Shown: positions 1 to 64,000 of the stretch, one piece after another
Layout of the letters: every line of letters begins with the position of its first letter
Numbering within the stretch: the first letter of the stretch is position 1
Source of the DNA: the human T2T-CHM13v2.0 reference genome, Homo sapiens
Assembly (NCBI RefSeq): GCF_009914755.1
Contig: NC_060947.1
DNA: 64,000 nucleotides
Reading direction: 5' to 3' (one strand)
Made by a program: the position numbers and the translations under genes
Notes under the pieces: model-generated
What the model was told of the DNA's origin: nothing
What the model saw: only the letters and a program-made list of their open reading frames with translations
Databases searched by the model: none

Positions 1-228
1 CCAAAGGGAGGATATTCTCCAGCAAATAGCCCAGGAACTCAGAACCTTGCCAACAAGCCCCTTCCACCCACAATCAAGGCAAAAGAATTCAATGACCACC
101 GTGGAGTCTTTCTTCCCTTATCCTAAGGAGGACATAGCAAAGGAATCTGCAAGTTGGCCAACGGACCCACCAAATTTCGCTTCTCATTCTGTCATCATTG
201 CCTTGAGCAACTCTCTTTATTTCAGCTA

Positions 229-1010
<782 letters not shown>

Positions 1011-1034
1011 GTATTTATTCAAAGAGAAGCAGGA

Positions 1035-1370
<336 letters not shown>

Positions 1371-1644
1371 GAAGCAGGGCCAGTGAGGACCTGTGGTCAG
1401 AGAAGTTTCCAGAGAAGAGAGGAGACCTGAGAGTGACTTTGAAGTATAAGCAGCACACAAGTCCTCAGATGTTTCAGAGAATATGAAAGCAGTGAAATTC
1501 CTGGCTCAAGAGGCTTCTAATCTCGTATCAAGCTGGCTGTTGGCTGATGCCAGTCAGAGAAATTAAAACTCCTCCAGTTACCAATCCACCCTCCTCCTTG
1601 CCAGCTGGATTCCCCAGACACGCCTGATTTCTGCCTTCTTCCCG

Positions 1645-2165
1645 CTATCATTTATTCAGCAAGCACTTACCGAGCTTCTGCTTTCTGCCAGAGCCCGAGC
1701 TTGGCACAGGGAGTATAAGCCTGAACCAAAATGATGGGCTCCTGGAAGCCCTGCAGCTTGCGGCCTGGAGGGAGGACAGGCCCACAGAAGTCACACGGAC
1801 GCGATCCAGGGAGAGAGAGGAACGGCGGGAAGGCGGCCTATGCACATTGTGTGGTTTGGGAAGTTGCCTCTCTAAGAGGAAGGAATATTAAAGCTGGAAC
1901 GTGAAGGATGAAAGGAAATCTGCCAAGCATAGCAAGAGGGGAAGGACATGCTCAAGAGATGGAAATCACACGCAAAGGCCCTGAGGCAGGGAGGAGCTGA
2001 GGCCACGGGAAGAACTCAAAGAAACTCAGGGTGGCTGAGATTTAGAGAACAAAGAGAAAGCATAGCATGAATTTGAAGAGCTAGGAAGGGCCGAGATGGT
2101 GTGAGGACTTCTCAGCCCTGGAGAGGGGGTTGGGTTTGTGCTAAGTGCACTGAGAAGTCATAAAT
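1645..2165. mobile_element. L2 fragments (degenerate)
   Basis: L2-like 3' end (catttattcagcaagcacttac) and purine-rich L2 body. Confidence 0.5.
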
Positions 2166-2167
2166 TT

Positions 2168-2458
2168 TGTTTGTTTGAGACAGGGTCTCGCTCTGTCACC
2201 CAGGTTGAAGTGCAGTGGCGCGATCATAGCTAACTGCAGCCTCAAACACCTGGGCTCAAGTGATCCTCCTGCCTCAGCTTCCCAAGTAGCTGAGACTACA
2301 GGTGCACGCCACCATGCCCAGCTAATTTTTAAATTTTTTGTAGAGATGGAGCCTCAGTATATTGCCCAGGCTGGTCTTGACCTCCTGGCTTCAAGCAATC
2401 CTCCTGCCTCAGCCTCCCAAAGTGCTGGGATTACAGGTGTTAGCCACCAGGCTGGGCC
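2168..2458 (-). mobile_element. Alu (AluJ-like)
   Basis: Reverse-complement Alu dimer. Confidence 0.92.
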
Positions 2459-2900
2459 TAAGACTTTTACCTTCAAAGAAAGTAAAATGCAGGTTCCAGG
2501 GATTTGGGTGTGAACATATCTTTTGAGGGGCCTCCATTTAACCCAGTACACTGACACATAGTGGGGTCATTATTGTGTGTTCCTGTCCTGGCTCCTGCCT
2601 AGACTGTGGGTTCATGGTGAACAGGGACCTTCAGTGATATGACGGGGTAATCAATGGGCCCAGGATAACCACTGTCTAATTGGGGTACAGGGGCCGGTTG
2701 GACTCTCTTTTCCATCCAGAAGCTCTGACCTTACAAAATTAATATGGAAATAGCCCCCACACATCCAGATTGCTCAGGACATTGGGGTCAGGTGAATATG
2801 TCAAGTAGGGGCCACCCAGATGTCGAACGCCTTGATAAGCACCTACCCTGTTACTACTGCTTTCTCCTGGGTATCCCTTAAATTAAAAACACTGTTCTCA

Positions 2901-3207
<307 letters not shown>

Positions 3208-3333
3208 TCAATGACTCTTTTCAAAGAATGATTCCACTCCATTTCAATTATGAGTTTTTGAATTCTGAAACAATTGCAAACTCACTGAAATGTTGCTAGT
3301 AGGGCACAAATAACTTATTTCTGAACCTTTTGA

Positions 3334-4260
<927 letters not shown>

Positions 4261-4740
4261 CTGTGGTAAAGCATATATCCCATAACGTTTACCATTTTAA
4301 AACTTTTAAGTGTACCATTCAGCGACATCAAGTACATTCATATTATCATGCAACCATCACCACCATCTACCTCCAGAACATTTTCATCTTCCTAAACTCA
4401 AAATTCGGACCCACAAAACTCTTCATTCTCCTGTCCCCCAGCCCCTGGCAACCATCGTTCTGCTTTCTGTCTCTACGGATTTGACTTCTCTGGGTACCTC
4501 TTAGAAGTGAAACCTTACAGTATTTGTTTTTTTTTTTGTGACTGGTTTCTTTCACTTAGCATAATATCTTCAAGGTTCATCCATGTTGCAGCCTGTGTCA
4601 GAATTTCCTTCCTTTCTAAGGTCGAATCATATTGCATTGTCTGGATGGACTACATTTGGTTCATACATCCATCTGTCCACAGGCACTTGGGCTGGCTCAC
4701 CTTTCATCTATTGTAAATAATGCTCTTAGGAACATGGATG
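4261..4740 (-). mobile_element. Old L1 (L1M) 3' fragment
   Basis: L1M 3'UTR motifs (ttcacttagcataat...ttcatccatgttgcagc). Confidence 0.75.
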
Positions 4741-5529
4741 TTATCAACCCTGATACTTTTGAAGAAGACAGGCCAGACATTTCCCTCATCCAGCGTTTGT
4801 CTGATGTTTCCTTGCGATTACATTCACATTATGCATCTTCCCAAGGACATCACTGAAGTGATGCTGTATTCTTCTCATCGCAGGTGACACACAATTCAGT
4901 TTGCCCCAGACCTGAAAAGTGTGGGGCACTTTGATCCCTGCTTCAGATGGAGCCTGCCAGGATTCTCCACAGCAAAGTTATTCCATTTCCCTTTGAAATC
5001 ATTATAAATTTCCTGCAGAGGTCGTTTGAAACTGTGTAAAGATCTCCTGCCTCATCATACCACTGTTTTGTAAAGCACCCCCAGTCAGCAGTGATGCGAT
5101 CCTTTGAGGGTTGCTCAGTACAGTGTGCTGGCTGATTCCTCAGAGCTCCAAAAGGTCTGGAAAGGTCTGGAAAGGATCCATGGCCTCCTTTTCTTTTCCT
5201 GAACTCGGCTCCGGATCAGAGCAGAGATGCCCTTGAAGGGAATGCTGTCATTCCGGAGCCACTGGCCCAAGGGCTTTTGAAGACAAAATCTGAGTAACTA
5301 GAGTTCCCTGAAAAACAGGAAGGGAAGTACAACCACACACCAAGTTTCTTTTAGGGCATTCATACAGACTTGGCCAGGATGGCACAACTCTGTTACATCC
5401 ACCCCCTTGTTTGGAGAAATGGATGGTGATAAGCAGAGTCCTCTAGGATGCTATCCACCATCCATGCCAACAGCTTCAGGGAGGAACATAGCATCTTCAT
5501 GAGCCTCTCCCTGCAGCCATATTTGCTTA

Positions 5530-6085
5530 TGAAGGAAATCAAAATATTTCACCCCAAAATATGACTCCTTGGTACAATGAGTATTTTGAATTAAAAACCC
5601 TTAGAGATCAACACCGGAAGAGACTTTTCCCCTATCTACATAAGGATAAGACTGACCCACCAAGGAGAACAATTATTCTTGTTCCCCTCCCTGTTACCTC
5701 GTTATCCATTACAGGAAAGAAGACCTAGACATAACTACACCTGAACAGATCCTTTTTCCAGATGATGACTGTCTCCAAGGATCACTTACATTCTAAAGAG
5801 AACTATTTACAAGTTAATTTCTGTTCCCTAGTAATCATGTACTGTCCCTCAATAGAATTCCTCTTCTCCCACTCCCATAACTGGTTTTAGCAGAACCCAA
5901 GCCCCATTCTTTCTATAACCTCAGGATAGCGCATAAGCTTCTGGAGTTCCCTGGAAAGTTGGACCATCATTCTGAAGGCACCGTGTATACACATTAAATA
6001 CATTTGTACGCCTTTTCTCCTATGAATCCATCTGCCTCATGTCTATGATTTTCAGCAAATCTTTCTAGGGCCAAGAGCTCCTGCA
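5530..6085 (+). mobile_element. ERV1-class solo LTR (MER34/MER39-like)
   Basis: Start TGAAGGAAATCAAAATATTTCACCCCAAAATA resembles MER34-group LTRs; ATTAAA near 3' end; subfamily uncertain. Confidence 0.6.
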
Positions 6086-6348
6086 AGACTCATCCACGGG
6101 GTATGGAGGTCTTACTCCGAAGCATAGTATTTGTCCTCATGCATTCAAAGACCTCATGTCAAAGATTCTAGGCTAGTATAATGCTTCACAAGAAGTGAAT
6201 GTGGTAGATATAGACAGGTAGACAAGTAGGTAGGTAGACAGATATTCCTCTACAAACACAAGATGATTCATTTTGTTGAGAATCATAAGAAAAAAATATT
6301 TTCCTACAAAATAATCAGTTGCTTACAGTATACATTCAAAAAATCTGT

Positions 6349-6660
6349 GGCTGGGTACCTGAGATTACAGACTCAGTATTGTAATCCCAACACTTTTCAA
6401 GCCCGAGGCAGGTGGATCACTTGAGCCCAGGAGCTCAAGACCAGCCTGGGCAGCATAGCAAGAACCCATCTTTACAAAAAAATAAAAACAAAAATAGACA
6501 AGTGTGGTAGCACATGCCTATAGTCCAGCTACTCGGAAGGCTGAGGTAGGAGAATCTCTTGAGCCCAGGAGGTCAAGGCTGCAGTGAGCCATGATCATGC
6601 CACTGTACTCCAGCCTAGGCAACAGAGCAAGAACGTGTCTAAAGAAAAAAAAAAAAAAAT
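6349..6660 (+). mobile_element. Alu (AluJ-like)
   Basis: Diverged dimer with poly-A tail. Confidence 0.9.
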
Positions 6661-6966
6661 CCTTGTGTGCTTATTCATTGCATCACCCCTTGGAACAGAA
6701 GACCCATTCAGTCAGAGATCTTGTCTGACAGTTAATAATTGTGTTTTCTGCACCTAGAAGAGTGTCTGAAATATCATTGATAATAAATATTTATTGAATG
6801 AAATAATTTACTTCTCAAAAACATTACATCAATCAATATTAATTAAGCATGTTTTGCAAGTTCAGTGGTGGTTTAAGCAGACTGAACTAATGGCTCAATC
6901 AAGGATTCCTTGATAAAGGGATAGCTCTCCAGTGACAAGGAGGCCATCAGGTTCATATTCAAGGTT

Positions 6967-7565
6967 GTGGTCAGCAGAATTCTAAGATGGTCCCCAACAT
7001 TCCTTATCCCTGGATTTCAAACACCTTCTCCAAGTTATTCAATCAAACACCCATCGAGGGGCTCCAGTGAAGGGGATTTTGCAGATGTAATTACGTCTCA
7101 GATTAACTGCCTTTAGGAAAGGGGTATCGACCTCAGTGGGTCTGAGCTAATCACCAGAGCCTTGAAAGGGGAGAGAGTTTTCCTGGAACGAGATTGGAAG
7201 CATGAGAGGGCTATTCTCCGCCATTGGCTTTGAAGATGAAGGGAGTCCTGTGGCCTCTGGGAGCTGAAAAACCCCAGCTGACAGCCAGCCAGGAAACAGG
7301 GCCTTCAGCCCTATAACTGCAAGGAACTGAATTCTACCCCAGCCACCTGAGCTTGGAAAAGAACCCGACCTCCAGATGAGAACACAGGCAGCCGCCACAG
7401 CGCTGGTCAACAGCTTGACTGTAGCCTGGTGAGACCCTGAGCAGAGAGCTTGGCCACACCGTACCTGGACTTCTGGCCCGTAGAACTGTGAGCTAATACG
7501 TGGGTGTTGTTTTAAGCCAATGCATTTGTGATAATTTGTGATGTGGCAATAGAAAAACTAATACA
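6967..7565 (+). mobile_element. MaLR LTR (MLT1E/F-like)
   Basis: TGTGGTCAGCAGAATTCTAAGATGG...AAAACTAATACA termini. Confidence 0.8.
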
Positions 7566-7979
7566 GAGTTCAAAACAACACAGTAATTCAATAAGTGGAC
7601 CACAGAGTTCACTCTCATATTAATGGAAAAAGGTTTTGGATCACATCTAACCAAGTGCCTTAGAAATGCATTCAGCCTCACACTTAGTGTGGTATTATTT
7701 TCTCAGTCTCCCACCAAGCAGAAGGAACATTTATCCCTCAGCTATCAGCCAGAAATTTTTGTTATGTTAATGACGGTAAGAGCAACGCCACCAGGAAAGT
7801 GAGAGATTTATGTAAGACAAAGACCAAAAAGAGGGAGAAAGCGGGCAGATAGAAATGACCAGGACAGAGTGGAGAAAGGAGACTAGGGTGCAGTGCTGGG
7901 CAAACTGGAGAGAGGCTAGGGGGTGGGAAAGAAGAGACTTTGGGGGCATTAACCATTTGTATGTGACAATAAGAAAGAG

Positions 7980-8311
<332 letters not shown>

Positions 8312-8769
8312 TCAGTGCCGTACAGATTCAAGTCACCTGAAGTGATTTTTTGGATGCCAGACTGATGTGTTCTTTTAAAGTGATCTCACAGGGAAAAGGC
8401 ACTGCCTGTGGTCACGAAAGGTGCACCTTTACACAGGCCCGACCAGCATTCCCAGACTCCACTGGGGGAAGCTGAAAACTGGTTCAGTTTTCCCATCCTT
8501 CTCTTTTTTTCTTGGTTCTTCCTTGCTCCCTCCTTGAGGACTCAGATCTGGGAAAATTTCCTGAAGATCCATATACACAAGACGACATTAAAAATGCCTG
8601 ACTCCTTCTAGCTTCTAGTGCTGTATGGGGGCTCACACCTTCCCTGGGAGCATAGAGGAGAATGGAGAACTGGGGACTCTAAGAGAGGCAGATATATTCA
8701 CACTTTTGTGTAAAGCTTTGTGGCTGAAATGACTACTTGCCCCAGTTCTTCCAGCCTCTTTCTTTCATA

Positions 8770-8987
8770 GCAGTAATGGTGAATAGGGGGTGATTATACC
8801 CCCCAGGGAACATTCAGCAATGTCTGGAGATGTTTTTAGCTGTCATCCCTGGAGGAGGAGGGTTGCTATCAGCATCTGGTGACTTGACGCCTAGTATGCT
8901 GCGAAACCCACAATGCCTAGGACAGCCCCATAGCAAAGAATGATGGAACCCCAAATGTCAATAGTGTTGCGGTGGAGAAATCCTGCT
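8770..8987 (+). mobile_element. MER20 (hAT-Charlie) DNA transposon relic
   Basis: ccccaggga-acatt..gcaatgtctggaga..ccaaatgtcaatagtg..gagaaatcctg motifs. Confidence 0.75.
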
Positions 8988-10374
8988 GTGCCGCCCTCTG
9001 TGGGCAAGGACCGCAGACCAAAGGCTCCGAAAGAAACTGAGGGAAGCCAAATGCATCAGCTCCCATGGGCGGGTTCTTATGTTTTGTACATTTGATGCTT
9101 TTTCTGGGAAAAGAAAAAAAATAATTATTTCTCAGGGTAGAAAAGATTACGGAAATGAAAACCACATAATGACAGAGTTATCTTGTTTAGCTGGCCAACA
9201 AGAAGCCGTACAGCAACAGAAAGCTGCCAGCTGGTCTGGGAAGCCTTAGTAAGGCTGCCAGGTGGTGAGATGAGTCTCAATGACTCTGCCCGGGGGTCTG
9301 CACATCTCACTGGCCTGGTTGGGCTTGCAGGAGGCCCGGATGGCTACGCCCTTCTGAGAGGTGGGGTGTGTGGGCTTAGGCCCCAGAATTGGGCACCAAA
9401 GAGAACGCCGTGAGCTCTCCTTCTAGGAGGTTCTACGAGAAGGAGGGATGTCATCAGTGGGGACATGAGGGAGAAGGGCTGCCAGAAGACAGAGGACGCA
9501 TAGGCCCACCATGAATGAGGTTCCAGCCAAAACCTGTCTACCTAAGTGGCTTCAAAGCCCCTGAGATGCTGGGGAGAGGAACCGAGGGATTTATTTTCGG
9601 GGGTGCTCTTGAGCCGATGGGTGAGCCTCTCACTGTCTCAGCACCCACAGCAGGGGCGAGTTTCAGAACAAGGGAAAGCTGAGGGTTCTCTCCCTCCCTA
9701 AGCCAGGAAATCATGCCCTGTGGAGTCTCAAGAGGGGATGTGGGCTCCTAAGACACACACAGAGACACCCCAAGAGATGCAGGAGATGCATAGCCACACG
9801 GAGTCAGAGAGATTCAGTGGGAGAGGATGGCCGGGGTCTCTTTCCAGGTGAGAAACAGGAAATGAAAGCAACTACCATAATCAGAGAAAACAACCTTCAT
9901 GGCACAAAAAAGAAATTCCCTCTATGAGTATTGAACTGTTCTGCACTTTCCTTGTTCTCTGCTTTCTTTATGAGTGCATACATCTGAAATTTCCATATGA
10001 CAGGACTGATATGAGCATATAAAGAGGCAGATAAAGAGTCATTAATTTCATCTTGTCTATTCCTTCTGTTGTGACAGAAGCAACCAACCTTTCGACAGAT
10101 CCCCAGAAACTGAAGGCTCCCAAGGCACTCATTCCTTCCGCGTTTGCATGCCCCAGTGCTTGTAGCCACAGTTCCTTTCTTGGCAGGCGTTTGCGTAGCT
10201 TACTAATGCTCTGAATGCAACAGCACTTCTTAAAGGCCAAAATAAGTCTCTTCTATTTCTTAATGTTTGTTCAATACCCATAATTTTATACTAATCCTAC
10301 AATAGGAGCAAATTTATTTCCAGAAATGTATTACAACCATTCACAGATGATTTTGAGCTCTCATATGCCCTTCT

Positions 10375-10680
10375 ATTTTTTATTTTATTTTTTATTTTAA
10401 GATGGAGTCTCTCTCTGTCGCCCAGGCTGGAGTATAGTGGTGCAATCTCAGTTCACTGCAACCTCCGCCTCCCAGGTTCAAGCAATTCCCATGCCTCAGC
10501 CTCCCGAGGAGCTGGGATTACAGGCACGTGCCACCATGCCCGGCAAATTTTTTGTATTTTAGTGGAGACAGGGTTTCCCCATGTTGCCTAAGTTGGTCTC
10601 GAACTCCTGAGCTCAGGCGATCCACCCACCTCAGATTCCCAAAGTGCTAGGATTACAGGCGTGAGCCACTGCACCCAGCC
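10375..10680 (-). mobile_element. Alu (AluS-type)
   Basis: Reverse-complement dimer with T-rich tail. Confidence 0.93.
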
Positions 10681-10840
10681 TCTTTTTAATAAAATTCAAT
10701 GAAACGTAATATTTCCTGTGTTCCTGCTGTGCCAAGCTTGGTGCTGGGTTATGGAAGTTGGGGTCAGGCATAAAGATGAACCAAACAAACACGTGCCCTG
10801 GAAGAACTTTTTAAATTTGTTTTTCTCTCTGCTTCATTCA

Positions 10841-11728
<888 letters not shown>

Positions 11729-13517
11729 CTACACTGAGTGCCTACTATGATCTGAAACGGTAGTCAACCCCATGCAGAAGACAAAAACAGTTGAGAAAAT
11801 AGGAGAGGAAACACACGACAAAACCATCAGCACCCAGAATTCATCCTATCGGCTCTATCTGCTTGTTAGGGAAGGGCCCTATATTTGGCCTCAAGCTTCC
11901 CAACAGCCTATGTAAAAAGGGAATCATGATCACCTATGTGTCCACAATATTAAAAAAAAAAAAAAAAAACAGAGCAAGCACTTGAGAACAAATTCTGCTC
12001 TTCGTCCTGACAGAATGTTCTCTCCTTTTTCTCTAACATGGACGTCTCCATGGTGTGGAGCTAACTGTGTAGCCAGAACACAAACAAGAAACAAAGTTCA
12101 GTACCTGTGAATACAAACCCGCGGGTGCAAGGGTAATGTGCGCACAAACAGATAGGAAAGCAGTGGAAAGAGGCCTCGGGAGACCTTGCGGAAAAGGCCC
12201 TGAGCGTTGGGTGAGATTTCCAAGGAGAGAAAAAAGAACGACGCTCCAAGCAGAGGGCACAGCCTGGAAAAGACATGCAGTTAGAAGGAAACAAAACATC
12301 TTTTGATACAGGCACGTTGCTGGGGTGGCTGGAGTGTAGGTCGCATGGGAGCAAGTAAAGGAAGATAGGTTGGAAAAGGCAGATTGGAAAATTTCCTGAA
12401 GGCAGGCTGAGGAGGTGAGGCGTTATTTCATGAGCTATGTTCTGGATCAAGCAGGGAGGCATGGGAGGTTTATGATGGAAGCAGGGAACCCTGGGGTTGA
12501 GGTTATGGGGAGAGGAGGAGGTGGAAGACCAGACCTATGGCTGGGGAGTAGTAGTCTACAGATGCCAAGACGAAGGGGGTGGCAGGCGGAGGAAACGAGG
12601 AGTATGCATGAAGAGCTCTGGAGAGGGGGCACTGACAAGCTTTGGAAAAATGACTCAATCCCTGGCATGGGGCCTCAGCTTCGAACATAGGTGCTGGAGA
12701 AGTTTGCGGGATGAGGAATTACGTGTTGAAGATAGGGGAGAGGTATGACAGAAAAAAAAAAGGCTTTGTACTTTAGAACCTGAGCGGCCAGGAGGAGCCC
12801 AGTGCATTAACCAGAATAGGGAAGACAGATGCAGAATCCGTCAGACGCATTGAGTCCGAAATGTTTTTACCACATGCTGTTGGGGTCCAGATTGGTGGCT
12901 GCCTGAAGGGCGTTGACTGCGAAGGGACAGAAGAGGTGATGGAAATGTCTCACATCTTGACTTGGATGGTGGGCAGACAAATATGTAATATGTACCTTTG
13001 TCCAAACGCACCCAAGGGCACACCTAAGAGCTATGCATTTTATTGCACATAAATTATATACTTCCTTAAGTTGGGATTTTTTTTAAAGGAAGATTCTAGC
13101 AGACAAAAGTAAAGAGATGTTGGCCTGCCCTAAAGGAGTTCACACAAGCAAATAAATACAAAGGAACCCAACAAGAAGTGGGAATATAAGGTGCAGAATA
13201 AACAAGGCGGGGCTGAGTCCTGGTTGGGGTTTGGAGAAAGCTTCTCACAGGCAGTGATACTTGAAATGGACCTTGAAGAATAAATATATTGGAAACAAAA
13301 CTGCCAAAAAAAGCAGGAACTCTAATTTTCAGATGACTCATTGCATTAAAAGTTCAAACACATCCATTGCAATGCATTTTAATGTATTATACAAATATAC
13401 ACAAGTATATTTCTATGAAAGAGACAGCATCCGGCTGTATGGAAGAATTTGGGCTTTGGAACGGGACAATTCTTGGAGATTTTAAAAAATTTTAACAGTA
13501 ACTTCTTTTGTTGTTAA

Positions 13518-13803
<286 letters not shown>

Positions 13804-14618
13804 GTTCTTGGGGATTGTTATTGGTTATGTTGCAATGGGCAAGTTCTGTGATCTTTCTTGTGAGTACATACAGTAATATCTGTATTATCTGGTAATATCC
13901 ATATTATCTGGTATTTGTGAGAATTAGGTGAGTCAATGAACGTGAAGTTGTTAGTTCATGATAAGTGTCCCTAAGTGTAAACTCATGATTTTATTACACA
14001 ACAAGAGTGTATGTTTAGTATTAAAATGACTGCTAAAATAACACACTAAATGATACCCACACAGAGATATGCTTTTTTCAAATATTTCAGGTGTGAATGT
14101 TTTAAGGTTGGTTTTCTCAGCTGTGAACCCCTGGGAAACTCCTGAATTTCATTTAGGACCCTCCATAGTGTCTTACATTAAATCTAAATGTATTAAACAT
14201 TTATCATGGCAATGTGTATCTAAAACAGAAAACATTCTAACCATGTGTGTGGAGTGCGTGTGTACATCACGTGTGCTGTGGGTTTTTTCCCCTCTTCTGT
14301 TAAAAGAACACACATAGAGATCGTATGTCCTCACTGATTCTGCGGGAGGAACATTGCATATTCGAGAGAAATCCTGTTCCCCTCTCTGGGTCTTGAGGGC
14401 AAGAAAAATCACAGACATGAGAATCTGTTGGTTTAAACCATTTCTTCCAAAAATGATTAAGCCCCTGATAAGTCTCACCAATAGCGTGGCCAAGACTGAT
14501 TTTTCCCCAACCTGATCTCTTGAATCAAGGAAGCCATCTTCCACTCTGTCCCTGGACCACTTAGCAACTCCAGCATCCAAATGATACTTCCAGGGGAACT
14601 TTCATCCTGCATCTATTA

Positions 14619-14930
<312 letters not shown>

Positions 14931-15392
14931 TCATTGTGGGCAGGTATTGGTTTACTCTATTAAAAATTATTTTGAAAGCTGATGGGTTGTTCTTATCTTT
15001 CTCTTGTTATGTGGGTGTGGGGGCAGAGAAGGTGGTATCTTCTTGTTTCTATATTGTCTATTAATGGTTGTAATGGCAAGAACCGTCTGGTAAGTGGAAA
15101 TTGCAAATGTGTCCAAGAGCTAGTGAGGGGAGAGATGTACCTCGGTAAAGCAAAGGTCAAATTCAAATGGAAGATGAAACCTGAAAATCTTATTTGAGGC
15201 AACATAAATAAATGGAATCAGAACTATTTCTGAGTCTGGGAAGTACGCTCTGCAGAGAGGAAAAGTATATGTCAGACTTTAACTATTTATCCCTACATAC
15301 TGGGAGGCCGTCTGTAGAAGGAAGTATTATAGTAGGAAGTCATGATGTTTTCTACCAGAGACATCCTCAAAGTGTTGCTGCAATTCTCTAAC

Positions 15393-15813
15393 TGTATTAG
15401 TCCATTCGCACATTGCTGTAAAGAAATACCCGAGCCTGGGTAATTTATAAGAAAAGATGTTTCATTGGCTTCACAGTTCTACAGCTGTAGAAGACACATA
15501 GTGGCATCTGCTTCTAGGGAGGCCTCAGGGAACTTCCAATCATGGTGGAAGGCAAAGGAGGAGCAGGCACGTCACATGGCAGAAGCAGGAGCAAGAGAGA
15601 GAGAGATAGGGGAGGTGCTACACACTTTTAAATGACCAGATCGCACGAGAACTCACTCCTATTGCGAGGACAGTACCAAGAGGGATGGAGCTAAGCCATT
15701 CATGAGAAATCTGCCCCCATGATCCAATCACCTCCCACCAGGCCCCACCTCCAACATTGAGGATTACATTCCAATGTGAGATTTGGGCGGGGACACACAT
15801 CCAAACTATATCA
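15393..15813 (-). mobile_element. ERVL-MaLR solo LTR (MST family)
   Basis: TGTATTAGTCC...CCAAACTATATCA; TSD ctaac/ctaaa. Confidence 0.85.
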
Positions 15814-16120
15814 CTAAACTTGGGTTTGAAACTTTCAGCCTCTTAAGCTGGAGATAACCTTTCAATATTCCTTATCTATTTCAGATCTACCATGCACGGA
15901 CTACCCAGCACTCATCATTCACCTCCTCTTACCACCTCCTCGGTCTTCATCCTCACTCATGCAGCAGTGTAGTACAGGACTCCACTGGGTTAGAGGGCAG
16001 CCCATTGCAGTGCAAGCTCAAGCTCTACTATTTAGTACTGCATGCCATCTCCAGTACTAAAGAAAGGCTGTGTATTCATTATTAGTTGCTGCACGATAAA
16101 TCATTCTGAAATTTAGTGGC

Positions 16121-17190
16121 TTTTCTTGAACTATTATTTTAGGTTTAGGGGTACATGTGCAGGTTGGTTATATAGGTAAACTCATGTCACGGGAGTTTAT
16201 TGTACAGATTATTTCATCACCCAAGTACTAAGCCTAGTACCCGATAGTTATTTTTTCTGCTCCTCTCCCTCCTCCCACCCCCCACCCTCAGGTAGACCCC
16301 AGTGTCTGTTGGTCCCTTCTTTATGTTCATGAGTTCTCATCATTTAGCTCCCTCTTATAAGTGAGAACATGCAGTACTTGGTTTTATGTTCCTGCATTAG
16401 TCTGCTAAGGATAATGGCCTCCAGCTCCATCCACGTTCCTGCAAAAGACATGATCTCATTCCTTTTTTATGGCTGCATAGTATTCCATGGTGTACATGTA
16501 CGACATTTTCTTTATCCAACCTGTTACTGATGGACATTTAGATTGATTCCACGTCTTTGCTATTGTGAATAATGCTGCAGTGAACATTCACATGCATGTG
16601 TCCTTATGGTAGAATGATTCATATTCCTGAGTATATACCCAGTAATGGGATTGCTGGGTGGAATGGTAGTTCTGTTTTTAGTTCTTTGAGGAATCGCCAT
16701 ACTGCTTTCCACAATGGTTGAACTAATTTACATTCCCACCAACAGTGTATACGTGTTCCCTTTTCTCCACAACCTCGCCAGCATCTGTTATTTTTTGACT
16801 TTGTAGTAATAGCCATTTTGACTGGTATGAGATGGTATCTCCTTGTGGTTTCGATTTGCATTTCTCTAATGATCAGTGATACTGAACTTTTTTTTATATG
16901 CTTTTTGGTCACATGTATGTCTTCTTTTGAAAAGTGTCTATGTCCTTTGCACACTGTTTAATGGGGTTGTTTTTCTCTTGTAAATATGTTTAAGTTCCTT
17001 AATACATGCTGGATATTAGACCTTTGTCAGATGCATGGTTTGCAAATATTTTCTCCCATTCTGTAGGTTGTCTGTTTATTCTGTTGATAGTTTCTTTTGC
17101 TGTGCAGAAGCTCTTATAATTATATCCCATTTGTCAATGTTTACTTTTGTTGCCATGCTTTTGGCATCTTTGTCAATAAATTTTTGCCCG
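16121..17190 (-). mobile_element. 5'-truncated L1 (older L1PA/L1PB): 3'UTR plus ORF2 C-terminus
   Basis: Minus-strand ORF 16619-16954 reads like the L1 ORF2 C-terminus ([29 protein letters not shown]); inserted in an MLT1 with TSD aaatttagtggct/aaattaagtggct. Confidence 0.9.
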
Positions 17191-17197
17191 AATTTAC

Positions 17198-18037
17198 CAA
17201 ATTAAGTGGCTTAAAACAACCATAATCATGTATTCCATCTCACATTTCTTTGGGTCAGGAATCCAGGCAGAGCACAGAATGGATGACATTCTTGATTAAT
17301 GATATCTGGCACTTCAACTGGCAGACTAAATGGGGACTGGAAGCATCTGAAGACGATGTGCTGGAGGATCCAGGGCTGGTAAGCTGGTATTGGCTGTTGG
17401 AGGGAGGCCTCTGTTCCTGTGGGCCCCTCCGTAGGACTGCTTGGGCATCCTCACAACATGCTGTCTGGTTCTCCCAGATGAGTGATACAAGACACCAAAA
17501 AGGAACCTGAAATGCCTGTGATGGCCTCAGAAGTCACCCACCATCATGTCCTTAATATTCTATTGGTCACAAAGGTCAACCATATTCAACATGGGAGGAG
17601 ACTATGCAAGAGTGTTGTCTTAGTCTGCTCAGGCTGCCATAACAAAATACCATAAAACTGGATGGCTTATAGCTCACCGTGCTGGGGGCTGGGAAGTCCA
17701 AGATCAAGATGTCAGCCAATTCATTTCCTGGTGAGGGCTCTCCTCCTGGTTTGCAGAGGGCTACCTTCTTACAGAATTCTCACATGACACAGAGATAAAG
17801 GAGAGAGGGCTGCTCTCTTCTTCTTCTCATAAGAGCATTAATCCTGTCAGAGGGCTCTACCCTTATGAACTCATCTATCCTTTATTATTTCCCAAAGCCT
17901 CACCTTCAAATACCATCACATTATGGATTAGGGGTTCAACATATGAATGTAAGGGGCAATCAAGCTTTTAGTCCACAGCGGATGTGAATACAGGAGGTGA
18001 GGATCATTGGAGACTATCTTGAACACTTGCTACCACA
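17198..18037 (-). mobile_element. MLT1 LTR (first part at 16071-16120) with a second MaLR LTR nested at ~17616-17980
   Basis: MLT1 motifs; inner element starts TGTCTTAGTCTGCTCAGGCTGCCATAACAAAATACC. Confidence 0.7.
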
Positions 18038-19584
18038 GGCAACAAAACACAGCAAAGAGTCTTTTGGCATAGTGGTATGGCATGGCAGGTATAGTACAGT
18101 ATACTACAGTACAGCGTAGTACTGTGTAACGTACACTGTCAAACCACATCATTTGGGTTCACATCCAAGCCACTCATTTACTCTGCAGCCTAAAGCAAAT
18201 TGCTCAATCCTTTTGTGTGCCCCAGTTTCAACATATTTAAAATGTAGTAGATTAGATCATTGTTAGGCAAGTACTCATTCCTGACACCACTTCCTCCCAA
18301 CCTTCGTGGAAGGAGTATACTTACCCACTCCATCCGTGTTGGCTTGACACTATAAGTTGCTTCGAACTCATGCTGGGCAGAGTGTACATCCCCATCTCTT
18401 TATTTGAGGCTCAGCAATGTGCCTCACTATGGCCAATATGAGAAGATGAGACACAAGTGGAAGCTTGAAACGAATTGTGCAGTTTTGCTTTCCCTCTTGA
18501 ACGTCTCCCATGACTATGGGAAAGAAACAGCTGCAGTTTGCCTGCTAGTTTAAGGAGAAAGATGCCTGGAGCAAACCTGAATCCAGTGTGCAGCTTGGAG
18601 CTATGTGCAGATAAGCTCAGACTAAATCTTGCTGGCTCTCAGCCAAGCTGTGGCCACATTGGGGAGATTAAATGATTGCTGTGTTCAGCCATAGAAATTG
18701 TTTGGGGATGCTTCTTATATGGCATTATTGAGGTGCTAGCTGACTGACAGAGATATCAATGATAGAACCTATTTCATAGGGTTGTGAGGATTGCATGAGA
18801 TAATGTATGTAGCACATTTAAAGCACTGTCTGGTGCTGGAGCTTGTTCACAGAGCCTTTGAACTTCCTCTCGGAATATGCAGTTGCCCCTCCAGCCTCCT
18901 CTGCAGGGCTGCTTTCCCTGGCCCACGCACTCCACAATGTTCCAGACTTCCTTGTCCTTCACTGTACTCAGCTTCATCCTCTCATGCCTTTCCACACCTT
19001 TCCAGGTGTTAAGTAGCTGATCTAATTCATCCATGTTAGCACAATAGTGGGAAAATGCTACCTCCACCTTACCGCCTCCGCCCTTCCTGGAAACAAGTGG
19101 TTTGTTATTTTTGTTTGTTTTAAACATTTATTGGAGTCAAAGGCTCCTTTTGTCTCATCCTGGGGAATGAGTCATGATGAACAACTCAGACAAGGGATGA
19201 GGGGATGGGCAGGCTGTTACAAGCTGGGTAGCAGAGGAAGGCTTCTGTGAACGGGAGAACAATTTCTCTGAAAAACCAGGTAGAGCTTTGAGGCAACCCA
19301 GACCTTCAGAGCATGCAGGGCTCATTCAAATCACCCACAGCCCAGCTCTCCACCTGTGCTCAGGGCCAACCCCGTCACTCCCCGCGCATGCAGGTGGCCA
19401 TTGTTGAGAGCACTAACTGATACCCCAAACCTCACCCGAGGAGCCACAGGAAAACTCTTATAAAGGGGTCAAGGGAATGGAAGATGCTGCACTGGCCTGA
19501 GCTACAGGAACCTCCAACCTCGTGACCAGAGGAGGCAGCAGGGGTGGGACCCCTCAGGTATGGCTTGCATGGAGACCAGCCAGG

Positions 19585-19812
19585 ACAGGATTTCTCACCC
19601 GTGGCACTGCAGACACTGGGGGCCAGCTTACTATTTGCTGTGAGGGCTGTCCTGCGCATGTAGGATGTTAAGCAGCATCCTTGACTCCATCCTCTATATG
19701 CCAGTAGTACCTCCCCTACTCCCCACAGCTGTGACAATCAGCGATGTCTACAGATATTGTCGAGTATTCTCTGAGGGACGAGGGTCAAAATACCCTCAGT
19801 TGAGAACCGCTG
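19585..19812 (-). mobile_element. MER20 relic
   Basis: caggatttctca...cagttgagaacc termini. Confidence 0.7.
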
Positions 19813-20333
19813 AGCTAGAGGCATGGAGCCAGAACTGAGATCACAACTATTCTGTCAACAAACACTTCCTAAGCACCTATCATTTGCTAAGCCCTGTGCT
19901 AGAATCTGAGAGTACAGGGATACTAAGGGGGAAAGACCTGTAAATAATGAATAGTAATATCACGTGGTTACTCTCCCATAATCAAGTGGGAGGCAGGCAA
20001 GGATTCAATCTGCTTGGGACAGAAAGAGTCAGGAACCACAGCCAGAGTGGGCACAGACGCCCTAACATGCTTCCCTTCACACCTTCCTCTGGCAGCACTG
20101 CACACTGGGGAATGCCTGCTCCCTCCTCCTCCTCTACAGCAATTTATGCATAATCAGAGCCCCTCACTTCAGAAGATCCCAGATATACGGTCAAGTAATC
20201 CTGTGTGGGGCATGAGATCTGTGCACCAGTTTTTGAATCACTGCTGGAAGTGCTCCTCCCGCTCTAGGATTTCAGGTCTACTTGTCCTCTTTGCCCCTAC
20301 ATCTCTCCGATGCCTTTAAAAACATGACTTTGG

Positions 20334-20680
20334 GGCCAGTCACAGTGGCTCACACCTGTAATCCCAGCGCTTTGGGAGGCCTAGGTGGGCAGATCACCTG
20401 AGGTCAGGAGTTCAAGACCAGCCTGGCCAACATGATGAAATCCCATCTCTAATAAAAATACAAAAAAAAGAAAGTAAGAAAGAAAAAAGAAAGAAAGAAA
20501 ATTAGCCACGTGTGGCAGTGGGTGCCTGCAATCCCAGCTACTCAGGAGGCTGAGGCAGGAAGATCCCTTGAACCCGGGAGTGGGAGGTTACAGTGAGCCG
20601 AGATCACACTACTGCACTCCAGCCTGGGCTACAGAGTGAGTTCTGTCTCAAAAAAATAAAATAAAAATAAATAAAAATAC
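20334..20680 (+). mobile_element. Alu (AluS-type) with expanded GAAA linker
   Basis: Dimer; TSD aaacatgactttg on both sides. Confidence 0.93.
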
Positions 20681-20834
20681 AAACATGACTTTGTCTAATT
20701 TGTCCATTTTGTTCTAGTTGTAGAAGCAGCGGCCTGCCCCTAACCCAAAGCAGAAATCAATGTTTTTTCCATCTCCCCGGCTGCCTCTCACAGGCAACCA
20801 GTGCTGGGAAGCTCTGTTGAAGGAAATGCGTGGG

Positions 20835-20980
20835 CCAGGGGCTCTCCAAATGTGGCTCCCAGCCAGCAAGTCAGCCTCACTACAAACTTGTTAGAAATGC
20901 ACATTCCTAGGCCCCACCCCAGATCTATTGAATGAGAAGCACTAAAGGCTTTCAGGTGATTGTGGCGCATGTTCAAGTTT
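20835..20980. mobile_element. MER5A-like relic
   Basis: aaacttgttagaaatgcacatt..ggccccaccccaga motif. Confidence 0.65.
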
Positions 20981-20986
20981 TTCATT

Positions 20987-21288
20987 GGCAGTCTGGTGCG
21001 GTGGTTCATGCCTGTAATCCCAACACTTTGGGAGGCTGAGGCAGGTGGGTCACAAGGTCAAGAGATCGAGACAATCCTGGCCAAAGTGGTGAAACCCCGT
21101 CTCTACTAAAAATACAAAATTAGCTGGGCGTGGTGGCGTGCGCCTGTAGTCCTAGCTGCTCGGGAGGCTGAGGCAGGAGAATCGCTCGCTTGAACCCAGG
21201 AGGCGGAGGTTGCAGTGAGCTGGAGATCTCACCACTGCACTCCAGCCTGGTGACAGGGCAAGAGTCCGTCTCAAAAAAAAAAAAAAAA
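20987..21288 (+). mobile_element. Alu (AluSc-like)
   Basis: Dimer with GGTCAAGAGATCGAGA and poly-A. Confidence 0.92.
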
Positions 21289-22794
21289 GTTTTTGATTGG
21301 CTGCTAGAGGGGCTGTTCTCTGGCTCTATTCAGTTATCACAGGCTCTGCTTACCTCTGCTCTAAGCCCCAGCCTGCCTGTGTTCAACCCACTCACCCATG
21401 GCTCTTGACGGGTCTTGCTAAGTGGGAGTGCATGCATCCTTGGAAAGCTCTGGCCTCCCAGGTGCGGCCGCCTCACTGTGATCTTGGCCCACTTCCCTCT
21501 CATAGCCCAGGTTCAATGTCTAGGCTCCCACTTGGTTTTCTATTTTGTACTCAAGTTCTGGACATGGGGGTTGCCCCACCCAGGCACTCTTGATGAGAAC
21601 TTCCAGCATTGTCTCCCTGAGTCTGGATGGGTCCCGACCAAAGTCCAGGGCCACCAACACCCAGAGATGCTCAAACTCCTTGGATGCTACTGAAGCTGGA
21701 GACATCTACACCCTTGCACACCTACATCTTGCTACTTGCCTAAGCCCCTGAGGGAGCAGTCCTGGAGTCTGTCTAAATCCAATCCCCTGACACAGTGCTG
21801 GGCCCAATGCCCCCTCCCCCAGGCAGCCAGATGCCTGGGCAGGACCAAATCATTACTCAGGCCAACCTGCCTCCCTCTTCAGCCCTCCCGCTCTTCTGCT
21901 TAATGCAGAATTCATAAAGCAGCTTCCTGTGTATTCTTTAGAGAGCGCTCTCCTGCCACCCAGGAAAAAAAAAAAAATTGAGGGTTGAAGGAATTTAAGC
22001 CAGTAGCAAGGATGGAAAAGAAAGATACAGCAAGAGGAAAAGCAGATAAAATTAAGTGGGGAAGAGGTCAGGCCAAAAGAAAAAGGAGGCAGAGAGACAA
22101 GGGGAAAAAACTGAATCGCCACGGTAGAAAGGAAAGGAAGAGACATGTGGAGGGAATTACGCATGGATTTTATTTGAAAGTGAGAGGCTAGGAAAGCATA
22201 AATAAATGTATAGAGATTCAGGTGGAATTTTGATTTCTACAAACCTTCCCACTAGTCCTACAAGGAGAAAAAAGAAAAAAAGAATCAAGACAGAATTTAA
22301 ACCGATAAACTCGTGTGGAGATTAGCGTGTTCCCGTGGGTTCCAGGCATGGGAATTTGCCTTGTTGAGTTACTCCTACAATATTTGCCTGGCTTCTTAAC
22401 CCTAGGAACAAAAGACCAAGGTTTTCAAAGGGGATCCTGGATGAATCCTAATGAGGCCAATTGTATTAGTCTGGTGTCCTGGTCGTAAACAATAGTACTC
22501 AACTCTAGCTAATCGAAACAGAAAATGAATTTATTCAGGAATAATTAGTAGTTCACAGAATCTCCAAGAGGATACATCAGACATAAAGGCAACGAGGTCA
22601 GGAATGATGTGGCGACATCACAAAACAGCTCCAGCAAAGACCAGACTGAGGCCAAACCTGAAAATGACACCATAGCTTGACCTTGAACAAGAGAGTAGGG
22701 TTTGCCTAGTAGACACAAGAAAAAGAATGTGTTTTCCAGGCAAGGGATGGTGTTAAGATGTATCTCTGACTATCCATCCTCCCCTCTTGCCTTA

Positions 22795-23022
22795 GCAGTG
22801 GTTCTCAACTTGGTTTGATTTTACCCCCAGGGGACATAAGGCAATGTCTGAAGACAGTTTTCTTGTCATAACTAGGGGTGGGGTGATGCTCCTGGCATCT
22901 AGTGGGTGGAGGTCAAGGATGTGGCTACCCACCCTGCAAGGAAGGTGCAAGATAGTGTCCCACAGCAAAGAAGTAACAGAACAAGAATGTCTGTAGTGCT
23001 ATGGTGGAGAAACCCCACTCTG
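22795..23022 (+). mobile_element. MER20 relic
   Basis: CAGTGGTTCTCAAC...GAGAAACCC. Confidence 0.78.
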
Positions 23023-23024
23023 CA

Positions 23025-24160
23025 GTAATAAAACCTGCAATTTTTAGCTGAGTCCCTGGCCACCCAGAATCCAGATCACATTTCCCAGCCTCATTTGCAG
23101 CTATATGCATCTATATGAGTAAGCTCTCACCACTGGGATATGGACAGAAATGATGTGTGCAACTCAGAGGAAAGAAGCATGCCCTCCTGTCTTCATCGGT
23201 TCAGCTGCTCAAATTACCGTAGACTGCGGGACTTAGACAACTGACATTTATTTCTCCCTATTCTGGAGGCTGGGAGGTCCAAAATCAAGGTGTCAGCAGG
23301 TCCAATGTCTGCGGAGGGCTGGCTTCTTGGTTCATAGACAGCTGTCTCCTCATTGTTTCCTTACTTGGTGGAGATGCGAGAGAGAAGCAGAAGCTCTCTG
23401 GTTTCTCCTCTTATAAGGGCACTAAACCCATCGCGAGGTCCACAACCTCATAACCTCATCACGTCCCAAAGGCTTCATCTCCTGACACCATCCCATTGGA
23501 GGTTAGAGTTTCAACATATGAATTTGGGCATGACGCAAGCATGCAGTCTGTAACAGCTCCCCTTTCTCCTTTTCTCCTCTGGATCACAACGTTATGATTG
23601 GACACGGAACAGCGGTCTTAGACCACAAGTTGGACACTGCCGAACCAAGAAAGAGCCACCGAGTAGAAAGAGCCTGGCTCATGGCTGGGCGCGGTGGCTC
23701 ACGCCTGTAATCCCAGCACTTTGGGAGGCCAAGGCGGGCGGATCAGGAGGTCAGGAGATCGAGACCATCCCGGCTATCATGGTGAAACCCCGTCTCTACT
23801 AAAAATACAAAAAAATAAGCCGGGCGTGGTGGCGGGCGCCTGTAGTCCCAGCTACTCGGGAGGCTGAGGCAGGAGAATGGGGGTGAACCCGGGAGGCGGA
23901 GCTTGCAGTGAGCCGAGATCGCGCCACTGCACTCCAGCCTGGGCGACAGAGCGAGACTCCGTCTCAAAAAAAAAAAAAAAAACAAAACAAAAGAAAAGAA
24001 AGGAAAAGAAAAAGAAAGAGCCTGGCTCTCTGCTGCTTGCCAGAACACTGCAGCAGCTCTGAACCTCCGCCCCAACTTTAACCTGAGAGAGAAATGAGCT
24101 TCTGCCTGGCTTATGCAAATTTGGGGCCTCTGTATCTTGCAGCCAAAATGAATCAATTTC
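23025..24160. mobile_element. MLT1-type LTR with a nested MaLR LTR (~23188-23556) and an AluY
   Basis: MaLR motifs; boundaries approximate. Confidence 0.55.
23683..24015 (+). mobile_element. AluY (young)
   Basis: Near-consensus AluY (GAGATCGAGACCATCCCGGCTA, GGAGCTTGCAGTGAG), CpGs intact, TSD gaaagagcctggctc. Confidence 0.95.
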
Positions 24161-24643
24161 ACTGTATTTAGGGGAACCCAAGTTCACTTGCCTGACCTGA
24201 GAAGAGGTCACTCGGGGCAGGTGAGGAAAAAAGGATGAGGCTGCCTGTGGAACGGGACTGAAGCAGGGTTGTCTTCCTGACTGCCGTGGCAGAACCTTGA
24301 CCTCTGAAAGGAATTGGGCCCCACGCCTTCAGATGTCTTCAGGTTTACAGATGTCTCCAAAGCATAATGTTTTCCCCTTGCAATGCAAGACTGTATGACT
24401 TCTCAAGACTTAACTGCATTTGTGACAAGAGAAGGAGCGCAAAGTCAAGTTGCAATAGTGATGCCCACACATGGCTGGTCTCAGTCATCTGCTGAGTGGC
24501 TCACTGCAGCACACTGTCCCACTGTGCCCGCAATATAACTGACTGCAGCAAAAACAACACTTCAGCTGCTCGGAACCCAGGGCCACTCCCAGATTATTGA
24601 TTCTTCAATCACTAAATCCATAAATGCTGTGAATCTCTGATTC

Positions 24644-25262
24644 CAGGGGTCAGCAAACTGCAGCCTGGAGCCCAAACCCCAGCCCACTGTCTGTTTTTGT
24701 ACAGCTCATGAGCTATGAGTTATTTTTACATTTTTAAATTAAATTAAATTATTATTATTTTTTCAGGCAGTGTCTCACTCTGTTGCCCAGGCTGCAGTGC
24801 AGTGGTTTGATCACGGCTCACTGCAGACTCCACCTCCTGGGCTCAAGTAATCCTCCTGCCTCAGCCTCTTGAGTAGCTGGAACTACAGGCATGAACCACC
24901 ATGCCCAGCTAATGTATTATTATTTTTTTGTAGAGATGAGGTCTCCCTATGTTGCCCAGGCTGGTCTCAAACTCCTGGGCTCAAGAGATCTTCCTGCCTT
25001 GGCCTCCCAAAGTACTGGGATTCCAGGTGTGAGCCACTGCACCTGGCCTTTTTTTAAAGGGTTAAAAATCAGAAGAAGAATACTATTTCATGACACAGGA
25101 AAATTTTCTGAAATTCAAATTTCAGCATCTATAAATAAAGTTCTATGGGAATGCAAACATGCTGGCTCATTTAGTTCTTGTCTCTGGACAGAGGCCATCT
25201 GGTTCTCAAAACCTAACATATTTACTACCTGGTGCTTGACAGAACAGGTCTGCTGACCCCTG
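24644..25262. mobile_element. MER58-like hAT element interrupted by an Alu (~24760-25048, minus strand)
   Basis: Perfect terminal inverted repeats CAGGGGTCAGCA / TGCTGACCCCTG. Confidence 0.82.
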
Positions 25263-25739
25263 TCCTATACCATCAAAACATTCACAAGTCAGAGTATCTC
25301 AATTCCCAGGTTGAGCGCAGTTAGCATCTTCCAACTCGATTAACTCTCTCACTAAGCCATAGCACAAATCTTGATAATGTATCCAATAAATAGGGCCAGC
25401 TCTGTGGGCCACTACAGTTGCACAGGCCATGGGTACACTCAATGGACAACTTGGTGGGGTGTGGCAAGGGTGAGCCTTTCCCCCACCCTGATCCAGATAC
25501 CTCACACTTTTTCTTGCTTTTGGAACAAGAAACCTTTCTTTTGTGTTTTGCACTGGACTCTGCAGTTACACAGCCAGGCTTGCCAATAAATACTCATTTT
25601 TTCATTTGCGATTATTGAAAGGCACTCCAGTTTTATCCCTCTGTGTTATTCTTCAATTGGTCATCTTTGTCCTGAAAGAACCACAAGGAAGTATTTCTTC
25701 CTTAGGGCTTCTACGCAGAACAGTCTCGTAGTGCTGTGT

Positions 25740-26152
25740 AGTAACTGATGCTATTGAGTCCTGTCTGTATTATGTCGCCCCCAACCTTGACACACCAAGG
25801 AACATGCCTAGCTGTGTGCAAGACAAGCCACAAAGGCTGAAAAGTTGGGCTCCTAGAAACAGCACTCAACAAATGACCCTTGGCAGTTGGGGTATAAATA
25901 CCCCAGCTCCCTTGCCCCTCAGGTGGGATGACTCTGAGGCATGTTCTACATTATCCCCAGAAGTCCCCAGCAGATTGGGCTCCTGTTGCCAGCAGTGGTC
26001 ACAGGCTTGGGAATCCCTCTTCATTGGCTGTATTCCCTTCCCTGTCTCACTTCCCAACTCCCTTATGGGTGTCTCCTGGGATTAGCTCACACATATACTA
26101 CTTGCACTCAAATCCTGTCTCTGGTCTGCTTTTGGGAAAACCTAAATCTAGA
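25740..26152 (+). mobile_element. ERVL LTR (LTR16-like)
   Basis: gggtataaataccccagctccc...ttgggaaaacctaaa motifs. Confidence 0.65.
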
Positions 26153-27943
26153 TAGTATCAAACTAAGAACCCAGCTGAGGCATAAAGAAAACTTGCATAG
26201 ATTAATATTTTAAAATAATGATAATTCAGCAAGACAGAGTGTGGGCATTTTTGCTCATTGCTGCAGAATGTAACAGACTTTTTTCTCTTATGGTCTAAAA
26301 AGAGGGTGCAGCTTTGACAAGCACAGAGAAACTCTAGATGGTAAAATAGAGGCACCAAAGTAGATATAATTAAGGTGTATTTTTTTCCTATTTGGTTCAT
26401 AAATGTAACATGTGAAAGCTAAATCAATTGCTCTACAAAACAGCAATCTGACCCTTCTGAAAATAATGTCTTTGTGGAAAAAAACTGAGAGAAGAGAAGG
26501 GAACGGGCATAGGACAGCATAGCACAGTCTCGATTACCTAGCTAACTGGATCAGAGTTCTCAAGCAGAAAAGATTAAGTATTGATCCTCAGTGGGGGCAG
26601 GGAGAGAACCCTCTGTGTTTCTGCTTCCCTTTTCCCTGAATCTGCATTTTTATCCTCTATATAGGGGGAATTTTCAACTCCCCTGCCATGTCCATGACAA
26701 CTTTCCACCTCTTACAGAATAAATGATTTTTAGAAAAACCATCTTACTGAGATCATTTGCCTTGACACTGAAAAAAAATTACCATGGCCCCCCTGCAGAG
26801 AAAATATATCTTTACATAAGTGCAAATGAAATGTGAATGTCAGGATTATCAGCTGTTAGCATTAAAACTTAATGCACATGTTCAGTGTTGAAATGACTTT
26901 TACAATCTCTTGTAGTCTCGGGTGGATTTTTTTTGAAACATGATTTGTGTCTATTGTAACAGATGGGGAAGTCACTATTATATACATTAGATAAATGATA
27001 AAAAGCAAAATCAGCTAGATTTTAAAAGGTACTTCAAAAATGTGCTTCTCATTATGCTTTTCTTCTGAGTGTTCAGGCAGATAATTTTCATTTTTAACAA
27101 GGAAGCATATCCATTTCTTGTTATGACTTCTTAAAATATAAAATTAGGCAATGGTGGTTCATTTCAGCCATTTTAATCTTTCTATTCACTTTTGTTAAGT
27201 AATTGTCAAACCCTAATCCATATTCATACTAAAAAATATAGATTTTTATACTGAAGTTGAGGGTGATGTTTTCAGCATCATCAGATGTTTCCTGCAATAA
27301 TGTTAGTTCCGGGCATGAATTTCCACAGGGATTTTCTTTTCTTTTTGCATATTTGCAGAAGTGTATCAAGCTTTCTCTACTGTTAATCATAAATTCAAAG
27401 GAGGACAAAGCAGCTAACTTTTATTATGAGGAGACTTTCCAATCCTACTTTATAGAAGAAGCCAAGTTGAAAAGAGATTCCTTTTTAAGACAGAAAGTAT
27501 GGCGTTGGAGAGGAGAATAAAGTTAACATCTTGATTTCTGCCTTTTAGTCATGCCTATTTGAGATTATAATGAAATCTGCATCCCTCTTGAAAATGAAAA
27601 ATAATCCAGAACCTTGACCCTTTATTGGGTGCCATAGCTGTTGCTAATGGCATGGTTTATAACTCAATCAGCACAAGGAAGAAAGTAACTGCTAATGCAG
27701 AACTGAGCTCAGGCAAGGCCAGAAGAGCCACCTGACTGAGCCCAGCCCAAATTGCTGACCCACGGAATTACAAGCTAAATAAAGGTGATTGTTTTGCATC
27801 ATAAAATTTTGGAACCATTTGTTTAAAAAGCAAGAGCTGACTGATGGAAATACTTTTAAAAATTTTAATTTTACTGTGTATTCAATAATGGTGCTCTGAA
27901 AATTATTTCTCAACTATTCAAAACCAGTAGCATTTTTAATTTA

Positions 27944-28309
<366 letters not shown>

Positions 28310-28402
28310 CTACCAAATAGCACCATCTAAAATGTAGTCACAGACCCTGAAGGGTTAAATTGTTACATGGATCTAACCTTAAGATACCAGGTATTTATAT
28401 AA

Positions 28403-29250
<848 letters not shown>

Positions 29251-29254
29251 ATGG

Positions 29255-29900
29255 ACACTTGGATCAGTTTTGACAATGTGTACACCCACGTAACCCACAC
29301 TTCCACCAAAACAGAACATTTCCATCACCCACACAGTTCTCCTGTACCCTTTTTTAGTCAATCCTCTCTCTATCCAGAAGCAACCACTGATCTGCCTTCT
29401 GTCACTAAACATTTTTTTCCCAGAATTTCATATAATCAAATTGTGCGTACTATTTTGTGATTGGCTTCTTTCACTCAGCCAGAAGCTTTGGAAATCTATC
29501 CCTGTGTGTCATTGCATGTGTAGATAGCTTATTCCTTTTTATTGCTGAGTGATATTCCACTCTATGGCTGATGTCACCGTTCTCCTATTGGTAGACTACC
29601 TGGACTGCTTCCAGCTTTTGGTGACTATGAATAAAACTGCTATTAACATGCTTTCCTCAGGCTGTTCTAGCCATATACTTTAATTTCTCTTAGGTAATTA
29701 CCCAGGGGTAAAATTTTGGGGCATAGGATTGATGTACGTCAAACTTTTCAACATACTTCCAGTTTTCCAATGTGGTTGCCCTCTATAAATTCCTTCTGCA
29801 GTGTATGTGAATTCTGGTTGTTCTACCCCTTGGCCTTCCTTGGGCATGGTCAATAACATCAGCCAGGCCATGCATGTGTACTGGTATTTCACTATGGTCT
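29255..29900 (-). mobile_element. Old L1M fragment
   Basis: L1M 3'UTR-like motifs. Confidence 0.6.
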
Positions 29901-30739
29901 GAAAAAGTCCTTTTAAAGGTGTTTCTTTTGCATAAGGGTTAAGTAACACTCATTTCACCAAACAATAATGATTCTGGATAAATAACTGTCAGGATAAATG
30001 ATTGTTTGGATCATAATTGTCAGGCTTGTCTTGAACTCCTGGCCTCAAGCTATCCTCCCACCTCAGCCTCCCAAAGTGCTAGGATTACAGGCATGAACCA
30101 CCGCATCCAGCTGAGAATCTAGTTCTTAACACAAGTATGCATCTAACCACATCACATTTTTAAATAGTTATGTGGCAAACCTGTGCATCTTATCTCAGTG
30201 CAACATGGCTTCTAAGTATTCCAGCACAAGACTAAGCACCACTGGGACATGTATAAATAAAAAATAGACAGAAATGGGGATGTTGGGGAGAGGGAGGAGG
30301 AGTAAAGACCAGAAAATAGATCACTGATTAGTCAGTGTACATTAATCCAGGATTAAATGTGTGTTAAGCCTCTTTATCTTCTACTGTCTTGCTTTAGTCA
30401 TGGCGTGATGGTTGCACCTGGTAATTTAGTTCATTCAAATACTTATTAAGCCCTTACCTTGTGCTGTCAATTGGGAATATGCTGACCAACAAGACAGATA
30501 CTGTTCCTGCCTTCATAGAGATTACAGTTTAGTGGGAGAAACAGGACAAATAATAAGGAATTCCAGGACAGTGCAGTGGAGGCTGTGATCAGGGCAGTGC
30601 AAAGAGGGACCTATGTGGGACATTAGGGGTCAGAAGAGGCTTCCTAGAGAAAATCCAAGAGGGCGAGTGGCTTACATGAAAAAATATAGTGTTCCGTAGG
30701 GAGAACACAGCACATAAGCCAAGTGAGAGGATGTGGTGT

Positions 30740-31058
30740 AACAATGCATAACAACATTTCCGTCACATAGGCCAGTGTTCCCATAAGACTATAACAGCAT
30801 ATTTTACTATATTTAGCTACATTTAGATTCACAAATACTCGCCGTTGTGTTGCAGTTGCCTACAGTGTTCAGTACAGTCACAGGCTGTCCAGGTTACTAG
30901 TCTAGGAGCAACAGGCTAGACCAGAGAGCCTATGTGTGCAGTAGGCCCTACCAACTAGGTTTGTCTAAGTCCACTCTGTGATGTTCACACAATGACAAGA
31001 TCGCCCAGTGACTCATTTCTCAGAACATATCCTCATCATTAAGTGACGCATGGCTGTA
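30740..31058. mobile_element. Tigger3/MER7-like DNA transposon inside an L2
   Basis: gcagttgcctacagtgttcagtacagt...aagtgacgcatggctgta terminal motif. Confidence 0.65.
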
Positions 31059-31189
31059 TTATATCAGGAGCAAGGAGTACCATATCTGTGGTGGGCAGGG
31101 CTGATCTTGAAGATCTTGTCAGATGTGTTAAAAACCCGGACATTACCCAGAGGACAATGGGAAGCCACTGTTTGGATTTATGAAAGAAT

Positions 31190-31800
31190 GTGAGTGGCAT
31201 CATAAAATGGTGCAGCTGCTCTGGAAAACGGTTTGGCAGTTCCTTGATTTGTTAAACATAGAACTACCATACGACCCAGCAATTCCACTCCTGGGTATGT
31301 ACCCAAAAGAACTGAGCACCAGTACTCAAACAAATATGGATACACAAATGTTTGTAGCAGCACTATCTACAATAGCCCCAAACGGGAAACAACCCAAATG
31401 TCCATCAGTAGGTGAATAGATAAACACAATGTGGTATTACAATGGAATATTATTCTGGTATAAAAGGAATAAAGTACTGATATATGCTACAATGTGGATA
31501 AACCTCAAAAATATTATGCTAAGTAAAAGAAGCCACACTGGAAAACACATTGCAAAACTCCATTTATGTGAACTATTCAGAGTCAGCAAATCCATGGAGA
31601 CAGAAAAGTGGATTCGTGGTTGCCAGGGGCTGTGGGTGGAGGGCAACGGGGAGTGACTGGTTAATGGGGATGGCGTTCCCTTTGGAGGTGATGAAAATAT
31701 TCTGTAAATAGACAATTGATACTAGCACAACATTGGGAATGTACTAAACGTCACTGACAATTAGTTTTCTGTTGTGTATGTTGTACCATAATTTTTAAAT
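31190..31800 (+). mobile_element. L1MB-type 3' fragment
   Basis: ORF remnant LWKTVWQFL..LPYDPAIPLLG followed by L1M 3'UTR. Confidence 0.85.
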
Positions 31801-31968
31801 GAGATTTGTGTTTTTACATCACAGGGAATTAGGGGCTATAAGACTAGAGTCAGAAAGTGCAGTTAAGACCATTTAATTCTGGGGAAAACAATAGCAGAAT
31901 AGTAGTTAGTGGTGGGAGGAAGTTCACAGTTGGAAGTAACATCTAGAAGCTATGACAGGGCTTAGTTA

Positions 31969-32112
<144 letters not shown>

Positions 32113-32775
32113 CTAGATGAAGAAAAAGAAATGACTTTGCTTTTTTCACATCTCTTTTCCCTCTTTAAACCAGCAAGTGTGCATCTTACTCTTGGGCAGT
32201 ATAGATTCCACTTTGTACTTAACTGTGTATCCCAAGCGCTCTGGCTTTCTGCTGATGGAGACAGGGGTTGAGTCCATATGGAAAAACTTGTATCAACCAG
32301 TCCAAAAAGCTGGGCTACCCTTTGGGCAACCCTCACCCCATGCTGACACACACTGAACTTTTCCAGGTCTACACATGTTTAGGATTGTAATTTCCAGTGA
32401 AAGTTACAATTTTTCCATACCTTTAAAATTTATCTTGTGGGAAACAGTCATATAAAATCAACCAAAGTGCCCCATGATTCACTCTGTGTCAGATCCCACG
32501 GTAAGCACTTTACAGCAGTTAGCCCACAGGACACGCTAATAAGCCAGTGGAGAAGGGAGAATTCTTATGTTTGATAAGCTGAGGAAACCAAGGGGTTCAG
32601 ATACACCCACAGCGAATAAGAGCCAGGGTGGGAGTTTGAGCGTACTTCTGACTCCGAAGCTCGTATTCATCACCTCCTTGTTCTGCTGGGTAGAAGACAG
32701 GTTAGACCCACCTGAATTGCAGGAGCTGATTTCTGCTTGATCAGATCCTAATCTCAGATTTTCAGAGGCCCAAAG

Positions 32776-33395
<620 letters not shown>

Positions 33396-33534
33396 GGGCC
33401 AGAACCCTGTAAGGAATTATCATCTTTTGCTTATTTATTTCTCTTCCCTCACTCCTCTCCTTAAGGTAAACAAGAGCTGAGAGAAAAGCCCCATTCAACC
33501 TGGAGGCTCCCTAGAGCTTCATAACGTCCCAAGT

Positions 33535-33760
33535 CAGGGAGCTGCAAACCTGTTCTGTAAAGGACCAGAGAATAAACATTTTAGGCTTTGCTGTCCATGC
33601 AGTCTCTGTTGCAACTACCCAATTTTGTCATTGTAGCCGAAAGCAACCACAGACAATCTGTTACAAGAATGGATGTGGGTATGTGCCAATAACATTTTAT
33701 TTACAAAAATAGGCAGCGAGCTGGATTTGACCCATGGGCAGTAGCTGGCCAACCTCTTCT
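33535..33760. mobile_element. MER58A-like relic
   Basis: caggga..caaac..tctgtaaagg..ttttaggctttg motifs. Confidence 0.7.
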
Positions 33761-33789
33761 AAACCAAGGGTTTGGGATCGTGTTTTGAT

Positions 33790-34095
33790 TTTTTAAAATT
33801 TTATTTTATTTTCTTAGAGACAAGTTCTCACTCTGTCACCCAGGCTAGAGTGCAGTGGCACGATCATAGCTCACTGCTGCCTTCAGCTCCTGGGCTCAAG
33901 AGATTTTTCCACCTCAGCCTCCTGAGTAGCTGGGACTACAGACACGCGCCACCACGCCCAGCTAATTTTAAAACTTTTGTAGAGCTGAGGTCTCACTATG
34001 TTGCCCAGGCTGGTCTTGAATTCCCGGGCTCAAGTGATCCACTCGCCTCGGCCTTCCAAAATGTTGGGATTACAGGCGTGAGCCACCGTGCATGG
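33790..34095 (-). mobile_element. Alu (AluJ-like)
   Basis: Reverse-complement dimer. Confidence 0.9.
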
Positions 34096-34764
34096 ATGGA
34101 TTTTATTCATCAACGGTCTGCCTGGTCCTCACTACCAACATTATCCCGGAGCACTGAGTGGTTGCTGAGGAAATAGCTGTGGGTCGGGGCCAAGATCGCA
34201 ATCCCTGCTTTGCTCCACGGCAGCGTTATGATCACGACTGTCCTGCCATTGAGTGATCAGATATCACCGAGGAACCAGCCTGGTTAGAGGCTGCTCACTT
34301 CCGTTCCAGACAACAGTGTGCAGCCCTGCCTCCAGGCAAAGGAGAAGAAAGGAAAACCATCCAACAAATTAATTCTTTGGTCCTCAGCAATTATACCAGC
34401 CAGGACTCGTGAATTATTTAAAACTAGAAATTAATTATTCAATGAGAGTTCACCAGAAGCATTTCTGGCCATACAGAGGAAAGCAGGCCAAGCTATTGCC
34501 GTGGAATTCAGATGCAATAAAGCAAGTATCTGAGCTTCCTAATGCTGGTCAGGCCTGGGAATGAGCCTGGAGAGTGGGGCACACTCAACCACTGTGTGTT
34601 TCCAGAGAGAAGGGGGGTGAATAGAAAAGATAGAAAATTCATCAACTATGTGAATGTAAATGCCCCTTGCTGTTTGCAGACCAAGACTCTGAGTGATCAA
34701 GTCTTCATTGTACGTTAGGCTTTTGGTTTTCCTCTGTAATAATGGAGGCTTTGAGAAAATGCGA

Positions 34765-35526
<762 letters not shown>

Positions 35527-35569
35527 TGATGATTTCCTTAGGCATCAATGTTTTTCTACCAAATTTTTA

Positions 35570-36560
<991 letters not shown>

Positions 36561-37184
36561 CAGTGCTGTTTTCCAGGTTTCCAGAGAAGATGCAACTAAC
36601 TTTTAACAGTTTTATTTTTATCCCCCTATTTGAGTTCCAAAGAAAACTATATTTGCATATCTACTATTTGGGATTCTGATGAGATCTATCAGTAGCCTCA
36701 AAAATCTTGGAACACCTTGGCTTAAGTGATTGAACATTAAACAATTCACTTATTCTACACAGAAATCCTGAATTAGAAATAATAGGTGACTGGTGGAAGA
36801 AAATGAGAGAGAAAGAGCGAGAGAGAGAGAGAACTTCTAAGAGGTATTTGTCAAGAGTCAAAGTCCAGAAAACAATGTGAGCTTTCATTTGGCAGAGCTC
36901 TGGTGAGCAAGAATTTCCCAAGCAGGCGTGGATAAGGTGGGACTGGATGCCTTTATTTATGGGATTTCTTTGCAGAGCCTGCTGGAACTCAGAATCACTA
37001 ATGAGAATCAACATTTGTATAGACAGCAGTGTTTCCTGTCCAATCTCTTTATGTTGGCCTCAGATCTGAGACTTGTGGCTTGGGCTGCGGCATCTGTTAA
37101 GACTGGCCAAAGAGCGTGGCTCCCTCCCTCCCAGCTCCTCTCTCTCATGACCCTTAGTCACATTTGTTTGGGTTGTTTTTCTTT

Positions 37185-37515
<331 letters not shown>

Positions 37516-37634
37516 TGACATCAACTCTTCCTTCATGATGAGTAGGGGAAAAAAACGCAGGTATGCCCTCAAGGTTAATTTTGCACTACGTTTTCATTCA
37601 TTGCTGGTTTTCATTGCCTGCAGTAGAAATTTAG

Positions 37635-37993
<359 letters not shown>

Positions 37994-38313
37994 AAAGTGT
38001 GCTTTTAATGACTTGCTTCTTGCTAGCAAGAAATATTGTGTCCCATGCTCCTGGAGGCAGGAGGGAGATTAACCTGGTCTATGTAATTGCTGTGTGCATC
38101 TCCCCAGCAAGAAGTCTGGCGAGGAGCAGGACAGGGCACGGCAGAAACAACACTCACCACATTCTCCATTTCCCCACCCGAATGGGCAGAAACATATCGA
38201 GGGCCCTGTTTTCAGTGCTCAACAGGCACAATTTCAGTTTTTCTCTCAAATGCAGAAAACAAGAACTCTGTTTTGATTATGCTGTAGCCCCATGTACAAG
38301 AAAGTCACTGTTA

Positions 38314-39038
<725 letters not shown>

Positions 39039-39212
39039 TCACAGATCTTTGTTACTCTGCCATTCGCCTTATAAGTGTGGTGAAATGGCTATGAGCACAG
39101 AACGGAGGGATAAAACTAGCTGGGTCCAAAGACATCTCTACCACATACTAGCTACTTAGGCTCTTGCACTATAACTTCCTAACAGCAAATCAGGGATATA
39201 AATAGGACCTTC

Positions 39213-39624
39213 TGTACTGGGTTAAATTGGATCCCTTCCAAAAATATGTTATGTCCAAGTCCCAACCCCCAGTACCTGTGAATGTACCTTTATTTGCCAA
39301 CAAAGGTCTTTGCCAATGGAATGAAATGCAGGTGATGTACTGGATTAGAGTGGGCCCTCATCCTATGGCTGGTATCCTTATAAGAAGGAAATGTGGACAC
39401 AGAAACAGAGGAGCCAGACATACACACAGGGAGTGAAGACGGAGACAGAGATTTGAGCTATGCTGTCACAGGCCGAGGAATGCCCAGAAGCGTCAGAAGA
39501 TAGGAAGAGGCAAGGAAGCGTTCCGCACAGAGCGTGGCCCTTGATTTTGGACTTCTATCCTCCAGAATTGTGAGAAAATACGTTTTTGGTTTGTGGCTGT
39601 TACAGCAGTCACAGGAAATGAACA
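39213..39624 (+). mobile_element. MaLR LTR (MLT1A/B-like)
   Basis: tgtactgggttaaa...gcagtcacaggaaatgaaca. Confidence 0.75.
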
Positions 39625-40392
39625 CGCCGTCCTTGTGGGATTATTGCAAGGATGGAATTCGCTGCTATTATGTCTAGCTGAGCACACCCTGTTGCTGCCC
39701 CCAACTCCCATCTCCCCCCTCAACACTGCCCCCCAGGCCAGCAGGACCCTGACTGTACTCAGGGGCCCACTCCGTCTCATCATGGGTCAAAGGATGCCAA
39801 GCCAACCCCCAGTTCAAAGGTGAACCTTGAGTGGTCCCAGTCACTCATAACAGTCCCATTTCCTTTGCCTATGATTGACTTAAACGTGAGCCCATGACTC
39901 AGTTCTGACCTTGAAGCTGGGAAGGGATGTTCGCTGGGCGGGGGGCTTCTGAAAAAAGCCTCCTGTCTATTAAGAAGAAAACAGGAAAAAAAAAAAATAG
40001 TCCCTCTTCTGTCTCAGGATTTAACAATGTCTGGATGCAATACCCAGAACAGCTTTGGGAATCTGGCACCATGCGGGGAGCCCGCCCAGAAAGCAGAGCC
40101 AAGCCACAGAGAAGGGCAGATAGGAGAGATGGAAAGGGTCTGGACCCTTGATTGGCACCATTGGTGGTGCCTACACCCACCTTCCTCTAGGCTTCCAAGA
40201 GTAGAGCTGCCATATGTATCTAAACCACAGCACAGTGCTCTAGTTATAGAAAAGTGTCATTGTTTAAGCCAGTATGGATTGAGGTCCTGTCACTAACACT
40301 CAAAAGCATTCTAAGTGATACAAAAATCATTCACAAAAACGGAGCAATGATACAAAATGACACAGTACGTGGCCCAGAGTAAATGTCAGTCA

Positions 40393-41057
<665 letters not shown>

Positions 41058-41667
41058 TTAAGATAGTGCCCACCACATGGAGGCAAGCCAAAGACTGGGC
41101 AGATGGGGAGAGAGCCGTGGAGTAGAATCAAGATGTTCTTGTTGCACACAGTTTCTCTGTTTCCCTTTAATGAAATGTGGTTTCAAATGCCACTCCGTCT
41201 CAGCCATGTTATGTGTGCTGTGGGATATTAGCGAAAGGTCCACGCTTCCATTGTTGGCCAGAGTGTCTCTTAGGCGATGTGGATGGGGCAACAGTATCCA
41301 GTATCCAGTGAAAAATCCCCAAGGGGAAGGTAAATGCCAATGACACAAACCCGGGAAGGTATTTGGCAATATCTGACAACAGTTTAAAGCTTATACTCCT
41401 CTGATCCAACTATCCTTCTTTGAGAATCCTCCTACAGTAATACCTATGTGCAAAATAACACATATGTAGAGACATTCATTATGCCATTGTTTGAGTAACA
41501 AAAGTCAAGAAATAAAGGAAATGTCCACCAATAAGGGACTGGGTGAGCTGAGCAGGGCAATGCAGCAGCTACAGAGTGAAACTGCCTTATAAACACTGAT
41601 ACCAAACCCTCGCCAAACTTATTCTAATAGACAGAAAACAGTTATGTAATAAAAATGAAAGAGTGCT

Positions 41668-42320
<653 letters not shown>

Positions 42321-43781
42321 TATTAATTAATAATAATAATTAAAGGATTATGCATAACAATAAAATTCAGAAAGATTTTTGATAGAGGTGATATGATTAT
42401 TAGCAAAATCATTTAAATTCGGAAAAGCGTAGGACTGCAAACTTAAAATTTTAGTCATTGTTCTCCTGAGATGGGAAAAGGCTGTGATTCTTCATCTGAA
42501 GAGTCTTATCTTGGGTACTACTTGCCATCAATGACGAATTGTTTAAATTTGAGGAGGAGCGAACTGAATTACATTGGTCTATGCCAACTAAGGCAGGTTA
42601 GATTGAAAAGATTGTTGACAAAAGGAAAAATTAAAAAGGGAAGACAGAGTATTTGGTTCAGTGAAAAGGCTACAACAGCGAGGACGACACTTGGGAACCA
42701 GAGCAGCACCTCGTGAACTGTCAGGAATACATCCACGACTTCAACAGACACCACACGGAAAGGCAGAAAGAGAGCACATTGACCAGAACAAACAGGTCCT
42801 CTCCCAACAATGCTAGGAAACAAATCTCCAGATCCACAAACAGCAGCTTTTCTAAGTCCTCTCCTAAGGCACCAGTGATTGGGAGAGATCACGAATCCAA
42901 AAACAGCCAGCTGTTTGCTGCCAGCCAGCAGTTCAGGAAGAACACAGCTCCGTCTCTCTGCAGCCAGATGAAAATGGACCTAGTGAAGTCAGGTATCAAG
43001 ATCCTCATGCCTAAGAGCCCCATTAAGCAGGACGCAGTGAATGGCTTTCAGAGTGAGAGCTCCAAAAAACTGGACCCCACAGAGCAGGGTCAGGAGGAAT
43101 GGTAGTACCCAAAGTGGCAGCGGAAAAGCCAGACAAAGCTTTATTGGGCCCTGGTACTGAGCAGGCCAGGATGGGGAGCAAGCCTGGATACACCTGCTAG
43201 TGCCTCAGGTGCATGGCCCCGTAAGTGCAGCCATGGCCACAGGCCTACTCGTTAACAGGAAAGCTACATCTACATTCATGGATGCATTAACAGCCAGTGG
43301 GACAACCAACATACAGACATCTGTTACAGCAGTAACTGTCAGCAAAAGGAAATTTATTGACAACAGAAGAGAACAGCCTTTTAACAAACGATTGCATTTC
43401 AGTGTGAGGCAAACAGAAAGTGCCTAAGGATACAGAGTTATTGTGGCCGGGACAAAAGATGGCTTCACCCACATCTTATTCACTAGATCAACAGGGAATA
43501 ACTCAGTAAATACAGCTGTAATGAAAAAAGTCTACCAGCTCTGACAACCACTGCTGATTACAGCAAGCTTGTACTGCTCAGCGCCTTTAACAGTGTCTTC
43601 TGTTGTGGACTTGACTTTATTTATTTTATGCAGTGTTTGACAGATGACAGAAAAAGAGAAAGCATTAAAATGGGAGAACCTATCAGAAACGTAGTGAATA
43701 ATCTATGGCCATATCACTCTGAAAGTGACAGAAAAAAAGAAAGTGTTAAATAGGCAGAAGCTAACAGAAACTTCGTGAATA

Positions 43782-43868
43782 ATCCCTGGCCATACCACCC
43801 GAAATAGGCACGATTTCTTCGGATATCAGAAGCTAAGCAGTATCTGCCCTGTATAGTGCATGGACACA
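43782..43868 (+). pseudogene. RNA5S: Tailless, 3'-truncated 5S rRNA retropseudogene (nt 1-~87) inside the CDYL retrocopy
   Basis: Colinear with 5S (GGCCATACCACCC; AGCTAAGCAG falls exactly at nt 50 = 43831); 16-bp TSD agaaacttcgtgaata (43766-43781) / aggaactttgtgaata (43869-43884). Confidence 0.85.
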
Positions 43869-44033
43869 AGGAACTTTGTGAATACTATTACTCCGTTCAA
43901 AAAACCTGTTACTGAAGTAAAAGAAGTTATCTGAAACATCGTGAATAATCTATGACCATACGACCCTGAATATGATAGAAAAAGAGAAAGCATTAAAATG
44001 GCAGAAGAGAAGCTACCAGAAACGTCGTACATA

Positions 44034-44137
44034 ATCTACGGCCATAGCACAGTGAACGCTCCAATCTCATCTGGTCACTGAAGTACAGAGTACACGAGAT
44101 TGCGCCCAGGGTACGGCCTCTTCACTACGTGGATGGG
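44034..44137 (+). pseudogene. RNA5S: 5S rRNA fragment carrying an internal inverted duplication (first copy of the arrayed form)
   Basis: ATCTACGGCCATAGCAC..GAACGC..ATCTCATCTG..GAAG[tacagagtacacgagattgcgc]CCAGGGTACGGCCT..TGGATGGGAG. Confidence 0.8.
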
Positions 44138-44964
44138 AGGAACTTCGTGAAGGCTATCATTTCACTCAAACTGAATATTATTGAAGCAGTCACTATCCCA
44201 GCCATTCGACTAGGAGCATCCGTATTGCCCCTTTATGATATGGTTTAGGCTAATCAAAAGACTTGGTTTCCAACAACCTCTTCTACCTCTGAGCAGATTC
44301 CAGACAGCTGATTTACCATTACGTTTCCGAAATCATGGGACGACCAGCTGCAAGCGAGACGATGCTCAGTGGGTTGAAACTGATCACACAGAAGGCATTT
44401 GGCAACGGCCTTCTCTCCCAGCTGTTTGGGTCCTGGACCTTCACTCAGGAAATTGGTGGCTCAGATCAAGAAGCTTGTCTCATGTAATCGAATAGTGCTG
44501 GAGGAATCCAAAGCCTTGGTGTGCTGCAACATGAAGAGGGATCTGGAACAGGCCAACGAGAGAACATGTGAAGTACTGAAGAAAATCTGGGGTTCTGCCC
44601 AAGGGTTGGACTCCATGTGAAAGGACTTAGAAAGGAAGATGAATGAGTTTCGAGTGTCAGGCTGCACACTGACCACATCGGGTTCCAGCTGAGAAGAACA
44701 CCATTGCTTCCATCTGTCCTTATCCATTCTCACAGCCTGAAACAAGCTCACTGGTAGCTTATGCTTGCAAGCAGGACTGGGAACATTCACGCTATTTATT
44801 CGGGAGTACTGACTCCAGAAAGTACAGCAACCTTGGACTGCTCAGCGCCATTGGTAGGGTCTTCCGTGGTGCACTTGGCCTTATTTATTTTTTACGACAT
44901 TTGACAGAGGGCAGAGAGAGAGCAAGCATTAAAACGGCAGAAGCTACTGGAAACGTCGTGAGCA

Positions 44965-45070
44965 ATCTACAGTCATACCACCGTGAACGCTCCCAATCTT
45001 GTCTGGTCTCTGAAGTACAGAGTAGATGCGATTGGGCCCAGGTTCGGGCCTGTTTCATTGTTGGATAGAA
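44965..45070 (+). pseudogene. RNA5S: Representative arrayed 5S rRNA-derived segment (one per monomer, 20 copies from 44965 to ~63675)
   Basis: ATCTACAGTCATACCACCGTGAACGCTCCCAATCTTGTCTG..GAAG...CAGGTTCGGGCCTG..TTGGATAGAAG versus 5S GTCTACGGCCATACCACCCTGAACGCGCCCGATCTCGTCTG..GAAG..CAGGGTCGGGCCTG..TTGGATGGGAG. Confidence 0.85.
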
Positions 45071-45750
45071 GGAACTTCCTGAATGCTTTGTTCCCCTTAA
45101 GCTGCGTATTGTTGAAGCACTCAATGGCCCAGCCATTCGACTAGGAGCATCCGTATTGCCTCTTTGTGATATGGTTTAGGCTAATGAAAAGACTTGGTTT
45201 CCAACACCCTCTTCTACCTCTGGGCAGATTCCAGATAGCTGATCTACCATTACGTTTCCGAAATCATGGGACGACCAGCTGCAAGCGAGACGATGCTCAG
45301 TGGGTTGAAACTGATCACACAGGAGGCATTTGGCAACAGCCTTCTCTCCCAGCTGTTTGGATCCTGGACCTTCAATCAGGAAATTGGTGGCTCAGATCAA
45401 GAAGCTTGTCTCATGTAATCGAATAGTGCTGGAGGAATCCAAAGCCTTGGTGTGCTCCAACATGAAGAGGGATCTGGAACAGGCCAACGAGAGAACATGT
45501 GAAGTACTGAAGAAAATCTGGGGTTCTGCCCAAGGGTTGGACTCCATGTGAAAGGACTTAGAAAGGAAGATGAATGAGTTTCGAGTGTCAGGCTGCACAC
45601 TGACCACATCGGGATCCAGCTGAGAAGAACACCATTGCTTCCGGCTGTCCTTCTTCATTCTCACAGCCTGAAACAAGCTCACTGGTAGCTTATGCTTGCA
45701 AGCAGGACCGAGAACATTCACGCTATTTATTCGGGAGTACTCTGGATAAA

Positions 45751-45825
45751 TCGTCCCATTATTTCGGAAATGTAATGCTAGGTCAGGTATCTGGAATCTT
45801 CCTGGAGGTAGAAGAGGGTATTGGA
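45751..45825 (-). repeat. Inverted 75-nt copy of monomer sequence (first of 8, in long monomers only)
   Basis: Reverse complement of 45200-45274, 66/75 identical by hand alignment. Confidence 0.93.
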
Positions 45826-48800
45826 TGGAAGGAACTTCGTGAATGCGATCATTGAACTCCAGAAAGTACACCAACCTTGTACTGCTCAGGGCCTTAGGTA
45901 GGGTCTTCTGTGGCGCACTTGACCTTATTTATGTTTTACAACGTTTGACAGAGGACAGAAAGAGAGCAAGCATTAAAAGGGCAAAAGCTACCAGAAACAT
46001 CGTGAACAATCTACAGCCATACCACCGTGAACGCTCCCAATCTCATCTGGCCTCTGAAGTACAGAGTAGAGGAGATTGGGCCCAGGTAGGGGCCTGTTTC
46101 ATAGTTGGATGGAAGGAACTTTGTGAATGCTATCATTTAACTTAAGCTGTCTATTACTAAACCAGTCAGCCGCCCAGCCATTCGACTAGGAGCATCCGTA
46201 TTGCCTCTTTGTGATATGGTTTAGGCTAATGAAAAGACTTGGATTCCAACACCCTCTTCTACCTCTGAGCAGATCCCAGATAGCTGATCTACCATTACGT
46301 TTCCGAAATCATGGGACGACCAGCTGCAAGCGAGACGATGCTCAGTGGGTTGAAACTGATCACTCAGGAGGCATTTGGCAACGGCCTTCTCTCCCAGCTG
46401 TTTGGGTCCTGGACCTTCACTCAGGAAATTGGTGGCTCAGATCAAGAAGCTTGTCTCATTTAATCGAATAGTGCTGGAGGAATCCAAAGCCTTGGTGTGC
46501 TGCAACATGAAGAGGGATCTGGAACAGGCCAACGAGAGAACATGTGAAGTACTGAAGAAAATCTGGGGTTCTGCCCAAGGGTTGGACTCCATGTGAAAGG
46601 ACTTAGAAAGGAAGATGAATGAGTTTCGAGTGTCAGGCTGCACACTGACCACATCGGGTTCCGGCTGAGAAGAACACCATTGCTTCCATCTGTCCTTATC
46701 CATTCTCACAGCCTGAAACAAGCTCACTGGTAGCTTATGCTTGCAAGCAGGACTGGGAACATTCACGCTATTTATTCGGGAGTACTGACTCCAGAAAGTA
46801 CAGCAACCTTGGACTCCTCAGCGCCATTGGTACGGTCTTCCGTGGTGCACTTGGCCTTATTTATTTTTTACGACATTTGACAGAGGACAGAGAGAGAGCA
46901 AGCATTAAAACGGCAGAAGCTACTGGAAACGTCGTGAACAATCTACTGTCATACCACCGTGAACGCTCCAAATCTTGTCTGGTCTCTGAAGTACAGAGTA
47001 GATGCGATTGGGTCCAGATTCGGGCCTGTTGCATTGTTGGATAGAAGGAACTTCCTGAATGCTATTGTTCAGCTTAAGCTGCGTATTGTTGAAGCACTCA
47101 ATGGCCCAGCCATTCGACTAGGAGCATCCGTATTGCCTCTTTGTGATATGGTTTAGGCTAATGAAAAGACTTGGTTTCCAACACCCTCTTCTACCTCTGG
47201 GCAGATTCCAGATAGCTGATCTACCATTACGTTTCCGAAATCATGGGACGACCAGCTGCAAGTGAGACGATGCTCAGTGGGTTGAAACTGATCACACAGG
47301 AGGCATTTGGCAACGGCCTTCTCTCCCAGCTGTTTGGAACCTGGACCTTCACTCAGGAAATTGGTGGCTCAGATCAAGAAGCTTGTCTCATGTAATCGAA
47401 TATTGCTGGAGGAATCCAAAGCCTTGGTGTGCTGCAACATGAAGAGGGATCTGGAACAGGCCAACGAGAGAACATGTGAAGTACTGAAGAAAATCTGGGG
47501 TTCTGCCCAAGGGTTGCACTCCATGTGAAAGGACTTAGAAAGGAAGATGAACGAGTTTCGAGTGTCAGGCTGCACACTGACCACATGGGGTTCCGGCTGA
47601 GAAGAACACCATTGCTTCCACCTGTCCTTATCCATTCTCACAGCCTGAGACAAGCTCACTGGTAGCTTATGCTTCCAAGCAGGACTAGGAACATTCACGC
47701 TATTTATTTGGGAGTACTGACTCCAGAAAGTACAGGAAGCTTGGACTGCTCGGCGCCATTGGTAGGGTCTTCCGTGGTGCACTTGGCCTTATTTATTTTT
47801 TACGACATTTGACAGAGGGCAGAGAGAGAGCAAGCATTAAAACGGCAGAAGCTACTGGAAACGTCGTGAGCAATCTACAGTCATACCACCGTGAACGCTC
47901 CCAATCTTCTCTGGTCTCTGAAGTACAGAGTAGATGCAATTGGGCCCAGGTTCGGGCCTGTTGCATTGTTGGATAGAAGGAACTTCCTGAATGCTTTGTT
48001 CCGCTTAAGCTGCGTATTGTTGAAGCACTCAATGGCCCAGCCATTCGACTAGGAGCATCCGTATTGCCTCTTTGTGATATGGTTTAGGCTAATGAAAAGA
48101 TTTGGTTTCCAACACGCTCTTCTACCTGTGGGCAGATTCCACATAGCTGATCTACCATTACGTTTCCGAAATCATGGGACGACCAGCTGCAAGCGAGACG
48201 ATGCTCAGTGGGTTGAAACTGATCACACAGGAGGCATTTGGCAACAGCCTTCTCTCCCAGCTGTTTGGATCCTGGACCTTCAATCAGGAAATTGGTGGCT
48301 CAGATCAAGAAGCTTGTCTCATGTAATTGAATAGTGCTGGAGGAATCCAAAGCCTTGGTGTGCTGCAACATGAAGAGGGATCTGGAACAGGCCAACGAGA
48401 GAACATGTGAAGTACTGAAGAAAATCTGGGGTTCTGCCCAAGGGTTGGACTCCATGTGAAAGGACTTAGAAAGGAAGATGAATGAGTTTTGAGTGTCAGG
48501 CTGCACACTGACACATCGGGATCCAGCTGAGAAGAACACCATTGCTTCCGGCTGTCCTTCTTCATTCTCACAGCCTGAAACAAGCTCACTGGTAGCTTAT
48601 GCTTGCAAGCAGGACCGGGAACATTCACGCTATTTATTCGGGAGTACTCTGGATAAATCATTCCATTATTTCGGAAATGTAATGCTAGGTCAGGTATCTG
48701 GAATCTTCCTGGAGGTAGAAGAGGGTATTGGATGGAAGGAACTTCGTGAATGCGATCATTGAACTCCAGAAAGTACACCAACCTTGTACTGCTCAGGGCC

Positions 48801-51800
48801 TTAGTTAGGGTCTTCTGTGGCGCACTTGACCTTATTTATGTTTTACAACGTTTGACAGAGGACAGAAAGAGAGCAAGCATTAAAAGGGCAAAAGCTACCA
48901 GAAGCATCGTGAACAATCTACAGCCATACCACCATGAACGCTCCCAATCTCGTCTGGCCTCTGAAGTACAGAGTAGAGGAGATTGGGCCCAGGTAGGGGC
49001 CTGTTTCATAGTTGGATGGAAGGAACTTTGTGAATGCTATCATTTAACTTAAGCTGTCTATTACTAAACCAGTCAGCCGCCCAGCCATTCGACTAGGAGC
49101 ATCCGTATTGCCTCTTTGTGATATGGTTTAGGCTAATGAAAAGACTTGGTTTCCAACACCCTCTTCTACCTCTGAGCAGATCCCACATAGCTGATCTACC
49201 ATTACGTTTCCGAAATCATGGGACGACCAGCTGCAAGCGAGACGATGCTCAGTGGGTTGAAACTGATCACTCAGGAGGCAGTTGGCAACGGCCTTCTCTT
49301 CCAGCTCTTTGGGTCCTGGACCTTCACTCAGGAAATTGGTGGCTCAGATCAAGAAGCTTGTCTCATGTAATCGAATAGTGCTGGAGGAATCCAAAGCCTT
49401 GGTGTGCTGCAACATGAAGAGGGATCTGGAACAGGCCAACGAGAGAACATGTGAAGTACTGAAGAAAATCTGGGGTTCTGCCCAAGGGTTGGACTCCATG
49501 TGAAAGGACTTAGAAAGGAAGATGAATGAGTTTCGAGTGTCAGGCTGCACACTGACCACATCGGGTTCCGGCTGAGAAGAACACCATTGCTTCCATCTGT
49601 CCTTATCCATTCTCACAGCCTGAAACAAGCTCACTGGTAGCTTATGCTTGCAAGCAGGACTGGGAACATTCACGCTATTTATTCGGGAGTACTGACTCCA
49701 GAAAGTACAGCAACCTTGGACAGCTCAGCGCCATTGGTACGGTCTTCCGTGGTGCACTTGGCCTTATTTATTTTTTGCGACATTTGACAGAGGACAGAGA
49801 GAGAGCAAGCATTAACACGGCAGAAGCTACTGGAAACGTCCTGAACAATCTACAGTCATACCACCGTGAACGCTCCCAATCTTGTCTGGTCTCTGAAGTA
49901 CAGAGTAGATGCGATTGGGTCCAGGTTCGGGCCTGTTTCATTGTTGGATAGAAGGAACTTCCTGAATTCTATTGTTCAGCTTAAGCTGCATATTGTTGAA
50001 GCACTCAATGGCCCAGCCATTCGACTAGGAGCATCCGTATTGCCTCTTTGTGATATGGTTTAGGCTAATGAAAAGACTTGGTTTCCAACACCCTCTTCTA
50101 CCTCTGGGCAGATTCCAGATAGCTGATCTACCATTACGTTTCCGAAATCATGGGACGACCAGCTGCAAGTGAGACGATGCTCAGTGGGTTGAAACTGATC
50201 ACACAGGAGGCATTTGGCAACGGCCTTCTCTCCCAGCTGTTTGGAACCTGGACCTTCACTCAGGAAATTGGTGGCTCAGATCAAGAAGCTTGTCTCATGT
50301 AATCGAATATTGCTGGAGGAATCCAAAGCTTTGGTGTGCTGCAACATGAAGAGGGATCTGGAACAGGCCAACGAGAGAACATGTGAAGTACTGAAGAAAA
50401 TCTGGGGTTCTGCCCAAGGGTTGGACTCCATGTGAAAGGACTTAGAAAGGAAGATGAACGAGTTTCGAGTGTCAGGCTGCACACTGACCACATGGGGTTC
50501 CGGCTGAGAAGAACACCATTGCTTCCACCTGTCCTTATCCATTCTCACAGCCTGAGACAAGCTCACTGGTAGCTTATGCTTCCAAGCAGGACTAGGAACA
50601 TTCACGCTATTTATTTGGGAGTACTGACTCCAGAAAGTACAGGAAGCTTGGACTGCTCGGCGCCATTGGTAGGGTCTTCCGTGGTGCACTTGGCCTTATT
50701 TATTTTTTACGACATTTGACAGAGGGCAGAGAGAGAGCAAGCATTAAAACGGCAGAAGCTACTGGAAACGTCGTGAGCAATCTACAGTCATACCACCATG
50801 AACGCTCCCAATCTTCTCTGGTCTCTGAAGTACAGAGTAGATGCAATTGGGCCCAGGTTCGGGCCTGTTTCATTGTTGGATAGAAGGAACTTTCTGAATG
50901 CTTTCTTCCGCTTAAGCTGCGTATTGTTGAAGCACTCAATGGCCCAGCCATTGGACTAGGAGCATCCGTATTGCCTCTTTGTGATATGGTTTAGGCTAAT
51001 GAAAAGACTTGGTTTCCAACACCCTCTTCTACCTCTGGGCAGATTCCAGATAGCTGATCTACCATTACGTTTCCGAAATCATGGGACGACCAGCTGCAAG
51101 CGAGACGATGCTCAGTGGGTTGAAACTGATCACACAGGAGGCATTTGGCAACGGCCTTCTCTCCCAGCTGTTTGGATCCTGGACCTTCAATCAGGAAATT
51201 GGTGGCTCAGATCAAGAAGCTTGTCTCATGCAATCGAATAGTGCTGGAGGAATCCAAAGCCTTGGTGTGCTGCAACATGAAGAGGGATCTGGAACAGGCC
51301 AACGAGAGAACATGTGAAGTACTGAAGAAAATCTGGGGTTCTGCCCAAGGGTTGGACTCCATGTGAAATGACTTAGAAAGGAAGATGAATGAGTTTCGAG
51401 TGTCAGGCTGCACACTGACCACATCGGGTTCCAGCTGAGAAGAACACCATTGCTTCCGGCTGTACTTCTTCATTCTCACAGCCTGAAAAAAGCTTACTGG
51501 TAGCTTATGCTTGCAAGCAGGACCGGGAACATTCACGCTATTTATTCGGGAGTACTCTGGATAAATCATCCCATTATTTCGGAAATGTAATGCTAGGTCA
51601 GGTATCTGGAATCTTCCTGGAGGTAGAAGAGGGTATTGGATGGAAGGAACTTCGTGAATGCGATCATTGAACTCCAGAAAGTACACCAACCTTGTACTGC
51701 TCAGGGCCTCAGGTAGGGTCTTCTGTGGCGCACTTGACCTTATTTATGTTTTACAACGTTTGACAGAGGACAGAAAGAGAGCAAGCATTAAAAGGGCAAA

Positions 51801-54800
51801 AGCTACCAGAAACATCGTGAACAATCTACAGCCATACCACCGTGAACGCTCCCAATCTCGTCTGGCCTCTGAAGTACAGAGTAGAGGAGATTGGGCCCAG
51901 GTAGGGGCCTGTTTCATAGTTGGATGGAAGGAACTTTGTGAATGCTATCATTTAACTTAAGCTGTCTATTACTAAACCAGTCAGCCGCCCAGCCATTCGA
52001 CTAGGAGCATCCGTATTGCCTCTTTGTGATATGGTTTAGGCTAATGAAAAGACTTGGTTTCCAACACCCTCTTCTACCTCTGGGCAGATTCCAGATAGCT
52101 GATCTACCATTACGTTTCCGAAATCATGGGACGACCAGCTGCAAGCGAGACGATGCTCAGTGGGTTGAAACTGATCACACAGGAGGCATTTGGCAACGGC
52201 CTTCTCTCCCAGCTGTTTGGATCCTGGACCTTCAATCAGGAAATTGGTGGCTCAGATCAAGAAGCTTGTCTCATGTAATCGAATAGTGCTGGAGGAATCC
52301 AAAGCCTTGGTGTGCTGCAACATGAAGAGGGATCTGGAACAGGCCAACGAGAGAACATGTGAAGTACTGAAGAAAATCTGGGGTTCTGCCCAAGGGTTGG
52401 ACTCCATGTGAAAGGACTTAGAAAGGAAGATGAACGAGTTTCGAGTGTCAGGCTGCACACTGTCCACATCGGGTTCCGGCTGAGAAGAACACCATTGCTT
52501 CCATCTGTCCTTATCCATTCTCACAGCCTGAAACAAGCTCACTGGTAGCTTATGCTTGCAAGCAGGACTGGGAACATTCACGCTATTTATTCGGGAGTAC
52601 TGACTCCAGAAAGTACAGCAACCTTGGACAGCTCAGCGCCATTGGTACGGTCTTCCGTGGTGCACTTGGCCTTATTTATTTTTTGCGACATTTGACAGAG
52701 GACAGAGAGAGAGCAAGCATTAAAACGGCAGAAGCTACTGGAAACGTCCTGAACAATCTACAGTCATACCACCGTGAATGCTCCCAATCTTGTCTGGTCT
52801 CTGAAGTACAGAGTAGATGCGATTGGGTCCAGGTTCGGGCATGTTTCATTGTTGGATAGAAGGAACTTCCTGAATTCTATTGTTCAGCTTAAGCTGCGTA
52901 TTGTTGAAGCACTCAATGGCCCAGCCATTCGACTAGGAGCATCCGTATTGCCTCTTTGTGATATGGTTTAGGCTAATGAAAAGACTTGGTTTCCAACACC
53001 CTCTTCTACCTCTGGGCAGATTCCAGATAGCTGATCTACCATTACGTTTCCGAAATCATGGGACGACCAGCTGCAAGTGAGACGATGCTCAGTGGGTTGA
53101 AACTGATCACACAGGAGGCATTTGGCAACGGCCTTCTCTCCCAGCTGTTTGGAACCTGGACCTTCACTCAGGAAATTGTTGGCTCAGATCAAGAAGCTTG
53201 TCTCATGTAATCGAATATTGCTGGAGGAATCCAAAGCCTTGGTGTGCTGCAACATGAAGAGGGATCTGGAACAGGCCAACGAGAGAACATGTGAAGTACT
53301 GAAGAAAATCTGGGGTTCTGCCCAAGGGTTGGACTCCATGTGAAAGGACTTAGAAAGGAAGATGAACGAGTTTCGAGTGTCAGGCTGCACACTGACCACA
53401 TGGGGTTCCGGCTGAGAAGAACACCATTGCTTCCACCTGTCCTTATCCATTCTCACAGCCTGAGACAAGCTCACTGGTAGCTTATGCTTCCAAGCAGGAC
53501 TAGGAACATTCACGCTATTTATTTGGGAGTACTGACTCCAGAAAGTACAGGAAGCTTGGACTGCTCGGCGCCATTGGTAGGGTCTTCCGTGGTGCACTTG
53601 GCCTTATTTATTTTTTACGACATTTGACAGAGGGCAGAGAGAGAGCAAGCATTAAAACGGCAGAAGCTACTGGAAACGTCGTGAGCAATCTACAGTCATA
53701 CCACCGTGAACGCTCCCAATCTTCTCTGGTCTCTGAAGTACAGAGTAGATGCAATTGGGCCCAGGTTCGGGCCTGTTTCATTGTTGGACAGAAGGAACTT
53801 TCTGAATGCTTTGTTCCGCTTAAGCTGCGTATTGTTGAAGCACTCAATGGCCCAGCCATTGGACTAGGAGCATCCGTATTGCCTCTTTGTGATATGGTTT
53901 AGGCTAATGAAAAGACTTGGTTTCCAACACCCTCTTCTACCTCTGGGCAGATTCCAGATAGCTGATCTACCATTACGTTTCCGAAATCATGGGACGACCA
54001 GCTGCAAGCGAGACGATGCTCAGTGGGTTGAAACTGATCACACAGGAGGCATTTGGCAACGGCCTTCTCTCCCAGCTGTTTGGATCCTGGACCTTCAATC
54101 AGGAAATTGGTGGCTCAGATCAAGAAGCTTGTCTCATGTAATCGAATAGTGCTGGAGGAATCCAAAGCCTTGGTGTGCTGCAACATGAAGAGGGATCTGG
54201 AACAGGCCAACGAGAGAACATGTGAAGTACTGAAGAAAATCTGGGGTTCTGCCCAAGGGTTGGACTCCATGTGAAATGACTTAGAAAGGAAGATGAATGA
54301 GTTTCGAGTGTCAGGCTGCACACTGACCACATCGGGTTCCAGCTGAGAAGAACACCATTGCTTCCGGCTGTACTTCTTCATTCTCACAGCCTGAAACAAG
54401 CTTACTGGTAGCTTATGCTTGCAAGCAGGACCGGGAACATTCACGCTATTTATTCGGGAGTACTCTGGATAAATCGTCCCATTATTTCGGAAATGTAATG
54501 CTAGGTCAGGTATCTGGAATCTTCCTGGAGGTAGAAGAGGGTATTGGATGGAAGGAACTTCGTGAATGCGATCATTGAACTCCAGAAAGTACACCAACCT
54601 TGTACTGCTCAGGGCCTCAGGTAGGGTCTTCTGTGGCACACTTGACCTTATTTATGTTTTACAACGTTTGACAGAGGACAGAAAGAGAGCAAGCATTAAA
54701 AGGGCAAAAGCTACCAGAAACATCGTGAACAATCTACAGCCATACCACCGTGAACGCTCCCAATCTCGTCTGGCCTCTGAAGTACAGAGTAGAGGAGATT

Positions 54801-57800
54801 GGGCCCAGGTAGGGGCCTGTTTCATAGTTGGATGGAAGGAACTTTGTGAATGCTATCATTTAACTTAAGCTGTCTATTACTAAACCAGTCAGCCGCCCAG
54901 CCATTCGACTAGGAGCATCCGTATTGCCTCTTTGTGATATGGTTTAGGCTAATGAAAAGACTTGGTTTCCAACACCCTCTTCTACCTCTGGGCAGATTCC
55001 AGATAGCTGATCTACCATTACGTTTCCGAAATCATGGGACGACCAGCTGCAAGTGAGACGATGCTCAGTGGGTTGAAACTGATCACACAGGAGGCATTTG
55101 GCAACGGCCTTCTCTCCCAGCTGTTTGGAACCTGGACCTTCACTCAGGAAATTGTTGGCTCAGATCAAGAAGCTTGTCTCATGTAATCGAATATTGCTGG
55201 AGGAATCCAAAGCCTTGGTGTGCTGCAACATGAAGAGGGATCTGGAACAGGCCAACGAGAGAACATGTGAAGTACTGAAGAAAATCTGGGGTTCTGCCCA
55301 AGGGTTGGACTCCATGTGAAAGGACTTAGAAAGGAAGATGAACGAGTTTCGAGTGTCAGGCTGCACACTGACCACATGGGGTTCCGGCTGAGAAGAACAC
55401 CATTGCTTCCACCTGTCCTTATCCATTCTCACAGCCTGAGACAAGCTCACTGGTAGCTTATGCTTCCAAGCAGGACTAGGAACATTCACGCTATTTATTT
55501 GGGAGTACTGACTCCAGAAAGTACAGGAAGCTTGGACTGCTCGGCGCCATTGGTAGGGTCTTCCGTGGTGCACTTGGCCTTATTTATTTTTTACGACATT
55601 TGACAGAGGGCAGAGAGAGAGCAAGCATTAAAACGGCAGAAGCTACTGGAAACGTCGTGAGCAATCTACAGTCATACCACCGTGAACGCTCCCAATCTTC
55701 TCTGGTCTCTGAAGTACAGAGTAGATGCAATTGGGCCCAGGTTCGGGCCTGTTTCATTGTTGGATAGAAGGAACTTTCTGAATGCTTTCTTCCGCTTAAG
55801 CTGCGTATTGTTGAAGCACTCAATGGCCCAGCCATTGGACTAGGAGCATCCGTATTGCCTCTTTGTGATATGGTTTAGGCTAATGAAAAGACTTGGTTTC
55901 CAACACCCTCTTCTACCTCTGGGCAGATTCCAGATAGCTGATCTACCATTACGTTTCCGAAATCATGGGACAACCAGCTGCAAGCGAGACGATGCTCAGT
56001 GGGTTGAAACTGATCACACAGGAGGCATTTGGCAACGGCCTTCTCTCCCAGCTGTTTGGATCCTGGACCTTCAATCAGGAAATTGGTGGCTCAGATCAAG
56101 AAGCTTGTCTCATGCAATCGAATAGTGCTGGAGGAATCCAAAGCCTTGGTGTGCTGCAACATGAAGAGGGATCTGGAACAGGCCAACGAGAGAACATGTG
56201 AAGTACTGAAGAAAATCTGGGGTTCTGCCCAAGGGTTGGACTCCATGTGAAATGACTTAGAAAGGAAGATGAATGAGTTTCGAGTGTCAGGCTGCACACT
56301 GACCACATCGGGTTCCAGCTGAGAAGAACACCATTGCTTCCGGCTGTACTTCTTCATTCTCACAGCCAGAAACAAGCTTACTGGTAGCTTATGCTTGCAA
56401 GCAGGACCGGGAACATTCACGCTATTTATTCGGGAGTACTCTGGATAAATCATCCCATTATTTCGGAAATGTAATGCTAGGTCAGGTATCTGGAATCTTC
56501 CTGGAGGTAGAAGAGAGTATTGGATGGAAGGAACTTCGTGAATGCGATCATTGAACTCCAGAAAGTACACCAACCTTGTACTGCTCAGGGCCTCAGGTAG
56601 GGTCTTCTGTGGCGCACTTGACCTTATTTATGTTTTACAACGTTTGACAGAGGACAGAAAGAGAGCAAGCATTAAAAGGGCAAAAGCTACCAGAAACATC
56701 GTGAACAATCTACAGCCATACCACCGTGAACGCTCCCAATCTCGTCTGGCCTCTGAAGTACAGAGTAGAGGAGATTGGGCCCAGGTAGGGGCCTGTTTCA
56801 TAGTTGGATGGAAGGAACTTTGTGAATGCTATCATTTAACTTAAGCTGTCTATTACTAAACCAGTCAGCTGCCCAGCCATTCGACTAGGAGCATCCGTAT
56901 TGCCTCTTTGTGATATGGTTTAGGCTAATGAAAAGACTTGGTTTCCAACACCCTCTTCTACCTCTGAGCAGATCCCACATAGCTGATCTACCATTACGTT
57001 TCCGAAATCATGGGACGACCAGCTGCAAGCGAGACGATGCTCACTGGGTTGAAACTGATCACTCAGGAGGCAGTTGGCAACGGCCTTCTCTCCCAGCTGT
57101 TTGGGTCCTGGACCTTCACTCAGGAAATTGGTGGCTCAGATCAAGAAGCTTGTCTCATGTAATCGAATAGTGCTGGAGGAATCCAAAGCCTTGGTGTGCT
57201 GCAACATGAAGAGGCATCTGGAACAGGCCAACGAGAGAACATGTGAAGTACTGAAGAAAATCTGGGGTTCTGCCCAAGGGTTGGACTCCATGTGAAAGGA
57301 CTTAGAAAGGAAGATGAATGAGTTTCGAGTGTCAGGCTGCACACTGACCATGTCGGGTTCCGGCTGAGAAGAACACCATTGCTTCCATCTGTCCTTATCC
57401 ATTCTCACAGCCTGAAACAAGCTCACTGGTAGCTTATGCTTGCAAGCAGGACTGGGAACATTCACGCTATTTATTCGGGAGTACTGACTCCAGAAAGTAC
57501 AGCAACCTTGGACTGCTCAGCGCCATTGGTACGGTCTTCCGTGGTGCACTTGGCCTTATTTATTTTTTACGACATTTGACAGAGGACAGAGAGAGAGCAA
57601 GCATTAAAACGGCAGAAGCTACTGGAAACGTCGTGAACAATCTACAGTCATACCACCGTGAACGCTCCCAATCTTGTCTGGTCTCTGAAGTACAGAGTAG
57701 ATTCGATTGGGCCCAGGTTCGGGCCTGTTTCATTGTTGGATAGAAGGAACTTCCTGAATTCTATTGTTCAGCTTAAGCTGCGTATTGTTGAAGCACTCAA

Positions 57801-60800
57801 TGGCCCAGCCATTCGACTAGGAGCATCCGTATTGCCTCTTTGTGATATGGTTTAGGCTAATGAAAAGACTTGGTTTCCAACACCCTCTTCTACCTCTGGG
57901 CAGATTCCAGATAGCTGATCTACCATTACGTTTCCGAAATCATGGGACGACCAGCTGCAAGTGAGACGATGCTCAGTGGGTTGAAACTGATCACACAGGA
58001 GGCATTTGGCAACGGCCTTCTCTCCCAGCGGTTTGGAACCTGGACCTTCACTCAGGAAATTGGTGGCTCAGATCAAGAAGCTTGTCTCATGTAATCGAAT
58101 ATTGCTGGAGGAATCCAAAGCCTTGGTGTGCTGCAACATGAAGAGGGATCTGGAACAGGCCAACGAGAGAACATGTGAAGTACTGAAGAAAATCTGGGGT
58201 TCTGCCCAAGGGTTGGACTCCATGTGAAAGGACTTAGAAAGGAAGATGAACGAGTTTCGAGTGTCAGGCTGCACACTGACCACATGGGGTTCCGGCTGAG
58301 AAGAACACCATTGCTTCCACCTGTCCTTATCCATTCTCACAGCCTGAGACAAGCTCACTGGTAGCTTATGCTTCCAAGCAGGACTAGGAACATTCACGCT
58401 ATTTATTTGGGAGTACTGACTCCAGAAAGTACAGGAAGCTTGGACTGCTCGGCGCCATTGGTAGGGTCTTCCGTGGTGCACTTGGCCTTATTTATTTTTT
58501 ACGACATTTGACAGAGGGCAGAGAGAGAGCAAGCATTAAAACGGCAGAAGCTACTGGAAACGTCGTGAACAATCTACAGTCATACCACCATGAACGCTCC
58601 CAATCTTGTCTGGTCTCTGAAGTACAGAGTAGATGCGATTGGGCCCAGGTTCGGGCCTGTTTCATTGTTGGATAGAAGGAACTTCCTGAATGCTTTGTTC
58701 CGCTTAAGCTGCGTATTGTTGAAGCACTCAATGGCCCAGCCATTCGACTAGGAGCATCCGTATTGCCTCTTTGTGATATGGTTTAGGCTAATGAAAAGAC
58801 TTGGTTTCCAACACCCTCTTCTACCTCTGAGCAGATTCCAGATAGCTGATCTACCATTACGTTTCCGAAATCATGGGACGACCAGCTGCAAGCGAGACGA
58901 TGCTCAGTGGGTTGAAACTGATCACACAGGAGGCATTTGGCAACAGCCTTCTCTCCCAGCTGTTTGGATCCTGGACCTTCAATCAGGAAATTGGTGGCTC
59001 AGATCAAGAAGCTTGTCTCATGTAATCGAATAGTGCTGGAGGAATCCAAAGCCTTGGTGTGCTGCAACATGAAGAGGGATCTGGAACAGGCCAACGAGAG
59101 AACATGTGAAGTACTGAAGAAAATCTGGGGTTCTGCCCAAGGGTTGGACTCCATGTGAAAGGACTTAGAAAGGAAGATGAATGAGTTTCGAGTGTCAGGC
59201 TGCACACTGACCACATCGGGTTCCAGCTGAGAAGAACACCATTGCTTCCGGCTGTCCTTCTTCATTCTCACAGCCTGAAACAAGCTCACTGGTAGCTTAT
59301 GCTTGCAAGCAGGACCGGGAACATTCACGCTATTTATTCGGGAGTACTCTGGATAAATCGTCCCATTATTTCGGAAATGTAATGCTAGGTCAGGTATCTG
59401 GAATCTTCCTGGAGGTAGAAGAGGGTATTGGATGGAAGGAACTTCGTGAATGCGATCATTGCACTCCAGAAAGTACACCAACCTTGTACTGCTCAGGGCC
59501 TCAGGTAGGGTCTTCTGTGGCGCACTTGACCTTACTTATGTTTTACAACGTTTGACGGAGGACAGAAAGAGAGCAAGCATTAAAAGGGCAAAAGCTACCA
59601 GAAACATCGTGAACAATCTACAGCCATACCACCGTGAACGCTCCCAATCTCGTCTGGCCTCTGAAGTACAGAGTAGAGGAGATTGGGCCCAGGTAGGGGC
59701 CTGTTTCATAGTTGGATGGAAGGAACTTTGTGAATGCTATCATTTAACTTAAGCTGTCTATTACTAAACCAGTCAGCCGCCCAGCCATTCGACTAGGAGC
59801 ATCCGTATTGCCTCTTTGTGATATGGTTTAGGCTAATGAAAAGACTTGGTTTCCAAAACCCTCTTCTACCTCTGAGCAGATCCCACATAGCTGATCTACC
59901 ATTACGTTTCCGAAATCATGGGACGACCAGCTGCAAGTGAGACGATGCTCAGTGGGTTGAAACTGATCACTCAGGAGGCAGTTGGCAACGGCCTTCTCTC
60001 CCAGCTGTTTGGATCCTGGACCTTCACTCAGGAAATTGGTGGCTCAGAACAGGAAGCTTGTCTCATGTAATCGAATAGTGCTGGAGAAATCCAAAGCCTT
60101 GGTGTGCTGCAACATGAAGAGGGATCTGGAACAGGCCAACGAGAGAACATGTGAAGTACTGAAGAAAATCTGGGGTTCTGCCCAAGGGTTGGACTCCATG
60201 TGAAAGAACATAGAAAGGAAGATGAATGAGTTTCGATTGTCAGGCTGCACACTGACCACGTCGGGTTCCGGCTGAGAAGAACACCATTGCTTCCATCTGT
60301 CCTTATCCATTCTCAAAGCCTGAAACAAGCTCACTGGTAGCTTATGCTTGCAAGCAGGACTGGGAACATTCACGCTATTTATTCGGGAGTACTGACTCCA
60401 GAAAGTACAGCAACCTTGGACTGCTCAGCGCCATTCGTACGGTCTTCCGTGGTGCACTTGGCCTTATTTATTTTTTACGACATTTGACAGAGTGCAGAGA
60501 GAGAGCAAGCATTAAAACGGCAGAAGCTACTGGAAACGTCGTGAACAATGTACAGTCATACCACCGTGAACGCTCCCAATCTTGTCTGGTCTCTGAAGTA
60601 CAGAGTAGATGCGATTGGGCCCAGGTTGGGGCCTGTTTCATTGTTGGATAGAAGGAACTTCCTGAATGCTTTGTTCCCCTTAAGCTGCGTATTGTTGAAG
60701 CACTCAATGGCCCAGCCATTCGACCAGGAGCATCCGTATTGCCTCTTTGTGATATGGTTTAGGCTAATGAAAAGACTTGGTTTCCAACACCCTCTTCTAC

Positions 60801-63800
60801 CTCTGGGCAGATTCCAGATAGCTGATCTACCATTACGTTTCCGAAATCATGGGACGACCAGCTGCAAGCGAGACGATGCTCAGTGGGTTGAAACTGATCA
60901 CACAGGAGGCATTTGGCAACGGCCTTCTCTCCCAGCTGTTTGGATCCTGGACCTTCACTCAGGAAATTGGTGGCTCAGATCAAGAAGCTTGTCTCATCTA
61001 ATCGAATAGTGCTGGAGGAATCCAACACCTTGGTGTGCTGCAACATGAAGAGGGATCTGGAACAGGCCAACGAGAGAACATGTGAAGTACTGAAGAAAAT
61101 CTGGGGTTCTGCCCAAGGGTTGGACTCCATGTGAAAGGACTTAGAAAGGAAGATGAATGAGTTTCGAGTGTCAGGCTGCACACTGACCACATCGGGATCC
61201 AGCTGAGAAGAACACCATTGCTTCCGGCTGTCCTTCTTCATTCTCACAGCCTGAAACAAGCTCACTGGTAGCTTATGCTTGCAAGCAGGACCGGGAACAT
61301 TCACGCTATTTATTCGGGAGTACTCTGGATAAATCATCCCATTATTTCGGAAATGTAATGCTAGGTCAGGTATCTGGAATCTTCCTGGAGGTAGAAGAGG
61401 GTATTGGATGGAAGGAACTTCGTGAATGCGATCATTGAACTCCAGAAAGTACACCAACCTTGTACTGCTCAGGGCCTCAGGTAGGGTCTTCTGTGGCGCA
61501 CTTGACCTTATTTATGTTTTACAACGTTTGACAGAGGACAGAAAGAGAGCAAGCATTAAAAGGGCAAAAGCTACCAGAAACATCGTGAACAATCTACAGC
61601 CATACCACCGTGAACGCTCCCAATCTCGTCTGGCCTCTGAAGTACAGAGTAGAGGAGATTGGGCCCAGGTAGGGGCCTGTTTCATAGTTGGATGGAAGGA
61701 ACTTTGTGAATGCTATCATTTAACTTAAGCTGTCTATTACTAAACCAGTCAGCCGCCCAGCCATTCGACTAGGAGCATCCGTATTGCCTCTTTGTGATAT
61801 GGTTTAGGCTAATGAAAAGACTTGGTTTCCAACACCCTCTTCTACCTCTGAGCAGATCCCACATAGCTGATCTACCATTACGTTTCCGAAATCATGGGAC
61901 GACCAGCTGCAAGCGAGACGATGCTCACTGGGTTGAAACTGATCACTCAGGAGGCAGTTGGCAACGGCCTTCTCTCCCAGCTGTTTGGGTCCTGGACCTT
62001 CACTCAGGAAATTGGTGGCTCAGAACAGGAAGCTTGTCTCATGTAATCGAATAGTGCTGGAGGAATCCAAAGCCTTCGTGTGCTGCAACATGAAGAGGGA
62101 TCTGGAACAGGCCAACGAGAGAACATGTGAAGTACTGAAGAAAATCTGGGGTTCTGCCCAAGGGTTGGACTCCATGTGAAAGGACTTAGAAAGGAAGATG
62201 AACGAGTTTCGAGTGTCAGGCTGCACACTGACCACATGGGGATCCGGCTGAGAAGAACACCATTGCTTCCACCTGTCCTTATCCATTCTCACAGCCTGAG
62301 ACAAGCTCACTGGTAGCTTATGCTTCCAAGCAGGACTAGGAACATTCACGGTATTTATTCGGGAGTACTGACTCCGGAAAGTACAGGAAGCTTGGACTGC
62401 TCGGCGCCATTGGTAGGGTCTTCCGTGGTGCACTTGGCCTTATTTATTTTTTACGACATTTGACAGAGGGCAGAGAGAGAGCAAGCATTAAAACGGCAGA
62501 AGCTACTGGAAACGTCGTGAGCAATCTACAGTCATACCACCGTCAACGCTCCCAATCTTGCCTGGTCTCTGAAGTACAGAGTAGATGCAATTGGGCCCAG
62601 GTTCGGGCCTGTTTCATTGTTGGATAGAAGGAACTTCCTGAATGCTTTGTTCAGCTTAAGCTGCGTATTGTTGAAGCACTCAATGGCCCAGCCATTCGAC
62701 TAGGAGCATCCGTATTGCCTCTTTGTGATATGGTTTAGGCTAATGAAAAGACTTGGTTTCCAACACCCTCTTCTACCTCTGGGCAGATTCCAGATAGCTG
62801 ATCTACCATTACGTTTCCGAAATCATGGGACGATCAGCTGCAAGCGAGACGATGCTCAGTGGGTTGAAACTGATCACACAGGAGGCATTTGGCAACGGCC
62901 TTCTCTCCCAGCTGTTTGGATCCTGGACCTTCACTCAGGAAATTGGTGGCTCAGATCAAGAAGCTTGTCTCATGTAATCGAATAGTGCTGGAGGAATCCA
63001 ACACCTTGGTGTGCTGCAACATGAAGAGGGATCTAGAACAGGCCAACGAGAGAACATGTGAAGTACTGAAGAAAATCTGGGGTTCTGCCCAAGGGTTGGA
63101 CTCCATGTGAAAGGACTTAGAAAGGAAGATGAATGAGTTTCGAGTGTCAGGCTGCACACTGACCACATCGGGATCCAGCTGAGAAGAACACCATTGCTTC
63201 CGGCTGTCCTTCTTCATTCTCACAGCCTGAAACAAGCTCACTGGTAGCTTATGCTTGTAAGCAGGAGCGGGAACATTCACGCTATTTATTCGGGAGTACT
63301 CTGGATAAATCATCCCATTATTTCGGAAATGTAATGCTAGGTCAGGTATCTGGAATCTTCCTGGAGGTAGAAGAGGGTATTGGATGGAAGGAACTTCGTG
63401 AATGCGGTCATTGAACTCCAGAAAGTACACCAACCTTGTACTGCTCAGGGCCTTAGGTAGGGTCTTCTGTGGCGCACTTGACCTTATTTATGTTTTACAA
63501 CGTTTGACAGAGGACAGAAAGAGAGCAAGCATTAAAAGGGCAAAAGCTACCAGAAACATCGTGAACAATCTACAGCCATACCACCGTGAACGCTCCCAAT
63601 CTCGTCTGGCCTCTGAAGTACAGAGTAGAGGAGATTGGGCCCAGGTAGGGGCCTGTTTCATAGTTGGATGGAAGGAACTTTGTGAATGCTATCATTTAAC
63701 TTAAGCTGTCTATTACTAAACCAGTCAGCCGCCCAGCCATTCGACTAGGAGCATCCGTATTGCCTCTTTGTGATATGGTTTAGGCTAATGAAAAGACTTG

Positions 63801-64000
63801 GTTTCCAACACCCTCTTCTACCTCTGAGCAGATCCCACATAGCTGATCTACCATTACGTTTCCGAAATCATGGGACGACCAGCTGCAAGCGAGACGATGC
63901 TCACTGGGTTGAAACTGATCACTCAGGAGGCAGTTGGCAACGGCCTTCTCTCCCAGCTGTTTGGGTCCTGGACCTTCACTCAGGAAATTGGTGGCTCAGA

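What the first reader, a model, noticed from the sequence alone, without database searches (positions are those of the whole stretch)
44985..45045. 5S fragment remodelled into a pre-miRNA-sized stem-loop in every monomer
Seen: the CTAAG of 5S box A is replaced by ~22 nt (tacagagtagatgcgattgggc or tacagagtagaggagattgggc) that is an inverted copy of the preceding 5S sequence. The pairs are CCCAATC(44992-98)/GATTGGG(45030-36), TGTCT/AGATG with wobbles, and CTCTG/CAGAG around an AAGTA loop, closed by GAAC/GTTC, for ~60 nt in total. Long-type monomers have a perfect CCCAATCTC/GAGATTGGG stem. The copy at 43782 lacks the insertion, so it arose at this locus before amplification. Inference: a de novo hairpin multiplied ~20-fold, reminiscent of tandem primate miRNA clusters such as C19MC. 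It could equally be a neutral fold-back replication error. The insertion also breaks the Pol III internal promoter.
Basis: partly seen in the sequence, partly recalled or inferred. Interest (0 to 1): 0.72.

Follow-up and report, generated by a model that had tools for sequence, protein, structure and literature searches.

The report
Decaying fold-back hairpin in pseudogene array
A small hairpin made by an inverted copying error inside a dead 5S rRNA fragment was carried along when a CDYL pseudogene piece was amplified about 25 times on the human X chromosome, and nothing in the sequence suggests it is a working microRNA gene.

Summary
Each of 25 tandem monomers (20 in the window, 5 beyond it) carries a 5S-rRNA-like fragment. 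In it, the 5 bases at 5S nt 52-56 are replaced by 23 bases that pair with the preceding 5S bases to form a ~61-nt stem-loop. A sister copy at 43788-43864 lacks the insertion, so it arose locally before amplification.

The microRNA reading is not supported.
- The robust stem is about 20 bp with a 5-nt loop. True tandem miRNA hairpins (C19MC control) have ~35-bp stems.
- The GAAC/GTTC closure exists only in S-type monomers and dissolves once flanks are added.
- Among 12 distinct variants plus a degenerate edge copy, 0 of 25 pairs show a compensatory change, and variable sites are random with respect to pairing.
- A majority-rule reconstruction folds better (-27 to -32 kcal/mol) than every living copy (-14.5 to -26.1), which indicates decay.
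- The hairpin is no more conserved than its neighbours (0.92 vs 0.93-0.97). C19MC hairpins are conserved islands (0.84 vs 0.56/0.48).
- No Rfam miRNA family matches, and no paper was found.

Best reading: a neutral template-switch (fold-back) mutation, amplified as a passenger in a macrosatellite built from the 3' part of a CDYL processed pseudogene. Small-RNA data could not be examined.

The parts
42598..43640 (+). 5' non-repeated part of a CDYL processed pseudogene (chromodomain through the first half of the enoyl-CoA-hydratase-like domain)
   Evidence: matches three separate stretches of chr6 (C6:4.76-4.81 Mb), covering query 3-666, 665-918 and 921-1032 at 83-89% identity. These are contiguous here, so the copy is intronless. 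The translation shows CDYL-like frames with stops.
43640..44030 (+). Pre-array zone of short partial duplications of the CDYL/5S junction. It includes the 5S-like copy without the insertion (43788-43864).
   Evidence: TRF finds an 81-bp period at 43645-43798. BLAST aligns 5S nt 7-83 to 43788-43864 ungapped. Alignment A1 shows no extra bases at the site.
44054..44113 (+). Degenerate L-like edge copy of the hairpin; it has the insertion
   Evidence: It folds at -13 kcal/mol with z = -0.01 (stretch 44042-44110).
44964..45083 (+). 5S-rRNA-derived insert (5S nt ~2-101 plus a net 18 nt) within the CDYL pseudogene frame of the first S monomer
   Evidence: PDB 2gtr_A residues 50-95 align to query residues 3-48 and residues 96-261 to query 89-254. 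That leaves 40 extra codons exactly between CDYL residues 95 and 96. Searches align the insert to the 5S gene L012.
44985..45045 (+). The reported 61-nt stem-loop (first S-type monomer)
   Evidence: MFE -22.9 kcal/mol, z = -3.15. The core pairs 14-46 and 19-41 have probability 1.00 in all contexts tried; the outer pair 1-61 falls to 0.13 and 0.03 with 40 and 70 nt of flank.
45016..45038 (+). The 23-nt segment that replaces 5S nt 52-56; it is an inverted copy of the upstream arm
   Evidence: BLAST break between 45015 and 45039; the reverse complement matches the monomer's own upstream arm. In the L type 13 nt match with 1 mismatch (4 of 5000 shuffles as good); in the S type 409 of 5000.
44983..64000 (+). 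Tandem array of 14 S and 11 L monomers (spacing 932 or 1043-1045 bp), 20 of them in the window. It continues to about window position 69340. Hairpins start at 44985, 46029, 46961, 47893, 48936, 49868, 50800, 51844, 52776, 53708, 54752, 55684, 56728, 57660, 58592, 59636, 60568, 61612, 62544 and 63588, each 61 nt long.

Best explanation
The hairpin is a neutral by-product of one intra-strand template-switch (fold-back) replication error.

Proposed history:
1. A CDYL mRNA was retro-copied to Xp22.
2. A 3'-truncated 5S rRNA sequence (nt ~2-101) was inserted cleanly into that pseudogene.
3. The junction was duplicated locally.
4. In one duplicate the nascent strand folded back just after 5S nt 51 and copied about 20 bases of itself in reverse complement (5S nt ~27-47). 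It then returned to the template. This replaced 5 nt with 23 nt and created a near-perfect inverted repeat.
5. That copy diverged into L and S forms. These were amplified as dimers and trimers into a ~25-kb array.

The hairpin has been decaying by ordinary substitutions, many at CpG sites, in every lineage since. It is a passenger of the amplification, not its cause.

Shown directly: the insertion, its inverted relation to the upstream arm, its absence from a sister copy, the lack of pairing constraint and the decay.

Inferred: the replication mechanism, the order of events and the neutrality.
For: 1. Insertion and parent state. 5S nt 52-56 are replaced by 23 nt in all 25 monomers and in the edge copy. 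The sister copy at 43788-43864, which shares the same CDYL/5S junction, is ungapped against 5S.

2. Inverted origin. In the L type the reverse complement of the insert matches the monomer's own upstream arm over 13 nt with 1 mismatch (4 of 5000 shuffles). Against the true 5S gene 59 of 5000 shuffles score as high, and the forward orientation scores lower, 10 vs 18.

3. Decay. Majority rule over S, L and the edge copy gives 14 contiguous pairs and -27 to -32 kcal/mol. The 25 living copies give -14.5 to -26.1.

4. No pairing constraint. 0 of 25 pairs have changes on both sides. 89.5% of cells are paired, and 500 of 500 shuffles reach that value. Variable sites fall on 11 of 100 paired vs 2 of 22 unpaired column-slots, p = 1.

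5. No conservation island. Mean column identity is 0.923 in the hairpin, 0.938 in the rest of the 5S piece, 0.932 in the next 200 columns and 0.973 in the CDYL part. S and L consensus differ at 6 of 61 hairpin sites vs 105 of 856 elsewhere, not significant.

6. Positive control, from 20 of the 41 plus-strand mir-515-family hits above cut-off. C19MC hairpins score 0.843 against flanks of 0.559 and 0.476, and their 87-nt MFE is -35 to -52. Three of 28 pairs are compensatory.

7. Uniqueness. In the whole T2T genome the hairpin with its insertion occurs only at this locus. The 10 hits elsewhere cover only the 5' 5S part.

8. Base rate. Only 57 of 6,054 (0.9%) human-lineage template-switch hairpins of suitable size are annotated miRNAs (PMC10710096, section 9 read).
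Against: - The inverted-copy signal is weak in the S type (409 of 5000 shuffles against its own arm; 1006 and 2463 of 5000 against 5S) and in the edge copy (836 of 5000). The inference therefore leans on the L type and on the reconstruction.
- The two arms differ by a 2-nt gap, so the event was not a single clean copy, or it was followed by an indel.
- Power to see covariation is low. Copies within a type are 96-99.6% identical and only 13 distinct rows were available.
- The core ~20-bp stem is still intact in 20 of the 25 copies, and L-type copies fold at -26.1 kcal/mol. A Dicer-type substrate is therefore not structurally excluded.
- No expression data of any kind were available, so absence of function is inferred, not shown.
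- No other primate genome could be examined.
Confidence: 0.85

Rival explanations
1. The hairpins are real small-RNA precursors: a young, tandemly amplified miRNA or endo-shRNA cluster, like C19MC on a small scale. They would be transcribed with the pseudogene array (sense) or with the antisense lncRNA.
For: - There are 25 copies. The core stem is stable on both strands: + strand -22.9 and -23.5, minus strand -20.9 and -24.4 kcal/mol.
- The overall size is that of a pre-miRNA.
- Template-switch hairpins are a documented source of young primate miRNAs (PMC10710096; abstract and sections 5 and 9 read).
- The annotated 3' end of the minus-strand lncRNA LOC107985634 (window 64407) lies 12 nt after a minus-strand AATAAA, about 113 nt downstream of an antisense hairpin copy.
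- A RefSeq enhancer feature overlaps two monomers (hub annotation, not tested).
Against: - The core stem is about 20 bp and the loop 5 nt. The stated preference is a 35-bp stem and a loop of 10 nt or more (PMC10710096 introduction). C19MC control hairpins have MFE of -35 to -52 kcal/mol.
- The outer closure is unstable or absent.
- There are no compensatory changes and the substitutions break pairs.
- The hairpin is not a conservation island.
- Living copies fold worse than the reconstruction.
- Rfam 15 gives only chance-level miRNA hits: mir-58 at 15.6 bits vs a 76-bit cut-off (E 1.1) and MIR408 at 9.8 bits vs 64. There were none in 42500-48500 at E up to 10.
- A text search for a 15-nt stretch of the 3' arm found 0 papers.
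Confidence: 0.05
2. The 23-nt segment is an unrelated insertion, filler DNA or slippage product, and its pairing with the upstream bases is coincidental.
For: - For S-type monomers the inverted match is not significant (409 of 5000 shuffles).
- Hairpins of equal energy occur by chance in the flanking 42 kb: 104 of 5592 windows.
Against: - L-type: a 13-nt match with 1 mismatch, reached by 4 of 5000 shuffles.
- The majority-rule state restores 14 contiguous pairs.
- The pairing partner is immediately adjacent, with only a 5-nt loop between the arms. This is the geometry expected of a fold-back.
Confidence: 0.05
3. The snap-back was made by reverse transcriptase while the 5S RNA was being copied. 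In that case the hairpin came in with the 5S insertion rather than by DNA replication at the locus.
For: The 5S piece looks like a captured RNA-derived fragment: it is a clean insertion between CDYL residues 95 and 96 and is truncated at the 3' end. Reverse transcriptases are known to template-switch (recalled, not tested).
Against: The copy at 43788-43864 shares the same CDYL/5S junction but keeps the uninterrupted 5S bases at the site. The insertion therefore came after integration and after the first local duplication.
Confidence: 0.03
4. The inverted repeat acts at the DNA level, as a cruciform or fork-stalling site that promoted or maintains the tandem amplification.
For: Every monomer carries it, and the array has a higher-order S-L / S-S-L structure that implies repeated unequal exchange.
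Against: - The arms are short (about 20 bp, imperfect).
- Monomer boundaries and the S/L length difference lie in the CDYL 3'-UTR-like part, not at the hairpin.
- The CDYL part is the most homogenised (0.973), not the hairpin.
- There is no test of DNA structure here.
Confidence: 0.02

Closest known systems
Template-switch mutations (TSMs) that create hairpins de novo (Monttinen, Frilander and Loytynoja 2023, PMC10710096)
   Same: A short stretch is replaced by the reverse complement of adjacent sequence in one event. This instantly gives a near-perfect stem. A parent state without the change is available (the 43788 sister copy). The fate is the common one for such hairpins: 99.1% of suitable TSM hairpins are not annotated miRNAs.
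   Different: Here the product was then amplified about 25-fold inside a macrosatellite, and it lies in a 5S-derived fragment inside a pseudogene. The strict TSM test (ancestral reconstruction across species; an inverted fragment of 15 nt or more that explains 5 or more mismatches) could not be run. The present arms match only with a 2-nt gap.
C19MC, the primate chr19 tandem miRNA cluster (Rfam mir-515, RF00639)
   Same: There are tens of tandem copies of a unit that contains a stem-loop.
   Different: C19MC hairpins have ~35-bp stems (87-nt MFE -35 to -52). They are conservation islands (0.84 vs 0.56/0.48) and show compensatory pairs (3 of 28). The chrX hairpin has a stem of about 20 bp and a 5-nt loop. 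It shows no island (0.92 vs 0.93-0.97) and 0 of 25 compensatory pairs.
5S rRNA pseudogenes or fragments
   Same: 5S nt 2-51 match at 80-86% identity (E down to 1.3e-11) and nt 57-89 match more weakly. The same 5' part matches 10 other dispersed loci in the genome.
   Different: The fragment is 3'-truncated near nt 101 and interrupted at nt 52-56. It fails the Rfam 5S model (12-12.9 bits vs 38). It sits inside a CDYL retrocopy and is amplified with it.
Macrosatellites built from tandemly duplicated gene or pseudogene fragments
   Same: The units are about 1 kb with a higher-order S-L / S-S-L organisation. Identity within a type is 96-99.6%, and the array spans about 25 kb.
   Different: The unit is the 3' part of a CDYL processed pseudogene with a 5S insert. 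I found no description of it: 0 papers for LOC442443 and nothing relevant.

Membership tests
Canonical pri-miRNA (Drosha/DGCR8 substrate) | Stem of about 35 bp flanked by single-stranded RNA | tested here: not met
   The core stem is about 19-21 bp. The isolated 61-mer has 25 pairs at most. The outer pair 1-61 has probability 0.13 and 0.03 with 40 and 70 nt of flank in the S type and 0.00 in the L type. C19MC control hairpins show ~35-bp stems. The criterion is quoted from the PMC10710096 introduction.
Canonical pri-miRNA (Drosha/DGCR8 substrate) | Unstructured apical loop of 10 nt or more | tested here: not met
   The loop AAGUA is 5 nt in all 25 copies, with AUGUA in one.
Canonical pri-miRNA (Drosha/DGCR8 substrate) | Discrete ~22-nt products from both arms with 2-nt 3' offsets | not testable with these tools
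   No small-RNA or CLIP data were on hand. A text search for a 15-nt arm string found 0 papers; supplements were not searched.
Known miRNA family (Rfam 15) | Score at or above the family gathering threshold | tested here: not met
   No miRNA hit at gathering threshold over the whole window. None at E up to 10 in 42500-48500. On short stretches only mir-58 (15.6 vs 76 bits) and MIR408 (9.8 vs 64 bits) appear.
Tandem miRNA cluster of the C19MC kind | Hairpin more conserved among paralogous units than its flanks; pairing kept by compensatory change | tested here: not met
   Hairpin 0.923 vs neighbours 0.932-0.973, and 0 of 25 pairs compensatory. The C19MC control gives 0.843 vs 0.559/0.476 and 3 of 28 compensatory pairs.
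Template-switch mutation (TSM) | The changed segment is the reverse complement of adjacent sequence (15 nt or more, explaining 5 or more differences), with a parent state that lacks it | tested here: inconclusive
   A parent-like copy without the change is present. In the L type 13 nt match with 1 mismatch, followed by a further 5 nt after a 2-nt gap (sequence, read by eye); 4 of 5000 shuffles score as high as the 13-nt match. The S type is not significant (409 of 5000). The reconstruction gives 14 contiguous pairs. No cross-species ancestral reconstruction was possible.
5S rRNA gene (Rfam RF00001) | Covariance-model score of 38 bits or more | tested here: not met
   12.9 bits and 12.0 bits. 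True 5S genes on chr1 score 112-116 bits.
5S rRNA-derived sequence (homology only) | Significant sequence similarity to a genomic 5S gene | tested here: met
   BLAST of L012 5S against the array: nt 2-51 at 80-86% identity, E 1.3e-11 to 1e-6, in all 25 monomers and the edge copy.
CDYL processed pseudogene | Parent exons contiguous without introns; protein-level match to CDYL with disabling stops | tested here: met
   three chr6 stretches are contiguous here at 83-89% identity. PDB 2gtr_A (CDYL) at E 2.3e-57, with 7 stops read as X (count).

The most novel reading that the evidence does not exclude
The 25 hairpins, on the sense strand or on the antisense strand within the terminal exon of lncRNA LOC107985634, are cut by Dicer as endogenous short-hairpin substrates without Drosha. 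They would then yield a human- or ape-specific multi-copy small RNA born from a template switch inside a 5S fragment. That would be a caught-in-the-act case of one fold-back error being turned into a dosage-amplified small-RNA locus.
Probability: 0.04. Interest if true: 0.6.

Novelty: new member of a known kind. Interest (0 to 1): 0.15.

Why it matters
As it stands it matters little. It is one more template-switch hairpin, of which tens of thousands are reported in the primate lineage (PMC10710096). It is notable only because the parent state survives next door and because the product was amplified 25-fold. That makes it a tidy textbook illustration of how a fold-back error creates a stem and how that stem then decays when nothing selects for it.

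It also documents an apparently undescribed ~25-kb macrosatellite on Xp22. The array is built from the 3' part of a CDYL retrocopy plus a 5S fragment.

If small RNAs were found from it, it would become an example of de novo small-RNA birth followed by copy-number amplification.

Tried and rejected
- Rfam at gathering threshold on the whole window found only an SRP/Alu-type hit at 41946-42316. At E up to 10 on 6 kb there was no 5S or miRNA hit. On the un-inserted copy alone there was only a chance PK-repZ hit.
- TRF missed the array because its period exceeds 500 bp. The repeat finder recovered it.
- My first structure string for the covariation count was out of register. I discarded it and redid the count.
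- Literature searches found no description of the array or of small RNAs from it:
  - LOC442443: 0 papers.
  - macrosatellite / Xp22 / TBL1X: nothing relevant among the 10 of 69 papers listed.
  - CDYL / pseudogene / tandem repeat / Xp22: nothing relevant among the 12 of 26 listed.
  - 5S pseudogene / small RNA / Dicer / hairpin: nothing specific among the 12 listed.
  - A 15-nt arm string: 0 papers.
  - Only titles and abstract starts of those listings were seen, and supplements were not searched.
- ORF scan of three monomers: only 70-100-aa ORFs, not followed up.
- Poly(A) hexamers occur on both strands in nearly every monomer. This is a motif count only and was not used as evidence.
- No other primate genome is reachable with these tools, so age and orthology were not tested.

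Full report
**What is at the coordinates**

Window 44985-45045 folds as one stem-loop. CCCAATC (44992-98) pairs with GATTGGG (45030-36). UGUCUG pairs with UAGAUG, with G-U wobbles. CUCUG pairs with CAGAG around a 5-nt loop, AAGUA. The MFE is -22.9 kcal/mol, z is -3.15, and 1 of 200 shuffles folds as well.

The anchor motif occurs 20 times on the + strand of the window, where 0.18 matches are expected. The window's genome (T2T-CHM13, chrX) is searchable. There the array continues for 5 more monomers, to about window position 69340.

There are 25 monomers in all, 14 of S type and 11 of L type. They are spaced 932 or 1043-1045 bp apart in S-L and S-S-L higher-order units. A degenerate L-like edge copy lies at 44054-44113.

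**Is it 5S, and is there an insertion?**

I took a real 5S gene from the same genome by searching with RF00001 (L012, 114.6 bits). I then compared it with the locus.

- BLAST aligns 5S nt 2-51 to every monomer at 80-86% identity, with E values down to 1.3e-11.
- The match resumes at 5S nt 57 (nt 64 in L-type monomers), 23 bases further on: 45015 to 45039 in the first monomer.
- So 5S nt 52-56 are replaced by 23 nt, a net gain of 18.
- The copy at 43788-43864 aligns to 5S nt 7-83 without a gap.
- That copy has the same upstream CDYL junction. It is therefore a sister of the array copies that kept the parent state.

The Rfam 5S model scores only 12-12.9 bits against a 38-bit cut-off. These are dead fragments.

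**What the array is**

The unit is the 3' part of a CDYL processed pseudogene.

- The non-repeated 5' part (42598-43640) matches three separate chr6 stretches at 83-89% identity. These are contiguous here.
- A monomer translated with stops read as X matches the CDYL structure 2gtr_A at E 2.3e-57.
- In that alignment CDYL residues 50-95 and 96-261 are separated by exactly 40 extra codons (44964-45083). This is the 5S-like piece.
- So a 3'-truncated 5S sequence (nt ~2-101) was inserted cleanly into the retrocopy, and the region was later duplicated in tandem.

S and L monomers differ by about 10% around the hairpin. They are almost identical over the CDYL part.

**Origin of the insertion**

The evidence for an inverted copy differs by monomer type.

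- In L monomers the reverse complement of the 23 nt matches the monomer's own upstream arm over 13 nt with 1 mismatch. Only 4 of 5000 shuffles score as high. A further 5 nt match after a 2-nt gap.
- Against the true 5S gene, 59 of 5000 shuffles reach the L-type score. The forward orientation scores 10 against 18.
- In S monomers and the edge copy the signal has eroded: 409 of 5000 for S against its own arm; 1006 and 2463 of 5000 for two S monomers and 836 of 5000 for the edge copy against 5S.
- A majority rule over S, L and the edge copy gives 14 contiguous pairs and -27 to -32 kcal/mol. That is better than any of the 25 living copies, which give -14.5 to -26.1 across 12 distinct variants.

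This is what a fold-back (intra-strand template-switch) error followed by neutral decay would leave. The mechanism is described in PMC10710096 (abstract and sections 5 and 9 read).

**Is it constrained as an RNA hairpin?**

No test gave a sign of constraint.

- On 13 distinct rows, 0 of 25 pairs carry changes on both sides. Twelve pairs depart only by unpaired cells. The 89.5% of cells that pair is reached by 500 of 500 shuffles.
- Within-type variable sites fall on 11 of 100 paired and 2 of 22 unpaired column-slots, p = 1.
- Several of these changes are at CpG sites, read from the sequences.
- S and L consensus differ at 6 of 61 hairpin sites against 105 of 856 elsewhere, not significant.
- Mean column identity is 0.923 in the hairpin. 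It is 0.938 in the rest of the 5S piece, 0.932 in the next 200 columns and 0.973 in the CDYL part.

**Positive control**

I used 20 of the 41 plus-strand mir-515-family hits above cut-off.

- Hairpin identity is 0.843, against flanks of 0.559 and 0.476.
- The 87-nt MFE is -35 to -52 kcal/mol, with ~35-bp stems.
- Three of 28 pairs show compensatory change.

The chrX array shows none of these signatures.

**Is it a plausible processing substrate?**

- With 40-70 nt of flank, only the core pairs keep a probability near 1 (pairs 14-46 and 19-41).
- The GAAC/GTTC closure falls to 0.13 and 0.03 in the S type. It is absent from the L type, which ends in GTAG.
- The four copies of the 47893 type refold entirely.
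- That leaves about 20 bp with a 5-nt loop. The stated preference is a 35-bp stem and a loop of 10 nt or more (PMC10710096 introduction).
- As a bare fold it is not rare. 104 of 5592 61-nt windows in the non-array 42 kb fold at -22.9 or lower, 18 of them as single hairpins with 20 or more pairs.
- Rfam 15 gives no miRNA family match above chance.
- The whole genome holds the inserted form only at this locus.

**What remains open**

- I had no small-RNA, CLIP or transcription data and no other primate genome. Absence of function is therefore inferred.
- The hairpin also folds on the minus strand (-20.9 and -24.4 kcal/mol).
- The annotated 3' end of the minus-strand lncRNA LOC107985634 (window 64407) lies 12 nt after a minus-strand AATAAA and about 113 nt downstream of an antisense hairpin copy. 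At least one antisense copy may therefore be transcribed. I could not see the exon structure.
- The published base rate is that 0.9% (57 of 6,054) of suitable template-switch hairpins are annotated miRNAs. Given that rate and the negative structural and evolutionary tests, I put the small-RNA reading at about 4-5%.

**Verdict**

The object is a new member of a known kind. It is a template-switch hairpin, here preserved next to its parent state and amplified as a passenger in an apparently undescribed CDYL-pseudogene/5S macrosatellite. No description was found; only listings were seen, and supplements were not searched.

Noticed in passing
window 44964-45083 (and the same place in every monomer): The 5S-like piece sits exactly between CDYL residues 95 and 96 of PDB 2gtr_A, with no CDYL sequence lost. 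It stops near 5S nt 101. This looks like a clean capture of a 3'-truncated small-RNA copy inside a retrocopy, not a standard 5'-truncated retro-insertion.
   Followed up: partly
L015 2407-2580 (= window 64407-64580), minus strand: The annotated 3' end of lncRNA LOC107985634 falls 12 nt after a minus-strand AATAAA inside an S monomer. It lies about 113 nt downstream of the antisense hairpin copy. The model's last exon may therefore be array sequence that contains one hairpin. The exons were not available.
   Followed up: partly
window 43640-44030: The proximal edge of the array is a patchwork of short partial duplications of the CDYL/5S junction. TRF finds an 81-bp period at 43645-43798. There are three truncated 5S heads, at about 43702, 43788 and 43949. 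The L-monomer upstream part also holds a second fragment resembling the 3' part of the monomers' 5S-like piece (likeness judged by eye).
   Followed up: partly
window alignment columns 450-945 of the monomers (e.g. 45130-45620): S and L monomers are about 10% diverged around the hairpin but nearly identical over the CDYL C-terminal part (column identity 0.973). This suggests recent homogenisation of that segment only, or mosaic units.
   Followed up: no
L015 7340-7400 (about window 69340-69400): The array ends in sequence that looks like a CDYL 3'-UTR, followed by an A-rich AAATAAAATAAAAT stretch. This is probably the remnant of the retrocopy's poly(A) end.
   Followed up: no
window 41946-42316: This stretch matches Metazoa_SRP (RF00017, 91.9 bits) just upstream of the pseudogene. 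It is most likely an Alu-type element, which is my reading and was not tested. An (ATAG)10 microsatellite lies inside it at 42113-42152.
   Followed up: no
window 45922-47122: A RefSeq 'enhancer' feature (hub annotation) covers one L monomer and part of one S monomer of the array, including two hairpin copies. Its basis is unknown and it was not examined.
   Followed up: no

What the first reader, a model, noticed from the sequence alone, without database searches (positions are those of the whole stretch)
45200..45825. Long monomers carry a built-in 75-nt antisense arm: hairpin-RNA / endo-siRNA-like architecture
Seen: 45751-45825 is the reverse complement of 45200-45274. It has 9 differences in 75 nt, and 4 of those are G-U wobbles on a + strand transcript, so about 70/75 positions pair. 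Arms recur at ~45751, 48658, 51566, 54474, 56450, 59358, 61334 and 63310. Each arm can pair with the sense segment ~475 nt upstream or ~420 nt downstream, or with any of the ~21 sense copies. The ORF track echoes this: minus-strand QYPLLPPGRFQIPDLALHFRNNG versus plus-strand QHPLLPLGRFQIADLPLRFRNHG. Known: inverted repeats in pseudogenes give Dicer-dependent endo-siRNAs in mouse oocytes, and Drosophila hpRNAs work similarly. Inference: a read-through transcript would form repeated ~75-bp duplexes.
Basis: partly seen in the sequence, partly recalled or inferred. Interest (0 to 1): 0.8.

Follow-up and report, generated by a model that had tools for sequence, protein, structure and literature searches.

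The report
Inverted patch in CDYL-pseudogene tandem repeat
A 75-base inverted copy really does sit in every long unit of an X-linked tandem repeat built from a dead CDYL gene copy, but it looks like a copying scar multiplied with the repeat rather than a small-RNA gene.

Summary
45751-45825 is the reverse complement of 45200-45274 (66/75 Watson-Crick, 4 G-U and 5 mismatches on a + transcript). There are 8 arms and 21 sense copies in the window, and 11 and 26 in the whole array, which runs to window coordinate 69341.

The array is the tandemly amplified 3' part of a processed CDYL pseudogene. Monomers are 931/932 nt (S) or 1044/1045 nt (L). L equals S plus a 113-nt filler placed at the monomer-monomer junction.

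The filler is an inverted copy of monomer positions 1-75 plus a direct 33-nt copy of a piece 285 nt downstream. The two copies overlap by 5 nt. This is the signature of serial template switching.

All 11 L and none of 14 S monomers carry it, with the same 9 fixed differences. It therefore arose once and was multiplied with the higher-order repeat.

Arm-to-sense divergence (12%) equals the L-to-S divergence nearby. No later change is compensatory. No Watson-Crick run exceeds 15 bp. The arm matches CDYL mRNA at only 54/75.

The RNA duplex is thermodynamically real if the array is transcribed. Nothing supports a selected hairpin-RNA or endo-siRNA role. Expression and small-RNA data could not be examined.

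The parts
42598..44268 (+). Unamplified 5' part of the processed CDYL pseudogene (chromodomain and linker), plus a degenerate edge copy of the monomer's right block with small internal duplications
   Evidence: Pfam Chromo hit on 42665-43105, E 3.7e-07. 43559-43723 and 43974-44268 match the monomer right block at 77-83%. TRF finds an 81-nt period at 43645-43798. The start 42598 is taken from the hub annotation.
44269..64000 (+). Tandem array of CDYL-pseudogene monomers (the part inside the window; the array runs on to 69341). S = 931/932 nt, L = 1044/1045 nt. Order: S LSS LSS LSS LS LSS LS LS LS LS L L plus a partial monomer
   Evidence: Monomer starts and lengths. PDB chain 2gtr (CDYL) matches the translated monomer at E 2.3e-22, 2.3e-06 and 1.8e-15.
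45200..45274 (+). Sense segment (monomer positions 1-75). It is the upstream pairing partner of the first arm and corresponds to residues ~135-159 of PDB chain 2gtr_A (CDYL)
45742..45854 (+). 113-nt filler that distinguishes L from S monomers. It sits at the junction between the end of one monomer's CDYL 3'UTR piece and the restart of CDYL mid-coding sequence
   Evidence: Alignment of L with three S monomers: a single 113-column gap. The array ends at monomer position ~540-542, next to the insertion point after position 542.
45751..45825 (-). Inverted arm: reverse-complement copy of monomer positions 1-75, with 9 fixed differences
45821..45853 (+). Direct 33-nt copy of 46105-46137 (31/33 identical). 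It overlaps the inverted arm by 5 nt (45821-45825, TTGGA), which is microhomology at the switch point
   Evidence: blastn of the filler against its surroundings; junction print-out
46105..46137 (+). Template of the direct part of the filler. It spans the 3' end of the 5S-like insert and the resumption of CDYL coding sequence
46245..46319 (+). Downstream sense segment, the alternative pairing partner (64 Watson-Crick + 4 G-U). It is the partner chosen in the 1.2-kb minimum-free-energy fold
48658..48732 (-). Inverted arm, copy 2
51566..51640 (-). Inverted arm, copy 3
54474..54548 (-). Inverted arm, copy 4
56450..56524 (-). Inverted arm, copy 5
59358..59432 (-). Inverted arm, copy 6
61334..61408 (-). 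Inverted arm, copy 7
63310..63384 (-). Inverted arm, copy 8. Three more lie beyond the window, starting at 65286, 67263 and 68308

Best explanation
The arm is a mutational scar, not a gene.

A processed CDYL pseudogene on Xp22.31 had its last ~931 nt amplified head to tail. This stretch runs from mid enoyl-CoA-hydratase-like domain to near the end of the 3'UTR, and includes a decayed 5S-rRNA-derived insert.

In one monomer, a replication or repair polymerase left its template at the monomer junction. It copied ~75-79 nt of the opposite strand of the monomer's start. It then switched at a 5-6-nt microhomology (GTTGGA/TTGGA) to a direct template ~285 nt downstream and copied 33 nt. It returned at a 2-4-nt microhomology (AACT/ACT). 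The result was a 113-nt templated filler.

This 'long' monomer became one member of a higher-order repeat (L-S-S, L-S, L). Unequal exchange multiplied it to 11 copies.

What is shown: the two-part templated make-up of the filler, the microhomology, the single origin, the amplification with the higher-order repeat, and the neutral-looking decay.

What is inferred: the enzymatic pathway (MMBIR/FoSTeS-like versus break repair with templated synthesis), and which junction type came first.

If the array is transcribed, each arm will form an imperfect 75-bp duplex with a 420-476-nt loop. In human cells the most likely fate of such a duplex is A-to-I editing, as for inverted Alu pairs. That is an unselected by-product, and efficient siRNA production is unlikely.
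For: (1) L = S + one 113-nt block, with no other length difference.

(2) The block resolves into 45751-45825, the reverse complement of 45200-45274 (88%), and 45821-45853, a direct copy of 46105-46137 (31/33). The two matches overlap by 5 nt. The two templates share GTTGGA at the switch point. The return junction shares AACT/ACT.

(3) The arm carries pseudogene-specific states not seen in CDYL, CDY or the chr3 copy, so it was copied from this array. Identities are 66/75 to sense, against 54/75, 48/75 and 48/73.

(4) The arm is present in 11 of 11 L and 0 of 14 S monomers, always 550-551 nt from the monomer start. The same 9 differences are fixed in all 8 window arms. This points to a single origin.

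(5) L copies differ from each other by 0.8-1.6%. L and S differ by 3.8-4.0% in positions 1-542 and by 15% in positions 656-960. The structure is therefore a higher-order repeat that expanded recently.

(6) Arm-sense divergence is 9/75 = 12%. L-S divergence is 11.9% over the adjacent 160 nt, polarised as 9 L-derived and 8 S-derived changes. There is no excess conservation of pairing.

(7) Every later copy-specific change in an arm or its partner adds a mismatch. None of the 5 mismatches or 4 wobbles is repaired in any of the 8 arm/upstream-partner pairs.

(8) No Rfam family reaches its gathering score in the array.

(9) Base rate: 4.3 million inverted duplicates were reported in the human genome, of which 7.8% were expressed (PMC5398296, abstract and one Results section read).

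(10) MMBIR is described as template switching at microhomology that yields templated insertions (PMC8421209, abstract start seen in the search listing only).
Against: - The filler lies within about 2 nt of the original duplication junction. A later random insertion would hit that spot rarely, at roughly a few nt in 931. The filler may instead belong to the founding junction; see the rival explanation.
- The left junction shows no clear microhomology. It carries 5 nt (ATAAA) with no template between CTGG and the arm.
- Polarised with the CDYL exon, 7 of the 9 differences are on the arm side, 1 on the sense side and 1 is ambiguous. This asymmetry is two-sided p about 0.07 by my own arithmetic. 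The model explains it only ad hoc, by error-prone synthesis or by homogenisation of the sense copies.
- An annotated lncRNA (LOC107985634, minus strand) ends at 64407 inside the array, 12-17 nt past a minus-strand AATAAA. Part of the array is therefore probably transcribed, and a function of the duplex cannot be excluded.
- No expression, small-RNA, editing or cross-species data could be examined.
Confidence: 0.8

Rival explanations
1. Selected hairpin-RNA or endo-siRNA locus. Read-through transcripts of the array fold into repeated 75-bp duplexes. Dicer processes these into small RNAs that regulate CDYL, CDY or the array itself.
For: - The duplex is strongly favoured on either strand (z = -13.6 and -10.1).
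- There are 11 arms and 26 partners in one array.
- The 3' end of a minus-strand lncRNA lies inside the array. Reads assigned to that lncRNA are reported from human brain RNA-seq (bioRxiv 10.1101/2025.09.25.677871; one passage read).
- There is a human precedent for a pseudogene hairpin giving esiRNAs (psiPPM1K, PMC3616710; abstract and passages read).
Against: - The longest Watson-Crick run is 11-15 bp in 286 of 286 combinations.
- The 12% divergence equals the local neutral level.
- 0 compensatory changes were found.
- The arm matches the CDYL exon at 54/75 (longest exact match 9 nt) and CDY at 48/75 (longest 8 nt).
- Production of functional siRNA from expressed long dsRNA is the bottleneck of mammalian somatic RNAi (PMC6391682, abstract read).
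- No small-RNA evidence was available.
Confidence: 0.05
2. Same templated origin but the opposite order of events. The 113-nt filler is the junction of the founding duplication, a complex tandem duplication made by serial template switches. L is then the ancestral monomer type and S arose by loss of the filler.
For: - The filler sits exactly at the monomer-monomer junction, and the array ends at monomer position ~540-542, the same breakpoint.
- Arm-sense divergence (12%) is as old as the L/S split (11.9%).
- A search with the chr3 CDYL copy recovers only right blocks that follow an arm (10 listed, 74-76%) plus the edge copy, and no S-type blocks.
Against: - The first junction of the array (in the monomer starting at 44269) is S-type.
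- Polarised with the CDYL exon, the L and S right blocks are equally derived (9 against 8).
- Deleting the filler from L does not give the S junction cleanly; one or two single-base differences remain.
Confidence: 0.3
3. DNA-level role. The inverted repeat forms cruciforms or hairpins in DNA that stall forks or promote recombination, and so shapes array turnover.
For: Inverted repeats are known to be rearrangement-prone (established knowledge, recalled). Arms mark the boundaries of the higher-order repeat units.
Against: The spacers are 419-476 nt, the arms are only 75 nt at 85-88% and the longest perfect run is 15 bp. By established knowledge (recalled), such repeats extrude poorly and fall below the usual minimal homology for efficient recombination. 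No inversion between arm and sense copies is seen: all 26 monomers are in one orientation.
Confidence: 0.03

Closest known systems
Templated insertions from microhomology-mediated template switching (MMBIR/FoSTeS-type junctions)
   Same: The inserted DNA is copied from nearby templates within ~0.5 kb. One copy is in inverted orientation. There are 5-6-nt and 2-4-nt microhomologies at two of the three junctions. The general mechanism is as described in PMC8421209 (abstract start seen in the listing only).
   Different: This is an old germline event, fixed and then amplified 11-fold inside a tandem array. One junction has no microhomology and carries 5 untemplated bases. The event itself cannot be observed.
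Drosophila hpRNA genes and mouse-oocyte pseudogene hairpins that give endo-siRNAs
   Same: An inverted duplication of pseudogene sequence that can fold back in one transcript. Such hairpins in fly and mouse are summarised in the introduction of PMC3616710.
   Different: Those loci have long, near-perfect arms, and their small RNAs match a target gene (recalled, not checked here). Here the arms are 75 nt, 85-88% paired, with no Watson-Crick run above 15 bp and only 54/75 identity to the parent gene. No small RNAs are known.
Human psiPPM1K pseudogene hairpin (esiRNA1)
   Same: A partial retrotranscript pseudogene containing inverted repeats that are predicted to fold into a hairpin (PMC3616710; abstract and passages read).
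   Different: psiPPM1K has sequenced small RNAs and functional assays. The present locus has none, and it is a multi-copy array.
Intergenic inverted duplicates of mammalian genomes, and inverted Alu pairs as ADAR substrates
   Same: Arm and spacer lengths fall inside the class surveyed in PMC5398296 (arms 10-10,000 nt, spacer 0-1,000 nt; 4.3 million in human). Imperfect duplexes tens to hundreds of bp long are typical A-to-I editing substrates (recalled).
   Different: It is not built from a transposon pair. It is a single templated patch inside a satellite-like array.
Higher-order repeat (HOR) organisation of tandem arrays
   Same: Two monomer classes occur in a recurring order. Copies of the same class (0.8-1.6%) are far more alike than neighbouring classes (3.8-15%).
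   Different: The monomer is a ~0.93-kb piece of a processed pseudogene, not a classical satellite. The classes differ by a templated indel and by a sharply bounded 300-nt block of high divergence.

Membership tests
hpRNA / endo-siRNA hairpin locus | Inverted repeat able to form an intramolecular RNA duplex | tested here: met
   75-nt arms with 66 Watson-Crick + 4 G-U pairs. The fold has z = -13.6 on the + strand and -10.1 on the - strand.
hpRNA / endo-siRNA hairpin locus | Duplex long and perfect enough to yield paired ~21-nt siRNA duplexes | tested here: not met
   The longest Watson-Crick run is 11-15 bp in 286 of 286 arm x sense combinations. The longest run with G-U allowed is 11-21 bp among adjacent partners.
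hpRNA / endo-siRNA hairpin locus | One transcript spans both arms | not testable with these tools
   There is only indirect evidence. The annotated minus-strand lncRNA ends at 64407 inside the array, past an AATAAA. Its exon structure was not available.
hpRNA / endo-siRNA hairpin locus | Dicer-dependent 21-23-nt reads from both arms | not testable with these tools
   No small-RNA data are on hand.
hpRNA / endo-siRNA hairpin locus | Extensive complementarity of arm-derived small RNAs to a target gene | tested here: not met
   The arm matches the CDYL exon at 54/75 (longest exact match 9 nt) and CDY at 48/75 (longest 8 nt). Only the array's own transcripts would match, at 60-66/75.
hpRNA / endo-siRNA hairpin locus | Pairing maintained by selection (slower decay or compensatory change) | tested here: not met
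   Arm-sense divergence is 12%, against an L-S background of 11.9-15%. 0 compensatory changes were found. This is a within-genome test only; no other species were compared.
Templated insertion by template switching (MMBIR/FoSTeS-like) | Inserted sequence is copied from nearby sequence | tested here: met
   104 of the 113 nt are explained by two local templates (45200-45274 inverted, 46105-46137 direct), 476 nt upstream and 285 nt downstream.
Templated insertion by template switching (MMBIR/FoSTeS-like) | Microhomology at switch points | tested here: inconclusive
   There are 5-6 nt at the middle junction and 2-4 nt at the right junction. The left junction has none, plus 5 untemplated bases.
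Higher-order tandem repeat | Same-class monomers more similar than adjacent monomers; recurring order | tested here: met
   L-L 0.8-1.6%, S2-S2 0.4-1.4%, L-S 3.8-15%. Pattern: S LSS LSS LSS LS LSS LS LS LS LS L L.
Processed (retro)pseudogene of CDYL | Exons contiguous without introns, disabled frame, A-rich tail | tested here: met
   Bases 1-153 and 298-431 of a contiguous 432-nt monomer stretch match two chr6 exons 10 kb apart. There are stops and frameshifts in the CDYL frame. An A-rich stretch follows the last monomer at ~69365.

The most novel reading that the evidence does not exclude
The array is an X-linked, multi-copy hairpin-RNA cluster. The 3' part of the minus-strand lncRNA LOC107985634, or plus-strand read-through, carries up to 11 arms and 26 partners. 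It would form a set of 75-bp duplexes that are processed into small RNAs or heavily A-to-I edited in germ cells or brain. This would give a primate-specific dsRNA source derived from a CDYL/CDY-family sequence. By analogy with X-linked hairpin suppressors of sex-chromosome conflict in flies, it could act on CDY-family or array transcripts. The evidence here does not exclude transcription or processing. It does show that the duplex has no perfect 21-mer, that it decays at the local neutral rate, and that it hardly matches CDYL or CDY.
Probability: 0.04. Interest if true: 0.65.

Novelty: new member of a known kind. Interest (0 to 1): 0.2.

Why it matters
This is a clean, datable example of how a single templated inverted insertion creates a new monomer class, and with it a higher-order repeat, in a young pseudogene-derived tandem array. 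It also shows how such an event seeds many potential dsRNA-forming sites at no selective cost.

It is a caution as well. Striking fold statistics (z below -10) follow automatically from any inverted copy and say nothing about function.

If the array proved to be transcribed through the arms, it would be a compact natural substrate for studying ADAR or Dicer handling of imperfect 75-bp duplexes in human cells. As it stands, the finding is ordinary.

Tried and rejected
- **Rfam.** No family reaches gathering score in the array; the only window hit is Metazoa_SRP at 41946-42316. E-value scans of 42300-48200 and 43690-44190 gave nothing relevant. A 201-nt scan gave only chance-level hits, including 5S_rRNA at 11.7 bits, E 8.3.
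- **Pfam on monomer ORFs.** 0 families for 5 of 6 translations. Only the upstream chromodomain hit. The CDYL identity of the monomer had to come from PDB sequence searches.
- **Literature.** 'LOC442443' gave 0 papers. 'CDYL pseudogene' gave 0 papers. 'macrosatellite' + 'TBL1X' gave 3 papers, none on this array by title or abstract. 'CDYL' + 'pseudogene' + 'tandem repeat' + 'X chromosome' gave 3 papers on Y ampliconic genes. The Xp22.31/T2T/TBL1X search returned papers whose TBL1X hits, in the two I opened, were TBL1XR1. I found no description of this array in the searched library. Subscription journals are not covered.
- **Assembly artefact.** Rejected. The arms carry their own fixed and polymorphic differences and recur at a constant offset in 11 of 11 L monomers.
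- **Arm copied from another CDYL-family locus.** Rejected. The arm shares the array's derived states.
- **Substitution asymmetry as evidence for error-prone synthesis.** The 7:1 split is suggestive only and I do not rely on it.

Full report
**Observation**

The repeat finder reports arms 45200-45274 and 45751-45825, 75 nt, 88% complementary, 476 nt apart. The same arm also pairs with 46245-46319 at 85%, 419 nt apart.

For the first pair I count 66 Watson-Crick pairs, 4 G-U and 5 mismatches on a plus-strand transcript. On a minus-strand transcript the counts are 66, 1 and 8.

They are the same DNA translated from both copies, in a frame that is not the frame of the parent gene.

**What the array is**

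The sense copies are spaced 931/932 nt (S monomers) or 1044/1045 nt (L monomers).

Translated monomer pieces match the solved enoyl-CoA-hydratase-like domain of human CDYL (PDB 2gtr) at E 2.3e-22, 2.3e-06 and 1.8e-15. CDY proteins are close behind. Upstream, 42665-43105 carries the CDYL chromodomain (Pfam Chromo, E 3.7e-07).

A search of the window's own genome shows that a contiguous 432-nt monomer stretch matches two separate chr6 exons 10 kb apart, at 83% and 85%. It also matches a continuous copy on chr3 at 75% and CDY copies on chrY at 68-72%. The locus is therefore a processed CDYL pseudogene whose 3' ~931 nt were amplified in tandem.

The array is unique to this place. It runs past the window to coordinate 69341 and holds 26 sense segments and 11 arms. 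It ends at monomer position ~540-542 and is followed by an A-rich stretch, probably the old poly(A) tail.

The order of monomers is S LSS LSS LSS LS LSS LS LS LS LS L L plus a partial unit.

**Anatomy of the arm**

Aligning one L with three S monomers shows a single difference in length. It is a 113-nt block at 45742-45854.

blastn of that block against its surroundings resolves it into two templated pieces:
- 45751-45825 is the reverse complement of monomer positions 1-75 (88%).
- 45821-45853 is a direct copy of 46105-46137 (31 of 33).

The two matches overlap by 5 nt (TTGGA). The two templates share GTTGGA at that point, because the first six bases of the monomer are the reverse complement of a hexamer in the downstream piece. 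The return to the monomer lies in a shared AACT/ACT. The left junction has no clear microhomology and has 5 bases (ATAAA) without a template.

The block sits at the point where the end of the CDYL 3'UTR piece of one monomer meets the restart of mid-coding sequence. This is the array's own duplication junction, and it coincides with the breakpoint at which the array ends.

**Single origin, amplification and age**

All 11 L monomers carry the arm 550-551 nt from their start, and none of the 14 S monomers does. The same 9 differences from the sense consensus are fixed in all 8 window arms.

L monomers differ from one another by 0.8-1.6%. L differs from S by 3.8-4.0% in positions 1-542 and by 15% in positions 656-960. 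The arm is therefore a feature of one monomer class in a higher-order repeat that expanded recently, while the class itself is old.

The arm differs from the sense segment by 12%. The L and S consensus sequences differ by 11.9% over the 160 nt that follow the filler. With the CDYL exon as outgroup, that difference splits evenly: 9 L-derived, 8 S-derived, 2 neither. The arm thus dates to about the L/S split.

By inference from primate neutral rates (recalled), this is tens of millions of years. It may be an overestimate, because array monomers are farther from CDYL (72%) than the unamplified edge copy is (83.6%).

Polarising the 9 arm/sense differences with the CDYL exon gives 7 arm-derived, 1 sense-derived and 1 ambiguous. 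The asymmetry is suggestive only.

**Is pairing under selection?**

Nothing says so.
- The arm has diverged from its partner as much as neighbouring sequence that has nothing to pair with.
- In the 8 arm/upstream-partner pairs of the window, none of the 5 mismatches or 4 wobbles is ever repaired. Every copy-specific change adds a mismatch. For example, the pair 48108/48658 drops to 61 Watson-Crick pairs.
- Across all 286 arm x sense combinations there are 60-66 Watson-Crick pairs, and the longest uninterrupted run is 11-15 bp. No perfectly paired 21-mer can be cut from any duplex.
- The arm is 54/75 identical to the CDYL exon (longest exact match 9 nt) and 48/75 to CDY (longest 8 nt). Arm-derived antisense small RNAs would not match the parent gene family the way siRNAs do.

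If transcribed, the duplex forms.
- 45180-45845 folds at -267 kcal/mol on the plus strand, against a shuffle mean of -202 (z -13.6).
- The same stretch folds at -244 kcal/mol on the minus strand (z -10.1). 0 of 20 shuffles fold as well on either strand.
Partners therefore compete.

These statistics follow from any inverted copy and are not evidence of function.

On transcription I have only indirect hints. The hub annotation puts the end of the minus-strand lncRNA LOC107985634 at 64407. That position is inside the array, 12-17 nt past a minus-strand AATAAA at 64424-64419. One preprint lists this lncRNA among differentially expressed genes in human brain RNA-seq (10.1101/2025.09.25.677871; one passage read). 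Whether its last exon reaches the arm at 65286 is unknown.

**Comparison with known systems**

Inverted duplicates with arms of 10-10,000 nt and spacers up to 1 kb number 4.3 million in the human genome, and 7.8% are expressed under strict criteria (PMC5398296, abstract and one Results section read).

Hairpin-derived endo-siRNAs are known from flies and mouse oocytes. One human pseudogene, psiPPM1K, is reported to give esiRNAs from a hairpin (PMC3616710, abstract and passages read).

In mammalian somatic cells the bottleneck is the production of functional siRNA from long dsRNA (PMC6391682, abstract read).

Set against the defining features of hairpin small-RNA loci, this locus meets only the first, a foldable inverted repeat. 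It fails on duplex quality, target complementarity and conserved pairing. Transcription and small RNAs could not be tested.

**Verdict**

The best explanation, with confidence about 0.8, is a templated inverted insertion at the monomer junction that arose once and was multiplied with the higher-order repeat. Its RNA-pairing potential is an unselected by-product. If the array is transcribed, A-to-I editing is the likeliest consequence (inference from what is known of imperfect long duplexes such as inverted Alu pairs; recalled).

It remains open whether the filler belongs to the founding duplication junction or was inserted later. It also remains open whether any transcript spans an arm.

I found no description of this array in the searched literature.

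Noticed in passing
window 46009-46115, and the same place in every monomer; also 43788-43864 and 44035-44139: Each monomer carries a decayed 5S-rRNA-derived insert inside the CDYL coding sequence. blastn with the genome's own 5S gene (from L016) matches 5S positions 2-51 to 46010-46059 at 84% (E 1e-11) and 5S positions 64-89 to 46090-46115 at 81%. The best score in 50 shuffles was 26.5 bits, against 55.4 observed. The chr3 CDYL copy lacks the ~107-nt insert, and 14 nt of it align on both sides of the insert, like a target-site duplication. Rfam does not detect it.
   Followed up: partly
window 64001-69341 (locus L014 1-5341): The array continues 5.3 kb beyond the window, with 5 more sense segments and 3 more arms. 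It ends at monomer position ~540-542 and is followed by an A-rich stretch.
   Followed up: yes
window coordinate 64407-64424 (L014 407-424): The annotated 3' end of the minus-strand lncRNA LOC107985634 (64407, from the hub note) lies 12-17 nt downstream of a minus-strand AATAAA inside an S monomer. This hexamer position was found in both S monomers examined and not in the one L monomer examined. It suggests that the lncRNA terminates in the array.
   Followed up: partly
window 44269-64000, monomer positions 1-542 versus 656-960: Homogenisation is mosaic. L and S monomers differ by 3.8-4.0% in the first 542 nt and by 15% in the ~300 nt right after the junction, with a sharp boundary at the filler. 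Exchange between monomer classes seems confined to the left block.
   Followed up: partly
window 43545-43712 versus array monomers: The unamplified edge copy of the right block is 83.6% identical to the CDYL exon, while the L and S consensus sequences are only 72.0% and 72.7% identical. Amplified monomers appear to have evolved faster than the single-copy part of the same pseudogene. The edge region also holds small internal duplications (81-nt period at 43645-43798).
   Followed up: no
window 41946-42316: There is a full-length Metazoa_SRP (7SL) match at 91.9 bits, model positions 1-299. It is interrupted by an (ATAG)10 microsatellite at 42113-42152 and lies just upstream of the CDYL pseudogene start.
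   Followed up: no
G000:C3:16693955-16694378 (locus L012): A second CDYL-like processed copy on contig C3 is 75% identical to the monomer and continuous across exon boundaries. It has neither the 5S-like insert nor tandem amplification.
   Followed up: partly
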